In this document: in pieces, positions 1 to 64,000 of the stretch | Position numbering within the stretch: the stretch's first letter is position 1 | How the letters are laid out: every line of letters begins with the position of its first letter | Origin: an uncultured Actinomycetes bacterium | GTDB taxonomy: Bacteria > Actinomycetota > Thermoleophilia > Gaiellales > JAICJC01 | Direction: 5' to 3' | DNA length: 64,000 nt | NCBI GenBank assembly: GCA_963832955.1 | Contig: CAWHWC010000001.1 | Span: 156,810-220,809 of the forward strand | Notes under the pieces: model-generated | What the model was told of the DNA's origin: nothing | Seen by the model: the letters and a program-made list of their open reading frames with translations, nothing else | Databases searched by the model: none | Position numbers and translations under genes: made by a program

Positions 1-50
1 TCGAGGACGCCAACGATCTGATCGAGGACCTCGAGCAGGCGCTTCGGTGA
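1..50 (+). CDS. 3' end of an upstream gene, product unknown (16 codons in window)
   Basis: Open frame ...EDANDLIEDLEQALR ends at TGA 48-50. The stop overlaps the GTG start (47) of the next ORF (GTGA). Confidence 0.3.
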   Translation, partial: EDANDLIEDLEQALR

Positions 51-706
51 CGCCGGAACGGCGGGTGTCGCCGTGGTGGATGCTGCTTCCGGCGCTCCTG
101 TTCGTCCTGAACTTCATCGGCGGGCTGACGCAGGACACGGGCGATCGCGCGAACGCGGTCTACGACCTGTCGACCCTCGTCGCGTCGGGTGCGATCGAGG
201 CGGCGCTGGCCGGGTACGCGGTGCTCGCGGCGCGCCTCTCGGCGCAGCCGATCGCAGAGACGCTCGCGATCCGGCGGGTGCCGCTCCGCGCGGCGCTCGT
301 GACGGGCGCGATCGGGCTCGTCGTGATCCTGGCGTCCGAGGCGGTGCTCGACCCGATCTTCAACGGCGGCGCGCAGCAGGGGATCGAGCCGACCCACAAC
401 CCGGAGACGACCCACCAGTGGGTCGCCGTCGGGGTGGCCGTGCTCATGCTCGTCATCGTGGCGCCTGTCGCCGAGGAGCTGATCTTCCGCGGCCTCGGCT
501 TCGCCGCGCTGGGCCAGGTCGCCGTCCCTGTCACGTCGCTCCTGTTCGCGATCGCCCACGGCCTGCCGTCGCTCCTCGTGGAGGTCGCGGTCGCCGGGCT
601 CGTGCTCGCCGAGATCCGGCGCCGGACCGATTCCGTGCTTCCCGGGATGGGCGTTCACATGGCGTTCAACGGGCTCGCGCTCGTCGTCGCGTTTCTGACC
701 GTGTGA
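47..706 (+). CDS. CPBP family intramembrane glutamic endopeptidase (CAAX-protease-like)
   Basis: 219-aa hydrophobic ORF with the family motifs 'EELIFRG' and 'FAIAHG'. Confidence 0.8.
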   Translation: MTPERRVSPWWMLLPALLFVLNFIGGLTQDTGDRANAVYDLSTLVASGAIEAALAGYAVLAARLSAQPIAETLAIRRVPLRAALVTGAIGLVVILASEAVLDPIFNGGAQQGIEPTHNPETTHQWVAVGVAVLMLVIVAPVAEELIFRGLGFAALGQVAVPVTSLLFAIAHGLPSLLVEVAVAGLVLAEIRRRTDSVLPGMGVHMAFNGLALVVAFLTV

Positions 707-755
707 GGCCGCGAGACTTCGACCTCGCCGAGCATGCCTGCCTACACTCCGGCGC

Positions 756-1037
756 ATGCCGAACGCCGCCCAGGATCCCGTCGTCGACGACCTTCGGGCC
801 CGCATCACGGCGGCCGACGCCGAGATCGTCGCAGCCGTCAACCGCCGCGCATCGCTCGTGGCTGAGCTGCACGCGCACAAGCGCGCGCAGGGCTATGACG
901 TGTTCGATCCGGCGCGCGAGGACCAGGTGGTTCAAGCCGCGTTGAGCGCGAGCCGCGGGCCGATCTCCGACGCGGGCCTGCGCGAGCTCTACGGAGTCAT
1001 CCTGCCCCTCTGCACCCGGGAGGCCGCCGACCTATGA
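756..1037 (+). CDS. chorismate mutase (AroQ type)
   Basis: 93-aa ORF with a helical AroQ-like pattern (DDLRARITAADAEIVAAVNRRASLVAELHAHKRAQG...DPAREDQVV). A TACACT box (743-748) sits 7 nt upstream of the ATG. Confidence 0.75.
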   Translation: MPNAAQDPVVDDLRARITAADAEIVAAVNRRASLVAELHAHKRAQGYDVFDPAREDQVVQAALSASRGPISDAGLRELYGVILPLCTREAADL

Positions 1038-1774
1038 CCGCCACCGCTGCCGCCGTCGTCTCCGCCCAAGACGTCACCCGTCGCTACGGCGAGGGCGACG
1101 CCGCCGTCGATGCCCTTCGAGGGATCACCCTCGACATCGTCCCCGGCCAGTTCGCCGCGGTGATGGGCCCGTCGGGGTCGGGCAAGTCGACGCTGATGCA
1201 CATCATGGCGGGCCTCGACAAGCCGACCAGCGGCATCGTCGAGATCGCCGGGACCGACATCACGAACCTCTCGGACAGCCGTCTGACCCTCCTCCGCCGC
1301 CACCAGGTGGGGTTCATCTTCCAGTTCTTCAACCTGCTCCCGATGCTGACCGCCGAGGAGAACATCCTGCTGCCGTTGCGGCTGGCCGGGGAGAACATCG
1401 ACCGCACATGGGCGGACGAGATCATCGACCAGGTCGGCCTCTCGGACAGGCGCAAGCACCGGCCGTCCGAGCTGTCCGGCGGCCAGCAGCAGCGCGTGGC
1501 CATCGCGCGCGCTCTTGCCTCGCGGCCGGCCGTGCTGTTCGCCGACGAGCCGACGGGCAACCTCGACTCGTCGACCAGCGGCGAGATCCTGAACCTGTTG
1601 CGCGCCATGGTCACGACGCACGGGCAGACCATGGTGATGGTCACCCATGACGCGAACGCCGCGGCGATGGCCGACCGGGTGCTGTTCCTCGCCGACGGCC
1701 AGATCGTGCGCGACCAGGGTCGCTCCGATGCCTCGGAGGTGCTTGCCGCGATGGCGGAGGTCAGCGCGCAGTGA
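1034..1774 (+). CDS. ABC transporter ATP-binding protein (MacB/LolD-like)
   Basis: Walker A GPSGSGKST, signature LSGGQQQRVAIARAL, Walker B VLFADEPTGNLD. The ATGA overlaps the upstream stop. Confidence 0.9.
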   Translation: MTATAAAVVSAQDVTRRYGEGDAAVDALRGITLDIVPGQFAAVMGPSGSGKSTLMHIMAGLDKPTSGIVEIAGTDITNLSDSRLTLLRRHQVGFIFQFFNLLPMLTAEENILLPLRLAGENIDRTWADEIIDQVGLSDRRKHRPSELSGGQQQRVAIARALASRPAVLFADEPTGNLDSSTSGEILNLLRAMVTTHGQTMVMVTHDANAAAMADRVLFLADGQIVRDQGRSDASEVLAAMAEVSAQ

Positions 1775-4581
1775 TGCAGGTCGCAATCCGTGGCCTGTGG
1801 GGGCGCAAGCTCCGCACGGTGCTGACGGCGCTCTCGATCGTCCTCGGCACGGCGATGATCACGGGCACCTTCATCCTCCGCGACCAGATCAACAACGCGT
1901 TCTCGGACATCTTCCACGAGAGCAACAAGGGCATCGACGTGGTGCTGTCCAAGAAGACGGCCTTCACGTCCGACAACGGCACCGTCGCCGGGCCGCTGCC
2001 CGAGTCGGTGATCGCCACCGCGAGGTCGGCCGACGGCGTCGACAAGGTCGAGGGCCAGATCCAGGCCACCGGCTCGATCGTCATCGACGGCAAGTACGTC
2101 ACCGGGAGCGGAGGCGCGCCGAACCTGGTCTTCTCCTACGTCACGGAGCCCTTCTCGAACTCCCAGTTCATCGGCGGCGGCCCGCCCACCGACAACACGG
2201 TCGCCATCAACCAGAAGCTCGCGAATGACGAGCACCTGAAGGTCGGCGACCACGTCAAGCTCGCCACCGACACCGGCGAGGTCCCGGTGACGATCTCGGG
2301 CATCTTCAAGCTGGCGGGCGTGTCGTCGATCGGCGGCGCCACGCTCGTCGTCCCCACGTTCACCGACGCCCAGCAGTGGTACGACCGGGACGACAAGACG
2401 TCGGTCGTCTACCTGTCCGCGCAGCCGGGAGTCTCCCCGGCCGAGCTCAAGAAGAACGTCGAGGCGGTGGTTCCGGGCGACGTCAAGGTGCAGACCGGCC
2501 AGGAGAACGCGGACCAGCAGACCAGCGACGTCGAGGGCGCGACCAGCTTCCTCACCTACATCCTGCTGGCGTTCGCCGGCGCCGCCGTGTTCGTGGGCCT
2601 CTTCATCATCTTCAACACGTACTCGATCACCGTCGCCCAGCGGATGCGCGAGTTCGCGATGCTGCGCACGCTCGGCGCCAGCCGGCGGCAGGTGATGCGC
2701 TCGGTGCTGCTCGAGGCCGCGCTCATGGGGCTCGTCGCCTCACTGATCGGGATCGGGTTCGGCATCCTGCTCGCGATCGGCCTGAACGCGCTCTTCAAGG
2801 CGGTCGGCGTCGACCTGCCCACCGCGGCGCTGTCGATCCCGATCGTGTGGAGCGTTCTGCTCCCGCTGGCCGTCGGCCTCGGCGCGGCGCTCGTGGCATC
2901 GGTCGCGCCCGCCGTGAAGGCGACGCGCGTGCCGCCCATCGCCGCGCTCCGCGAGGGCTTCTCGCTGCCCCGGGGCGTGCTTGCGCCCTACATCCCCTAC
3001 ATCGGCATCGCGATGGCGGCCCTCGGCGTGGGCGTGATCGCGTTCGCCATCCGCGCAGGCGGCGGGGGCTCCAGGGTCCTGCTGACGATGGCCGCCGGGG
3101 CGATCGTTGCGTTCCTCGGGATGAGCATGCTGTCGCAGCTCCTGATCGTGCCGATCGCGGGTGCGCTCGGCTTCGTCCTCGAGATGGGGCTTCGCGTCTC
3201 GCGATTCCTGGGCGGCGTCCGCGACCGCATCCCGGTGCTCGGCCCGTTCGTCCGCCGAGTGGGCTACTGGCTCACCCTTGGCTACGTCTGGGTCGGCATC
3301 TTGACGGTGCTGATCCTGTTCTCGGTCCTGCGCGGCGGCCTCACTGCCGGCACCCTGATCGCGGCCGCGCTGGTGCTCGCGATCGGCGGCACCATCCTCT
3401 TCGTCATGTGGAGGCGCCGCCTGCGGGAGTGGCCGTGGGATGCGTCCTCGCCGACCGCCGGCGTGCTGGCCCGCGAGAACACTTCGCGGAATCCAAACCG
3501 AACTGCCGTCACATCCGCGGCGCTCATGATCGGCGTCGCACTGATCGTGTTCGTGGCCGTCTTCGTGAACGGGTTCAAGGAGTCGTTCCTGGGCGCGATC
3601 GACCGCTCGATCACGAGCGACATGATCATCCAGGGACAGAGCTTCCAGACCATCCCGGCGCCCGTCGTGAATGCCGCGGCCAAAGTGCCGGGCGTCGCGA
3701 CCGCCTCGGGCATCCAGTTCGCCGACGCCAAGATCGGAAACGGCGGCATCGACACGGTGAACGGCGTCGACCCGGCCACGTTCGCGAACGTCTACCGGTT
3801 CGACTGGCTGAAGGGCGGGTCAAACACGCTGCTGCGCAACCTGACGGCGAAGCAGGCCCTGATCGAGGAGCAGTTCGCGAAGTCGCACGATCTGAGCCCC
3901 GGCGACACCTTCAACATCACCAGCATCGACGGCAACAAGCTCCACCTGAAAGCGGCCGGCGAGTACAAGGACCCGAGCCTGATGACCGGCCTGATCATCC
4001 CGGCGCAGACGCTCACCACCTTCTCGCCGGGCAGCAAGGACCCGCAGATCGTGCTCGTGTCGTTCGACCAGGGCCCTGCGGGCGCACAGGCGGAGCGGTC
4101 GATCCGGCAGGCGCTGGCCTCGTTCCCGGCGGCCAAGGTGCAGACGAATGCGCAGTACAAGAAGGACGCCGAGGACTTCGTGAACGGCCTCCTGCAGTTC
4201 CTCTACGTCCTGCTCGCGATGTGCCTGATCATCAGCCTCATCGGGATCGTGAACACGCTCGCGCTGTCGGTGTTCGAGCGGACGCGCGAGATCGGCATGC
4301 TGCGAGCCGTCGGCATGACCCGCCGCCAGCTGCGGCGGGTGATTCGCTACGAGTCCACGATCACGGCCATCATCGGAGGGATCCTGGGGATCGTCGTCGG
4401 CCTCGTGTTCGGCTGGATCGTCGCGCAGGGCCTGTCCGACCAGGGGCTCGTGTTCGTCGTGCCGTATAGCCAGCTGGTCGGCTTCCTGATCGTCGCCACC
4501 ATGTTCGGCATCCTGGCGGCAATTCTGCCGGCCCGGCGAGCCGCCAAGCTCAACGTGCTCGAGGCGCTCCACTACGAATAA
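1771..4581 (+). CDS. ABC transporter permease with two FtsX-type modules
   Basis: Intact 936-aa ORF. It has two repeats of an extracytoplasmic domain followed by a 3-4 TM FtsX-like bundle, and its start overlaps the ATPase stop. Confidence 0.85.
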
Positions 4582-4598
4582 GCGTCGTGGCGAAGGGG

Positions 4599-5802
4599 CT
4601 ACGTGCGGATCTGGCCGTCGCCGCAGGCGACGTACTTCGTCGTCGTCAGCTCCTCGAGGCCGACCGGCCCGCGGGCGTGCAGGCGCGTCGGTGGAGTTGC
4701 CGATCTCGGCGCCCATGCCGTACTCGCCGCCGTCGGTGAAGCGGGTCGACGCGTTCACGTAGACGGCGGCGGCGTCGACCTCGTTGCAGAACGCGGGCTG
4801 CGGCCTCGAGTCCTCGGTGACGATCGCCTCGGAGTGGCCCGTGCCGTAGCGGTTGATGTGCTCGATCGCCTCGTCGAGCGAGTCGACCGTGCCGACGGCC
4901 ATCTTCATGTCGAGGTACTCGGTGGCGCAGGCCTCCTCGCCCTCGGCGAGCTCGACGCCCGCGCGACTCGAGCTCGGCCGCAGATCGCGGCGCGAGCAGC
5001 TCGGGGCGGTCGCGATGGACGAGCAGCGTCTCGGCCGCGTTGCACACGCCCGGCCGCTGCATCTTGGCGTTCAGGGCGATCGCGATCGCCGACTCGGCGT
5101 CGGCGGCCGCGTCGACGTAGACGTGGCAGTTCCCGCCTGCGGCCGCGAGCACCGGGATGCGCGACTCGCGCAGGAGCATCTTCTTCAGCTCCTCGCCGCC
5201 GCGGGGGATGACGACGTCGGCCGTCGCCGGATCGGCGATCAGCTCGGCCAGCTCGTCGTGGCCGCCGCTCGACGGCCGTCGACGGCGTCGGCGGGCAGGC
5301 CCGACGCCTCGAGCGAGTCGCGGACGACGTCGATGAGCACGCGGTTCGTGTGCGCGGCCATCCGCGAGCCGCGCAGGATGCAGGCGTTGGCCGACTTCAG
5401 GCACAGCGCCGCGGCGTCCACGGTGACGTTCGGGCGGGCCTCGTAGACGACCAGCACCACGCCCAGCGGCACGCGCAGCTTGCGGATGCGGATGCCGCTC
5501 GGCGCGTGAAGTCGCCCGGATCGTTCGCCGACGGGTCGGCAGGGCGGCGACGGCGCGCACGGCGGCGGCCAGGGCCGCGACCCGGTCGGGGTCGAGCGCG
5601 AGCCGGTCGCGGATCGCCGGCCGCTCGCCGGCGCCGCGGCGACGTCGGCGCGTTGGCGTCGAGGATCTCCGCCGCGCGGCGCTCGAGCGCCTCCGCGATC
5701 CCGCGAGCGCATCGTCTCGGGCGTCGCCGTCGAGCGCGGCGAGGACGCGCGCGGCCGCCCGGGCGCGAGCCCCGGGCGCGGATGCGATCGCGGCGCGCTC
5801 AC
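4599..5802 (-). pseudogene. proA: gamma-glutamyl phosphate reductase, frame-disrupted (true pseudogene or sequencing indels)
   Basis: Homologous segments are split over several frames. '[38 protein letters not shown]' is in 5239..5802(-). 'GGNCHVYVDAAAD...[19 protein letters not shown]' is in 4646..6127(-). '[21 protein letters not shown]...[24 protein letters not shown]' is in 3820..4908(-). The tail '[18 protein letters not shown]' lies in another frame and ends at TAG 4599-4601. Confidence 0.75.
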
Positions 5803-6876
5803 AGCAGCACCAGGTCGTCGCGGCGCACGGCCTCCGGCAGCCCGCGGCGGCCGGCAGCCCGGGCCAGCTCGCCGCCTCGTAGCGGCTGACGCCGACCGCG
5901 AACGCGCCGCCGTCGGGGCCGACCAGCTCGACCGCGTCGCCCGCGCTGAAGGTCCCGTCCACGGCCACCAGGCCTACCGGCAGCAGGCTCGTTCCCCGCT
6001 CGGCCACGGCCCTGCGGGCGCCGTCGTCGCACGACGAGCCGGCCGCGCACCGGCGTGCCGTGGCGCAGCCACAGCTTGTACGCCGAGGGCAGGTTCGACG
6101 CCGCCGGGAACCGCGTTCCGGCCCCACCGCCCGCCGCGGCGGCGATCGCGCCCGCCGCGAGGCCCGACGCGATCACGGCCTCGACCCCGCCCGAGCTGGC
6201 GATGCGGGCGGAGCGCAGCTTGGCCCCGATCCCGCCCGAGCCCCACGGTGAGAGCCGGCCGCCGACGCCGGCGACCTCGACCACCTGGTCGAGGATCTCG
6301 GCCAGGCGGCGCGCTCCCGGCCGAGCGGGGTCGCGGTCGTACACGCCGTCGATGTCGGTCAGGAGCACGAGCAGCCGCGCCTGCAGCATCACGCGCCACG
6401 TGGGCGGCCAGCGCGTCGTTGTCGCCGAAGGTGATCTCGTCGGTCGCCGTCGAGTCGTTCTCGTTCACGACCGGGACGACGCCCCACGACGATCAGCCGC
6501 CGCAGCGCGCGGCGGGCGTTCACGTACGACCGCGGCGGTGGATGTCCGCCTCGGTCAGGAGCACCTGGCCGGTTCGCACGCCGTGCGCGGCGAACCCGGC
6601 CCGCCAGTGCAGCTGGAGCAGCGTCTGTCCGAGCGCGGAGGCCGCCTGCAGGTCGCCCACGCCCGGCGGCGGGATGGCCTTCCGAGCTCGCCGATGCCCA
6701 GCGCGACCGCGCCCGAGCTGACGACGACGACCGGCGTGCCGCGGTCTGAAGCTCCGCGCACTCGCCGGCCATGCGCGCGAAGACGGGCCCGCGCGCCGGC
6801 CGTCGTCGTCGACGAGCGTGCTCGACCCGACCTTGACGACGACGATCCGGCGCAGGCCCGGGCGCCGGTCAGCCAT
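5799..6876 (-). pseudogene. proB: glutamate 5-kinase, frame-disrupted
   Basis: N-terminal '[17 protein letters not shown]' is in the frame of 6520..7653(-). '[13 protein letters not shown]' is in 5974..6468(-). '[16 protein letters not shown]' plus a PUA-like tail is in 5799..6392(-). The stop overlaps the proA GTG (GTGA). Confidence 0.75.
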
Positions 6877-8141
6877 CCGGACACCGCCGAGCGCGCCCGC
6901 GCGAGCTGGTCGTGCAGGGCCTCGAGCGGCTGCCGTGCGGCGGCCGCCTCGCCGGCGCCGGGCGAGTCGAACCGCTCGCCGGCGGCGACCCGGCCGGCCA
7001 CGGCTCGGCGTGGGCGTGACGGAAACGGCATGCCCTCCCGCACGAGCCGCTCGGCCAGGTCGGTTGCGACCGTCGTCCCGTCGCCGGCCGCGGCCGCCAT
7101 CCGCTCGGGGTCGAACGCGAGGCCGGCGATGCACACGGTGAGCGCCCGCAGCGCCCCGAGCAGGTCGTCGACCTGGTCGAAGGAGGCCCGCTTGTCCTCC
7201 TGGAGGTCGCGGTTGTAGGCCAGCGGAAGCCCCTTCAGCGTCGCGAGCAGCCCGGCCAGCCGCCCGACGGCGGTGCCGGCCTTGCCGCGCGCCAGCTCGG
7301 CGGGGTCGGGGTTCTTCTTCTGCGGCATGATCGACGAGCCGGTCGCGGCCGAGTCGTCGAGCTGGGCGAAGCCGTACTCGGCCGACGTCCACAGGACGAG
7401 CTCCTCGGCGAGCCGGGAGAGGTGCACGAACGCAGAGCGCGCAGGCGAACACGAGCTCGGCGCAGTAGTCGCGGTCGGCGACGGCGTCGATCGAGTTCTC
7501 GAGCACGGCCGCGAAGCCGAGCTCCGCCGCCACCGACGCCGGGTCGATCGGCAGGCTCGACCCCGCGAGCGCGCCGGCTCCTGCGGGGCTCGTATCGGCG
7601 CGGCGGCGGACAGCGTGCGAAGCGATCGAGGTCGCGCCGCAGCGCCCAGACATGCGCGGCCAGGTGCTGGCCGAGCCAGACGGGCTGCGCGCGCTGGCCG
7701 TGCGTGTAGCCGGGCATGACGACGTCGCCGTCGCGGTCGGCCCGGTCGAGCAGCGCGAGGGCGAGCTCGCGCAGCCCGTCGACGAGCCGGTCGCAGGCGT
7801 CCTTGACCCACAGCCGCATCGCCGTCTGCACCTGGTCGTTGCGGCTGCGGCCGGCGTGCACCCACGGGACCGAGGTCGCCCAGCAGCCGCTCGATGGCGG
7901 AGTGGACGTCCTCGTCGGTGGCGTCCGGCGTCGATCTCGACGCCCTCCAGCGCGGCGCAGATCAGCTGGCGCTCTCCGGGCCGGGATCAGGCCCTGGCGC
8001 CCGAGCATGCGCACGTGCGCCGCCGTCGCTCGCAGGTCGAACGGCAGCAGGCGCCGGTCGACCTCGAGCGAGGCCGTGAAGGCCAGCACGTCGGGGTCGA
8101 GGCCGCCGGCCAGCCGACCGGCCCAGAGCGCGGTGCGTCAC
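6869..8141 (-). pseudogene. argH: argininosuccinate lyase, frame-disrupted
   Basis: 'LAFTASLEVDRRLLPFDLRATAAHVRMLG' is in 7235..8089(-). '[21 protein letters not shown]...[16 protein letters not shown]' is in 6555..7865(-). The GTG start overlaps the argG stop. Confidence 0.75.
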
Positions 8142-9343
8142 GCGGGCGCCGTCTCTCCGTCGACCGCCTCGGCCGCGGCCCACGTCTTGGTGGGCAGCGA
8201 CCACACGTGGATGAACCCGGCGGCAGCCCCGTGCTGGAAGCTGTCGCCCTGCTCGTACGTGGCGAGGCCGTGGTCGTAGAGCGACGAGTCGCCCGCCTCC
8301 CGACGATCGCGCAGCTAGCCGCGATAGAGGCGCACCCGCGCCGTGCCGGTGACGGCGCCGGCGGTCGTGTCCATGAAGGCGGCCATCGCCGCGCGAAGCG
8401 GCGAGAACCAGAGGCCGTTGTAGACGAGCGTCGCGTAGCGCGCCGGCCAGCTCGGCCTTCACGTGGGCCAGGTCGCGCTCGCACACGAGCTCCTCGACGC
8501 CGGCGTAGGCCGCCATGAGGAGCGCCGCGGCCGGCGTCTCGTACACCTCGCGGATCTTGATCCCGACCAGCCGGTTCTCGATCATGTCGATGCGGCCGAC
8601 GCCGTGCGCGCCGGCGAGCGCCGCGGCCCGGCCGATCAGCTCGACGAGGCCCAGCTGCTCGCCGTCGATGGCGACGGGCACGCCGGCCTCGAACGTCGAT
8701 CTCGACCTCGTGCGGCGCGTGGAACGCCCGCTCCGGCGCCATCGTCAGCGCGTAGGCCTCCTCGGGCGGCTCGACCCACGGGATCCTCGAGCGGGCCGGC
8801 CTCGATCGAGCGCCCCCACAGGTTCTGGTCGATCGAGTACGCGGCGCCGCGCTTCACCGGCACCTCGATGCCGTGCTGCTCGGCGTAGGCGATCTCCTGC
8901 TCGCGCGTCATGCCCCAGTCGCGCACCGGCGCGAGCACCGCGAGGTCGGGCGCGAGCGCCGCGACGGCCGTCTCGAACCGCACCTGGTCGTTGCCCTTGC
9001 CGGTGCAGCCGTGGGCGACGGCGGTGGCGCCCGCGCTCGCGGGCGACGCGCACGAGCCGGCGGGCGATCAGCGGCCGCGAGAGCGCCGAGACGAGCGGGT
9101 AGCGGCCCTCGTAGAGCGCGCCGGCCTGCAGCACCGGCAGGACGAACTCGCGCGCGAACTCCTCGCGCGCGTCGGCGATGACGACGTCGCCGGCGCCGGC
9201 GGCACGTGCGCGCCGCGTCGACCGGTCTCGCGCTCGACGCCCTGGCCGACGTCGACCAGCAGCGCCACGACCTCGGCGCCGTACTCGTCGGCCAGCCAGC
9301 GAAGCGCGACCGACGTGTCCAGACCGCCCGAGTAGGCGAGCAC
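8138..9343 (-). pseudogene. argG: argininosuccinate synthase, frame-disrupted
   Basis: '[16 protein letters not shown]' is in 9068..9343(-). '[19 protein letters not shown]...[13 protein letters not shown]' is in 8636..8983(-). 'ENRLVGIKIREVYETPAA' is in 7962..8681(-). The tail '[25 protein letters not shown]' ends at TGA 8138-8140. Confidence 0.75.
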
Positions 9344-9373
9344 GATCTGTCTCAGCCACTCCGACCCCCCTCG

Positions 9374-10327
9374 TCATTCCACGATCATGGCCAGCAGCGC
9401 CTTCTGCGCGTGCAGCCGGTTCTCGGCCTCGTCCCACACCGCGGAGCTCGGCCCCCACAGCACGTCTTCCGTGATCTCCTCGCCGCAGTGGGCCGGCAGG
9501 CAGTGCAGGACGACGTGACCGGGCGCGGCGTGCCGCAGCAGGCGCGCGTTCACCTGGTAGCCCGCCAGGCGCGGCCAGCCGGCGTCGCGCTCGGCCTCCT
9601 GGCCCATGCTCGTGAACGTGTCCGTCACCACCGCGTCGGCGCCGGCGACGGCGGCGGCGCGGGTCCTCGACGACCTCGACGGGCGCCGCGGCCGAACCGA
9701 CGTCGTCCGGGTCCGGCTCGTAGCCGTCCGGGGTCGCGACGACGACCTCCATCCCCACCAACGCAGCGGCCGTGGCGAGCGAGTGGCACACGTTCGTTCA
9801 GGCCGTCGCCCACCCACGCCAGCCGCCGGCCGTCCAGGTCGCCGAGCCGCTCGCGCAGCACCAGCAGGTCGGCCAGCGCCTGGCAGGGGTGGTGCTCGTC
9901 GGTGAGCCCGTTGATGACCGGCACCGAGGCCGCCTCGGCCAGCTCCTCCACCCGCGCGTGGGCGTGGGTGCGGATCACGATCGGCGTCGAGGTAGCGCGA
10001 GAGCACGGCGCCGGTGTCGTCGATCGGCTCGCCGCGCCCGAGCTGGCTCTCGCCCGTCGCCAGGTGGACGGCGTGGCCGCCCAGCTGCGCCATCCCCACC
10101 TCGAACGAGACGCGGGTGCGGGTCGACGGCTTCTCGAAGATCATCCCCAGCGTCCGGCCGGCCAGCCACGGATGCGGCAGCCGCCGGGCCTGGAGCGACT
10201 TCAGGTGGTCGGCCAGGTCGAGCAGGCGGCCCGATCGCGGCGCCGCCAGGTCGTCGATGCGCAGGAAGTCGCGCCCGCAGCCGGCTGCCGAGCCCGGGCC
10301 GACGTCGACGAGGGTCAGCTCAGGCAT
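9374..10327 (-). pseudogene. argF: ornithine carbamoyltransferase, frame-disrupted
   Basis: '[19 protein letters not shown]' and '[15 protein letters not shown]...[11 protein letters not shown]' are in 9374..10480(-). '[20 protein letters not shown]' is in 9625..9978(-). Confidence 0.75.
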
Positions 10328-10783
10328 GGACCGCCTCCGAGCCGATCCGGTCGCAGACAGCTCGAGCACGTCGGCGCCGGTGTACGGCTCCCGCGCGACG
10401 ACGAGCACCACGTCGTCGCCGGCCACGGTGCCGGCCACCTCGGGCAGGTCGGCGACGTCGAACGCCCGCGCGACCGGCATCGCATTGGCCGGCGCCGTCT
10501 TGAGGACGAGCCAGGTTGCCCGGACGGCTCCATCGCCCGGACGAGCAGCAGCGCCTCGCGCAGCCGCTCGATCGGATCGACCGGCTCCTCCTCGGCCGGC
10601 AGGGCGTAGACGAGGTGGCCGTCCTTGCGCACCCGCACGGCGCCGAGCCGCTCGAGGTCGCGCGACACGGTCGCCTGGGTCACGTGCACGCCGCTGATCG
10701 GCGAGGAGCTAGACGAGCTGGGGCTGCGACGTGACCGGGAGGCGGTCGAGCAGCGACGAGATGAGCTGGCGGCGATCGGGCAT
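10320..10783 (-). pseudogene. argR: arginine repressor ArgR, frame-disrupted
   Basis: 'MPDRRQLISSLLDRLPVTSQPQLV' is in the frame of 10709..11137. 'GVHVTQATVSRDLERLGAVRVRKDG' is in 10315..10794. The C-terminal domain 'AGTVAGDDVVLVVARE' is in the frame of 9374..10480. Confidence 0.7.
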
Positions 10784-10820
10784 GTGCATGACAATACCGT
10801 CTATATGGATTATCATGCAA
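10784..10820 (-). promoter_or_regulatory. putative tandem ARG boxes (ArgR operator) overlapping a TATTGT -10 element for argR
   Basis: This is an AT-rich island in GC-rich DNA. A 7-bp inverted repeat, TGCATGA (10785-10791) and TCATGCA (10813-10819), flanks it. The 18-mer TATGGATTATCATGCAAC resembles the recalled AhrC/ArgR consensus CATGAATAAAAATKCAAK. On the minus strand, TATTGT (10796-10791) lies 7 nt before the ATG at 10783. Confidence 0.45.
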
Positions 10821-11524
10821 CGGAATCGTGCCGTCCTCGTAGAGCGCCCGGCCGACGACCACCGCGTCGGCGCCCGCCGCCACGGCCGCGGTGACGTCGC
10901 CCCGGCGCGAGACGCCGCCCGCCGCCAGCAGCAGGCCCGGCACGCGCCGGCCGCACCGCGGCCGATCAGCTCGACGTCCGGCCCCCCCCCGGTGCCGTCG
11001 CGATCGATGCCGGTGACCAGGAAGTCGCGGACGCCCGCGGCGGTCAGCCGGTCGACGAGCCGCGCGGTCCGCGCCCGAGTCGGCTCGACCCAGCCGTGCG
11101 TGCGCACGCTGCCGTCGCGGCAGTCGAGCGCCACCACGACTCGGCCCGTCTCGGCGCGCGAGCCTCCCCACCAGGTCGGGCTCGGCGGCCGCGAGCGTCC
11201 CGACGATCACCCGCCCGGCGCCGGTCTCGAGCGCCGCCCGCAACGTCGGCCTCGCCGCGGATGCCGCCGCCGAGCTGGACGCGCACGCCGGGGACGGCCG
11301 CAGATGCGCGGCGATGACTGGCGGTGGGCGGCGAGCCGCGCCCGTCGCGGGCGGCGTCGAGGTCGACGACGTGCAGCCACGAGGCGCCCGCCGACGGCGA
11401 TGCGCTGGGCCACCGCGACGGGGTCGTCGGCGTAGACGGTGACGCGGTCGTAGCGGCCCTGGTGGAGCCGCACGACCCGGCCGTCGAGAAGGTCGATGGC
11501 GGGCATCGCCTGCTTCAGCCCCAT
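10813..11524 (-). pseudogene. hisA: HisA/PriA-type phosphoribosyl isomerase, frame-disrupted; both ends uncertain
   Basis: '[20 protein letters not shown]' is in 11207..11527(-). 'VALDCRDG...DFLVTGIDRDGTGGGPDVEL' is in 10709..11137(-). 'LLAAGGVS...ADAVVVGRALYEDG' is in 10680..11795(-). Confidence 0.7.
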
Positions 11525-11528
11525 CACG

Positions 11529-11544
11529 TTTTAGCATGCTAAAA
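11529..11544. promoter_or_regulatory. perfect 16-bp palindrome TTTTAGCATGCTAAAA, candidate operator in the hisA/yerC divergent promoter region
   Basis: The sequence equals its own reverse complement and is the only AT-rich stretch in a 30-50 bp divergent intergenic gap. It overlaps TAAAAT (11540-11545), which lies 9 nt before the yerC ATG at 11555. Confidence 0.5.
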
Positions 11545-11554
11545 TGATACCACG

Positions 11555-11875
11555 ATGACGAACGGCGCATCCCCCGCCGCCGCCGACTGGCGCACGCCCG
11601 AGGTCGACGACCTGTGCGACGCGGTGCTCGCGCTGCGCACCCGCGACGAGGTGGCCGCGTTCCTGCGCGACGTCTGCTCGCTCCACGAGCTCGAGGTGCT
11701 CGCCCACCGCTGGCACGCGGCCCGCCTGCTCGACCAGGGCATGCCCTACGCCGAGGTGGCGCGCAGCGCGTGCACGGCTCGACCACGACCGTCACCCGGG
11801 TCGCGCACTGGCTGCGCCACGGCGAGGGCGGCTACCGGCTCGTGCTCGACCGCCGCGGCGCACGAGGCGGCGATG
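11555..11875 (+). pseudogene. YerC/YecD (TrpR-like) DNA-binding protein, one apparent frameshift; 3' end uncertain
   Basis: 'CDAVLALRTRDEVAAFLRDVCSLHELEVLAHRWHAARLLDQGMPYAEV' is in the 11555 frame. It continues as 'GSTTTVTRVAHWLRHGEGGY' in the 11614 frame. Confidence 0.6.
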
Positions 11876-12752
11876 AGCCGCCCGCTTCCGCCTGGCGCTG
11901 CCGTCGCAAGGGCCGCCTGCACGCACCCCGCGCTCGACCTCGGCCGCGCGGCCGCCGGCGTCGAGGTCGACGTCAACGGCCGCGCGCTCCACGCGCACTG
12001 CTCCCAGTGGGACATCGAGGTGCTCTTCGCACGGGCCGACGACATGCCCGCCTGGACCGCCGACGGTGCCGTCGAGGCGGCGGTCGCCGGCCGCGACCAG
12101 ATCGCTCGAGTGCGGCGCCGAGCGTGGACGAGCTCGTGCCGCTCGGCTTCGGCCGCTGCTCGCTGCAGGTGGCGGTGCCGGCCGGGCGGGCGATCGACGA
12201 CGGTCGCGGAGCTCGACGGCGGCCGGGTCGCGACGTCGCACCCCCGCATCACGGCCGACGACTTCTTCGCCGCCGAGGGCCTGCGCGGTCGAGACCGTCG
12301 CCATCCACGGCTCGGTCGAGCTGGCGCCGCGGCTGGACGCGGCCGACGGCCATCGTGCGACCTCGTCTCGAGCGGCGACACGCTGCGCCAGAACGGCCTG
12401 CGGCCGATCGCGACCGTGCTCGAGTCCGAGGCGGTGCTGGTCGCGCGGCCCGACCTGGACGACGCGCCAGCGCCGCGTCGCCGACGAGCTCGCGACGGTG
12501 ATCCGACAGCGTCGTCGACGCCCGCGGCCGCCGCTACCTGATGCTGAACGCGCCCGACGACTCGCTGGACGCGATCGTCGACCTCGCTGCCCGGCCTCGA
12601 CTCGCCCACGGTGCTGCCGCTGGCGCGCGCCGGGCTGGCACGCCGTCCACGCGGTCGTCGAGCGCGACCAGGTGGTCGACCTGCTCGGCCCGCTGCGCGC
12701 CGCCGGCGCGCGGTCGCTGCTCGTGCTCCCGATCCACAACCTGATCCCGTGA
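11873..12752 (+). pseudogene. hisG: ATP phosphoribosyltransferase, frame-disrupted
   Basis: ATG at 11873 ('MSRPL'). 'DIEVLFARADDMPAWTADGAVEAAVAGRDQI' is in the 11555 frame. The tail '[34 protein letters not shown]' is in 12066..12752. Confidence 0.7.
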
Positions 12753-13775
12753 GCGCGATCGACGTCATCCGCCCCGATCTGCGCGGACGCTGGTCGGCCC
12801 TACCGCTGGCAGGACAGCGCTGCCCGCCGACGCGCCGCTGCATGCGCTTCGACATGAACACCTCGCCGGTCGCCGCCGGCGTGGTACGTGCCAGGAGCTC
12901 GCGCGGCTCGCCCGCGTCTCCGCCGCAGTCCTACCCGGACGCCACCTACATGCGCCTGCGCGACGCGATCGCCGGACACACCGGCTTCCCCGCGAGCAGA
13001 TCGTCCCGACGGCGGGCGCCGACGAGGCGCTCCACCTGTGCGCGCTGCTCTCGCTCGCGCCCGGCAGACGAGCGTACGTGCGCCGCCCCGCGTACGGCTA
13101 CTACGGCATCGCGACCCGGCTCGCCGGGGCGGACGCTCGTGCACGAGCCGAACGCCGAGGTCGACCTGACTCTGTGGTCGTGCGTGCCCCACAACCCGAC
13201 CGGCGCGGACGCGTCCGACGAGGACGTGTGCCGAGCGCGGCGGCCTCGTCGTGATCGACCAGGCCTATCTCGAGTTCGGCGGCACCGATCTCTCCGACCT
13301 GGTGCGCGAGCGCGAGAACACCGTGTGCGTCCGCACCTTCTCGAAGGCCTTCGCGCTGGCCGGGATCCGCGGTCGGCTACATCATCGCGCCCGCCGAGAT
13401 CGCCGCGCCGGCTCGACGGCGATCCGCCCGCCGGCCTCGATCGCGTCGCACTCGGCGGCGCTCGCCGAGATCGCGCTCGAGCCAGGCCACGTCGCCGAGA
13501 TGCGCGCCCGGGCGGCCGCGACCTGCGCCGAGCGCGAGCGGATGGCGAGGCGCTCCGCGCCGCCGGCTACGCCGTGCCGGCCGTCGTGCACGAACTTCCT
13601 GCTCGTCGACATCGGCCGGCCGGCCGAGCCGTTCGCGCGCGGCTGCTCGAGCGCGGCCTGGTCGTGCGCACCTTCGCCGATCCGCTGCTCGCGACCCATC
13701 GATCCGGGTCAGCCTGGCGACCCCGTACGACGACGACCGCCTGCTCGCGGCGCTCGGGGCGGCCGTGCCGGCGCG
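12749..13775 (+). pseudogene. hisC: histidinol-phosphate aminotransferase, frame-disrupted; 3' end approximate
   Basis: GTG 12749 overlaps the hisG stop. 'PHNPTGA' is in the 12611 frame. '[10 protein letters not shown]...[16 protein letters not shown]' (PLP-lysine region) is in 13251..13946. Confidence 0.7.
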
Positions 13776-14390
13776 AGGCCGAGGCACCGGAGCCGGCGCC
13801 GCGGATCGGCGACCGTCGAGCGGCGCACGACCGAGACCGACATCCGCTGCCGGGTCGCGCTCGACGGGTGCGGGCGCGTCGGCCGTCGCGACGGGGATCG
13901 GCATGCTCGACCACATGCTCGACCGCGCTCTCGACGCACTCGCTGATCGACCTCGACCTGACCTGCGCGGGCGACCTGTGGGTCGACGAGCACCACACCG
14001 TCGAGGACGTCGCCATCGTCCTCGGCCAGGCGCTCGACGGCGCCCTCGGCGAGCGGGCCGGGATCCGCCGCTTCGGCGACGCGCGCGCCCCGCTCGACGA
14101 GGCGGCCGTCCACGCCACCGTCGACCTGGGCGGCCGCGGCGTCGCGCGCGATCGACCTGCCCTTCGCGGGCGAGCGGGTCGGCGCGCTCCCCGCCTCCCT
14201 CGTCCCCCACTTCTTCGACAGCGCTCGCCCGCCAGCGGCCGCATCGGCCATCCACCTCACGGGGACGGGCGCCGACGACCACCACCTGCTCGAGGCGGCG
14301 TTCAAGGCGCTCGCGCTGGCGCTGCGGGCGGCCTGGGAGCCGGACCCGCGCCGCGCCGGGGCGGTGCCGAGCACGAAGGGGAGCCTGTGA
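13765..14390 (+). pseudogene. hisB: imidazoleglycerol-phosphate dehydratase, frame-disrupted; 5' end approximate
   Basis: '[18 protein letters not shown]', '[11 protein letters not shown]' and '[31 protein letters not shown]' lie in three different frames. Stop TGA 14388-14390. Confidence 0.7.
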
Positions 14391-14394
14391 CCGC

Positions 14395-15010
14395 GTGTGC
14401 GTCGTCGACTACGGCGCGGGCAACCTGCGCAGCCTGCGCACGGCCTCGAGCGGCGGGAGCCGACGTCACGGTGACGGACGACGCCGAGCCGGGTGGCGGC
14501 GCGGATTGCGTGCTCGTGCCCGGCGTCGGCGCAGCGGGTGCGGCCATGGCAGCGCTCGAGCGGCGCGGCCTCGCCGCGGCGATCCGCGATGCGGCGGACG
14601 GCGGGGGCGCACGTGTTCGGGATCTGCCTGGGCCTCCAGCTCCTGTTCGAGCGAAGCGACGAGGACGACGTCGCGTGCCTCGGGCCTCCTGCCCGGCCGG
14701 GCCGTCGCGATCGACTGGTCGCCGACCGCCTGCCCGCACATGGGCTGGAACGACGTGACGCCGCCGGCCGACCACCCGCTCGCGCGGCGCGCTGCCGGCG
14801 GTCTGCTACTTCGCCCACTCCTACGTCGGTCGAGCCGGCCGACGCCGCCGAGGTGGTGCGGCGACGACGGAGCTGGACGGCCGCCGGTTCGCGTCCGTCG
14901 TCGGCCGCCGGCCGGGTGGCCGGCGGTGCAGTTTCACCCGGAGAAGAGCGGCGCCGGCCGGCCGCGCGCTCCTGCGCGCGTTCCTGCGGTGGAGCGACGA
15001 TGCTGCGTAG
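14395..15010 (+). pseudogene. hisH: imidazole glycerol phosphate synthase, glutaminase subunit, frame-disrupted
   Basis: '[14 protein letters not shown]', 'HMGWN' and 'VQFHPEKS' are in the 13765 frame. '[14 protein letters not shown]' (catalytic Cys) is in the 14493 frame. Confidence 0.7.
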
Positions 15011-15756
15011 GCGCGTCATCCCGTGCCTCGACGTGCGCGGCGGCCGGCTCGTCAAGGGCGTGCGCTTCCGCGACCTGCGCGACTGCGGCGACCCTGTCGA
15101 CGCCGCCGCCCGCTATGCCGCGGCCGGCGCCGACGAGATCGTGTGGCTCAACATCTCGGCCGGGGACGAGGCCTGGGCAGGAGCTCCTGCGAGCCGTCGA
15201 GCGGGCGGCCCGAGCGGGTCGACGTGCCGCTGTGCGTCGGCGGCGGCGTCGACGGGTCGGAGCGGGCCCACGACCTGCTGCTCGCGGGCGCCGACAAGGT
15301 CTCCGTCAACACCGCCGCCCTGCGACCGGCCCGAGCTGTGTCGCGAGCTGGCGGCGCGGCTCGGCCGCCAGTGCGTCGTGGTCGCGATCGACGCCGCCCG
15401 CGGCGAACGGCGGCTGGTGAGACGTACGCCTCGGCCGGCCGCGAGGCGACGGCCGTCGAGGCGATCGGTGGGCGCAGGAGGCGGCCCGGCGCGGGAGCGG
15501 GCGAGCTGCTCGTGACGAGCATCGACGCCGACGGCGGCCGACGCCGGATACGACCTCGAGCTGATCGGCCGGTCCGGCCGCGGTGCGGGTGCCGGTGTCG
15601 CCTCGGGCGGCGCGGGCGGCGCAGGCGACATGGTGGCCGCGCTGCGGGCCGGCGCCGCAGGCGGCGCTGGCCGCGTCGATCTTCCACGACGGCGAGACGA
15701 CGATGGACGAGGTCAAGCGGGAGGTGGCCGCGTGCGGCCTGCCGTCACGCCTGTGA
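15000..15756 (+). pseudogene. hisF: imidazole glycerol phosphate synthase, cyclase subunit, frame-disrupted
   Basis: ATG 15000 opens '[33 protein letters not shown]'. 'PLCVGGGV...[12 protein letters not shown]' and '[11 protein letters not shown]' are in the 15023 frame. Stop TGA 15754-15756. Confidence 0.7.
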
Positions 15757-16338
15757 GCATCCCCGAGGGCGCGCTCCTGCCCTGCGTCGTCCAGGACGCG
15801 GACACAGGCACGGTGCTGATGCTCGCCTACGTCGACGCGGAGGCGCTCGAGGCGACCGTGCGCACCGGGCTCGCCCACTTCCACTCGCGCTCGCGCGACC
15901 GGCTCTGGCAGAAGGGCGAGACCTCCGGGCAACGTCCTCGCGCGTCGTCGTCGATCGCCGGCCGACTGCGACGCGCGACGCGCTCCTGATGCTGGCCCAC
16001 CCCGCCGGGCCGACCTGCCACACCGGCAGCCGAGTCCTGCTTCGGCGACGCCGCGCCCGCTCCTCGCGGAGCTGGCCGGACGTGATCGGCGAGCGGGCCG
16101 AGGCAGGCGGCGGCGGCTCGTACGTCGCGGGCTGCTGGCCGACGCGCGCGAGCGCCCCCAGCGCAAGGTCGGCGAGGAGGCGGTCGAGAGTGCTCCTGGC
16201 CGAGCCCGGCAGCGAGCATCTGGTGTCCGAGGTGGCCGACCTGTGGTTCCACTCGATGCTGCTGCTGGCCCGCGACGGCCTCGATCCGCTGGCACCGCTG
16301 GCCGAGCTGGGCGCAGGCGCCGCGATCCCGCTGTGTGA
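15753..16338 (+). pseudogene. hisI: bifunctional phosphoribosyl-AMP cyclohydrolase / phosphoribosyl-ATP pyrophosphatase, frame-disrupted
   Basis: GTG 15753 overlaps the hisF stop. 'LLPCVVQDADTGTVLMLAYVDAEALEATVRTGLAHFHSRSRDRLWQKGETSG' is in 15630..15989. 'EVADLWFHSMLLLARDG' is in the 15023 frame. The likely stop is TGA 16336-16338. Confidence 0.7.
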
Positions 16339-16385
16339 GCGGGATTGGAAACGGACTGGCGAAGCCGCGTTCTCGCTTGACACGG

Positions 16386-16414
16386 TCTGGATGCTGAGGT
16401 ATCCCTGGCAAGCG
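16386..16414 (+). promoter_or_regulatory. possible sigma70-type promoter for the glycan cluster (TTGACA-N17-TATCCC)
   Basis: TTGACA 16386-16391, a 17-nt spacer, and a weak -10 at 16409-16414. It lies in a lower-GC gap and is followed by a strong RBS GGGAGGAAGG before GTG 16462. Confidence 0.3.
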
Positions 16415-16461
16415 GGTACCATTCGACCCGCCGCTCAGCCTTTTTCAGGGAGGAAGGTCGC

Positions 16462-18143
16462 GTGATCGATGATATTGGGCGCCCGGGCCGCCCCATGGCC
16501 GACTACGTTCGCATCATCCGGAGAGGATGGTGGATCATCGTCGCGACGGTTCTCATCGTCGCCGCCGCCACCTACGCCGTCTCGTCTCGGCAGAAGCCGA
16601 GTTCCAGGCGACCGCGCGAGGATCTGATCAGCGCACCGACGTCTCGAGCACGTCGCAGAACCAGCTCGTCGTCGAGGACGCGCTGCGCAGTACGTCGACG
16701 ACGCAGGCCGCGCTCGCGCAGAGCCCGCAGTGGCGGCCGCGGCGCTGAAGGCTGCCCATATCCACGACCTGACGCCGGGGAAGCTCCTGAAGTCCTCGAC
16801 GGTGACCGCGGATCCGACCGCCACGGTCGTCTCGTTCGCGGTGACCTACCACACCCGGGCCGGCGCGGTGGCGCTCGCCAACGCGTACGCGCAAGGCGTT
16901 CGCCGACCACAGCCTCAGCAGCCCGGAGGCAGATCACCAAGCCGACTCGATCCGACGCAAGCAGATCAGGCCGACGACTTGAGCAGCCAGCTCACCAGGC
17001 CAGTACCAGATCCAGGCGGAGGCCAGAACGACCAGAGCGCCGGGGCAGCTCTACCCGCAGGCCGACTTCCAACTCCAGCCCAGATCGCAAAGCTGCACCG
17101 CGGAGCAGAACCAGTCTCGAGCTACGGCAAGATCTCCGGGACGGCCTGGGCCGAGCCGTGCAGAGCCAGGCCGCGGGCGCACACGCAGCTCGCCCCGAAC
17201 ACGAAGCGCAACACGGCGATCGGCGTCATTCTCGGGGTCGTCCTCGGCATCGGCCTCGTCTTCGCCCGCGAGGCGTTCGACACTCGCATCCGCTCGGCCG
17301 AGCAGGTCGCCTCCGAGCTGGGGCTGCCGCTCTTCGGCCGGCTTGCCGCGGCCCGACAAGGACATGCGAAAGCACGACCAGCTGACGCTGCTCGCGGATC
17401 CCCACGGCATCCACAGCGAGGCCTACAAGAAGCTTCGAGTCAGCCTCGACTTCGCAAACCTGGACCCGCAGGCGCAGATGCTCCTCGTGACGAGCGCCGT
17501 GGCCCAGGAGGGCAAGTCGACGACCGCGGCCAACCTGGCCGTCGCGATGGCCGCGTCGGGACGAAACGTGATCCTCGTCGACCTCGACCTGCGCGCACCG
17601 TATCTCGACCGGTTCTTCGGCCTGTCGGGCCGGCCCGGCGTCACGGACGTCGTGCTCGGGAACGCGTCCCTCGACGAGGCGCTCGTCCCGGTCGTGGTGC
17701 CCGGCGCCCCCGATCCCGGCGCACGCCGGAACGGTCACGGCCACGCACCGTCAGGGTCGCTCCTCCACGTGCTCGTCGCAGGCGATCCGCCGTCCGACCC
17801 GTCCTCGCTGCTGGCCTCCAAGGCGCTCGCGACGCTTCTCACGGAGCTCCGCGAGCGTGCCGAGACGGTCGTCATCGACACGCCTCCGGTGCTCCCGGTC
17901 GCCGACACGATGGCGCTCACGTCACAGGCCGACGCGTACATGATCGTGTCGAAGCTCGACCTCGTCCGCCGGCCGATGCTGCACGAGCTGCGGCGCGAGC
18001 TCGGCACGGCCCGCGCGCTCGGCCTTGGAGTGGTCGTGACCGACGCCGAGTCCGAGTCGGGCTACGGCTACGGCGGCGGCTATGGGTACGGCGGCTATGG
18101 GGCGACGCCGGACAAGCAGACCCCGACGCGCGCGAATCGATGA
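16462..18143 (+). pseudogene. Wzc-like polysaccharide copolymerase fused to a BY-tyrosine kinase; the N-terminal half is frame-disrupted and the kinase domain is intact
   Basis: N-terminal TM 'RRGWWIIVATVLIVAAATYAV'. Second TM 'NTAIGVILGVVLGIGLVFAREAFD' is in the 16730 frame. The kinase domain is in 17343..18143, with Walker A 'AQEGKSTTAANLA', A' 'VILVDLDLR', B 'VVIDTPP' and a C-terminal Tyr cluster GYGYGGGYGYGGYG. Confidence 0.75.
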
Positions 18144-18943
18144 CCCGTGCGACGGCGGCGGTGGACAGTCAGCCGATGACCTCTAGCGTGATGGGCACGG
18201 AGCTGTACGCGGGCGACATCGACGGTGCTGCTGAGACCGTCATCCAGCGCGCCCTCTCGGCAGAGGGCGGCTACGCCTCGCTGACCGGCGTGCACGGCCT
18301 GACGCTCGCCCAGCGCGACCCCGGCCTGCGCCACGCGCTCGACGGCGCATGGATGAATTTCCCCGACGGCGCGCCGGTCGCGTGGCGCGAGCGCCGAAAC
18401 GGCGCCGCCAAGGCCAAGCGAATCGCCGGTCCCGATCTGATGCCGCTGGTGATGGACCGCGGGCGGGCACACGGCCTGCGCCACTACCTGTTCGGCGCGA
18501 CGCCCAACGTGCTCGAGCGGCTCGAGCGGAATCTGCTCGAGCGGTTCCCCGGCGCGTCGATCGTCGGCACGAGCTCGCCTCCGTTTCGGGCGATGAACGC
18601 CCCCGAGGAGCGGGAGGCCGTGGCTGCGATCCTCGGCGCCGACCCGCACATCGTCTGGGTCGGCCTGGGGACTCCGAAGCAGGACCTGTGGATGCACCGG
18701 CTCTCACCCGACCTCGGCAGCGTCCTTGCGATGGGCGTCGGCGCCGCGTTCGACTTCATCTCCGGCAACCGTCCCCGGGCCCCCATGTGGATGCAGGAGT
18801 CAGGTCTCGAATGGCTGCACCGGATGGTGCACGACCCGCTCAAGCTCGCACCGCGCTACGCCGCGGCGAACACGCTTTTCATCGCCAGCACCATCGCCGA
18901 GGTCACCCGCGACACGGTCGGGGCTGCCCGTCCGTCCCGGTGA
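18140..18943 (+). CDS. WecB/TagA/CpsF family (GT26) glycosyltransferase
   Basis: Intact frame from ATG 18140, which overlaps the kinase stop (ATGA). Contains 'GPDLMPLVMD...HYLFGATPNVLERLERNL...IVWVGLGTPKQDLWM...MGVGAAFDFISG...APMWMQESGLEWLHR'. Confidence 0.8.
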   Translation: MTRATAAVDSQPMTSSVMGTELYAGDIDGAAETVIQRALSAEGGYASLTGVHGLTLAQRDPGLRHALDGAWMNFPDGAPVAWRERRNGAAKAKRIAGPDLMPLVMDRGRAHGLRHYLFGATPNVLERLERNLLERFPGASIVGTSSPPFRAMNAPEEREAVAAILGADPHIVWVGLGTPKQDLWMHRLSPDLGSVLAMGVGAAFDFISGNRPRAPMWMQESGLEWLHRMVHDPLKLAPRYAAANTLFIASTIAEVTRDTVGAARPSR

Positions 18944-18947
18944 TGCT

Positions 18948-20182
18948 GTGCGGGTGCTGGTCGTCCACAACCGGTACCGGAGCGCGCAGCCGAGCGGCGA
19001 GAACGCGGTAGTCGAGGAGGAGACGAGCCTCCTCCGCGGCGCGGGCGTCACGGTCGAGGTGCTCTCGGTCGAGAGCGACGACATCGCCGTCGTGGCCGGC
19101 CGCGAAGCGCCTGACGCTGCCCGGCCGGGTGGTCTGGTCGCGGGACGGAGCACGGACGGTGAGGCGCGCGATCGCGGGGTACCGGCCCGACGTCGTCCAC
19201 TTCCACAACACGTTCCCGCTGCTCAGCCCGGCCGCGCTGCGCGCCGCGCACGGGGCAGACGTGCGGGTGGTGCAGACGCTGCACAACTTCCGGCCCCTGT
19301 GCCCGGCCGCCACGTTCCTGCCGCGACGGAAGGGTGTGCGAGGACTGCCTGGGCCGCGTCCCCATCCCGGCGGTCGTCCACGGGTGCTACCGCGTCATCG
19401 AGGCTGGCGACGCTCCCGATCGCCGCCAAGGACGCCCTCCACAGCGCGATCGGCACCTGGTCGAAGCGCGGTCGACACCTACATCACGCCCTCCGAGTTC
19501 GCCCGCAGCCGCTACCTGAAGGCGGGCTGGCCGGCCGACCAGATCGTCGTCAAGTACAACACGGCGCCCGACCCCGGAACCCCCCGGCCGGACTACGAGG
19601 GGGGCTTCGTGTGCCTCTCCCGGCTCGCGCCCGAGAAGGGCATCGACGTGCTCCTCGACGCGTGGGGCCGGACGTTCCCCGACGGCGGCGCACGCCTCAG
19701 GATCGTCGGGTCGGGCGAGCTGGAGACCGAGCTGCGGGCTCGCGCGGCGACGCTGACCGGTGTGGAGCTCGCCGGCCAGCTCCCGCGCGACGCGGGCCTC
19801 GAGATCCTCGCCGGAGCGCGCGCGCTCGTCGTCCCGTCGCGCTGGTACGAGGTGTTCCCGCGGATCGTCGCCGAGGCCTACGCGCTGGGCGTGCCCGTCA
19901 TCGCCTCGCGGCTCGGCAGCCTCGAGGAGATCGTCGCCGACGGCAGGACGGGCCTGCACTTCGACCCCCGACGACGCCGCCGATCTCGGCCGGGCGCTGC
20001 GGGCGCTCGCCGACGACCGCGGCCTGGCGGAACGCCTGGGCGAGGGGGCCCGGCGGGAGTACGAACAGCACCTGAGCCCTGGGGCGACCACCGATCGGCT
20101 GCTCGAGATCTACTCGGGCGCACCGCCGCGCGTCACCGCCGCCGGGAGCGCGCCGCTGACGGCCGGAGGCGCGGCGCTGTGA
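18948..20182 (+). pseudogene. GT4 family glycosyltransferase, frame-disrupted
   Basis: 'VRVLVVHNRYRSAQPSGEN' is in the 18726 frame. 'DVVHFHNTFPLLSP...' and 'GRLAPEKGIDVLLDAW...VVPSRWYEVFPRIVAEAYALGVPVIASRLGSLEEIVADGRTGLHFDP' are in the 19129 frame. The tail is in 19760..20182. Confidence 0.75.
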
Positions 20183-20200
20183 ACGTCGTCGCCCAGAGAC

Positions 20201-21555
20201 GTGCCGCGGCGCCGCCGAGTCGCCACCCGTACCGAGCCCGCGGAGCTCAGCCGGTTCGTGTTCTGGTCGTTCGCCGCGCTGATCATCTTCTGCGCCGTCT
20301 ACTTCCACTCCAAGACGGATCCCGGCACGCGGTTCGCGATCCGAAACGGACAGCTCGCGAACTACGGCCCGAGCTGGTGGGACCAGCAGAAGTTCGGGTC
20401 GTTCACACCCGGCGACCTGGCCGTGTTCGCGTTCGCGTATGCCGGCTTCATCGAACGGCTGCGGACGGGGCGGCTGCACGTCGCCGGCCGGACGGCGTGG
20501 CTGATCGGGTTGGGGACGACCGCGGTGCTGGCGGGCATCGCGGCCGGCGTCTACCACGAGACCGCGAGCCCGTTCGGCGACTGGCGCGACCTGGCCGTCG
20601 GCCTGCTGTTCGCGTTCGCCCTCTGGTCGACGGTGCTCCAGACCGACCGGGACTGCCTCCAGTTCGCGCAGATCTTCGTCGCGATCATGGCCGCCTACGG
20701 CGTCGACCAGCTTGATGCAATACGCCTCGGGCGGCGGCGAGATCGCCTTCTACGGCCGGACGACGACGGGCGACCACGCGACCCTGGAGTTCATGGTGGC
20801 CGCGGTCGGCATCTCGCTGGCGATGCTGCGAACGAACAGGACGCGGTGGCTCTGGTGGGCGGGGATCTCGTCGGCACGAGCGTCGTCGCTCTGGCGTTCC
20901 GCCGCTACGCGTGGGTCGAGCTCGCCATCGTGTTCGCGGCGTTCGTCCTGCTGCTTTCGGGCGCCAGCCGGCGCCGGTACCTCGTCGCGATCGGCGGCGT
21001 GGCCGCGGCCTGTCTCATCACTGTGGCCCTGACCTGGTCGTCGCTCGACTGGTCCGGGCGGCTGAACAGCCTCGACCCGACCCTCACGCGCGACAGAACA
21101 TCTACGCGACGACGAATCAGGGCCACATCAACGACATCCTCGACGGCTGGGACGAGGTCCGCACACACCCGGTGTTCGGGCTCGGGGTGGGCGTCCTCTA
21201 CCTCGGCTCAGCGCACCGCTCAGTGGAAGGGCGACGCCGGCATGGTGCACAACGCGCCGATCGAGGTGTGGATCAAGTTCGGCCTCCTCGGCCTCGTCGT
21301 CTTCGTGGCGATCTACGTGATCCTCTTCCGCGACATCTGGAGGCGACGCAACCGCGGCCGGATACTCCGACCTGCTCGCGTTCGGCGGCGGCGCGTTCCT
21401 GCTCGGGAACTTCGTCGTCATCGCCAGCGTGTACTCGTGGCCGTTCGGCGCGTGGGAGAAGGCGCATCCTCATCTTCGCGCTGATCGCCATGGCGTATCC
21501 GCCCGGTTGGCGGTACTCGCCACAACGCCCGGCAGCCCCGGCGACCGAGAGCTGA
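20201..21555 (+). pseudogene. O-antigen ligase/polymerase-like (Wzy-type) integral membrane protein, frame-disrupted
   Basis: Many TM segments are spread over 20201..21484, 20712..21032 and 20911..21555, for example 'FVFWSFAALIIFCAVYF', 'TAWLIGLGTTAVLAGIAAGVY', 'IEVWIKFGLLGLVVFVAIYVILF'. Position in the cluster also supports the call. Confidence 0.55.
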
Positions 21556-21556
21556 C

Positions 21557-22479
21557 ATGGAGAGAGATGTGCCGGAGCCCGACTCGCTCGACCTGACCGT
21601 GGTGACCCCGTCGTACGGGTACGCCCACTTCCTGCGCGACGCGATCGTGAGCGTCGCCGAGCAGCCGGGCATCACCGTCGAGCACATCGTGCAGGACGGC
21701 GGCTCGACCGACGGCACGGTGGAGCTGCTCCAGGAGCTCGACGACCGGGTGGACTGGGTATCCGAGCCGGACGACGGCCAGTCCGACGCGCTCAACCGCG
21801 GCATCGCCCGGGCCCGCGGCCGCTGGATCGCATGGCTGAACGCGGACGAGTTCTACCTCCCCGGCGGCCTGGCGGCCCTCGTCCGCGCAGGGCGACGCGA
21901 CGGGCGCCGACGTCGTCTACGGCGACACCCTCTTCTCGGACGGCGACGGACGGCTGACCCGCCTCTGCCGCAGCACCGGTTCTCGCCGTTCGTGCTGCGC
22001 TCGTACGGCTGCTTCATCAGCACCGTCTCGTGCATCGTACGCCGCGATCGTCGCTCGGGCGACGACCCCATCGACGTCGTCGATGCGGCGGATGATGGAC
22101 TGGGACCTGTATCTGCGGCTGCTCGCCGAGGCGGGCGTCGTTCCGGCACGTGACGACACCGGTCGGCGTCTTCCGCGCGCACGACACGCGCGTGACCGCC
22201 ACCGAGCGGCGCGGGTTCTTCGAGCGGCTCAACCGCGACGACGGGTTCGGGCGTGAGTACGACATGGTGCGCGAGCGCTACGGCGCGATGCGCATGCGCC
22301 GGGTCGGGCACGTCGCCCACGGCGCCCTCAAGCTGACCGACGGCGGCTACCGGCGCCAGCTCCGGGCCCGAAACCTGCACGGCGCCGACCTGCGCTGGTG
22401 GGCGTCGCCCGGGGGTGCGGCGGCGTGGGAGCGCGTTCGGGCGGAGTGCTACCCGTCGTCGAATGGGCGACCGCGATGA
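21557..22479 (+). pseudogene. GT2 family glycosyltransferase, frame-disrupted
   Basis: 'LTVVTPSYGYAHFLRDAIVSVAEQPGITVEHIVQDGGSTDGT...DDGQSDALNRGIARARGRWIAWLNADEFY' is in 21557..22153. The C-terminus is in 22150..22479. Confidence 0.75.
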
Positions 22480-23400
22480 GCGTCCGCCCGGTCTTCCTGT
22501 TCTCGCTCCCGCGCAGCGGCTCGACGCTGCTTCAGCGGATGCTCGCCACCCACCCCGAGATCGCGACGACGTCGGAGCCGTGGGTCCTGCTTGCCACAGC
22601 TCTACGCCCTGCGCGAGACCGGAGCGGTCGCGGAGTACGGCCACCGGACGGCCGCCCGGGCCATCGCCGACTTCGGCGACAGCCTGCCCGGGGGCCGCGC
22701 CGATTACCTCGACGAGGTGCGGCGCTCGACGCTCGCGCTCTACGAGCTGGCGGCGGGCGACGCAGGCTGGTTCCTGGACAAGACCCCGCGCTACCACCTG
22801 GTGGTCGACGAGATCATGGCGCTCTTCCCGGACGCGCGCTTCGTCTTCCTGTGGCGAAACCCGCTCGCGGTCGCCGCGTCGATGATCGACTCGTTCGGCC
22901 GCGGACACTGGAACCTCGACCGCTACGAGGTCGACCTGCACGGACGGGCTCAGCACGCTGGTCGCCGCCTCGCGGTCGCGACGATCCCCGGGCCTCCGCG
23001 CTCCGCTTCGAGGACGTCGTCGCCGACACCGATCGCCGCGACGGCTCCGTCTTCGAGTTGCTCGGGCTCGACCCGCCGAGGCGACGGCCCCGGAGTTCGC
23101 CGTCACGAGCCTCGCGGCCGGATGGGCGACCGGACCGGGACGGCGAGCTACACCGCGGTCAGCGCCGAGCCGCTCGAGCGGTGGCGAGCCACGATGGCCA
23201 ATCGCGCTTCGCAAACGCTGGTGCGCGGCGTACCTGCGCTCGCGTCGGTCCGGAGCGGCTCACCGCGATGGGGTACGACCCCGACGAGCTCGTGAGCGAG
23301 GTCGCGACCCTCCCGGTCCGGCCGACGCGCGTGGCCTCCGACGTCGCCCGCAGGGCCTACGGCTACGGCCGGGCGCGCGCCTCGGCGCGGCTCATGTACC
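22476..23400 (+). pseudogene. sulfotransferase (ST1, PRSGST type), frame-disrupted; 3' end approximate
   Basis: ATG 22476 overlaps the GT2 stop (ATGA). 5'-PSB '[17 protein letters not shown]'. 3'-PB '[19 protein letters not shown]' is in 22591..23295. Confidence 0.65.
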
Positions 23401-23429
23401 CGCGGTCGCGCGCCGCCAGCAGGCCGACC

Positions 23430-24302
23430 GCGCGGCGCCGAGGCGGCGGCCGACCGAGGCGCGGGCGACGACCAGACGCTGATCTTCCTGCACATCGGCA
23501 AGACCGCGCGGCACGACCTGCGCCAGATCCTGAAGCGCCAGTTCCCCTCCTCGCAGACCATGACGGTGTCGGTGCGCGCGGCGGCCGCCCGCGGAGGAGA
23601 CGCTGGCCGACTTCGCGCTGCTCCCCGAGGCCGATCGACTCCGGCCGCGGCTGATCCTGGGCCACACCGTGTTCGGCCTGCACGAGCACGTGCCGCGGCC
23701 CTGCCGCTACGTGACGATGCTGCGCGACCCGGTGCGGCTTGCCGTCTCGCAGTACCGCTACGTGCTGCGGACGCCGGGCCACCGCCACCACGAGCGCGCC
23801 CGGGGATGTCGCTCGAGGAGTACGTCGCGAGCGGCTTCGCCCACGAGATGGACAACAGCCAGACGCGGGCGCTCGCGGGCGACATCGGCACACCGTACGG
23901 CGGCAACCCGCCGGAGCTGCTCGAGACCGCGAAGCGGAACGTCGCGGGCACTTCGCCGGGTCGGCGCTGACCGAGCGATTCGACGAGTCGGTGGTGCTGC
24001 TCGGCCAGACCTTCGGCTGGGGTGACGTCCGCTATGTCAGCGCGAACGTCGCCCACGCCGGGGCTCCGCCGACCGAGGCCGAGGTCGACCTCGTGCGGGG
24101 GGCGAACCGCCTCGACCTCGAGCTCTACGAGCACGCGTGCAACCTCCTCGACGGGCGGATCGCCGCCGAGCCGGGGTTTGCCGATGCGCTCGAGCAGTTC
24201 CAGCGCGCGAACGCCCGCTACCGGCGCTGGGGAAGACTGACGTACACCCTCCCGTCGCGGATCAAGCGCCGGATCGCACCCGAAGTTGCCCGCGGCGACT
24301 AG
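23430..24302 (+). pseudogene. sulfotransferase (ST2, HS6ST-like family), frame-disrupted; 5' end approximate
   Basis: Contains '[19 protein letters not shown]', 'YVTMLRDPVRLAVSQYRYV', 'MDNSQTRALAGD' and 'LTERFDESVVLLGQTFGW...ANRLDLELYEHA'. It is a paralog of 26609..27457 and 30082..30951. Confidence 0.65.
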
Positions 24303-24314
24303 GGCCGGAACCCC

Positions 24315-24512
24315 TCAGCCGTCCCGCTCCCACCGCCTGGGCGTCTCCCGGTCTGTCCACCACTGGCGGTTCTCGTCGGCCAGCCTGCGCAGGTAGCGGC
24401 GATGGGCAAGCTCCGCGTCCGGGTGCGAGGCCCCGAGGCGCTCCTTCTTGTCCTCCCAGTCCTCGCGGAGCTGCCGCTTGGACTGCGTGCCGTCGGGCGA
24501 CCGGCGGCTCAT
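24315..24512 (-). CDS. small charged hypothetical protein (65 aa), translationally coupled to the GH26 gene
   Basis: The ATG overlaps the GH26 stop (ATGA). Third codon positions are nearly all G/C. The sequence 'MSRRSPDGTQSKRQLREDWEDKKERLG...' has no recognisable domain. Confidence 0.5.
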   Translation of the reverse strand: MSRRSPDGTQSKRQLREDWEDKKERLGASHPDAELAHRRYLRRLADENRQWWTDRETPRRWERDG

Positions 24513-25414
24513 CGCATGTAGTACCGCCGCAGACCGGCGTCTCGATAGGCGGCGAGCGACTCCGGCGAGGTGTCCGCCCAGACGTCGCCCCGCGAGGTGA
24601 CGGCGTTCGTCCACACGATCAACCGGACGTGCCATGACCGAAACGTCAGTGCCGCGTTCGTGATCCACGTGGCCTTGGCGGTCGCGTCGTTGGGATCCTC
24701 GGCGCTTCCGACCTCGCCGATCACGAGCTTCTTGCCGTGGTTCACCGCGAACCTGTGGGCCGCTCCGAAGAGCTCGGCCGCCGAGTGCCACTCGGCCACG
24801 TTGTAGCCGTCGACCCCCACGGCGTCGTAGCGGCGCGGCTCGTACCGCCGAATGGTCCTCAGGTCCTGCCGGAAGTTGTGCGACGTCGCAGTCCACACGT
24901 AGGTGACGTTCCTGACGCCGTCGTTCTTGAACAGCTTGTGGACGCGGTGGTAGCTCGCCACGTAGTCGGCAGGGCTCCCGTCGCTGCAGTTGTCGAGCGG
25001 CTCGTGGTTCCACGAGAAGAACACGCGCAGCCGGTAGCGCTTGATGCTCCGGGCGATGTGGTGCAGGTAGCTGTTGTACCGGCCGGCGGCGACGTCGCGC
25101 CAGGGGACGCAGTTGCGGCCGAGCTCGGACGAGACGTTCAGGTAGAGCGGCACGCCACGGGCCTTCATCACCGCCGGGATGTCGGCGCGCAGGTTCGTGT
25201 TGTCGAGCGCGTGGTAGAGGCGGAACGCATGGAACTTCCGGCCGATCTCCGACTCGAGCTTGGCCAGCTCTCCGAGGGTGCTCTGTCCGCTGCGGGCACG
25301 GATGTACGTACCCCAATAGGCGCCCTTTCCGGCCTGCGCCGGCGCCGCCGTCGAGACGGCCGCGACCAGCACCGCCAGCACCGCCACGAACAGTCGCGCG
25401 CGACGTCGTCCCAC
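24509..25414 (-). CDS. secreted glycoside hydrolase, GH26-like (mannanase-type fold)
   Basis: Signal peptide 'RRRARLFVAVLAVLVAAVSTAAPAQA'. Contains 'GAYWGTY', 'WRDVAAGRYNSYLHHIARSIK', a candidate acid/base in 'FFSWNHEP' and a candidate nucleophile in 'LVIGEVGS'. GGGAGG RBS before the GTG. Confidence 0.65.
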   Translation of the reverse strand: MGRRRARLFVAVLAVLVAAVSTAAPAQAGKGAYWGTYIRARSGQSTLGELAKLESEIGRKFHAFRLYHALDNTNLRADIPAVMKARGVPLYLNVSSELGRNCVPWRDVAAGRYNSYLHHIARSIKRYRLRVFFSWNHEPLDNCSDGSPADYVASYHRVHKLFKNDGVRNVTYVWTATSHNFRQDLRTIRRYEPRRYDAVGVDGYNVAEWHSAAELFGAAHRFAVNHGKKLVIGEVGSAEDPNDATAKATWITNAALTFRSWHVRLIVWTNAVTSRGDVWADTSPESLAAYRDAGLRRYYMR

Positions 25415-25594
25415 ACCCCCACCTCCCCGGTTGAACGCGGTCGCATGACCATCGACGCTCGCGGTGAGCCGGTGGTGAGAACGCGGTTAGGATCGTGGAA
25501 AGATTCCGCTTCCAGTTCCTTACAACCATTTTCCGGGTTGTTTGTCCCGGGCAGCCTCTTTCAGAAGGGCGACGGAACCGGTAAACTCGACTGG

Positions 25595-26599
25595 ATGGGT
25601 CATCTTGGAGGCCGGCGTCGAGCCATCCTGGCGATATGGCTCGTCGGCTTTGGTCTCGCCGTCACGTCGGCGGCCAGCGCCGCCACGACGGGGGATCCCC
25701 CGGCGGCGGCCCTCACGGCCGGCGACCCGGTGATCGCCGCTGCCGGCGACATCGCCTGCGACCCGGCCGCCAGCGGATTCCATGGCGGCAACGGCACGGC
25801 GAACGGGTGCTCGGCGCTCAAGACCTCGAATCTGCTCGTCGGCGCGCCGCTGGCGGGTGTGCTGCCGCTGGGCGACAACCAGTACGAGTGCGGCGGCCTG
25901 CGGGCGTTCCAGACCTCCTACGCGCTCTCCTGGGGGCGGGTGGACCCGGCGATCGTCCATCCCGTCGCCGGCAACCACGAGTACGACACGAAGTCGCAGG
26001 ATCCGAAGGGCACGGACTGCTCGCCCACCGCGAACGCGGCCGGCTACTTCGCCTACTTCGGCGCGTCCGCCGGCGACCCGTCCAAGGGCTACTACTCCTA
26101 CGACGTCGGGAGCTGGCACCTGATCGCCCTGAACGCCAACTGCAAGTTCGTGCCCTGCAAGGCCGGGTCGGCCCAGGAGCTGTGGCTGAAGAACGACCTC
26201 CTGACCCATCCGAGCGCGTGCACGCTCGCCTACTGGCACCAGCCACGGTTCTCGTCCGGGGGCAACGGCGGCACGAGCTCGGTGGCCGCGTTCTGGAACG
26301 ACCTCTATGCGAGCCATGCGGAGGTGGTGCTGAACGGCCACCTGCACGCGTACGAGCGGTTCGCGCCCCTCAATCCGTCCGGCGCCCTCGACAGCACGAA
26401 CGGCATACGCGAGTTCGTCGTCGGCACGGGCGGGGACAACCACGGCAAGTTCGGGTCGATCCGGTCCGGCAGCCAGGTGCGCAACAACACGACCTTCGGC
26501 GTGCTCGAGCTGACGCTCGGCAGCACGAGCTACTCCTGGTCGTTCGTCCCGGCCGGATCGGGCACGTTCACGGACTCAGGCAACGAGGCCTGTCACTGA
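25595..26599 (+). CDS. secreted metallophosphoesterase (paralog 1, full motif set)
   Basis: ATG 25595. Signal/TM 'AILAIWLVGFGLAVTSAASAA'. Motifs 'AAAGDIAC', 'LGDNQY', 'AGNHEYD', 'WHQPRF', 'LNGHLHAYERF'. Confidence 0.75.
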   Translation: MGHLGGRRRAILAIWLVGFGLAVTSAASAATTGDPPAAALTAGDPVIAAAGDIACDPAASGFHGGNGTANGCSALKTSNLLVGAPLAGVLPLGDNQYECGGLRAFQTSYALSWGRVDPAIVHPVAGNHEYDTKSQDPKGTDCSPTANAAGYFAYFGASAGDPSKGYYSYDVGSWHLIALNANCKFVPCKAGSAQELWLKNDLLTHPSACTLAYWHQPRFSSGGNGGTSSVAAFWNDLYASHAEVVLNGHLHAYERFAPLNPSGALDSTNGIREFVVGTGGDNHGKFGSIRSGSQVRNNTTFGVLELTLGSTSYSWSFVPAGSGTFTDSGNEACH

Positions 26600-26606
26600 A
26601 GGCGCG

Positions 26607-26627
26607 CGTCAGCGCGCGGCGCTGACG
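26607..26627. terminator. GC-rich hairpin between convergent genes (CGTCAGCGC-GCG-GCGCTGACG)
   Basis: 9-bp perfect stem with a 3-nt loop. It starts 8 nt after the stop of 25595..26599 and overlaps the last codons of 26609..27457. There is no U-tract. Confidence 0.35.
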
Positions 26628-27457
26628 GCCGCCTGGCGGATCCGGTAGGTGGCCCGTCCCCAGGGCCGGTAGATCGCATTTCCGCGGCGAAAGCGCTCCA
26701 GCCGTCGTGAGAAGCCGGGATCGCCCCCCACGCGCTCGTCGAAGCGCTCCACCATGCGCTGGTAGAGCTCGCAGTCCAGGTGGTTTCGCTCCTCGATCAT
26801 GCGCCGGTCGGCGACGCTGACGTCGAGCCGCTGCCCCGACGGCGCCGTGTTCGTCCGCACGTAGTAGAGGTTGTGCCACCCGAACTCGTCCTCGAGCAGG
26901 AGCAGCGTCTCGTCGAACCGCTCGGTGAGCCCGGCGACGACGACATGGGCGTCGATGTTCGCGAGCGCGGTCTCGAGCACGGCGTCGGTGCACTCGCCGA
27001 ACGGCGTCGAGACGTCGCCGGCGAGCGCGCGGGCCTGGCCGTTGTCCACCTCGAGCGCGATGCCGCTCTGGACGTACCGCTCGAGCGTCAGCTCGCCCGA
27101 CGCCGCGGCCTCGTGCAGGCGATGGCGCTCGGTGCGAAGCACGTGCCGGTACTGCGAGATCGTGCGCGCGACCGGGTCTCGGAGCACCGTGAAGTACGCG
27201 GACGGCCGCGGCACCGATGCGTGGATGCCGAACACCATGTGGCTCACGAGCAGCCGCGGCCGGGCTCGCTCGGCCTCCGGCATCGCCGCGAACATCTTGA
27301 GCGGCTCGTCGTTCAAAAAGCCTCGCGGCCGGTGGGCCGGCGGGCGCACCCGCATGACGAGGCGCGGGGGCACGTTGCGGTACAGGATCTGCCGGAGCGT
27401 CCATCCGGCCGTCTTCCCGATGTGGAGGAAGATCGCGGTCGGGTCGTCAGGCCCCAC
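26609..27457 (-). CDS. sulfotransferase (ST3, HS6ST-like family)
   Basis: Intact 282 aa with '[18 protein letters not shown]', 'YFTVLRDPVARTISQYRHV', 'VDNGQARALAGD', 'VVAGLTERFDETLLLLEDEFGW'. Confidence 0.75.
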   Translation of the reverse strand: MGPDDPTAIFLHIGKTAGWTLRQILYRNVPPRLVMRVRPPAHRPRGFLNDEPLKMFAAMPEAERARPRLLVSHMVFGIHASVPRPSAYFTVLRDPVARTISQYRHVLRTERHRLHEAAASGELTLERYVQSGIALEVDNGQARALAGDVSTPFGECTDAVLETALANIDAHVVVAGLTERFDETLLLLEDEFGWHNLYYVRTNTAPSGQRLDVSVADRRMIEERNHLDCELYQRMVERFDERVGGDPGFSRRLERFRRGNAIYRPWGRATYRIRQAAVSAAR

Positions 27458-27535
27458 GGCGGCCTTTCGCGACGAACGCGCGGATCAGGCGCTGGACGGC
27501 GCGGTCCATCGCGTCGAGGACGCGCTCCAGGTGCC

Positions 27536-28915
27536 TCATCCGCGCACGAGCTCCCGCAGCGGCTCGAGCGAGAACCGGGCGTGTGTCCAGATGCCGACGC
27601 GCACCCGTGCAAACGTCAGCTGCAGCATGTTTTGCATCGTCTGGGCGGCGCACGTCGCCGCGGCGACGCCGGTGATCCCGTATCGCGGGGCGAGCAGGAT
27701 CTCGGCCGTCACGCTCACGATGCCCGTCGCGACGGTGAGCACCATCATCGTGCGGTGATGGCCCGTCATCATGAGGGTCGCGCCGCTCGAGCCCGTGCAC
27801 ACGGCGACGAGCCGGGCGCAGCTCAGGATGGCGAGCACCGTCGCCCCCTCCCGGAAGAACGGCGTGTAGACGACCTCCATCACGAAGCCCCCGGCGACGA
27901 CGAACACGATCAGCACCAGCGCGGCCGGGATCCCTGCGAGGGTCGAGATGCTGCGGAGCGAGCTTTCGAGCTGCTCCTTCTCGCCGCGGGCATACAGCTC
28001 GGCGATGATCGGCGGCACGACCTGGGACACGATGATGAAGGGCGTCGCCACGAAGAAGACGAGGCGCGACGCCGCGCCGTAGAGCGCCACGTCGGTTGCC
28101 GGGCGGAAGTGCCCCACCACCCACAGGTCGACGCCGGTGCCGACGACGAAGCTCGCGACGCTGGTGACCAGAAGCGGGACGGAGATCGACGCGATCTCGC
28201 GGGCCCGGACGTCCCCGTCGCCGTGGAGCCGCGAGACCTGCCCCCGAAGCGAGATCAGCGCCACGGCGAGGGCGATCGCGGTGGCGGCGACGCTGATCGC
28301 AACCGCCTCGCGGAGCGACGGCCGCGCGCCCGCGATCCAGAGCGCGCCGAAGGCCGCGGCCAGGAGCCCGTCGACGGCGAGCCCGCTGTAGACCGTCGCG
28401 GGCCAGAAGCGCTGAAACCCGCGGAAGGTCTCGGCGGTGAGCAGCAGGAGCGCCTTCACGACGACCCACGCGGCTGTCAGACCGATGACCGCCGCGATGG
28501 CCTCCGAGTGGTAGATGTGGATCGCGACGAAATGGCCGAGCCCGAGCATCAGGACGGCCGCGAGCAGCAGGGAGGACGCGAGCCCCATCGTGTACACCAC
28601 GCGCACCGTGTGCCGGGCCCGGCCGGCGTCGCCGACGCCGCGCGACGCGGACACGAGGCGCACGACGGTGCGGTCGAGCCCCATCTGCGCCACGGTCGAC
28701 CCGATGGTGACCATGCTGAATACGAGGAAGTACTGGCCGAGCAGCGAGGGGCCGAGCGTGTTCGCGAGGATGTGGTTCAGGATCAGCGTGAGGACGGTGC
28801 CGACCGCCATCCCGACGAACACCGTCGCCGATCCGCGCACCAGCCGGCGGCGGACCGCCGCGGTCGCGGCGGACGAGGCCTCCGTCCGGGCAGCGTCAGC
28901 CGATCCGACGCTCAC
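27536..28915 (-). CDS. oligosaccharide flippase (Wzx / MOP superfamily polysaccharide biosynthesis protein)
   Basis: Intact 459 aa with about 12-14 predicted TM helices. Composition is typical of Wzx, and the gene sits inside the glycan cluster. Confidence 0.7.
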   Translation of the reverse strand: MSVGSADAARTEASSAATAAVRRRLVRGSATVFVGMAVGTVLTLILNHILANTLGPSLLGQYFLVFSMVTIGSTVAQMGLDRTVVRLVSASRGVGDAGRARHTVRVVYTMGLASSLLLAAVLMLGLGHFVAIHIYHSEAIAAVIGLTAAWVVVKALLLLTAETFRGFQRFWPATVYSGLAVDGLLAAAFGALWIAGARPSLREAVAISVAATAIALAVALISLRGQVSRLHGDGDVRAREIASISVPLLVTSVASFVVGTGVDLWVVGHFRPATDVALYGAASRLVFFVATPFIIVSQVVPPIIAELYARGEKEQLESSLRSISTLAGIPAALVLIVFVVAGGFVMEVVYTPFFREGATVLAILSCARLVAVCTGSSGATLMMTGHHRTMMVLTVATGIVSVTAEILLAPRYGITGVAAATCAAQTMQNMLQLTFARVRVGIWTHARFSLEPLRELVRG

Positions 28916-29027
28916 GCAGCCGAACCCGACCCCACCAACCCACCGTCTACCCGCATGAGTTGAGGGTACATGCGTTTCGGATGGCGGTCATCCCATCGGA
29001 ACGGGTTCCAAGCACGAATCACCACCG

Positions 29028-29033
29028 TATACT
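29028..29033 (+). promoter_or_regulatory. -10-like TATACT box 7 nt upstream of ATG 29041 (leaderless-type arrangement)
   Basis: The TANNNT hexamer lies in a lower-GC divergent gap. There is no Shine-Dalgarno sequence between it and the ATG. Confidence 0.35.
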
Positions 29034-29040
29034 GCACTCT

Positions 29041-30066
29041 ATGCAAACACCTTCGGACCGCCTCCCGACCATCGTCTTCAGCTCCGTCGTGCGCTCCACC
29101 GAGAAGAGCGAGAGCCACGGCGGCGTGTACCTCCTCGACCTTGAGACCGAGCAGCTCACGCAGATGATCGACTGGGACGACCAGACGATCGACTTCACCC
29201 AGCGCGGAGGCGACCGCGGCCTCAGAGGCATCGCGTTTCACGAGGACCGCATGTTCCTCGCGGCCGCGGACGAGATCTTCGTCTACGACCCCAGCTTCAG
29301 GCTCACGGGATCGATCAAGAATCCGTACCTGCGCCACTGCCACGAGATCAACACCGGCGGCGGCAAGCTGTTTCTGGGGTCGGTCGGCTACGACACGATC
29401 CTCGAGTACGACATCGAGGCGGAGCGGTTCACGGCGGGGTATTGCATCCGCTATCACGGCATCCGGCGCAAGCTGCGCCGCAAGCGCCGCGACGGGTTCC
29501 AGATCCGGCCCCGGCCGCGCCTGACGGTCTTCGACCCGTACGACGAGGGCGGGCCGGAGCCGGCGGACACCGCCCACCCCAGCTTCCCGTGGTGGAACGC
29601 CGGCACGCTCTACGTGGCGGGCGGCGGGCTCGGCCATATCTACGCGATCCGCGACCGGCGGATGCGGCGCTATGCCCGGATCCCCTACGAATCGCACAAC
29701 GCCCACCCGTTCCGCGGCGGCCTCCTCATGAACCACTCGCCCACGCACCGGATGATGTTCACCGACATGCGCGGCCGGATCCAGAAGACGTGGGCCGTGC
29801 CGGTCTACGACGAGTCCGAGCTCGAGTTCTCGAACGTGCCGCGTGACCACGCCTACCAGGGGTTCTGCCGCGGCATCGCCGAGACCGGCGAGAACATCAT
29901 CGTGCAGGGCTCGTCCCCAGCGACGATCAACCTCTTCCGGTGGGACCCGCCCGGGCTGATCAAGTCCATCAACGTGACGATGGACGTGCGGAACTCGGTG
30001 CACGGACTCGAGATCTGGCCGTTCCCCGAGGTGCCGACGACCCCTCCGCCGCCGCCTGCCGGATAG
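29041..30066 (+). CDS. hypothetical protein (341 aa), possibly beta-propeller-like; faint recalled resemblance to the DUF4915/TIGR03032 family
   Basis: Intact ORF. I prefer ATG 29041 over the track start 28960 because the upstream codons are GC3-poor. Contains 'GLRGIAFHEDRMFLAAADEIFVYD', 'LRHCHEINTGGGKLFLGSVGYDTILEYD' and 'LLMNHSPTH', with a Pro-rich tail 'PTTPPPPPAG'. No signal peptide. Confidence 0.55.
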   Translation: MQTPSDRLPTIVFSSVVRSTEKSESHGGVYLLDLETEQLTQMIDWDDQTIDFTQRGGDRGLRGIAFHEDRMFLAAADEIFVYDPSFRLTGSIKNPYLRHCHEINTGGGKLFLGSVGYDTILEYDIEAERFTAGYCIRYHGIRRKLRRKRRDGFQIRPRPRLTVFDPYDEGGPEPADTAHPSFPWWNAGTLYVAGGGLGHIYAIRDRRMRRYARIPYESHNAHPFRGGLLMNHSPTHRMMFTDMRGRIQKTWAVPVYDESELEFSNVPRDHAYQGFCRGIAETGENIIVQGSSPATINLFRWDPPGLIKSINVTMDVRNSVHGLEIWPFPEVPTTPPPPPAG

Positions 30067-30081
30067 GCCGGCGCGGCGCGC

Positions 30082-30951
30082 TCAGGCGCCGATCCTGCCG
30101 CGGGCGCGCTTGGGGAGCGTGTAGGTGAGCGTCCCCCAGACCCGGTAGCGGGCGTTGGCGCGCTGAAACCGCTCGAGCTCCCGGTCGAGAGCCGGGCCGG
30201 CGACGGCGTCGAGGCGCTCGCCGGCGTACCGGTAGAGCTCGAGGTCGAGCCAGTTCTGCTCCTCGATCATGCGGATCGTGTCGGCGGGAACGTCTGACCG
30301 GGCGATCTTGCGCCGCGAGACGTTGGCGTTCACGTACGTCAGGCGGCCCCAGCCGAGCTCGCGCCGGATCGCGAGCAGCGACTCGTCGAACCGCTCCGCG
30401 ATCCCGACGACCGCGAACTGGGCGTCGACGATCGCCTTGGCGCGGTCGAGCATGTCCTGCGTGCACGCCCCGTACGGCGTCGCCGTGTCGGCGATGACCG
30501 CCCGCGTCTGGCTGTTGTCCAGCTCGAGGGCGAGGCCGCTTCGCAGATACGCCGCGACGTCCATGTCGTCGCGAACGACCACGTCGTGGAACCGGTGCTC
30601 GGGCCAGTAGCGGGCGCTCTTGTAGCCCGAGAGGGCCCGCGCGACCGGGTGCCGCAGGAGCGTGATGTACGTCGTCTCGCGCGGGATGTACTCGTGGATC
30701 CCGTACATCATGTGCGCCATGATCAGGCGGGGCCGCGCCCGCTCCGCCTCGGGCAGCTCGGCGAACCGCTCGACCGGGATGGAGCTCAGGAAGCCGTTCG
30801 GCGCCGACCGCGGGTTTCGCAGCTGGAGCGTTCGCGACCCCGGGACGTTGCGGCGCAGGATCCGGCGCAGCGTCGCCCCGGCGGTCTTTCCGAGGTGGAG
30901 GAAGACGACGGTGGGCGGACCGGCGTCAGCCGATCTCGATGTGGACGTCAT
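30082..30951 (-). CDS. sulfotransferase (ST4, HS6ST-like family)
   Basis: Intact 289 aa with 'VVFLHLGKTAGATLRRIL', 'YITLLRHPVARALSGY', 'LDNSQTRAVIAD', 'AVVGIAERFDESLLAIRRELGW'. The start overlaps the LamG gene end by 26 nt. Confidence 0.75.
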   Translation of the reverse strand: MTSTSRSADAGPPTVVFLHLGKTAGATLRRILRRNVPGSRTLQLRNPRSAPNGFLSSIPVERFAELPEAERARPRLIMAHMMYGIHEYIPRETTYITLLRHPVARALSGYKSARYWPEHRFHDVVVRDDMDVAAYLRSGLALELDNSQTRAVIADTATPYGACTQDMLDRAKAIVDAQFAVVGIAERFDESLLAIRRELGWGRLTYVNANVSRRKIARSDVPADTIRMIEEQNWLDLELYRYAGERLDAVAGPALDRELERFQRANARYRVWGTLTYTLPKRARGRIGA

Positions 30952-31600
30952 CGAGCTCCCCGTTGTAGAGGTCGGTGCCGTCGGATCCGATGCCGATGTA
31001 CGTCGTTCCGCCGGCCTTGAGCTCGCCGACTGTCCCGGCCTGGGTGAAGGTCGTCCCGTCCACGGTCAGCGACACTTTGCTCGACTCCTTGTGGCACGCG
31101 ATCGTATGCCACTGGCCGTCGATCAGGTCGGGGCCGGCCTGGAGGATGATCTTCGCCTTGTTGGTGAGCCCGAGGAACTTGCAGCGCGCCTGAGCCAGTC
31201 CTTTCCGCGGATAGATCTCGACCTGGTACCCGCCCTTCGAGAACAGGTCGAAATCGAGCTTCCCGATGCCCGGCCGATGGGTCGTCCGGATGTGCATCGT
31301 GACGGTGACGTCGGACGTGCCCGCGACGAGCCCAGCGACCTTCGGGACGATCATCTTCGACGTTTGGCCGTTGAACCCGAACGCGGTGTCGCCGTCTTCG
31401 CCACTCGCCCCCGGCAGTCCCAGCGTCACGTTCGTCAGCGTTCCGTTGAAGCCGTTGGCGGAGTCGACGGCCGTCGTCCCGGTGGTCTCGTCCATCGCCC
31501 AGTGCGCGGCGACGGTCGGCGCGGCCTGGGCGCTCGACGCGAGCACCAGCGACGCGGCGGCGACGATCGTTACGGCGATCGGTCGACCCAGCCCTCTCAT
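30926..31600 (-). CDS. secreted LamG (concanavalin A-like lectin/glucanase) domain protein
   Basis: I prefer ATG 31600 because the RBS GAGGGGA lies upstream. Signal peptide 'MRGLGRPIAVTIVAAASLVLASSAQA'. Contains 'HWAMDETTGTTAVDSANGFNGTL', 'GQWHTIACHKESSKVSLTVDG' and 'YNGELDDVHI', typical of Laminin_G_3. Confidence 0.75.
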   Translation of the reverse strand: MRGLGRPIAVTIVAAASLVLASSAQAAPTVAAHWAMDETTGTTAVDSANGFNGTLTNVTLGLPGASGEDGDTAFGFNGQTSKMIVPKVAGLVAGTSDVTVTMHIRTTHRPGIGKLDFDLFSKGGYQVEIYPRKGLAQARCKFLGLTNKAKIILQAGPDLIDGQWHTIACHKESSKVSLTVDGTTFTQAGTVGELKAGGTTYIGIGSDGTDLYNGELDDVHIEIG

Positions 31601-31692
31601 GATCTTTCCCCTCGTCGACATGACATGTTCTGGCGCTGATGATCCGCCTGCGGGTCTGCTGTCTGTCAAGCGCACGAGCCCCGGTCCCTACA

Positions 31693-32637
31693 ATGGGCGC
31701 CGCCGTGTCGAGCGCCCACCGCCCACCGATCCTGGTCACAGGATCGCACCGCTCCGGCACCACCTGGGTGGGCCGCACGATCGCCGCCTCGCCCAACATC
31801 GGCTACCTCGACGAGCCGTTCAGCCTGCGCCATCGGCCGGGCGTCCTGCGGACGCGGTTTCCCTTCTGGTTCCCGTACCTGACGACCGCCAACGCAGGCG
31901 CTACCACCGCCGACCTGCGCCGGACGCTCGCGTTTCGCTACAGCTACGCGGCGGAGCTCGGCGCCATCGGGTCGACCCGCGACGCCGGGCGGATGGTGAG
32001 GGACGCAGGGCGGTTCGCCGTGTGGCGCGCGCGCCGCGCCCGGCCGCTGCTCAAGGATCCCATCGCGATCCTCGCGGTGCCGTGGCTGGCCGCCGAGTTC
32101 GACACCCAGCCGGTCGTCCTCATCCGCCACCCGGCCGCGTTCGCATCCAGCCTGAAGCGCATGGGCTGGACCCACGACTTCTCGCACTTCCTGCGCCAGC
32201 CCGGCCTCGTCGACGATCTCGTGCCCGACCTGCGCTCCGACATCGAGGCGTTCGCGGCCGAACCGCGCGACGTCATCGACCAAGCCGGGCTCCTGTGGGT
32301 CATCGTCCACACGGTCATCGAGCGATACCGGCGCGAGCACCCGGAGTGGGCGTTCGTGCGCCACGAGGACCTCTCGAACGACCCCTTCGGCGGGTTTCGC
32401 GACATGTTCTCCGGGCTCGGCCTCGAGTACACACCCGACGTCGACCGCTACATCGCCGAGAGCACGGGCGCAGCGAACCCGGCCGAAGCCCCGACCGGCG
32501 TCATCCACGAGCTGCGGCGCGACAGCTCGGCAAACGTCCACACGTGGCGATCGCGACTCGACGCCGAGGAGGTGCGCCGGGTCCGCGACCGCACGGGCGC
32601 CGTCGCCCGAGCCTTCTATTCCGACGACGAATGGTGA
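31693..32637 (+). CDS. sulfotransferase (ST5, P-loop HRSGTT type)
   Basis: Contains 'ILVTGSHRSGTTWVGRTI', 3'-PB 'VVLIRHPAAFASSLKR' and 'FVRHEDLSNDPFGGFRDMFSGLGLEY'. The start is ambiguous: 31639 (track), 31693 or GTG 31705. TACAAT at 31689-31694. Confidence 0.7.
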   Translation: MGAAVSSAHRPPILVTGSHRSGTTWVGRTIAASPNIGYLDEPFSLRHRPGVLRTRFPFWFPYLTTANAGATTADLRRTLAFRYSYAAELGAIGSTRDAGRMVRDAGRFAVWRARRARPLLKDPIAILAVPWLAAEFDTQPVVLIRHPAAFASSLKRMGWTHDFSHFLRQPGLVDDLVPDLRSDIEAFAAEPRDVIDQAGLLWVIVHTVIERYRREHPEWAFVRHEDLSNDPFGGFRDMFSGLGLEYTPDVDRYIAESTGAANPAEAPTGVIHELRRDSSANVHTWRSRLDAEEVRRVRDRTGAVARAFYSDDEW

Positions 32638-32644
32638 CGCGCCG

Positions 32645-33793
32645 TCAGATCGAGAATCGCGCGAGGTGCCGGAACGTGGCCGTCCCCATCTGCGTGAAGT
32701 CGCCGCCGGCGTAGATCTTCGTCGAGTTCACGAAGACCGACCACGTGCCCTTGGCGCTGTTCGGCTTGGGCGTCCAGCCCGTGTCGACGGCGCCCGTCGC
32801 CGGGTCTACCGCGGACAGGCGAGCAGCACCCACTCCTGCGATGTGGCGGAAGTGCCCACCGAAGATCACCTCGCCGTCCGCGGAGTCGTAATCGATGGCC
32901 TGGACGCCGCCGTCGGTTGGGACATCCCAGACGATGGAGCCGGCGTTCGTGAAGCGGTAGGCGTGCCCGTCGGGGTCACCTGTGCCTCCGCCGGCCACGA
33001 AGACGTCCGTTCCGAACGCGATGACCTGCCAGACCTGGAACGACGGATGGGTCGCCCACGGTCCGACGGATCCGTCGGGGTTGATCGCCGCGATGTACTG
33101 CTGCGCGGTACCGTTCACCGTGGCGAACACACCGCCGATCACGACTTGACCGTTTGCAAGCGGAGCCACGCTCCGGATCTCTGCGTTCACCGTGATCTTC
33201 AGCGGAAGGACGCTGGGCACGGGCTGCGAAAGGTCAAGCGCGGCGAACCGCTGGCGCTTCACGCCGTTGATCTTCGCGAACTGACCACCCATGTACAGCG
33301 TCGATCCCGACACCGCCATCGCACGCACACGCTTCGTGGCCTCGGCCTTCCACGACTCGAGGCTCTCGCCGAGGTACGCGGCGAAATGGCTGCGGGCCTG
33401 CCCGTCGATCGTGGTGAAGTCGCCGCCCACGAAGAGCTGCGAGCCGTCGGTGACGAGCGAGTACACGATCCCGTTCGGGTCGGGCGCGAAGCTCGTGTCG
33501 AGCGCGCCGGTCGCGGCGTCGATCGCCATCAGGTGGGCGCGCGGAACCGTCGAGCCGTCCGGGGCGACCGCGTGCGTGAAATCGCCTCCGACGAAGACGG
33601 TGCTGCCGACCTGGACGATCGACCAGACGCGGCCGTCGGTGCCCCACGTGCCGGGATCGGGAGCGTTCGGCGGCGTCGCCCAGGCCACGGCGGCTGACAG
33701 CGCCCAGACGGCCGAGGCGAGCACGAGCCCGCGTGTGATCACTCGCCGGAACCTGTCACCCAACTCGACGCGCCTGTTGCCGCCCGCACCCAT
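32645..33793 (-). CDS. secreted beta-propeller repeat protein (DUF5122 / delta-60-repeat-like)
   Basis: I prefer ATG 33793 because AGGAGG lies 6 nt upstream. Signal 'GLVLASAVWALSAAVAWA'. The blade motif recurs as 'VFVGGDFTHA', 'LFVGGDFTTIDG', 'LYMGGQFAKING', 'VIGGVFATVNG', 'IFGGHFRHIAG', 'IYAGGDFTQMG', and 'ATGALDTSFAPDPNG' is present. Confidence 0.7.
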   Translation of the reverse strand: MGAGGNRRVELGDRFRRVITRGLVLASAVWALSAAVAWATPPNAPDPGTWGTDGRVWSIVQVGSTVFVGGDFTHAVAPDGSTVPRAHLMAIDAATGALDTSFAPDPNGIVYSLVTDGSQLFVGGDFTTIDGQARSHFAAYLGESLESWKAEATKRVRAMAVSGSTLYMGGQFAKINGVKRQRFAALDLSQPVPSVLPLKITVNAEIRSVAPLANGQVVIGGVFATVNGTAQQYIAAINPDGSVGPWATHPSFQVWQVIAFGTDVFVAGGGTGDPDGHAYRFTNAGSIVWDVPTDGGVQAIDYDSADGEVIFGGHFRHIAGVGAARLSAVDPATGAVDTGWTPKPNSAKGTWSVFVNSTKIYAGGDFTQMGTATFRHLARFSI

Positions 33794-33882
33794 AAAAGCC
33801 TCCTGGACAGAATTCCCAAGATTCTCCATTCAATTCGGGAACACGTCAAGTCGGACGGCCCTGTTCATGAGGCGGTTCAGGG

Positions 33883-33911
33883 TTGACAGTCGGAGGCAGC
33901 GCAGCCAAACT
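33883..33911 (+). promoter_or_regulatory. possible promoter TTGACA-N17-CAAACT for the phosphatase/epimerase pair
   Basis: TTGACA 33883-33888 in the AT-richer divergent gap. GAGG RBS about 10 nt before ATG 33956. Confidence 0.3.
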
Positions 33912-33955
33912 CGAGGGGACGTTTTTGCAAATCATCAGGTCGTGAGGTGTTGCAC

Positions 33956-34657
33956 ATGACGGTTGGAGGGGGAGACTCGACCGGTGGAGGCGGGTCGGCC
34001 AGGATCTATCTGGTCCGGCACGGGCGGACGGTGATGAACGCCGAAGTGCGGTTCCGCGGGAGGCTCGAGGTCCCGCTCGACGCCGTTGGACGGGCCGAGG
34101 CGCTGGCGGTCGCACGCCGGCTCTCGGAGGCCGGGCTGACCGCCGCATACACGAGCCCGCTGGCGCGTGCGCGTGAGGTCGCCATGGCGATCGCCGCAGC
34201 GTCCCAGCTCGAGCGGGTCGACGACCACGACGGCCTCACGAACCTCGATTACGGGGTGTGGGAGGGGCTGACGAAGGAGGAGTGCGCGGCTCACGACCCC
34301 GAGGCGTTCCGCCTGTACGCGGAGGAGCCCGAGAACGCGGCCTGCCCCGACGGCGAGGCGCTGTCGGTCGCCGCCGCCCGCGTCGTCGACGCGCTACGTG
34401 AGATCGGGACGCGACACCCGGGCGAGTCAATCGCCGCGGTGACGCACGGCGCCATGGTGCGGCTCGCGGTCCTCCGGATCGCCGGCCCGACGATCGGCGA
34501 CTGGCAGTTCAAGCTGCCGACCGGCTCGGCGACCGTGTTCGAGGTCTCCGACGGCGAGGTGCGCCTTGTTTCGCCGCTCGACCGGTTCCGCCCGGATCCG
34601 CACAAGGCGGCGGCCGCAACGGTCGAAGACGATTCGCCGAAGGCGGTAGCGTCATGA
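33956..34657 (+). CDS. histidine phosphatase family protein (phosphoglycerate-mutase-like)
   Basis: 'RIYLVRHGRTVMN' (RHG motif), 'EVPLDAVGRAEA' and 'AVTHGAMVR'. The stop overlaps the next ATG (ATGA). Confidence 0.8.
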   Translation: MTVGGGDSTGGGGSARIYLVRHGRTVMNAEVRFRGRLEVPLDAVGRAEALAVARRLSEAGLTAAYTSPLARAREVAMAIAAASQLERVDDHDGLTNLDYGVWEGLTKEECAAHDPEAFRLYAEEPENAACPDGEALSVAAARVVDALREIGTRHPGESIAAVTHGAMVRLAVLRIAGPTIGDWQFKLPTGSATVFEVSDGEVRLVSPLDRFRPDPHKAAAATVEDDSPKAVAS

Positions 34658-35661
34658 GCAGCCGCCCCGTCGTCGTGACGGGCGCCGGCGGCTTCATCGG
34701 CGGCCACCTCGTACGAGACCTGGTTCGCCAGGGAGCTCAGGTGCGCGCGGTCGACCAGAAGCCGCTCGAGGAGTGGTACCAGGTCGCGCCGGACGCCGAG
34801 AGCCTCGTCCTCGACCTCTCGCTCCGCGAGAGCTGCGACGTGGCCGCGGCCGGGGCGAGCCGCATCTACAACCTCGCTGCGGACATGGGCGGCATGGGCT
34901 TCATCGAGAACAACAAGGCGCTCTGCATGCTCTCGGTGCTCATCAACACGCACCTGCTGATGGCGGCGTCCAAAGCCGGCGTCGACCGGTTCTTCTTCTC
35001 GTCGTCGGCCTGCGTCTACGCCGCCGAGCAGCAGACGTCCCCGGACGTGACCGCGCTCAAGGAGGCCGACGCCTATCCGGCGATGCCCGAGGACGGGTAC
35101 GGCTGGGAGAAGCTCTTCAGCGAGCGGATGTGCCGGCACTTCCGCGAGGACTTCGGGCTCGAGACGCGGGTCGCGCGGTACCACAACGTCTACGGGCCGT
35201 ACGGGACGTACGACGGCGGTCGCGAGAAGGCACCGGCGGCCATCTGCCGCAAGGTCATCGCCGCGAAGCTCTCCGGATCGAACGCGATCGAGATCTGGGG
35301 CGACGGTGAGCAGACGCGGAGCTTCATGTACGTCGACGACTGCGTCTATGGCACCCAGCTCCTGACCGACAGCGACGTCGTCGATCCGATCAACGTCGGC
35401 AGCTCCGAGCTGGTGACGATCAACCAGCTGGTGTCCATCGTCGAGGACATCGCCGGCATCGAGCTGGAGCGCAACTACAAGCTCGACGCTCCGCAGGGCG
35501 TGCGGGGCCGAAACAGCGACAACACCATGATCCTCGAGCAGCTCGGGTGGGAGCCTTCCACGACCCTGCGCGACGGCATGGAGCAGACGTACCGCTGGAT
35601 CCACGACGAGATGGTCGCGAGCGGCCGGTACGGCTCGACGGCCGTCCCCGTCGCACGCTGA
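34654..35661 (+). CDS. NAD-dependent epimerase, GDP-mannose 3,5-epimerase-like
   Basis: Rossmann 'VVVTGAGGFIGGHL'. Long collinear matches to plant GME as I recall it: 'AADMGGMGFI', 'RFFFSSSACVY', 'YGWEKL', 'RYHNVYGPYGTYDGGREKAPAAICRK', 'IWGDGEQTRSF', 'PINVGSSELV', 'PQGVRGRNSDN'. Confidence 0.75.
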   Translation: MSSRPVVVTGAGGFIGGHLVRDLVRQGAQVRAVDQKPLEEWYQVAPDAESLVLDLSLRESCDVAAAGASRIYNLAADMGGMGFIENNKALCMLSVLINTHLLMAASKAGVDRFFFSSSACVYAAEQQTSPDVTALKEADAYPAMPEDGYGWEKLFSERMCRHFREDFGLETRVARYHNVYGPYGTYDGGREKAPAAICRKVIAAKLSGSNAIEIWGDGEQTRSFMYVDDCVYGTQLLTDSDVVDPINVGSSELVTINQLVSIVEDIAGIELERNYKLDAPQGVRGRNSDNTMILEQLGWEPSTTLRDGMEQTYRWIHDEMVASGRYGSTAVPVAR

Positions 35662-35674
35662 TCCCGACTGAGCG

Positions 35675-36406
35675 TTAGTCCACCGGGCGGTCGACGACCG
35701 CCCGGTGGGCTCGGTCGACCCGCTCCCGCAGCTCCGCCGAGAGCGCCTGCTCGATCTCGACCTGCGCGCCTGGCTGCGCCAGCTTGCGCTCCGCAGACGG
35801 CCGGGCGACGGTCGTCTCGACGACCGCGCCGTTCGCACGGCGCCGGTTCTCGGCCTCGATGCGCTCAAAGCACCGGCGCACGTTCTCGTCCGTGTGGTCG
35901 AACTGGGCGAAGTCGGTCCCAAACCGGCCGTTTACCCGGGCGATGACAGCGCCCAGGTCGGAGGTCACCTCCGCGAACTCCGCCACCACGCACCCGTCCA
36001 GATGGCCGGCGACGCCTTCATGGAACGCGGCGTACGCCGCTGCGACGTCCTCCGGCCGGAGCGCGGGCTTCCGAGCGAGCACCGAGGCGATGGCGTCGTC
36101 GGGCGGCCGAACGAGCAGCATCACCGGCACCCCGCGATCGACCGCACGGGTCACGTGCGCGACTGCGTGGAGATGGTGGGCGACCGTCACCGGCCCCGGC
36201 TGGGCCATCCGAAATGCGGTCACCGCAAACGTGTTGGCGGAGCGCGGGAAGCCCTCGATGACGATGTTGGTGTCGGGCCCGAGGATGCGGTCGCCGTACC
36301 GCCGCCGCGCGATGGCAAGGTAGAGCCGCGGATGAGAGGCGAGCGGGTTCGTGCCGCCAAGCGTCACCGCGTCGTGTCGTGCCAGCAGTCGCGAGAGGGT
36401 CGGCAT
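35675..36406 (-). CDS. probable sulfotransferase-fold protein (ST6, divergent)
   Basis: Intact 243 aa with a P-loop-like 'IEGFPRSANTFAVTAF' and a 3'-PB-like 'VMLLVRPPDDAIASVLAR'. Weaker than the other five. Confidence 0.45.
   Translation of the reverse strand: MPTLSRLLARHDAVTLGGTNPLASHPRLYLAIARRRYGDRILGPDTNIVIEGFPRSANTFAVTAFRMAQPGPVTVAHHLHAVAHVTRAVDRGVPVMLLVRPPDDAIASVLARKPALRPEDVAAAYAAFHEGVAGHLDGCVVAEFAEVTSDLGAVIARVNGRFGTDFAQFDHTDENVRRCFERIEAENRRRANGAVVETTVARPSAERKLAQPGAQVEIEQALSAELRERVDRAHRAVVDRPVD
35680..35708. terminator. 13-bp perfect hairpin (CCACCGGGCGGTC-GAC-GACCGCCCGGTGG) between convergent genes
   Basis: It lies 19 nt after the epimerase stop and is embedded in the last 10 codons of the minus-strand ORF 35675..36406. 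There is no U-tract. Confidence 0.4.
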
Positions 36407-36486
36407 GCGAACGCCATTCGAGTATCCGGCTGCCCGCGCCGGGTGTCAAACACGACGGCCCCGCATGGCCAGGCCGGCGCGGCGAT

Positions 36487-38211
36487 CTACGGGCGAGGGG
36501 TGCAGGAGCGCGTGCCGCTGTCCACGGTCTGCCCGCTGTCGGACATGAACTGCCAGTCGACCGAGGTCGCGTTCAGCGTGAGGAAGATGGCGCCGAAGTG
36601 CGTGTTGTCGTAGACCGCGGTGTTGGGCGAGATGAACGACGCCGATCCGTGGTTGACGCCGCCGGTGCCGACGATTATCTCCGTGATGCCGTTCGCCGGG
36701 TCGAGATTCCCGCTCGGGTTCTGCGGCTTGAAGCGCTCGTAGTAGTGGGCGTGGCCGTTCAGGACGAGCGCAGCGTGTGCCGCGTAGAGGTCGTCCCAGA
36801 AGGGCTTGAAGGACGAATTCGCGGTCCGGCTCGAACCCCTGAAGTACGGCTGGTGCCACACTGCCATGATGCAGCTGCCGCTCGGCGTGGTGTTGATCGC
36901 ATTCTGGAGGAAGAGCTCCTGGGGAGAGCCCTTGGAGCAGGGGGTCGACGAGCAGTTGCCGTTCAGGTCGATCACGCGCCAGTGGACGCCGCCACCGGCA
37001 AGGTCGACGTAGTAGTACCCGCTCGTGCCATTCGGCTGCGCGCGTGCGCCGAAGTATTGGAAGTAGCCGTTCTGGGGCTGGCCGTCGCACGACGTTGACG
37101 CCCCGATGTCCTGGTCGCCGATGGTCGGGTGCGTGTTGGCGATGAAGGCGCCCCAACTCTTGTCGTAATAGGCGTTGAAGTTCGCGATCGCACCGCACGG
37201 ATACTGGTTGTCGCCCAGTGTGAACACCGAATCGAGCTGCGAAAGGTGGGAAGAGATCAGGTTCGCCGTGGCCTGCTGGTGACACGTGGTGGCCTTCGGT
37301 GTGAGCGACGCGCAGGCGATGTCACCCGCAGCGGCAATCATGAGCCCCCCTCCGCCGCTCTGAGGTGGGGTCGTCGCCGACGCCTGGTTCGACGCGATCG
37401 ACTCCCCGTTTCCGTCGAACGCCGTGACCGTGTAGCTGTGGGTCGTCGCGGGCTGGACGTTCGTGTCGTCGAAGGCCTGCGACGGGGCGTTCACGGTCGC
37501 GATCGGCTGCGGCCCGTTGTCCTTGAATACGTGGTACCCCGTCACCGTCGGCGTGGTCGACGCGTTCCAGGTGAGGTCGATCTCGGTGGGCGAAACGGCC
37601 GTCGCCTGGAGGTTCGTCGGCGGCGCGACGGTCGTCCCGGTCGTCGAGAAGCTCAGGTCGTCGACCATGAACGAGTCGCCCGTGACCGCGTTCTTCTGCT
37701 CGACGAAGAACGTCAGCGAGTCGCCTGTCGAGACGACGGTGTAGCTCAGCTCGGCGAGCGTGGCCCAGGCGCCGGTGCCCGTCGTGCACCCGGTGACCGA
37801 CTTCGACGTCGTCCCCGACTCCTTCACCTTGAAGCAGACGTTCTTCCCGGACGGGGCCTTGAACCGCCCATCGCTGACGTACACGGCGCCCGCCCCGGCG
37901 TTCGACACGGGGTCCGCCGCGGTCTTGATCGCGTAGGTACCGGTCGATGCGGTGCGTGTCACCTGCGCGGCGTTCGCGCTTACGTCGCCCGGCACGAGCG
38001 ACAGCGTGCCGTTCTGGCCCTTCCAGCCGGCCAGCGAACCGCCGCTTGCCTCGAAGTCGCCGTTCGTAAGGAGGTTCGTCCCCGCAGCCATCGCCGACGT
38101 CGCCAGCACCGCCATGCAGACGGTGACAGCCGCCAGAATCCCCCGCGTGCGTAACGTTCCGGTCGCGCCGGTCCTCTCATCGCGTAGGCGTGCCGTCCAG
38201 AGCATCACCAA
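36487..38211 (-). CDS. secreted multidomain protein: CBM_4_9-like carbohydrate-binding module, FN3 and metallophosphoesterase (paralog 2)
   Basis: Intact 574 aa. Signal 'GILAAVTVCMAVLATSAMAAG'. CBM 'NLLTNGDFEASGGSLAGWKG'. FN3 'PPTNLQATAVSPTEIDLTWNAS...TGYHVF...HSYTVTAFDGNGES'. Phosphoesterase motifs 'AAAGDIAC', 'LGDNQY', 'WHQPYF', 'LNGHAHYYERF', with 'IGDQDIG' where paralog 1 has 'AGNHEYD'. Confidence 0.75.
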   Translation of the reverse strand: MVMLWTARLRDERTGATGTLRTRGILAAVTVCMAVLATSAMAAGTNLLTNGDFEASGGSLAGWKGQNGTLSLVPGDVSANAAQVTRTASTGTYAIKTAADPVSNAGAGAVYVSDGRFKAPSGKNVCFKVKESGTTSKSVTGCTTGTGAWATLAELSYTVVSTGDSLTFFVEQKNAVTGDSFMVDDLSFSTTGTTVAPPTNLQATAVSPTEIDLTWNASTTPTVTGYHVFKDNGPQPIATVNAPSQAFDDTNVQPATTHSYTVTAFDGNGESIASNQASATTPPQSGGGGLMIAAAGDIACASLTPKATTCHQQATANLISSHLSQLDSVFTLGDNQYPCGAIANFNAYYDKSWGAFIANTHPTIGDQDIGASTSCDGQPQNGYFQYFGARAQPNGTSGYYYVDLAGGGVHWRVIDLNGNCSSTPCSKGSPQELFLQNAINTTPSGSCIMAVWHQPYFRGSSRTANSSFKPFWDDLYAAHAALVLNGHAHYYERFKPQNPSGNLDPANGITEIIVGTGGVNHGSASFISPNTAVYDNTHFGAIFLTLNATSVDWQFMSDSGQTVDSGTRSCTPRP

Positions 38212-38364
38212 ATCCCCGGCCCGGGATGACTCCCCGTTAGGTTAGGGGACTGTGAGGAAACTGTCAAAACGAACGGTGCGAGGAATCCTCTCATCCAACC
38301 AAGCCCCTGACACGCCTGGCCATTGGAGGAATGAGGCTTCCCGCATGGTTCGGCGGGTCGGGAG

Positions 38365-38437
38365 TGGGCGCAACAGGGCTCGAACCTGTGACCTTCCGCG
38401 CGTGAAGCGGACGCTCTCCCAGCTGAGCTATGCGCCC
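38365..38437 (-). tRNA. tRNA-Val (anticodon CAC)
   Basis: The reverse complement GGGCGCATAGCTCAGCTGGGAGAGCGTCCGCTTCACGCGCGGAAGGTCACAGGTTCGAGCCCTGTTGCGCCCA folds as a cloverleaf: 7-bp acceptor, GCTC/GAGC D-stem, TCCGC/GCGGA anticodon stem with loop TTCACGC, and a TTCGAGC T-loop. No encoded CCA. Confidence 0.9.
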
Positions 38438-38450
38438 CGGGAGGCGCAGT

Positions 38451-38590
38451 CTATCGGCTCGCCTCTAGCTCGGGGAGGTCGATCGGCTTCGTCAGGCACG
38501 CCACCGCGCCGAAGCGATGCACGTGGGTGATCTCGGCCTCGACTGAGCAGGCCGTCACCATGATCACCTCGAGGTCGCGCAGCCTGAGAT
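38451..38590 (-). pseudogene. remnant of a response-regulator receiver domain (C-terminal ~45 aa only)
   Basis: The translation 'LRDLEVIMVTACSVEAEITHVHRFGAVACLTKPIDLPELEASR' matches the beta4-alpha4-beta5 part of REC domains (..VIMLTA....A...GA..YLTKP.d..eL). The space where the N-terminal half would lie is occupied by the 3' end of the cyclodeaminase gene in another frame. Confidence 0.5.
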
Positions 38591-38616
38591 CTGCTGCACG
38601 GACCGCCGGCGGCCCG

Positions 38617-39585
38617 TCAGATCTCGATCTCGGCGCCCAGGCCGCGCGCTCGGGCAGCCTCGAGGGCGAGCGCGGCCGCTGCGGCATCCTGAGCGGCGAC
38701 GCCGACCGACTTGTAGAGCGTGATCTGGTCGGCCGCAGTCCGGCCCGGCCGCGTTCCCGAGACGAGCTCGCCGATCTCGGCGTGGATGTGATCCGGCCCG
38801 ACGGCTCCGTCTCGGATGGCCCACACGAGATCGTTCGAGCCTGCCGGGTACGGGGCGAGCGCGGCGGCCCGCGACTCCACGACGACCAGGGCGCGCGCCA
38901 CCGCGTCGGCGTCGACCTCGCGGCCCTCGGGGTTGAACCCGACCGACGTCACATGCGTTCCCGGATCGAGCCACGCTCCGTGGACGACCGGCTCCGGCGA
39001 ATGGGTGCACGCGCACACGATGTCGGCACCCGCGATCGCATCCGCGTACGACGGAGCGGCGACCGCGTCGAGCTCGCCGGCGAGCGACCGCACGCGGTCG
39101 GAGTCCCGGCCGGCGATCCGCACCTCCCGTATCGACCGCACCCGCTTTACGGCCTCGGCGTGGGCGCGGGCCTGCACGCCGGTTCCAAGGACGGCCAGCA
39201 CCGAGGCGTCCTCGCGGGCCAGGAGCTTCGCCGAGAGGGCCGAGCACGCCGCCGTGCGCATGGCGGTCACGACCTCGCCGTCCATGACGGCCTCCGGCGC
39301 ACCGGTGGCCGGATCGAAGACCGCGATGATGGCCTTGTGCGTCGGGAGGCCGAGCGCGGCGTTGCCCGGGAACATCGCCACCAGCTTGGCGGCGAGCGCG
39401 CCTCCGCCGGCCAGGTACGCCGGCATTGCGATCAGCACGCCTCCCACATCGGCGACGTCGGCCGCCGTCCGGTTCGGGAACGAGCCGCGGCCCGCGCTCA
39501 CGTCGGCCATCGCGGCCGCAACCGCGTCGACCAGCCGGTCGGGGTCGAGTGCCGCTTCGACGTCGCGCCTGCTCAGGACGAGCAC
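38617..39585 (-). CDS. ornithine cyclodeaminase / mu-crystallin family protein
   Basis: GTG 39585 with GGGAGG 7 nt upstream. Contains 'LAAKLVAMFPGN...PTHKAIIAVFDPATGAP..VMDGEVVTAMRTAA', the Rossmann motif 'LAVLGTGVQARAHAEA' and 'GTHVTSVG'. The track ORF extends further 5' without support. Confidence 0.8.
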   Translation of the reverse strand: MLVLSRRDVEAALDPDRLVDAVAAAMADVSAGRGSFPNRTAADVADVGGVLIAMPAYLAGGGALAAKLVAMFPGNAALGLPTHKAIIAVFDPATGAPEAVMDGEVVTAMRTAACSALSAKLLAREDASVLAVLGTGVQARAHAEAVKRVRSIREVRIAGRDSDRVRSLAGELDAVAAPSYADAIAGADIVCACTHSPEPVVHGAWLDPGTHVTSVGFNPEGREVDADAVARALVVVESRAAALAPYPAGSNDLVWAIRDGAVGPDHIHAEIGELVSGTRPGRTAADQITLYKSVGVAAQDAAAAALALEAARARGLGAEIEI

Positions 39586-39606
39586 GTGGCGCCTCCCTGA
39601 TCTCGG

Positions 39607-39634
39607 TTGCGGCCGCTCGCAAACGGCGTATGAT
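39607..39634 (+). promoter_or_regulatory. possible promoter TTGCGG-N16-TATGAT
   Basis: TATGAT 39629-39634. RBS GAGGGGGAA before ATG 39664. Confidence 0.3.
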
Positions 39635-39663
39635 CTGGAAGAAGCTGGAAGAGGGGGAACAGC

Positions 39664-40626
39664 ATGAGCGTCCGGGTGATGTCCTGGGCGGCGGGCTCGA
39701 TTGCCGCGGTCGCCAGCATACTGGCGCTGTCTGCGACCGCGCTCGCCGACGATCCCGGCGATCCCACGATCGCGGCGGCCGGCGACATCGCGTGCAAGAG
39801 CCCCACGGTCGGCAAGAACTGCCATCAGCAGCTGACGGCCAACCTGATCTCGAGTCGCCTCGCGACGCTCGACTCGGTGTTCACGCTCGGCGACAACCAG
39901 TATCCATGCGGCGCGCTCGCTGACTACCTGAACTCCTATGACCGAAGCTGGGCTGCGTTCCTCGACGACACCCACCCCGCGGTGGGCGATCAGGACATCG
40001 GCGACTCGGGGTCGTGCAAGGGGAAGCCTGCGAACGGCTACGCGACGTACTTCGGCGCGCGGGCGCAGCCGAACGGGCGCAACGACTACTACTACGTCGA
40101 CATCGCCGGCACGGGATCCTCGACGGCGAAGTGGCGGGTCATCGTCCTGAACGGCAACTGCAGCACCGTCCCGTGCTCAGCCGGCTCCGCGCAGGAGCTC
40201 TTCCTGAAGAGCACGCTCGCTTCGACGCCCTCGGGAAGCTGCATCATGGCGATCTGGCACCAGCCCTACTTCCGCGCCTCGACGCTGAGCCCGAACACGA
40301 AGTACACGCCGTTCTGGAACGACCTCTACGCGGCTCATGCCGCACTCGTCATGGACGGCCACAACCACATCTACGAGCGCTTCGCGCCCCAGACCCCGAC
40401 CGGGGCGAGCGACCCGGCGAACGGGATCACCGAGATCATCTCCGGCACGGGCGGAGTCAGTCACGGCACGGCGAAGGTCATCTCGCCGAACACGGCGTTC
40501 TACGACCACACCCACTTCGGCGTCACCTTCGTGACGCTGCACCCGACGTCGTTCGCCTGGCAGTTCGTGTCCGACACCGGCCAGGTGCTCGACAGCGGCA
40601 GCCACGCGTGCACGCCGACTCCCTAG
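39664..40626 (+). CDS. secreted metallophosphoesterase (paralog 3; close paralog of the C-terminal domain of 36487..38211)
   Basis: Signal 'WAAGSIAAVASILALSATALA'. Motifs 'AAAGDIAC', 'LGDNQYPCG', 'VGDQDIG' (not GNHE), 'WHQPYF', 'MDGHNHIYERF'. It aligns almost colinearly with paralog 2. Confidence 0.75.
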   Translation: MSVRVMSWAAGSIAAVASILALSATALADDPGDPTIAAAGDIACKSPTVGKNCHQQLTANLISSRLATLDSVFTLGDNQYPCGALADYLNSYDRSWAAFLDDTHPAVGDQDIGDSGSCKGKPANGYATYFGARAQPNGRNDYYYVDIAGTGSSTAKWRVIVLNGNCSTVPCSAGSAQELFLKSTLASTPSGSCIMAIWHQPYFRASTLSPNTKYTPFWNDLYAAHAALVMDGHNHIYERFAPQTPTGASDPANGITEIISGTGGVSHGTAKVISPNTAFYDHTHFGVTFVTLHPTSFAWQFVSDTGQVLDSGSHACTPTP

Positions 40627-40717
40627 CGGAGAGGGCGGGATTCGAACCCGCGAACGAGGAAACCCCCCGTTACGCGATTTCCAGTCGCGCTCCTTAAGCC
40701 AACTCGGACACCTCTCC
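40627..40717 (-). tRNA. tRNA-Ser (anticodon GGA)
   Basis: The reverse complement GGAGAGGTGTCCGAGTTGGCTTAAGGAGCGCGACTGGAAATCGCGTAACGGGGGGTTTCCTCGTTCGCGGGTTCGAATCCCGCCCTCTCCG has a CGCGA/TCGCG anticodon stem with loop CTGGAAA, a long variable arm and a TTCGAAT T-loop. Confidence 0.9.
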
Positions 40718-40809
40718 GGGCTGGTGCAGTATGCCACCGTGCCTGCCGAAACGGGCATCGGGATGGTAGGCTCGCGCCGGCACGTTCAACCCGAAATGAG
40801 GTTTGGGGA

Positions 40810-41238
40810 ATGCCCGACGAGCGAATCGAGATCATGCGCCGTGTGGCCCTGTTTGACGACCTGTCGGACCGCGAGCTCGAAGCGGTGGCCAATGCGTCGA
40901 AGGAGCGACGGTTCGACACCGGCGACAGGGTCGTCGGAGAAGGCGAAGGCGGCGTCGGGTTCTTCGTCGTCGCCGACGGAACGGCCCGGGTCGAGGTCTC
41001 CGGCAAGCGCCGCGGCACGATCGGCCCCGGGGCATCGTTCGGCGAGGTTGCGCTGCTCGACGAAGGCGGCCGGCGCACGGCGAGCGTCGTTGCCGAGTCG
41101 CCGCTTCGCGTGTTCGGGATCACCGCGTGGCAGTTCACGCCGCTCCTCGAGCAGCACCCGTCGATCGCCATCAAGATCGCCAAGATCCTCGCCCGCCGCC
41201 TGCGCGAGGCCGAGGAACGCACGGTGACGCCCGCCTGA
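40810..41238 (+). CDS. cyclic nucleotide-binding domain protein (stand-alone CAP/CNB domain)
   Basis: 142 aa with 'LFDDLSDRELEAVANASKERRFDTGDRVVGEGEGGVGFFVVADGTARV...GPGASFGEVALLD..RTASVVA'. Confidence 0.8.
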   Translation: MPDERIEIMRRVALFDDLSDRELEAVANASKERRFDTGDRVVGEGEGGVGFFVVADGTARVEVSGKRRGTIGPGASFGEVALLDEGGRRTASVVAESPLRVFGITAWQFTPLLEQHPSIAIKIAKILARRLREAEERTVTPA

Positions 41239-41248
41239 TACGATCACG

Positions 41249-41524
41249 CCGACCGTGCTAAGCGGGGAGCTAGCGGTACCCTCCTCCGGCAATCCGCTCT
41301 AGCCGGGCCGAATCCCCGTCCTGAGGGGTGCCGGGTTCGGGATCAGGGCCGGCGCGCTCCGCGTCGATCGCCAGGTCCCACGCAACGGAGGCTTGTGAAC
41401 CGCGTCAGGTCCGGAAGGAAGCAGCGCTAAGCAACGTCACCCGGGTGCCGTGGGCAAGCCTGGCGGGAGCGGACGCCGCGGGCACCGCCCGGGTTCGGCG
41501 CTTCGAAGGCGGGTGCACGGTCGC
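41249..41524 (+). ncRNA. ffs: signal recognition particle RNA, large (Bacillus/Alu-domain) type; ends approximate
   Basis: Helix-8 core GTCAGGTCCGGAAGGAAGCAGC at 41404-41425. The 5' region GTGCTAAGCGGGGAGCTAGCGGTACCC...GCAATCCGCTCTAGCCGGGCCGAATCCCC closely parallels the B. subtilis scRNA 5' Alu domain as I recall it. The 5' CGACCGTGC pairs with the 3' GCACGGTCG. It sits in the conserved position upstream of dnaX. Confidence 0.8.
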
Positions 41525-41543
41525 TAAAGCCTCTCCACCACCC

Positions 41544-41567
41544 GGGGACAGGCTTTAGCCTGTCCCC
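41544..41567 (+). terminator. hairpin GGGGACAGGC-TTTA-GCCTGTCCCC downstream of the SRP RNA
   Basis: 10-bp perfect stem with a 4-nt loop, about 20 nt after the predicted 3' end of the SRP RNA. It is not followed by a T-run. Confidence 0.45.
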
Positions 41568-41617
41568 CGAATTGCTCCATCTCCACCACCGTCAGGGTCG
41601 CAGTTAAGCTGCAAAGG

Positions 41618-43276
41618 ATGTCGGCTCTCTATCGCACCCACCGGCCGCAGGACTTCGACCAGGTCGTCGGCCAGGAGCACATCGTCCGCACGCTGCGAAA
41701 TGCGGTCGAGCTCGACCGGGTTGCGCACGCCTACCTGTTCGCCGGGCCGCGTGGGACCGGCAAGACCTCGATGGCCAAGATCCTGGCCAAGGCGCTCAAC
41801 TGCGAGCACGGCCCGACCGCGACGCCGTGCAAGGAGTGCGAGTCGTGCCGCTCGATCCACGACGCAACGTCGGTCGACGTGATCGAGCTCGACGCGGCCA
41901 GTCACCGCGGCATCGACGACATTCGCGAGATCCGCGACCGGGTGGCGCTGCGGCCGGTGCACGGCCGCCGAAAGGTGTACATCGTCGACGAGGCGCATAT
42001 GCTCACGAAAGAGGCGTCGAACGCCGTCCTGAAGACGCTCGAGGAGCCGCCCGACCACGTCGTCTTCGTGCTCTGCACCACCGAGATGGGCGCCATGCTG
42101 CCGACGATCCGGAGCCGGTGCCAACGCTTTCTGTTCTTCCGGCCCGGCCTGCCCGAGATCTCGACGCTGCTTCACCGCATCGCCGCGGCCGAGGCGATCG
42201 AGATCGACGCCGCCGCCGTGTCGCTCGTTGCCCGTGCGGCGTCGGGCAGCTTCCGCGACGCCGTCTCGGCGCTCGACCAGCTCGCAACGTCGTGCACCGG
42301 CCCGATCTCGGTCGATGACGTCCGCGCGCTCCTCGGTACGACCGACGCCGGGATCCTCTTCGACCTCGTCGACCGGGTCGCCGCCGCCGACGCGGCCGGC
42401 TGCCTGGTCGCGGTCGACGCGCAGGCCGACGCCGGATCCGACCTGGGGACGCTCGTCACCGATCTCCTCGCCCACCTGCGGCTGATCTTCCTCCAGCAGC
42501 AGCTCGGGCAGCTGCCCGCCGAGGCGGCCGTCACCGACGACGAGCGGGCCCGGATCGCGAGCCAGGCGGAGCGGCTGGAGCCGGCCACGGTCCACCGGCT
42601 GGTCGACCTCCTGCGCGCCGTGCTCGACGACGTCCGCGAGGGCGCCGACCCGCGCCTGCCGCTCGAGCTGGCGCTCGTGAGGACCTGCCGGCCCGCCGGC
42701 GACCTCACGGCCGAGGCGTTCGACCAGCGCCTCTCGCGGCTCGAGGCGGCGCTCAAGGGAACCGCGCCCTCGCCGCCGACCGCGGCTGCGCCGCCCCCAC
42801 CGGCAGCGACGCCCCCGCCCGCCGCTCCGGCCGCCGTCGCCCCGGTCTTCGCAACGCCCGACCCCGAGCCGCCGGCTCCGGCCTCTCCTCCGGCGCGCGA
42901 CACGAGCCGCCTGGCCGACCGCTGGCATGAGGCGGTCGTGCCCGAGGTGAGCAGGCGCTCGGCTGCGCTGGGGTCGCTCATCGAGCACGCCGTCCCCGAC
43001 GCCGACGCTGACGCCGGAAACGTCGTCCTCGCCTTCCCCAGGTCCCAGGTGTTCGCAAAGACGACTGCAGACACGCCGCAGAACCGCGCTCTCATCGAAT
43101 CCGTGCTCGAGCAGGCGGTCGGAGAGCCGGTGCGCGTGCGCATGGAGGTCGCAGACGGCGACGCGGAGGAGAAGGCTGCCCCGGAGCCCGTCGAGCCGAA
43201 GCGCCTCGACGAAGCCGACCTCCTGAGCCAGCTCAAGGAGAAGTTCGACGCCCGCGAGATCGAGGAGCGCGCATGA
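41618..43276 (+). CDS. dnaX: DNA polymerase III subunits gamma/tau
   Basis: Intact 552 aa with 'AHAYLFAGPRGTGKTSMAKILAKALNC', zinc module 'CKECESCRSI' and 'VYIVDEAHMLT'. The Pro/Ala-rich linker is followed by a tau-like C-terminus. Confidence 0.95.
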   Translation: MSALYRTHRPQDFDQVVGQEHIVRTLRNAVELDRVAHAYLFAGPRGTGKTSMAKILAKALNCEHGPTATPCKECESCRSIHDATSVDVIELDAASHRGIDDIREIRDRVALRPVHGRRKVYIVDEAHMLTKEASNAVLKTLEEPPDHVVFVLCTTEMGAMLPTIRSRCQRFLFFRPGLPEISTLLHRIAAAEAIEIDAAAVSLVARAASGSFRDAVSALDQLATSCTGPISVDDVRALLGTTDAGILFDLVDRVAAADAAGCLVAVDAQADAGSDLGTLVTDLLAHLRLIFLQQQLGQLPAEAAVTDDERARIASQAERLEPATVHRLVDLLRAVLDDVREGADPRLPLELALVRTCRPAGDLTAEAFDQRLSRLEAALKGTAPSPPTAAAPPPPAATPPPAAPAAVAPVFATPDPEPPAPASPPARDTSRLADRWHEAVVPEVSRRSAALGSLIEHAVPDADADAGNVVLAFPRSQVFAKTTADTPQNRALIESVLEQAVGEPVRVRMEVADGDAEEKAAPEPVEPKRLDEADLLSQLKEKFDAREIEERA

Positions 43277-43596
43277 CCAAGATCGACCCGAACAAGATGA
43301 TGGCCCAGCTCGGCAAGATGCAGGAGCAGATGGCGCAGGCCCAGGAGGAGCTGAAGACGGCCTTCGTCGAGCACTCGGCCGGCGGCGGCGCGGTCACCGT
43401 GAAGGCGTCCGGCTCGCTCGAGATCACCGACATCACGATCAAGCCCGAGGCGATCGACCCCGACGACCCGGAGATGCTCCAGGATCTCCTCGTGTCGGCC
43501 GTGAACGGCGCGATCACCGCCGCCCAGGCCCTCCAGCAGCAGAAGATGATGGGGCAGCTCGGCGGACTCGGGGGCCTGGGGATCCCCGGCCTCTAG
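43273..43596 (+). CDS. ybaB: YbaB/EbfC family nucleoid-associated protein
   Basis: 107 aa with '[20 protein letters not shown]...[44 protein letters not shown]'. ATGA overlap with dnaX. Confidence 0.9.
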
Positions 43597-43606
43597 CGCT
43601 CGCTGC

Positions 43607-44197
43607 GTGTACGCCCCCTCGGTCGACAACCTGATCGCGCAATTGGCCCGTCTGCCGGGCGTGGGGCGGCGCACGGCGCAGCGGCTTGCCTTCCACCTGC
43701 TCAAGGCGTCACCGGCCGACGCGAATGCGCTGGCCGACGCGATCCGTGAGGTCAAGGAGCGGATCCGGCCCTGCTCGCGCTGCTTCAACCTCGCCGAGGA
43801 CGAGCTGTGCACGATCTGCGCCGACACGCGCCGGGACGGGTCGCTGATCTGCGTCGTCGAGGATCCGTCGGACGTGATCGCCCTCGAGCGGACGCACGAG
43901 TACCGCGGCCTCTACCACGTCCTGGGCGGCGCCCTCTCGCCGATCGACGGCGTCGACCCGGAGCACCTGCGGATCGCCGAGCTCCTTCAGCGGGTCGAGG
44001 GTGACCACGTCGCCGAGGTGCTGCTGGCGACGAACCCCACGATGACGGGCGAGGCCACGGCCGCCTACCTGGCCGACCGCCTGCGCGGGCGCTGCCGCGT
44101 CACCCGCCTCGCGAGCGGGCTCCCGGTCGGCGGCGACCTCGAGTACGCCGACGAGGTGACGCTGGGCCGCGCCCTCGCCGGCCGCCGGGAGATGTGA
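43607..44197 (+). CDS. recR: recombination protein RecR
   Basis: 196 aa with '[24 protein letters not shown]', zinc finger '[16 protein letters not shown]' and the Toprim segment '[16 protein letters not shown]'. Confidence 0.95.
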
Positions 44198-45576
44198 TGG
44201 CCCGGCACGTCGTCGACCCCACGTCGATGCACCGCTACACCGACGAGACCGAGCGGGTCGCCCGGGCCGCGCTCGTGTACGCCCGCGACCGCCTGCGCCT
44301 GCACCCGGTGCCGCTCGACGGGCCAAGGACGGCGGAGGAGCTGACCGAGCTCGCCGGCGCCACGATCACCGAGGACGGGCTGGGCGGCGAGGCGGCGATG
44401 CGGCTCTTCGCCGAGGTGCTCGCCCCGGCGACGATCTCGATCGACAACCCGCGGTTCCTGGCGTTCATCCCGGCGGCCCCGACGGAGCTCTCGATGATGT
44501 TCGACCTGGTCGTCGGGGCGTCGTCGATCTACGCCGGGACATGGATGGAGGCCTCGGGCGCGGTCTACGCCGAGAACCAGGCGCTCGAGTGGCTCGCCGG
44601 TCTGGCCGAGCTCCCTGAGACGGCCGCGGGCTGCTTCGTGCAGGGCGGGACGATCGGGAACCTCTCGGCGCTCGTCGCGGCCCGCCACACCCACCGCGCG
44701 GCGAACGGCGGCCGGAGCGGCGCACCGCTTCGGGTCGCGTGCACCGACGAGACGCACTCGTCGGTCGCCACGGCGGCCGCGGTGATGGACGTCGAGCTCC
44801 TGCTGGTCGCCCCGGACGGCCGCGGGCGGATGACGGGCGAGGGCCTGGCGGCGACGATCGATCGGGAGGGCGCCGAGGGGCTCTTCGCCGTGGCCGCGAC
44901 CGCCGGGACGACGAACCTCGGCGCGATCGACGACCTGACCGGCATCGCCGCGGTCTGCCGCGAGCACGGCGTGTGGATGCACGTCGACGGCGCGTACGGC
45001 GGCGCGGCGCTGGCGGCGCCCTCCGTCCGCGATCGCTTCGCCGGGATCGAGCACGCCGACTCGTTCATCGTCGATCCCCACAAGTGGCTCTTCGCACCGT
45101 TCGACTCCTGCGCGCTTCTCTACCGGCGGCCCGAGCTGGCCCGCGCGGCCCACATGCAGCACGCCGGCTACCTCGAGGCGGTGCAGGGCAGCGAGCGGAA
45201 CCCTTCCGACTACGCGGTGCACCTCAGCCGGCGGGCGCGCGGGCTGCCGTTCTGGTTCTCGCTCGCAGCGCACGGCACGCGGGCCTACGTCGAGGCGATC
45301 GAGCACACGCTGGACATCGCCCGCCAGGCCGCCGACGAGATCCGGGCCCGCCCCGGCGTCGAGCTCCTGAACGACCCCGAGCTGACCGTGCTCGTGGTGC
45401 GGCGCAACGGCTGGACGCCGGACGATTACCGGGCGTGGACCGAGCGGCTGCTCGCCGACGGCGTGGCGTTCGTGACGCCGACGACGCACGCCGGCGAGAC
45501 CGTCACCCGGTTTGCGATCGTGAACCCGCGCACGACGCTTGCCGACATCTCGGCGATCCTCGACACGATGGCCTAG
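44194..45576 (+). CDS. pyridoxal-dependent (group II) amino-acid decarboxylase
   Basis: Intact 460 aa with '[14 protein letters not shown]', '[10 protein letters not shown]' and the PLP-lysine motif '[22 protein letters not shown]'. The start overlaps the recR stop. Confidence 0.8.
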
Positions 45577-45612
45577 ACCTCGTCGCCCGAGCGCCCGTCC
45601 TGGCACGCGGTC

Positions 45613-45900
45613 ATGACCGCGCCCACCGAGCGGTGGGACATGAGCGACCAGCGCGAGCGGGACGAGAGCGCGGAGCCGACCGAGGCGAACGACCCGACCG
45701 AGAAGAGGGAGCAGGCGCTCCCGATCGACCCGACGGACAGGATCGAGCCCACCGACCCGATCGACAGCACCGAGCCCTTCGAGGCGATCGAGAGGAGTGA
45801 GCCCTCTGAGCGGATCGACCAGCGCGACGTCGGCATGAGCGGTGTTGTCGCACACGCCGGCTGGGGGTGCGCCGGCAGCCGCACTCAGTACACTGGCGGG
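45613..45900 (+). other. acidic low-complexity open frame with tripeptide periodicity, in frame with and upstream of lysC; coding status uncertain
   Basis: No stop between ATG 45613 and the lysC ATG 45901. Third codon positions are almost all G/C across about 70 codons. The translation is '[55 protein letters not shown]'. Confidence 0.3.
45889..45894 (+). promoter_or_regulatory. -10-like TACACT box 6 nt upstream of the lysC ATG (leaderless-type arrangement)
   Basis: The same hexamer occurs at 743-748, before the chorismate mutase ATG. There is no SD in the 6-nt spacer. Confidence 0.35.
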
Positions 45901-47166
45901 ATGGCCGAGGCTGCAGCCCAGCCCGCTCCGGGCCGCGTGCTCGTGATGAAGTTCGGGGGCACGTCGGTCGCCGATGCCGACAAGATCAGGCGCGTCGCCG
46001 CGCGCCTCGTCGCCGCGCAGGCGGCGGGCCGCCGCGTCGTCGGCGTGGTCTCGGCGATGGGACAGACCACGGATCAGCTCGTGGCCCTCGCCCGGGGCGT
46101 CTCCCCGCGCCCGCATCCGCGCGAGATGGACATGCTGCTCTCGACCGGCGAGCGGATCACCGCGGCGCTCTGCGCGATGGCGATCAACGATCTCGGACGG
46201 CACGCGGTGTCGCTCACCGGGTCGCAGGCGGGCATCGTGACCGACACCGTCCATACCAAGGCCAAGATCCTCGAGATCCGCCCGCGCCGGATCTCCGAGG
46301 CGCTCGACCGCGACGAGATCGTGCTCGTCGCCGGCTTCCAGGGCGTCTCGACGGCCTACGATGTGACGACGCTCGGCCGCGGCGGATCCGACACGACGGC
46401 GGTCGCCCTGGCCGCGGCCCTCGACGGCGACTGCGAGATCTACACCGACGTCGCCGGCGTGTTCACAGCCGACCCGCGGATCGTGCCGCACGCCAGGAAG
46501 CTCGGCGCCGTCTCGCCGCTCGAGATGCTCGAGATGGCCGGGTCGGGTGCGAGGGTGCTCCAGCTGCGGGCGGTCGAATTCGCCCGAAACCACGGCGTGC
46601 CGCTGCACGTGCGCTCGACCTTCACCGACGCGGACGGGACCTGGATCCGGGAAGATACGGACATGGAGGCGCCGATCATCTCGGGCATTACGCACACCAT
46701 CGACGAGGCCTACGTCACGCTCACCGACGTTCCCGACAAGCCGGGGACGGCAGCCGGCATCTTCAACGCGGTCGCCGCCGCCAACATTAACGTCGACACG
46801 ATCATCCAGAACGCCGTGACGCATGGCGACGCCGACGTCACCTTCTCGGTCCCGCTCGACGATCTCCCGCTCATGACCGACACGATCGAGGGGCTGTGCC
46901 ACGACCTGGGCCTGCACTGGCGGGTCGACGACGCCGCGGCCAAGATCAGCCTGATCGGCGCCGGAATGAAGAGCCATCCCGGCGTGGCGGCGAAGATGTT
47001 CCAGGTGCTCGCCGACCTCGGCATCAACGTCCGGATGATCGCGACCTCTCCGATCAAGGTCTCGTGCGTCGTCAGCCGCGACCGGGTGGCCGAGGCCGTG
47101 TCGGCCCTCCACTCGGCGTTCGAGGTCGAGCTCGCCGAGGCCGACGGGAGCAGCACCGTTGCGTAG
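45901..47166 (+). CDS. lysC: aspartate kinase
   Basis: '[24 protein letters not shown]', '[12 protein letters not shown]', 'VAGFQGV...[19 protein letters not shown]' and two C-terminal ACT domains. The canonical start is taken as ATG 45901. An in-frame internal ATG at 46663 could give a beta subunit. Confidence 0.9.
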
Positions 47167-48194
47167 TCCGCGCGTGGCCGTCGTCGGCGCCACCGGCGCG
47201 GTCGGACCGATCGTGCTCGAGGTGCTGCACGAGCGCGGGTTCCCCGCCGCGGAGGTCGTCCCCTTCGCCTCGGCCCGATCGGCCGGCACGCGGGTGCCGT
47301 TCGCGGGATCCGAGCTCGAGGTACGCGAGCTCACGCCCGACGCGCTCGAGGGCTTCGACCTGGCGCTCTTCTCGGCGGGCGGGCTCGACGTCGCGAGCGT
47401 TCGCCCCCGAAGCCGTCGCGCGCGGCTGCGTCGTCGTCGACAAGTCGAGCGCCTTCCGCATGGACCCCGAGGTGCCGCTCGTCGTCCCCGAGGTGAACGC
47501 GGATGCCGCCGCCTCGCACCAGGGCATCGTCTCGAACCCGAACTGCTCCACGATCCAGCTCGTGTGCGTCCTCGCCCCGCTCCATGCCGCTGCCCGCGTG
47601 GCCCACGTCACGGTCGCGACCTACCAGGCGGTGTCGGGCACGGGAGCCAAGGCGGTCGACGAGCTGCGATCGCAATCCCGGGCTGCGCTCGATGGACACA
47701 CAGCCGAGCCGGTGGTGTACCCTCACCCGATCGCGTTCAACGCAATTCCGCAATGCGAGAGCTTCGAGGGGGAGAGCACGTTGGAGGAGACGAAGCTCGT
47801 GCTCGAGCCGCAGAAGATCCTCGGCGACGACACGATCGGGATCCATGCGACCTGCGTGCGCGTGCCGGTCTGGCGCGGGCACTCCGAGGCCGTGTGGATC
47901 GAGACGCACTCGCCGCTCGAGGCCGACGAGGCGCGCGAGATCCTGCGGGCCGCGCCCGGCGTGCGCGTGATCGACGACCCAGGGCGCTCCGAGTACCCGC
48001 TCGCCTCCGAGGCGACGCAGACCGACGACGTCCTCGTCGGGCGCATTCGGCGCGACCCGTCTCGTCGAAACGGGCTCGCGCTCTGGATCGTCTCCGACAA
48101 CCTCCGCAAGGGCGCCGCGACGAACGGCGTCCAGATCGCCGAGCTCCTCGTCGAGCGCGACCTCGTCCGCGTCCCCGGCCGGGCGGCGGCCTGA
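47159..48194 (+). pseudogene. asd: aspartate-semialdehyde dehydrogenase with one apparent +1 frameshift near 47385
   Basis: N-terminal 'RVAVVGATGAVGPIVLEVL...LALFSAGG' is in the 47159 frame. The rest, 'SRAFAPEAVARGCVVVDKSSAFR...SNPNCSTIQL...QAVSGTG', is in the 46896 frame. Removing one G from the GGG at about 47380-47382 restores 'SAGGSTSRAFAPEA'. Confidence 0.85.
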
Positions 48195-48658
48195 TGGGGA
48201 CGCCGGCCCGGGGCGGCCACCTCTGCCCCGTCTGCCTCCGTCCCGCAGGCTCCGGGACGTGCCACGAGCATGGCCCGTGGGAGCCGCACCAACTCCTCAC
48301 CCGCGACGACCGCCGCCGCGCGTCCGGGCAGCTCTTCCGCCAGCCGTTCGAGCCGCTCGTGCACGCCTGCCCCCGCTGCCTCGGTGAGGTGGCGCTTGGC
48401 CGGCTCGGCTTCCACTGCGTCGAGCACGGTGACGCCCGCGACTGCCACGGCCCCTACCGGGTCGACGAGCTGCTCGGGCCGACGGCCCAGCGCGAGGCGG
48501 CGCTCCACCGGTCGCGCCTCGCCCGCCGGACGCGCGCGCGGCGCGACGCCCAGGTCATCGAGCTGCATTCGCTGCCGTGGCCGGACGCCGCCCGGACCGC
48601 GCGCCTCGTGGCCGGCGCCGCCGTCATGGCGGCGACGCTCGCGTTCCTGGCGCGCTAG
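48194..48658 (+). CDS. hypothetical tail-anchored protein with duplicated Cys-knuckle (zinc-ribbon-like) motifs
   Basis: The ATG overlaps the asd stop (TGATG). Motifs 'CPVC-x9-CHEHG' and 'CPRC-x12-CVEHG', plus a C-terminal hydrophobic helix 'LVAGAAVMAATLAFLA'. Confidence 0.55.
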   Translation: MGTPARGGHLCPVCLRPAGSGTCHEHGPWEPHQLLTRDDRRRASGQLFRQPFEPLVHACPRCLGEVALGRLGFHCVEHGDARDCHGPYRVDELLGPTAQREAALHRSRLARRTRARRDAQVIELHSLPWPDAARTARLVAGAAVMAATLAFLAR

Positions 48659-48662
48659 CTGA

Positions 48663-49358
48663 CTAGACGTTCTGGCTGATCGCGATCGGCGTCGTCGTCG
48701 GCTTCTGCGAGCCGCCGGCCGGCTCGATCGTGACCGCGATCTTGTCGCCGGGCTTCGCGGACTGCGTCAGGTGCAGCTCGACCGTTCCGCCGCCCTTGAA
48801 CACCCCGGCGGGGAGGGCGGCGCTGCCGCGGATGATCCATGCCTCGTAGGTCTTGCCGTTCGGCGCCGGTCGCAGGCTGGCGAAGAGCGTGGCGTTGCCG
48901 TCGGTCTGAGCCACCACGTTGCCGACGCCGGGCACCGCCACGGCCGCGCCGTTGGCCAGGTCGTCACGGCTCGCGTTCACGTCGTTTCGGAGCGACACGT
49001 TCCAGGCCAGCATCCCGACGAGGGCCAGCGCCATGGCCGGGACGGCGACGGCCGCGAATCGCGGCCACCACTGCCGGCGCGGGCGGGCAGGGGCCGGCCG
49101 CGCGACCGGCTCGGCGGCGGGTGCAGCCGCGGGAGCGGCGACGACGGGCTCGGCGATCGCGAGAACCCGGCTTCGCAGCTCGGGCGGGGGAGCGACCTGC
49201 GGAACGCCGTAGGCGAGCGTCGCCGCGACCGCCTCGGTCTCGCGCAGCCGCCGGCGACAGCGCTCGCACTCGGCCAGGTGCACGACGACGCGCTCCTCGT
49301 CCTCGGAGGAGAGCGCGCGCAGGGCGTGGCCCGCGATCAGCTCGTCGACGTGTTCCAC
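48663..49358 (-). CDS. anti-sigma factor (zf-HC2 N-terminus, RskA-like extracytoplasmic domain)
   Basis: 'HLAECERCRRRL', one TM 'FAAVAVPAMALALVGMLAW' and the C-terminal 'KTYEAWIIRG...PAGVF...IAVTIEPAGGS'. It overlaps the sigma gene. Confidence 0.8.
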   Translation of the reverse strand: MEHVDELIAGHALRALSSEDEERVVVHLAECERCRRRLRETEAVAATLAYGVPQVAPPPELRSRVLAIAEPVVAAPAAAPAAEPVARPAPARPRRQWWPRFAAVAVPAMALALVGMLAWNVSLRNDVNASRDDLANGAAVAVPGVGNVVAQTDGNATLFASLRPAPNGKTYEAWIIRGSAALPAGVFKGGGTVELHLTQSAKPGDKIAVTIEPAGGSQKPTTTPIAISQNV

Positions 49359-49954
49359 TCGTCCTCCGGTCTCATCCCAACTGCTGCCAGCGCCTCGCGC
49401 AGGGCGTTCATCGCCGCGAAGGTGCGGCTCTTGACGGTCCCGATGGGGACGGCCAGCCGCTCGGCGAGCTCGGACTGCGTGTACCCGGCAAAGTAGGCGA
49501 GCTCGATCACCTCGCGGTGCGGATCGGGCAGCCGGGCGAGCGCGCTTGCGATCTGCTCACGGGCCACGCCGAGCCACGCCTGGTGCTCGACCGCCGGCTC
49601 CGGATCGGGGCTCACCGGCGCGTCGTCGAGCGGCTCCGTCCGGCGCCGCTCCTCCCGCCTCACGATGTCGACTGCTTTGTGATGGGTCATCGTCAAGATC
49701 CACGTCGAGGGCTGCCCCCGTGACGAGTCGAACGTCCTTGCCTGCGTCCACACGGCCAGGAACGCGTTCTGCACCACGTCGGCCGCCAGCTCCCGGTCGC
49801 GGACGATGCGCAGCGCGAGCGAGTACGCCGCCCCACCGTACATGTCGTACAGGCGGGCGAACGCCTCGCGGTCACCGCGGCCTACGAGCGCCAGGAGGCC
49901 GTGATCCGACAGATGCTCCACGCGTCCTTCCCTGTTGTTCTTGTCCGGGGTCAT
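49337..49954 (-). CDS. ECF (sigma-70 family) RNA polymerase sigma factor, SigK-like
   Basis: Region 2 'AFARLYDMYGGAAYSLALRIVRDRELAADVVQNAFLAVW' and region 4 'REVIELAYFAGYTQSELAERLAVPIGTVKSR'. Confidence 0.9.
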   Translation of the reverse strand: MTPDKNNREGRVEHLSDHGLLALVGRGDREAFARLYDMYGGAAYSLALRIVRDRELAADVVQNAFLAVWTQARTFDSSRGQPSTWILTMTHHKAVDIVRREERRRTEPLDDAPVSPDPEPAVEHQAWLGVAREQIASALARLPDPHREVIELAYFAGYTQSELAERLAVPIGTVKSRTFAAMNALREALAAVGMRPEDEWNTSTS

Positions 49955-49976
49955 TCGCGTGGGCTCCGAAACCGGT

Positions 49977-50594
49977 TCACCGCACCGCCGCCGGGGACGC
50001 GTCGGTCACCGAGAGGCGCGACCGAAGCCGCTCGAGCAGGCTCGGCTCGGCGACGGGCACGATGGCACGCAGGTCGAGGCGCATCAACTCGATTCTGCCA
50101 GCACTTCTGCGTGTGTGAAAGCCGAAATCGCGCAGAAAGTCGGACGGGAAGATCGTCCGGTGGCGGACGAACCGCTCGGAGAAGCCCGCATCAGGCGCGT
50201 GCCGGTACGCAAAGGCCTCGAGCGCGACGAGGCCGCGGTCGCGACACTCGCCGATCGCCGCCAGGATCAGGCTCTGGAGCGCCCACGGGCTCCCCGCCTC
50301 GATCAGGTAGGCGCAGGTGATGATCGCGGCGTCCCGGCTCGGAGGCCCGGCGGGCATCGACTGGGCTCGCGGGAACGCGTCCGCCGGGCCGTACTGCACG
50401 AGGCCGATCACGCGGCCGCCGTCGCGGTAGAGCTTCCCCCACGGCCCGAACTCCTCCTCGGCCGACTCGATCCACCGGCGCCGCTCGGCGGAGTCGCGGC
50501 CCGGCCGGGTCTGCCACCACATGCACTCCCGGCACGGCGGCGGCGCATCGGTGACCGTCGCGCCGGTGAGATGGTCGACGCCGGCTGCGCTCAT
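49977..50594 (-). CDS. GNAT-like acetyltransferase family protein (tentative)
   Basis: 205 aa with an N-terminal 'CRECMWWQ' and a core 'AIITCAYLIEAGSPWALQSLILAAIGECRDRGLVALEAFAY'. I recognise the pattern from actinobacterial GNAT annotations but have not verified it. Confidence 0.45.
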   Translation of the reverse strand: MSAAGVDHLTGATVTDAPPPCRECMWWQTRPGRDSAERRRWIESAEEEFGPWGKLYRDGGRVIGLVQYGPADAFPRAQSMPAGPPSRDAAIITCAYLIEAGSPWALQSLILAAIGECRDRGLVALEAFAYRHAPDAGFSERFVRHRTIFPSDFLRDFGFHTRRSAGRIELMRLDLRAIVPVAEPSLLERLRSRLSVTDASPAAVR

Positions 50595-50959
50595 GGCGCG
50601 GCGACGTCGTCGACGTGCACCGAGACGACCGCGACCTCGAGCGCCACCATCGACTCGAGATAGCTTCGCACCGCCTGCTCGACGCCGGCGGCGACCGCAG
50701 GGATCGACGCTCCCCAGGCGGTGACGATGTGGAGCTCAACCTCGAGGCCGTCCGGGCCGGCGGCGACGCGGACTCCGGCCCGCTCGGGGTCGGCGCGCCG
50801 TTCGAGCGGTGCAAACCCGCTGGCGGTCAGCGCGTGCACACCCTCCACCTCGCGGGCCGCCGCTGCCGCGTAGGTCGCGATGACCGCGTGCGAGATGTGT
50901 GCGGCGACGCCGGCCGAGTGCACCGACTCGGTCGGAGCCCCTCCGGACGCGTCGCTCAT
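50591..50959 (-). CDS. Asp23/Gls24 family envelope stress protein
   Basis: 122 aa with 'ISHAVIATYAAAAAREVEGVHAL....VRVAAGPDGLEVELHIV...IPAVAAGVEQAVRSYLESMV'. Confidence 0.75.
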   Translation of the reverse strand: MSDASGGAPTESVHSAGVAAHISHAVIATYAAAAAREVEGVHALTASGFAPLERRADPERAGVRVAAGPDGLEVELHIVTAWGASIPAVAAGVEQAVRSYLESMVALEVAVVSVHVDDVAAP

Positions 50960-50984
50960 GGAGCGAGTATACGGCTGGGGCTGA

Positions 50985-51821
50985 TCACGCCGTTCGCAGC
51001 CGCAGAAGCCGCACCTCGGGGCGGGCCGCCACGCGGAACGGGACGAGGGTCGTCCCGAGCCCGCGCGTCACGACGACCGTGGTGGCGCCGTCGCGGTAGA
51101 TCCCCTCCCGGAAGCGATGGACGCCGTGCGCCAGCCGGAGCTTTCCCCAGGGCGTCGGCAGGCAGATCTGGCCGCCGTGCAGGTGCCCGCAGAGCACGAG
51201 GTCGGCCGAATCCGGCGCAAGGCGCTCGGCGGCCTCCGGGAAGTGGGCCAGCAGCAGGCGCAGGTCGGCGCCGTCCGTGAACAGCTCGCCCGAAGGCGGC
51301 GCCCGCCCGGCGAGCCAGTCCTCGGCGTCCAGGCCGCCCACCTCGATCCGGGCGCCGCGGGCCTCGATCGTGTGCGTCTCCCCGCGCAGGAGCGTCACCG
51401 GCGCGTCGCCCCAGTCGTCGACGATCGCGCCGCGCGAGAATGGGTCGTTGCTCGCCCCCACGTCGTGGTTTCCGAGCACCGCGACGATCCCGAGCGGGGG
51501 CCGCAGACGCTCCAGCTCTCGGACGACGGGACCGATCGCCCGCGGGTGGCTGACGATGTCGCCGGTGAGCGCCACCAGATCCGGATCGCACTCGACGCCG
51601 TAGTCGACCGCCTTGCGAAATGCGCGCATGTTGAGCGACGGCGTCCCCGCATGGAGGTCGCTCACGTGCAGCACGGAGAGGCCGTCGAGGGCGGCCGGCA
51701 GCCCCGCCACGGCGACCTCGACCTCCCCGCATTCCACCCACTGCGACTCGAAGAGGCCCCACGCGGCGGCGCCCGCCCCGGCCGCGGCCAGGACGGCGAA
51801 AGCCCGGGAGCTAGTCGCCAC
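50985..51821 (-). CDS. metallophosphoesterase (YkuE/YaeI-like, membrane-associated)
   Basis: 'VLHVSDLHAG', 'LVALTGDIVS', 'VLGNHD' and 'VLCGHLHGGQICLP'. Confidence 0.85.
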   Translation of the reverse strand: MATSSRAFAVLAAAGAGAAAWGLFESQWVECGEVEVAVAGLPAALDGLSVLHVSDLHAGTPSLNMRAFRKAVDYGVECDPDLVALTGDIVSHPRAIGPVVRELERLRPPLGIVAVLGNHDVGASNDPFSRGAIVDDWGDAPVTLLRGETHTIEARGARIEVGGLDAEDWLAGRAPPSGELFTDGADLRLLLAHFPEAAERLAPDSADLVLCGHLHGGQICLPTPWGKLRLAHGVHRFREGIYRDGATTVVVTRGLGTTLVPFRVAARPEVRLLRLRTA

Positions 51822-52011
51822 GCACGGAGTCGAGCTCGTCGCGCAGGCGGCCCCGGGCCCTTGCGATCCGCTCGCGCAGCATGCTCCGGCGATCCTCGTC
51901 GCCCGAATGGCCGTTGCCGGACGCGGCGATCGGCTCGCGCCGATCGGCCAGGAACGCGGCTGCGGCGGCCGCGGCGGCGGCTCCGAGGACGAGAGCGAGA
52001 ATCCAGCGCAT
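51811..52011 (-). CDS. small membrane-anchored hypothetical protein (66 aa)
   Basis: N-terminal helix 'WILALVLGAAAAAAAAAFL' followed by a charged tail. High GC3. It overlaps the downstream gene by 11 nt. Confidence 0.45.
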   Translation of the reverse strand: MRWILALVLGAAAAAAAAAFLADRREPIAASGNGHSGDEDRRSMLRERIARARGRLRDELDSVRGD

Positions 52012-52020
52012 GCGGGGATT

Positions 52021-52527
52021 CTACCCGCAGACGCCCCACAACCCCTGCCCTCCGATCGCCGCCTGCCGCTCGAGGGCGGCGAACAGCGCCTCGTGGGCGG
52101 TGTTGGGCGGGAACGGGTAGGCGCGGGCGTATCCCAGCTCGACGAGCCGAGCGTTCACGAACTGCGCGTGCGACCCCATGAGCCAGACGTAGGCCAGGAA
52201 CCGCCCGTAGCGATCGTTGGTCTCGCGGTCGTAGCGCAGGATCACGGTGCGGCCGGTGAGCAGGTGCTTCGCATACGCCGACGCCTCGGGCCCGTAGCAG
52301 CCCACGGGGCGGCGCGGGTCGACCGTCTCGGGCGTGTCGATCCCGATCAGCCGGATGTCCTCGGTGCGGCCACCCGGGCCGCGGACGATGATCGTGTCGC
52401 CGTCGACGACGCGGACGACCGTCCCTCCCGCGATCGGGGCCTGATTCGACCTGTGCACCCAGACGACCCCGGCGATGGCGAGGGCCAGGGCCACGACCGC
52501 GACGCGGATCCCGGTTCCGAAGCGCAT
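52021..52527 (-). CDS. thermonuclease (staphylococcal nuclease-like), membrane/secreted
   Basis: I prefer ATG 52527 (TACCGT-N6-ATG). Signal/anchor 'IRVAVVALALAIAGVVWV'. 'VVRVVDGDTIIV...IRLIGIDTPE...GPEASAYAKHLL...DRYGRFLAYVW'. Confidence 0.85.
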   Translation of the reverse strand: MRFGTGIRVAVVALALAIAGVVWVHRSNQAPIAGGTVVRVVDGDTIIVRGPGGRTEDIRLIGIDTPETVDPRRPVGCYGPEASAYAKHLLTGRTVILRYDRETNDRYGRFLAYVWLMGSHAQFVNARLVELGYARAYPFPPNTAHEALFAALERQAAIGGQGLWGVCG

Positions 52528-52645
52528 GCCGAGACGGTACGGAGGCAATTGCGCCGCGTGGGTCACGAGGCGTGGCGAACCGGTGCCGGCCCGCGCACGG
52601 GAGCGGCTCCATCCGGAGGCGACCCTACACTGGGGGGTCCGGCCC

Positions 52646-53740
52646 ATGAAGGTCCTCCATCTCGCAGACACCCACCTCGACCGCGTGTTCGGCGCCGCCG
52701 AGGATCGCCGCGACGCGGCCCGCCGCCGCGCCGGCCTGCGCGATGCGCTCTCGCGGGCGCTCGCGGCCGGACGGGCCGACGGTGTGGGCGCAATCGTCCT
52801 CGCGGGCGACGTCTACGAGCACGCCTCCGTGACCGCCGACACCGTCGCCTTCCTGGCGGGGGAGCTCGCAGCGCGCCGCGGTCCCGGTGCTGGTAACGCC
52901 CGGCAACCACGACCCCTACGTCGCCGGATCGGCCTGGCAGCTCGCCAGGTGGCCGGCGAACGTCCACATCTTCAGCGCCGACAGGGTCGAGCCCTACGAG
53001 CTCGGCGACGACGTCGTCGTGTGGGGGGCGGCGTTCTGCGGAGCGACCGCTCCGGCCGGCGTCCCAGACGGGTTCCGGGCGCCCGTCCGACGGCCGCACC
53101 CACCTGCTCGCCCTCCACGCCGCCCTCACGGGCGAGCGCTGGGCCGACGAGGGCCGGCACCGCTCGGTGACCCGAGCCCAGCTCGAGGCGACCAACGTCG
53201 CGCGCGTCCTCCTGGGGCACTTCCACGACGGCTACGACGACGGCCGGATCTGCTACCCCGGAAGCCCCGAGCCGCTCGGCTGGGGCGAGCGCCACGGCGA
53301 CCACGGCGCCTCGATCGTCACCGTCTCGTCGACCGGAGTCACCGCACGGCACGTGCCGATCGCCGCCCGCCGGTACGTCGAGCGGGCCGTGTCCGCAGCA
53401 GGCGCGGCCGGCTCCGCCGACATCGAGGCCCTGGTGGCAGCCGAGGCCGCCCGCGAGCCGGGCGCCTGCCTCCGGCTGATTCTCGAGGGCGAGGTCGCCC
53501 CCGGATGCGCGATCGACGTCGACGCGCTCGGAGGAGCGGTTCGGCGCAGGCTTGGAGCAGCTCGTGGTCGTCGACCGCACGCGCCCGGCGTACGACCTCC
53601 GAGCGATCGCCGCCGAGCGCTCGGTCCGCGGCCGGTTCGTGGCACGGCTGCTCGAGAGCGACGATCCCGCGGCGGGCGAGGCCGTGCTGGCCGGCCTGCG
53701 CGCGCTCGACGGACACGCCGAGGTGCTCGGTGCACATTGA
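52646..53740 (+). pseudogene. SbcD/YhaO-like DNA repair exonuclease (metallophosphoesterase), frame-disrupted
   Basis: 'MKVLHLADTHLD' and 'IVLAGDVYEH' are in the 52475 frame. 'VLVTPGNHDPY' is in the 52887 frame. 'LLGHFHDGY' is in the 53167 frame. The C-terminus is in 53552..53740. Confidence 0.7.
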
Positions 53741-56026
53741 GTCCGTCCACCTGCACGGATTCGGCCGCCTCGCGGGGCGCCAGTTCCGCTTCGGCCCCGG
53801 GCTGACCGTGGTGCACGGCCCGAACGAGGCGGGCAAGAGCACGCTCCACGCGGCCCTGTCGGCGGCGCTCTTCGGCCTCGTCGGAAGCGGCCGGAGGAAG
53901 CGCGACGACACCGCCCGGATCGAGCGCTTCCGTCCGTGGGACGGAGCTCGGTACGCCGCGACCGCCGAGGTGGTCGCGGCCGGTGGCCGGCGGCTCCGCC
54001 TCGAGTGGGACTTCGACCGCGGCCGGGTCGCAGTGGTCGACGCCGCCGCGGGCACCGACGTCACGCGGGACTATGGCGGCGGCGATCCCGACGAGCTCGT
54101 GCGCGCGCTCTGGGGCGTCGAGCGTGGTGTGTATCTGCATCTCGGCCACGTCGCCCAGGCCGAGCTGGCGCGGATCTCCGACCCGGCGGGCGTGCGTCAC
54201 GCAATCGAAGCCGTCGTCGGCCAGGGCGCAGCCGACTCCCCGGCCCAGGCAGCCGTGGCCGCGCTCAAGCACCAGCGGGCGTGCCTGGTCGGGCTGAACT
54301 CGGCAGCGACCAAGCCCCTTGCGCGTGCCCGCGCCGAGCGTGACCGGCTCGCCGATGCCGTCGCCGACGCGGCCGCCGAGCGCGAGGCCGTCGACGAGCT
54401 CGCGTCCGAACGCGACTCCGCCCGGGCATCAGCCGAGGCCGCCGACCGGCGTGTCCGCGCTCTGGAGCACGCCGGCGCCCATGTCCGCGCCCGCGAGCTT
54501 CGCCGCCGCATCGAATGGGCGGACGAGGCCGATCGTGCCGCCCGTCGCCGCCGCCGTCGTCGTGGCGCGTGAGGCCGAGCACGCCGACTTCGCCCCTTCC
54601 CCCGACGTCGGCACGCTGCGCCACCGCCTGCGCGACCTCGAGACCGAGCGCGACCGCCGCTCCGGCGAGCGGATGCTCGACACGCAGCGGCTGACCGAGG
54701 TCGAGCGCGAGCAGGCGGCGCTCGCGGCTCGGGCCGATGCGCTGGCCGCCCACCGCGGGGCGTCCGCGCGCGCGGCCGAGATCGACGCGCTGGCGCTTGC
54801 GGCAGAGCACGGCGGTGAGGGCCGCCGACGTCTCCTCGGGCTGATCGCGCTCGCCGGCGCCGTCGCAGTGGCCGCGGTCGCGGTCGGTCAGCCGGCGCTG
54901 GCCGCCGTTGCCGTCATCGCCGGCATCGCGTCGCTGGTGCTCGCCGTCCGCCGAATGCCTCCTGGAGCCGCCGAGCTCGACCGGGCGCTGCCGGGCACCG
55001 GCCCCGTCGAGGAGCGGCTCGCCGCCCATCGAGCGGCGTGCGCGGCCGACCGCGAGCTCGACCGCGTCGAGCGTGAGCTCAGCCGCGTCCAGGTGAGCTA
55101 CGCCGGGCTCCGGGCCGACCTGGCGGCACTCGACCAGATCGAGCACGAGCGGGCGCAGGTGTCCGACCGCGTGCGCTCCGAGCTGGCGCGGGCCGGGATC
55201 GACGACGACGACCTCGAGGACGGCCTGCGCCGGTACGACGCCGCCGCGTCCGGCCATGCCCAGTTCGTCGACGCCGTCGCCACCCAGCGGCAGAAGCGGG
55301 CCGAGCTCGAACGGCTGCTCGGCGAGGAGTCGCTCGAGGAGGCGCGGCGCAGGCTCGGCGAGATCGAGTCCGGCCTGAACGGCCATGCGGCGCTGGCCGA
55401 CGGACGTGACCTCGCCGAGGTCGAGGCCGAGCGGGCCGCCGCCGAGGCCGAGCGCGACCGCGCCGCGCTGAGCGCCACCGCGCTCGACGTCCGGCTTGCG
55501 GAGCGGCAGCGGTCGGCGCCGCGGGTCGCAGAGCTTCGTGAGCAGCTCGAGGAGGCAATCGAGCAGGTCGCCCGCCTCGAGCACACCGACGCGGTGCTGC
55601 GACTTGCGGAGGCGGAGCTGGCCGCGGCGGCCGACGAGACCTATCGCGACGTGGCGCCGGCCCTCGGCGCAGCGCTCGCCGAGCCGATCAGCAGGCTGAC
55701 TGCCGGACGCTACGCGACCGCGTTCGTGGAGGACGATCTCGGCGTGCGTCTCGAAACTCCCGAGCGCGGCGAGGTCGTCGATCTGGCCGCCCTGTCACAC
55801 GGCACTCAGCGGCAGGTCTACCTGGTGCAGCGCCTCGAGCTCGTCCGGCTCCTGTGCCCCGAGGGCGCCACGCCTCCGGTGCTCCTCGACGACCCGTTCG
55901 CGCACGTCGATGCCGAGCGGGTCGCGCGCACCCTGGCCTACCTGTCGGACCTGGCCGCCGACCGGCAGCTGATCCTGTTCTCGACCGACCGCGCCGCGGT
56001 CGACCTGGCGCCCAGCTCGGCGGCGG

Positions 56027-59724
<3,698 letters not shown>

Positions 59725-61168
59725 CTACGCCACGGCTTCGGGCTCGACCATCCCGTGCTCGGCGCGGGCCGGTGCCGGACGTCGCTTCGCAGCCACAGGC
59801 ACGCCGACGACCCCGAGCAGGCCGACGCACCGCGGCGCGCGAGGTAGGTCAGGCGGGCGGCGTCGACGACGGCGGGCACGTGCGCGCCCGCGTGCTCGGC
59901 CGCGCTGACCTGCGTCGACGTGAGCGTCGCGGCGAAGACGATGCCGGCGACGGCCGCGCCCATGCCCGAGCCCACCTGGCGCGTGAGCGGGATGCTCGAC
60001 GTCGACCGGCCCTCGCGGCCCTCGGCGCCGTCGGCCAGCACGGCCGCGAAGAGCGCCGGGCTGGCGATGCCCATGCCCAGGCCCGAGAGCGCGTAGGCGG
60101 CGATCGGGAGCGCCGCCCCGCCGGCGGGGATCGCCATCACGAACGTCGCCGCCGACCGTCAGGCTCGTGCCGAGCAGCGATCTGGTTTCTGGGGCGCGCG
60201 TCCCATGCGCGCCGCGGCCATCGACCCGGTCGTCCATCCGAGCGTGCAGAGGAGCAGCGCGATGCCGACGACGCGGACGCCGTGGTCGAACCCCACCTGG
60301 AGCTGCAGCGGCAGGTAGGTCTCGGCGCCGAGGAACGCCACGCCGGCCCCGAACGCCGCGACGTTCGCGGCGATCGAGTTGGCGGTGTGGGTGAAGACCG
60401 GGCTGCTGCCGTCCGCCGCTCGTACGAAGAAGAACGCCGCGGCCGGAAGCAGCGCCAGCGGGCGCCAGCAGCGACCGGCGGCAGCCAGTGCTTGCGTGAG
60501 CGCCAGCAGCACGGCCACGACGAGCCCGAGCAGCACCGGCCCGACCATGTTGAAGCGGGCCTCGGTCGCCGGCCGCGCCGACGGGTGAACCACCGCGCAG
60601 CGCGCAGCGCCGCCGCCCACGCGACGATCGCGATCATCGGCAGGTTGATCCAGAACACCCACCGCCAGCCGACCGTGGCGGTGAGCACGGCGCCGAGCAG
60701 CCGGCCCGATCAGCGCCGAGACGCCCCACATCGCGGCGTTGATCCCGAACGCGCGCGGCCGCAGCTCGTCGGGGAGCGAGACGGCGAAGAGGCCCAGCGG
60801 GACGGCGAACATGAACCCGGCGCCGAGGCCCAGGATCGCCCGCGACAGCGGCGACGACCGGCATCGACGGCGCCAGCCCGCCGATCACGTTGGCGACGGC
60901 GAAGAGCGAGCACGCGATCGCGAACGACCGCCCCACGCCCTCCCGGTCGATGACGGCGCCCGCGACCGGGAACGTCATCGCGACGGCGACGCGTCGTCGC
61001 GCCGACGGTGACCGCGATCAGGTCGACGCCGCCGATGTCCTGCGCCGCCGTCGGCAGCGCCGTGGTCACCATCAGCGCGTCGAGCGAGCCGAGGAACGTC
61101 GCCCCGAGCGCAGCCACCATCAGCGCGGTGTAGGGCGCGCGGAAGAGGGCGGCGTAGCTCGGAGTCAC
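59725..61168 (-). pseudogene. MFS transporter, frame-disrupted
   Basis: TM-rich segments are spread over 60710..61168, 60634..60978, 60159..60812 and 59505..60140 (all minus). Examples: 'ALMVAALGATFLGSLDALMVTTALP', 'FAIACSLFAVANVIGGLAPSM', 'AFLGAETYLPLQLQ'. Confidence 0.65.
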
Positions 61169-61216
61169 AGGGGCGTTACGGGGATGCCACGGCTCGGGCG
61201 TGCCATACCTGGTCCC

Positions 61217-62114
61217 CTAATCGCCCGCCGCGTAGATCTTGTCGGTCGCCGGGTACGTCTTGGTGACGTGGCGCTTGAAGAGCAGGTCGTCGTACGTCAG
61301 GCCGGCCGCCGCGCCGACCAGCTGGGCCAGGTGGAAGATCGGGATGCTCGAACTCGATGTCGGCCTCGCGGCTCGCCTTGCCCTGCCAGGCGTCGAGCGA
61401 CAGGTGGCAGAGCGGGCACGGCGTCACCATCGCGTCGGCGCCGGCCGCCTTGGCCTCGGCGAGCGGCTGGATGAGCTCGCCCAGGGCGACCTCCTCGCGG
61501 GCCAGGACGATCGGGAAGCCGCAGCACTTGATCTTGGACGGGTAGTCGACCGGCTCGGCCCCGCAGGCCTCGATGATGCGCTCGAGCGACTGCGGCCGGT
61601 CGGGGTCCTCGAACCCGAGCAGCTTCGACGGGCGCAGGATCTGGCAGCCGTAGAACGGCGCGATCTTGACGCCGGTGAGCGGCTTCTGCGCGATCTGCTT
61701 CAGCTTCTCGTAGCCCTCGCCCTCGGCGATCTCCCACAGCAGGTGGCGCACCTCGACGCCGCCGTCGTACGAGGCGGCGCCGACGTCGCGCAGGTTCGTG
61801 TTCACGCGCTCGCGCAGCTCCGGGTCGGCCTTCAGCTTGAGGTCGGCCTGGCGCAGGTTGAGCGTGCAGACGTTGCAGATCGTGAGCAGGGTCTCCTGCT
61901 CGAGCTGCTCGGCCTGGCCGAGGATGCGGGCGTTCAGGTGCAGGTAGTACTCGGGCCGCGCCTCGTGCACGTCGCCGGCGCCGCAGCAGGTGAACCCGGG
62001 GATGTCGACCAGCTCGACGCCCAGCTTCTCGGCGATCGCCCGCGTCGACGTGTCGAGCTCCTTCTGCGACAGGCTGGCCAGGCAGCCGGGGTAGTAGGCG
62101 TAGCTCGGCTTCAC
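61217..62114 (-). pseudogene. CCG-domain (HdrB-like) subunit of succinate dehydrogenase/fumarate reductase, one frameshift near 61345
   Basis: Two cysteine-rich CCG repeats: 'YYPGC...GFTCCGAG...CNVC' and 'FYGCQ...IKCCGFP...CPLCHLSL'. The tail 'IFHLAQLVGAAAGLTYDDLLFKRHVTKTYPATDKIYAAGD' is in another frame and ends at TAG 61217-61219. Confidence 0.7.
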
Positions 62115-63109
62115 TCCGCGGGCTCCTCACGGTCGAGGGAGACCCCGGCGCGGCGATCGTCGCGCGCGTCGGCCTCCTGGGTCTTCAAGAGCTTGTGCAG
62201 CTTTCGCACCTCGTCGAGCTTCTTGGCCCGGTGCGGCTTCAGCGGGTTCGGCACCTTGCCGGCCCGGGCCAGGTCTGCAGCGCGAACTTGACGTCCATCG
62301 CCTTCATCGGGTCGGTGTAGGGCACGAGCGCGGTCTCGAGCAGGTAGCCGGTCGTGCGGGTCGAGACGTCGAACACCTGCGCGTGGCGGGCGCCCTTGTC
62401 GGACAGCATGCCCTCGGAGTAGATCTCGGCGCCGAGCTTGGCGATCGCGTCGCGCGGGTCGACGCCCTTGGGGCAGCGCTCGTTGCAGAAGTAGCAGCGG
62501 GTGCAGTCCCAGACGCCGTGGGGCCCGTTGCAGCGTCCGCAGCCGCTCGTTGCGGTCGCGGTCGCGGACGTCGCCGACGAAGCGCTGCGCCTTGGCGAGC
62601 GCCGCCGGGCCCAGGAAGTCGGGATCGGACTCCATCGAGTTGCACTCCGAGACGCAGCAGCCGCACTGGATGCAGAGCGCCTCCTTCATGATCCGGTCGA
62701 GCTCCTCCTGCTGGACCCGCCACTCCTTGACGGGCGGGTGGTCGTCCTCCTCGAGCCACGGCTTCACCGGCCGGAACTTGTCCCAGAACGGCTCCATGTC
62801 GACGACCAGGTCCTTGACCACCGGCAGGTTGCCCATCGGCGAGATCACCGGCACGTGGCCCGACTCGACGAGCGGCGCCATCGGCGTCTTGCAGGCCAGC
62901 ACCGCCGCGCCGTCCATGCGCATCCCGCACGACCCGCACACCGCCATGCGGCAGCTCTTGCGGTAGGTGACCGACCCGTCGACCGTGTCCTTGACGACGT
63001 CGAGGACGTCGAGCAGCGTGGCCGTCTCGGGGCCGTCGACGGTGAACTCCTGGAGCCGGCCCTGCTCGGTGTCGGGGTTGTAGCGCTGGATCTTGAGGGT
63101 GAACTGCAT
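62111..63109 (-). pseudogene. sdhB: succinate dehydrogenase/fumarate reductase iron-sulfur subunit, frame-disrupted after about residue 190
   Basis: 'RYNPD...TYRKSCRMAVCGSCGMRMDG' (2Fe-2S) and 'CIQCGCCVSEC' (4Fe-4S) are in 62111..63109(-). The third cluster segment 'CTRCYFCNERCPKGVDP' is recoverable only in another frame. The charged C-terminal tail is back in the first frame. Confidence 0.8.
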
Positions 63110-63119
63110 GCTGCTCCGG

Positions 63120-64000
63120 TCAGTAGGTGCGGACGGCGGGCTGGTACTCGGTGATGGTGACGGGCTTGTAGTCGAGCGACACGCGGCCGTCGTCGTACCC
63201 GGTCAGCGTGTGCCGCAGCCAGCTTCTCGTCGTCGCGCTCGGGATAGTCGAGGCGGCTGTGCGCGCCGCGGCTCTCGGTGCGGGCGATCGCGCCGGTGAC
63301 GAGGCAGTCGGCCATCTCGAGCATCGAGCCGAGCTCGAGCGCCTGGATCAGGTCGGAGTTGAACGTGCGCGACTTGTCCTGGATCACGACGCCCAGGCCG
63401 TCGCGGTAGCGCTCGCGCAGGTCGGCGACGTCGGTCTTGCACTGCTCGAGCTTCTCGGCGGTGCGGAAGATGCCGGCGTTCTCGTACATCGTGTCGGCCA
63501 GCTCGTCGCGAAGCACGTGCGGGCGGACGCCGTCGAAGTTGTAGAGCAGCTGGCGGATCCGGCGCTCGGCGACCCGCACGGCCGACGGCGAGAAGACCCC
63601 GCCCGAGCCGTTCGAGCGCACGTCCTGCGCGGCGGCCGCGCCGGAGCGGCGGCCGAACACGACCGTCTCGAGCAGCGAGTTGCCGCCCAGCCGGTTGGCG
63701 CCGTGCACCGAGACGCACGCGCACTCGCCGGCGGCGTAGAGGCCCGGCATGATCGTGCGCCCCCAGACGTCGGTGTCGATGCCGCCCATGTGGTAGTGGC
63801 TGACCCCGGCCGCACCGGGATCGGCTCCTCGATCGGGTCGACGCCGGCGTAGTCCATCGCCAGCTCGCGCGAGCCGTGCAGGACGGTCGATGATCTTCTT
63901 CGCCCCGAGGTGGGTCAGGTCGAGCAGCACGCAGCCGTCGACGCCGCGGCCCTCGTCGATCTCGGTCTGCTCGGACCGCGAGACGACGTCGCGGGAGGCC
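63120..64000 (-). pseudogene. sdhA: succinate dehydrogenase/fumarate reductase flavoprotein subunit, C-terminal part (gene continues beyond the window), frame-disrupted
   Basis: 'HYHMGGIDTDVWGRTIMPGLYAAGECACVSVHGANRLGGNSLLETVVFGR' and 'TESRGAHSRLDYPERDDE' are in 62845..63930(-). The last about 40 codons are in another frame and end at TGA 63120-63122. Confidence 0.8.

Follow-up and report, generated by a model that had tools for sequence, protein, structure and literature searches.

The three paralogous proteins A, B and C encoded in the 64-kb window (the whole stretch of DNA that was analysed, from an uncultured Gaiellales bacterium) are a bacterial branch of the Gal-3-O-sulfotransferase/Sulfotransfer_2 superfamily with the fold of HS2ST and HS6ST. 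Judging from their sequences, they would be soluble cytoplasmic O-sulfotransferases, with PAPS as the most likely donor. Their genes lie within a locus for a Wzx/Wzy polysaccharide, and the three enzymes probably sulfate the lipid-linked repeat units of this polysaccharide, each with a different target, to give a multiply sulfated heteropolysaccharide.

Family, fold and putative active-site residues of the three paralogs

The three genes are located as follows.

26609..27457, minus strand: paralog A, 282 aa, predicted soluble sulfotransferase of the Gal3ST/Sulfotransfer_2 type
30082..30951, minus strand: paralog B, 289 aa, sulfotransferase (PF06990, E = 1.2e-13)
23467..24302 (5' edge approximate), plus strand: paralog C, 277 aa in its intact form, sulfotransferase, corrupted in the window

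A and B are intact open reading frames with a coding-type GC3 of 0.91-0.93, and the exact A protein was also found on 15 other contigs. C was recovered by tblastn of A and B against the 22-25 kb region, in four frame pieces (~23476-23568, 23594-23800, 23806-23943 and 23946-24302) whose match was far above chance (summed E ~1e-50). Over ~280 aa, the identities are 48% for A-B, 50% for A-C and ~45-47% for B-C. The earlier note had described a shared order of motifs in three ORFs, and this order was borne out at 45-50% identity, with every listed motif present in A, B and C: a GKTAG-bearing motif near the N-terminus (e.g. VFLHLGKTAG; for C, in the intact form), LR(D/H)PV...S, (V/L/M)DN(G/S)Q(A/T)RA, (G/A)(L/I)(T/A)ERFDE(T/S) and N.LD.ELY.

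The top curated family in Pfam was PF06990 (Gal-3-O_sulfotr), which comprises the animal cerebroside/Gal3ST enzymes and has also served to identify polysaccharide sulfotransferases in red and brown algae. At a cut-off of 27 bits, the scores were 42.5 for A (E = 5.3e-11), 51.2 for B and 34.2 for the reconstructed C protein (E = 1.8e-8), and the intact C ortholog of a Gaiellales MAG (L001C) scored 48.1 bits. The matches span model positions ~63-333 of 402. PF03567 (Sulfotransfer_2) was marginal, at 22.2 (A) and 22.1 bits against a cut-off of 22, and no NCBIfam model matched A or B. Homologs have already been named "Galactose-3-O-sulfotransferase" or "sulfotransferase family 2 domain-containing protein" by JGI and NCBI, and the family, with 22,000 members, comprises more than 3,000 50%-identity clusters at E <= 1e-30. 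The searchable literature yielded no characterised enzyme of the bacterial branch or of bacterial PF06990.

A family profile was built from 34 sequences and searched against all PDB sequences, and zebrafish HS6ST3 was the best match (E = 2.4e-15), followed by HS2ST (E = 3.4e-10). HS6ST3 was also the best match in the single-sequence PDB search (E = 0.015; 5t03 as the top phmmer match of B). The profile alignment to HS2ST is unbroken across positions 5-247; that to HS6ST is split into three local segments covering the PAPS-binding and C-terminal helices, and the HS6ST acceptor region lies outside it. The AlphaFold model of A (pLDDT 89.2, pTM 0.86) has five strands and flanking helices. Using Foldseek, only HS2ST (4ndz/3f5f) and HS6ST (5t03/5t05) were found at E < 1e-5, with TM scores of 0.55-0.61 (E = 1.4e-7 and TM 0.60 for HS2ST; E = 3e-6 and TM 0.57-0.60 for HS6ST), and cytosolic SULTs ranked below them (E > 3e-3). 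The central parallel beta-sheet and flanking helices, as modelled, superimpose on solved carbohydrate sulfotransferases. The profile search and AlphaFold comparison, both proposed in the earlier note, led neither to an unrelated P-loop family nor to a structure lacking likeness to carbohydrate sulfotransferases.

Six residues (K15, H73, H79, R93, P95 and S101) are invariant in the 34 homologs and all three paralogs. The 5'-phosphosulfate-binding (PSB) loop, F10-L-H-I-G14-K15-T16-A-G18, is likewise invariant in the 34 homologs, occurs in A, B and intact C, and aligns in the profile with FLHIQKTGG of HS6ST and VPKTAST of HS2ST. The 3'-phosphate-binding element R93-D-P-V-x-x-x-x-S101 aligns with MLRDPVSRYLS of HS6ST and VIRDPIERLVS of HS2ST; the Arg within PxxRxxS is present in A and B and absent from C and many homologs, and the upstream Arg is invariant. 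In the profile alignment, the second His of HS2ST YHGH, which we take to be His142, the catalytic base of that enzyme (Bethea et al. 2008), is matched by the invariant H73 (sHMvfGiH), and H73 is presumed to be the catalytic base in A, B and C. The conservation of K15, S101 and H73 fits the residues that define polysaccharide sulfotransferases, namely the PSB Lys, the PB Ser and a His base (PMC11625862). In A, B and C, the catalytic domain begins at residue 6-14, and the sequences contain no hydrophobic N-terminal segment or membrane anchor.

The polysaccharide locus and the likely acceptor

The genes surrounding A, B and C are listed below, together with their counterparts in L005 and L006, which, like L007, are other assemblies of the same organism.

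16700..18122, plus strand: fusion of a Wzz-like chain-length determinant and a BY-type tyrosine autokinase with a Tyr-rich C-terminal tail, corrupted in the window (NCBIfam tyrosine autokinase, E = 1e-16 to 1e-17)
18137..18931, plus strand: GT26 glycosyltransferase of the WecG/TagA/CpsF family (PF03808, E = 6.9e-52; NCBIfam EpsA and wecG_tagA_cpsF)
18942..20180, plus strand: GT4 glycosyltransferase, corrupted in the window and split over three frames there (409 aa in L005, 17260-18489, PF13439/PF00534)
20198..21473, plus strand: Wzy/O-antigen-ligase-like polymerase, corrupted in the window (L005 gene 15851-17263, PF04932 Wzy_C)
21557..22470, plus strand: GT2 glycosyltransferase, corrupted in the window (L006 gene 14974-15891, PF00535)
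22476..23470, plus strand: Sulfotransfer_3-type sulfotransferase, corrupted in the window (fragment PF13469, E = 2.7e-11)
24509..25414, minus strand: secreted GH26-like glycoside hydrolase, 301 aa (phmmer against PDB)
27536..28915, minus strand: Wzx-type flippase (Polysacc_synt/MOP family), 459 aa (PF01943, E = 1.4e-13; NCBIfam WZX_like and MATE)
29041..30066, plus strand: conserved beta-propeller protein without a signal peptide (AlphaFold model all-beta, pLDDT 87.4)
31693..32637, plus strand: another sulfotransferase, of the Sulfotransfer_3/Sulfotransfer_1 type, called at 314 aa in L005 (PF13469, E = 1.1e-9; PF00685, E = 1.4e-5)
34654..35661, plus strand: NAD-dependent sugar-nucleotide epimerase/dehydratase (PF01370, E = 3.9e-40; L005 gene 1798-2805)

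Wzx, Wzy and the Wzz/BY-kinase (with a PF02706 Wzz match in the L006 copy) occur together with GT26, GT4, GT2 and the epimerase in one locus, which carries five sulfotransferases: A, B and C of PF06990 and two of the PF13469/PF00685 type. The L005 counterpart of the first of these two (329 aa, 13986-14975, PF13469/PF00685) extends 4 nt into the start of C; the second has a weak NoeE match and corresponds to L005 gene 4822-5766. The Wzx gene lies 78 nt upstream of A on the same strand, and the start of B and the stop of the upstream LamG gene overlap by 26 nt. The GH26-like protein matches the GH26 domain of C. thermocellum endoglucanase H (2bv9 and others, E = 5e-9) and the GH26 beta-1,3-xylanase 2ddx in phmmer searches of the PDB; it had no Pfam match above threshold, and relaxed thresholds did not classify it either. 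The beta-propeller protein (341 aa) has 1457 homologs and recurs in sulfotransferase-rich loci. It had no Pfam (relaxed thresholds included), NCBIfam or PDB sequence match, and Foldseek gave only generic WD40/NHL/designed-propeller matches for its model. The same gene set and order were found in L001, L002, L004 and L005-L007, and in more distant Actinomycetota loci, PF06990 and as many as five additional sulfotransferases surround Wzx/Wzy. Neither an APS kinase or ATP sulfurylase nor any other gene for PAPS synthesis was detected in the 64-kb window, using tblastn with E. coli CysC and Pfam on 34 window ORFs, and no priming phosphoglycosyl transferase was found at the locus. Literature searches on Gaiellales exopolysaccharides gave nothing relevant.

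In the proposed pathway, A, B and C would place sulfate on a repeat unit linked to undecaprenyl diphosphate, each at its own hydroxyl or sugar. The sulfation would take place on the cytoplasmic face, ahead of Wzx flipping and Wzy polymerisation. A Gaiellales-like soil actinobacterium would thereby make a heteropolysaccharide with multiple sulfates, either extracellular or associated with the wall.

A possible but rather doubtful alternative is that the product is not a released exopolysaccharide and is instead a sulfated glycopolymer (teichoic-like or a secondary cell-wall polymer) covalently attached to the wall on a GlcNAc-ManNAc linkage unit. Relatives of the WecG/TagA (GT26) enzyme of the locus make the ManNAc-GlcNAc-PP-undecaprenol linkage unit (NCBIfam TarA/WecG matches), and a WbaP-type primer is absent from this locus, whereas distant loci carry Bac_transf. 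However, capsule/EPS pathways typically have a Wzz/BY-kinase co-polymerase and a Wzy polymerase, the window showed no LCP ligase, and wps-1 of Actinoplanes, with the same GT26, has been read as an EPS cluster.

It is unlikely that the acceptors of A, B and C are something other than a polysaccharide (glycolipids, lipo-oligosaccharides, peptides or small metabolites, for example) and that the linkage of the three genes to polysaccharide genes is incidental, although mycobacterial Stf enzymes and rhizobial NodH/KpsS are precedents for such acceptors. The family is not confined to carbohydrate acceptors: one member, P0227, forms the C-terminal domain of an NRPS, fused to the termination module. 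The characterised bacterial carbohydrate sulfotransferases are mostly glycolipid-directed (PMC11625862, PMC8205485). Nevertheless, the three genes are interleaved with those for Wzx, Wzy, glycosyltransferases and the BY-kinase, the 4-nt overlap of C with the Sulfotransfer_3 gene closes an apparent same-strand glycosyltransferase/Wzy run, this gene arrangement is kept across MAGs at 75% and ~50% identity, and lipid or NRPS/PKS genes are absent from the locus.

Relation to HS6ST, paralog divergence and the broken copy of C

The resemblance to HS6ST, raised in the earlier note, represents real homology, as HS6ST3 is the best PDB match and HS2ST/HS6ST are the sole strong structural matches. Two of the three HS6ST motifs given there were seen in PDB 5t03 (VFLHIQKTGGTTF and FYGLTEFQ), which also carries YITMLRDPVSRYLS and NMLDMQLY. 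The third lacks any reported alignment; for equivalence to NLANNRQVRMLAD, a 70-aa consensus peptide (DNSQTRA...TERFDE) gave only a spurious designed-propeller match in the PDB. HS6ST did not hold as the nearest family. PF06990 scored well above PF03567, which contains HS6ST, and HS2ST was equal or better structurally, so A, B and C are superfamily relatives rather than HS6ST orthologs.

HS2ST (3F5F, 4NDZ) and HS6ST (5T03, 5T05) have the fold in common with the bacterial proteins (TM ~0.6) and the same order of elements: the PSB Lys loop, the His base after the third strand, RDPxxRxxS, the GxTE(R/E) strand and the C-terminal NxLDxxLY helix. However, the identity is only 18-22%, the acceptor-binding segment of the bacterial proteins (~residues 119-166) is unaligned to HS6ST, and their DNSQTRA is absent from HS2ST. 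HS6ST is anchored in the membrane by its N-terminus (type II), with its catalytic domain in the lumen, whereas A, B and C (~280 aa) lack the N-terminal anchor and stem of HS2ST/HS6ST. Compared with Gal3ST, their PF06990 scores are modest (34-51 bits), and they lack both the anchor region at the N-terminus of the model and its C-terminal part. The glycosaminoglycan-modifying role suggested earlier found no footing, as nothing links the three proteins to heparan sulfate and, unlike the setting of HS2ST/HS6ST, their genomic context has no GAG backbone genes: a heparosan-type synthase (GT45/GT64/KfiA/KfiC-type), UDP-glucose dehydrogenase or C5-epimerase was not identified in the window. That A, B and C are true HS6ST counterparts acting on a heparosan- or glycosaminoglycan-like backbone would agree with the best sequence and structural matches; it is nonetheless very improbable given the low identity, an alignment confined to the PAPS-binding and C-terminal helices, the preference of Pfam for Gal3ST, the missing backbone genes and the lack of a membrane anchor.

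In Gaiellales/Actinomycetota MAGs, separate orthologs with 75-78% identity exist for each of A, B and C (76-77% for B in L002 and L004). Compared with the 45-50% identity between the copies, this indicates an old divergence, and the earlier wording "triplicated within one locus" is misleading. A recent tandem triplication was rejected, since each paralog forms its own orthogroup. A, B and C thus appear to be old, separately conserved lineages, which is consistent with distinct acceptor specificities. Their group-specific residues cluster at 19-52, 71-74 and 98-114; on this basis the three may differ in acceptor specificity, and diversified regiospecificity, as raised in the earlier note, is plausible.

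The third copy had been described as frameshifted, and the window sequence of C does contain at least 19 indel columns, among them three net frameshifts (near 23573, 23801 and 23944) in a DNA alignment to the intact L001 ortholog. These frameshifts are not biological; they are an assembly artefact, and C is not a pseudogene. The gene is intact (277 aa, PF06990; 13156-13989 in L005) in three assemblies with 96.7-98.6% identity to the window (L005, L006 and L007), and 74 of the 75 window-specific indel columns fall within 16.6-24 kb, with none in A or B. The error-rich stretch covers 4.6-24.3 kb and has broken arg/his/pro genes as well, the upstream essential proA/proB, argH/G/F and hisG/C/B/F being fragmented as badly as C. 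Other assemblies break different genes at random (B in L007, C in L008). The window copy reads GKTAR where intact copies have GKTAGST, and GKTAR was rejected as a true variant, being a local indel-pair artefact. On this evidence, a genuinely decaying C in a locus losing one paralog is hardly credible, despite the three net frameshifts.

Comparison with known systems and significance

The synechan locus xss of Synechocystis sp. PCC 6803, with Wzx, Wzy and two sulfotransferases, yields an EPS whose sulfation was shown chemically (PMC8205485). It resembles the window locus as a Wzx/Wzy/PCP heteropolysaccharide system in which several glycosyltransferases are joined by sulfotransferases from different subfamilies, and in its model the lipid-linked repeat unit is sulfated in the cytoplasm, as proposed here (PMC8205485). 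In the cyanobacterium, the xss genes lie on a plasmid and encode the two sulfotransferases and the XssQ/R/S regulators. The window locus, by contrast, belongs to an actinobacterial chromosome and encodes five sulfotransferases, three of them of PF06990 type, as well as the GH26-like enzyme, the BY-kinase and the beta-propeller. The wps-1 cluster of Actinoplanes missouriensis (GT2, GT26, GH26, Wzx/Wzy/Wzz and two sulfotransferases; PMC13390465, 2026) is also actinobacterial and has nearly the same component list. However, its sulfotransferases are CHST-like and HS-NST/3OST-like (Sulfotransfer_1-type), with none of PF06990 type reported, and it carries a methyltransferase, a kinase-like protein and DUF4262; beyond wps-1, the window locus has the three PF06990-type enzymes, GT4 and the propeller. 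Sulfation is predicted from genes in both, and actinobacterial polysaccharide sulfation has so far been predicted only, for Actinoplanes (PMC13390465).

As the family is large and already auto-annotated, the finding extends known biology and overturns nothing. To our knowledge, sulfated polysaccharides are barely documented in bacteria beyond cyanobacteria and a few marine isolates. We tentatively suggest that this locus type may be widespread in uncultured soil Actinomycetota (Gaiellales and relatives) and might produce a densely sulfated GAG-like polyanionic polysaccharide, in which each of the three HS2ST/HS6ST-fold and at least two Sulfotransfer_3 enzymes would set a different sulfate on one repeat unit and the cytoplasmic beta-propeller would be an obligatory, novel component. 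As small, soluble, anchor-free relatives of HS2ST/HS6ST, A, B and C could serve enzymatic glycan sulfation. The conservation of a five-sulfotransferase locus among abundant soil actinobacteria points to strongly anionic exopolymers, with possible effects on soil aggregation, metal binding and water retention.

Three paralogs and the broken reading frame of copy C

The three paralogs reported in the earlier note are real and far beyond chance. The window has a GC content of 68–77%, and ORFs A and B have a GC3 of ~0.91–0.93, the level that genuine genes of this genome show. The third copy, C, was found by tblastn with A and B (searched 22–25 kb) as four pieces with a summed E of ~1e-50.

26609–27457, minus strand: ORF A, 282 aa, intact
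30082–30951, minus strand: ORF B, 289 aa, intact
~23476–23568, 23594–23800, 23806–23943 and 23946–24302, plus strand: frame segments of C

Pairwise identities were 48% (A-B), 50% (A-C) and ~45–47% (B-C). The five motifs described earlier occur in all three proteins, the sole exception being GKTAR for GKTAG in the window's C.

Copy C had been called frameshifted, and relative to the intact Gaiellales ortholog it carries net frame-changing indels of +4, -1 and -1 nt. Codon-position GC analysis showed that the frame switches every 50–190 codons throughout ~4.6–24.3 kb, while 24.5–47 kb is clean. In the former stretch, proA, proB, argH, argG, argF, argR, hisG, hisC, hisB, hisF and hisIE are all fragmented; over 4600–24300, they are split into 45–190-aa frame pieces, as is the polysaccharide locus in its first half. 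Genes for exactly the same protein A lie on 15 further contigs, which come from several ENA assemblies; four of these contigs (L005–L008) were compared with the window. L005, L006 and L007, assemblies of the same organism, were 96.7–98.6% identical to it over 16.6–37.4 kb, and L008 aligned only at 17.7–28.8 kb (94.7%). C is intact in the first three (277 aa, canonical GKTAGST motif). Window-specific indel columns, defined as those common to the alignments with all three, numbered 75, of which 74 lay in 16.6–24 kb, 19 within C and none in A or B. The frameshifts are thus an assembly artefact; a decaying gene was rejected because essential-type housekeeping genes are equally broken and C is intact in three assemblies. 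Random breaks also occur elsewhere in the other assemblies (B in L007, C in L008).

The triplication within one locus that had been suggested goes too far if read as a recent event, since the copies are 45–50% identical to one another and each has its own ortholog, 75–78% identical, in related MAGs. Both A and C occur in L001 (Gaiellales), both A and B in L002, and all three in L004, with gene order kept. The family has thus diversified, and A, B and C represent old lineages within it, each maintained separately. Orthogroup-specific residues cluster at positions 19–52, 71–74 (flanking the putative base) and 98–114, and the PAPS-binding positions are common to all groups; this pattern is compatible with differing acceptor specificities.

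Family assignment and fold

The best Pfam family for all three paralogs was Gal-3-O_sulfotr (PF06990), their closest curated family, with scores above the gathering score (E = 5e-11 for A, 1e-13 for B, 2e-8 for reconstructed C and 1e-12 for the intact L001 ortholog of C). Sulfotransfer_2 (PF03567), which contains HS6ST and HS2ST, scored exactly at its threshold, and no NCBIfam model matched A or B. Searching the PDB with B alone gave zebrafish HS6ST3 (5T03) as the top match (E = 0.015), the alignment spanning the PSB loop, the RDPVxRxLS element and the NxLDxxLY helix. A 34-homolog profile matched HS6ST3 at 2.4e-15 and HS2ST at 3.4e-10, the latter as one contiguous block (positions 5–247).

The AlphaFold2 model of A was confident (pLDDT 89.2, pTM 0.86), and its only strong Foldseek matches in the PDB were the crystal structures of HS2ST (4NDZ, 3F5F) and HS6ST (5T03, 5T05), the closest structures to the paralogs (E = 1e-7 to 7e-6, TM 0.55–0.61); cytosolic SULTs and nucleotide kinases ranked far lower. 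Invariant in the 34 homologs are K15 (PSB loop), R93/P95/S101 (3'-phosphate-binding element) and H73/H79. The putative base, H73, aligned with the second histidine of the HS2ST motif YHGH, the catalytic base of that enzyme. A recent review defines polysaccharide sulfotransferases by these features (PMC11625862).

The kinship with HS6ST suggested in the earlier note stands at the superfamily level. Membership of HS6ST fails on family ranking, where PF06990 comes ahead, and on topology, the catalytic domain starting within the first 6–14 residues. Glycosaminoglycan specificity over-reached; no heparosan-type synthase, UDP-Glc dehydrogenase or C5-epimerase was identified in the window. Unlike the animal enzymes, A, B and C have no N-terminal membrane anchor and are thus soluble, cytoplasmic proteins.

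JGI and NCBI annotation already calls homologs "Galactose-3-O-sulfotransferase" or "sulfotransferase family 2 domain-containing protein", so A, B and C extend a known family. An exhaustive profile search gave 22,276 clusters (50% identity) at E <= 1e-3 and 3,217 at E <= 1e-30. Family members (P0121, P0123, P0125, P0227) include single polypeptides with two to four such domains in tandem, a TPR fusion and, once, a domain at the C-terminus of an NRPS (C-A-T-C-A-T-TE-ST); such architectures indicate that the family's acceptors are not limited to carbohydrates.

The surrounding polysaccharide locus

The plus-strand block at 16.7–24.3 kb, corrupted in the window, is intact in L005/L006. The locus is flanked by ordinary chromosome (dnaX, recR, aspartate kinase, sdh/frd genes).

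16.7–24.3 kb, plus: Wzz/BY-tyrosine-kinase; GT26 WecG/TagA transferase; GT4; Wzy-like polymerase; GT2; Sulfotransfer_3 gene; lastly C, its start overlapping the Sulfotransfer_3 stop by 4 nt
24509–25414, minus: secreted GH26-like hydrolase, 301 aa
25445–26599, plus; 36487–38241, minus; 39664–40626, plus: secreted metallophosphoesterase or purple-acid-phosphatase-like proteins
29041–30066, plus: conserved beta-propeller protein (also L005:7392–8417, L009:8001–8975, L011:8001–8987)
30926–31675, minus: secreted LamG/ConA-like protein, with a 26-nt overlap between its stop and the B start
32645–33829, minus: secreted DUF5122 (delta-60 repeat) beta-propeller
31693–32637, plus: second Sulfotransfer_3/1 gene
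downstream part of locus: histidine phosphatase; sugar-nucleotide epimerase

A lies 78 nt downstream of the Wzx flippase gene, and the LamG-B overlap suggests co-translation. The LamG and DUF5122 genes are interleaved with sulfotransferase genes. The BY-kinase ends (~18050–18122, plus) in a Tyr/Gly-rich tail, GYGYGGGYGYGGYG, as expected for the autophosphorylation cluster of a Wzc-type kinase. All three phosphoesterase-like proteins lie in or adjoining the locus, and one has an fn3 domain. The 39664–40626 product aligns at 62–63% identity with the C-terminal half of the orthologs that the 36487–38241 product has in L001/L002, so the two look like paralogs.

The GH26-like protein, to which a Pfam scan assigned no family, matched the GH26 lichenase domain of C. 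thermocellum CelH in the PDB (E = 5e-9), and also beta-1,3-xylanase. A GH26 gene within a Wzx/Wzy cluster was called unprecedented for Actinoplanes missouriensis wps-1 in 2026 (PMC13390465); the window's gene is a second, distant example. The wps-1 cluster and the synechan xss cluster are the closest systems. GT2, GT26, GH26, Wzx/Wzy/Wzz and multiple sulfotransferases are common to wps-1 and the window locus (PMC13390465), but the wps-1 sulfotransferases belong to other families than A, B and C.

Proposed pathway and its distribution

By analogy with the synechan proposal (PMC8205485), from which the model is taken over, sulfation of the repeat unit in the cytoplasm before Wzx/Wzy export is most likely. 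Five sulfotransferases would decorate the undecaprenyl-diphosphate-linked oligosaccharide repeat unit where PAPS is available, Wzx would then flip it and Wzy polymerise the units, with chain length controlled by Wzz/BY-kinase. The data show the fold, the motifs and the linkage of the genes; we infer the sulfate donor, acceptor, timing and regiospecificity of these steps; no APS kinase was found within the 64-kb window.

Searches of Pfam, NCBIfam and PDB sequences found nothing similar to the propeller protein (~325–341 aa, no signal peptide), and its 1457 homologs are all labelled hypothetical. Its structure is confidently predicted as a beta-propeller (pLDDT 87), with generic structural matches only. 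In distant Actinomycetota, Wzx/Wzy loci rich in sulfotransferase genes encode it again, so it may be a component of the pathway not yet characterised.

The distant loci L009/L010 (1–16975) and L011 encode Bac_transf, WecG, epimerase, GT4, Wzy, Wzx and GT2 proteins, six sulfotransferases (one PF06990, five Sulfotransfer_1/3-like) and a 341-aa protein matching the pyruvate-kinase barrel domain (PF00224); L011 also has two DUF5122 propellers. Such distant loci have up to six sulfotransferases together with the same propeller as the window locus, and a pathway to a heavily sulfated polysaccharide may be widespread among uncultured Actinomycetota of soil.
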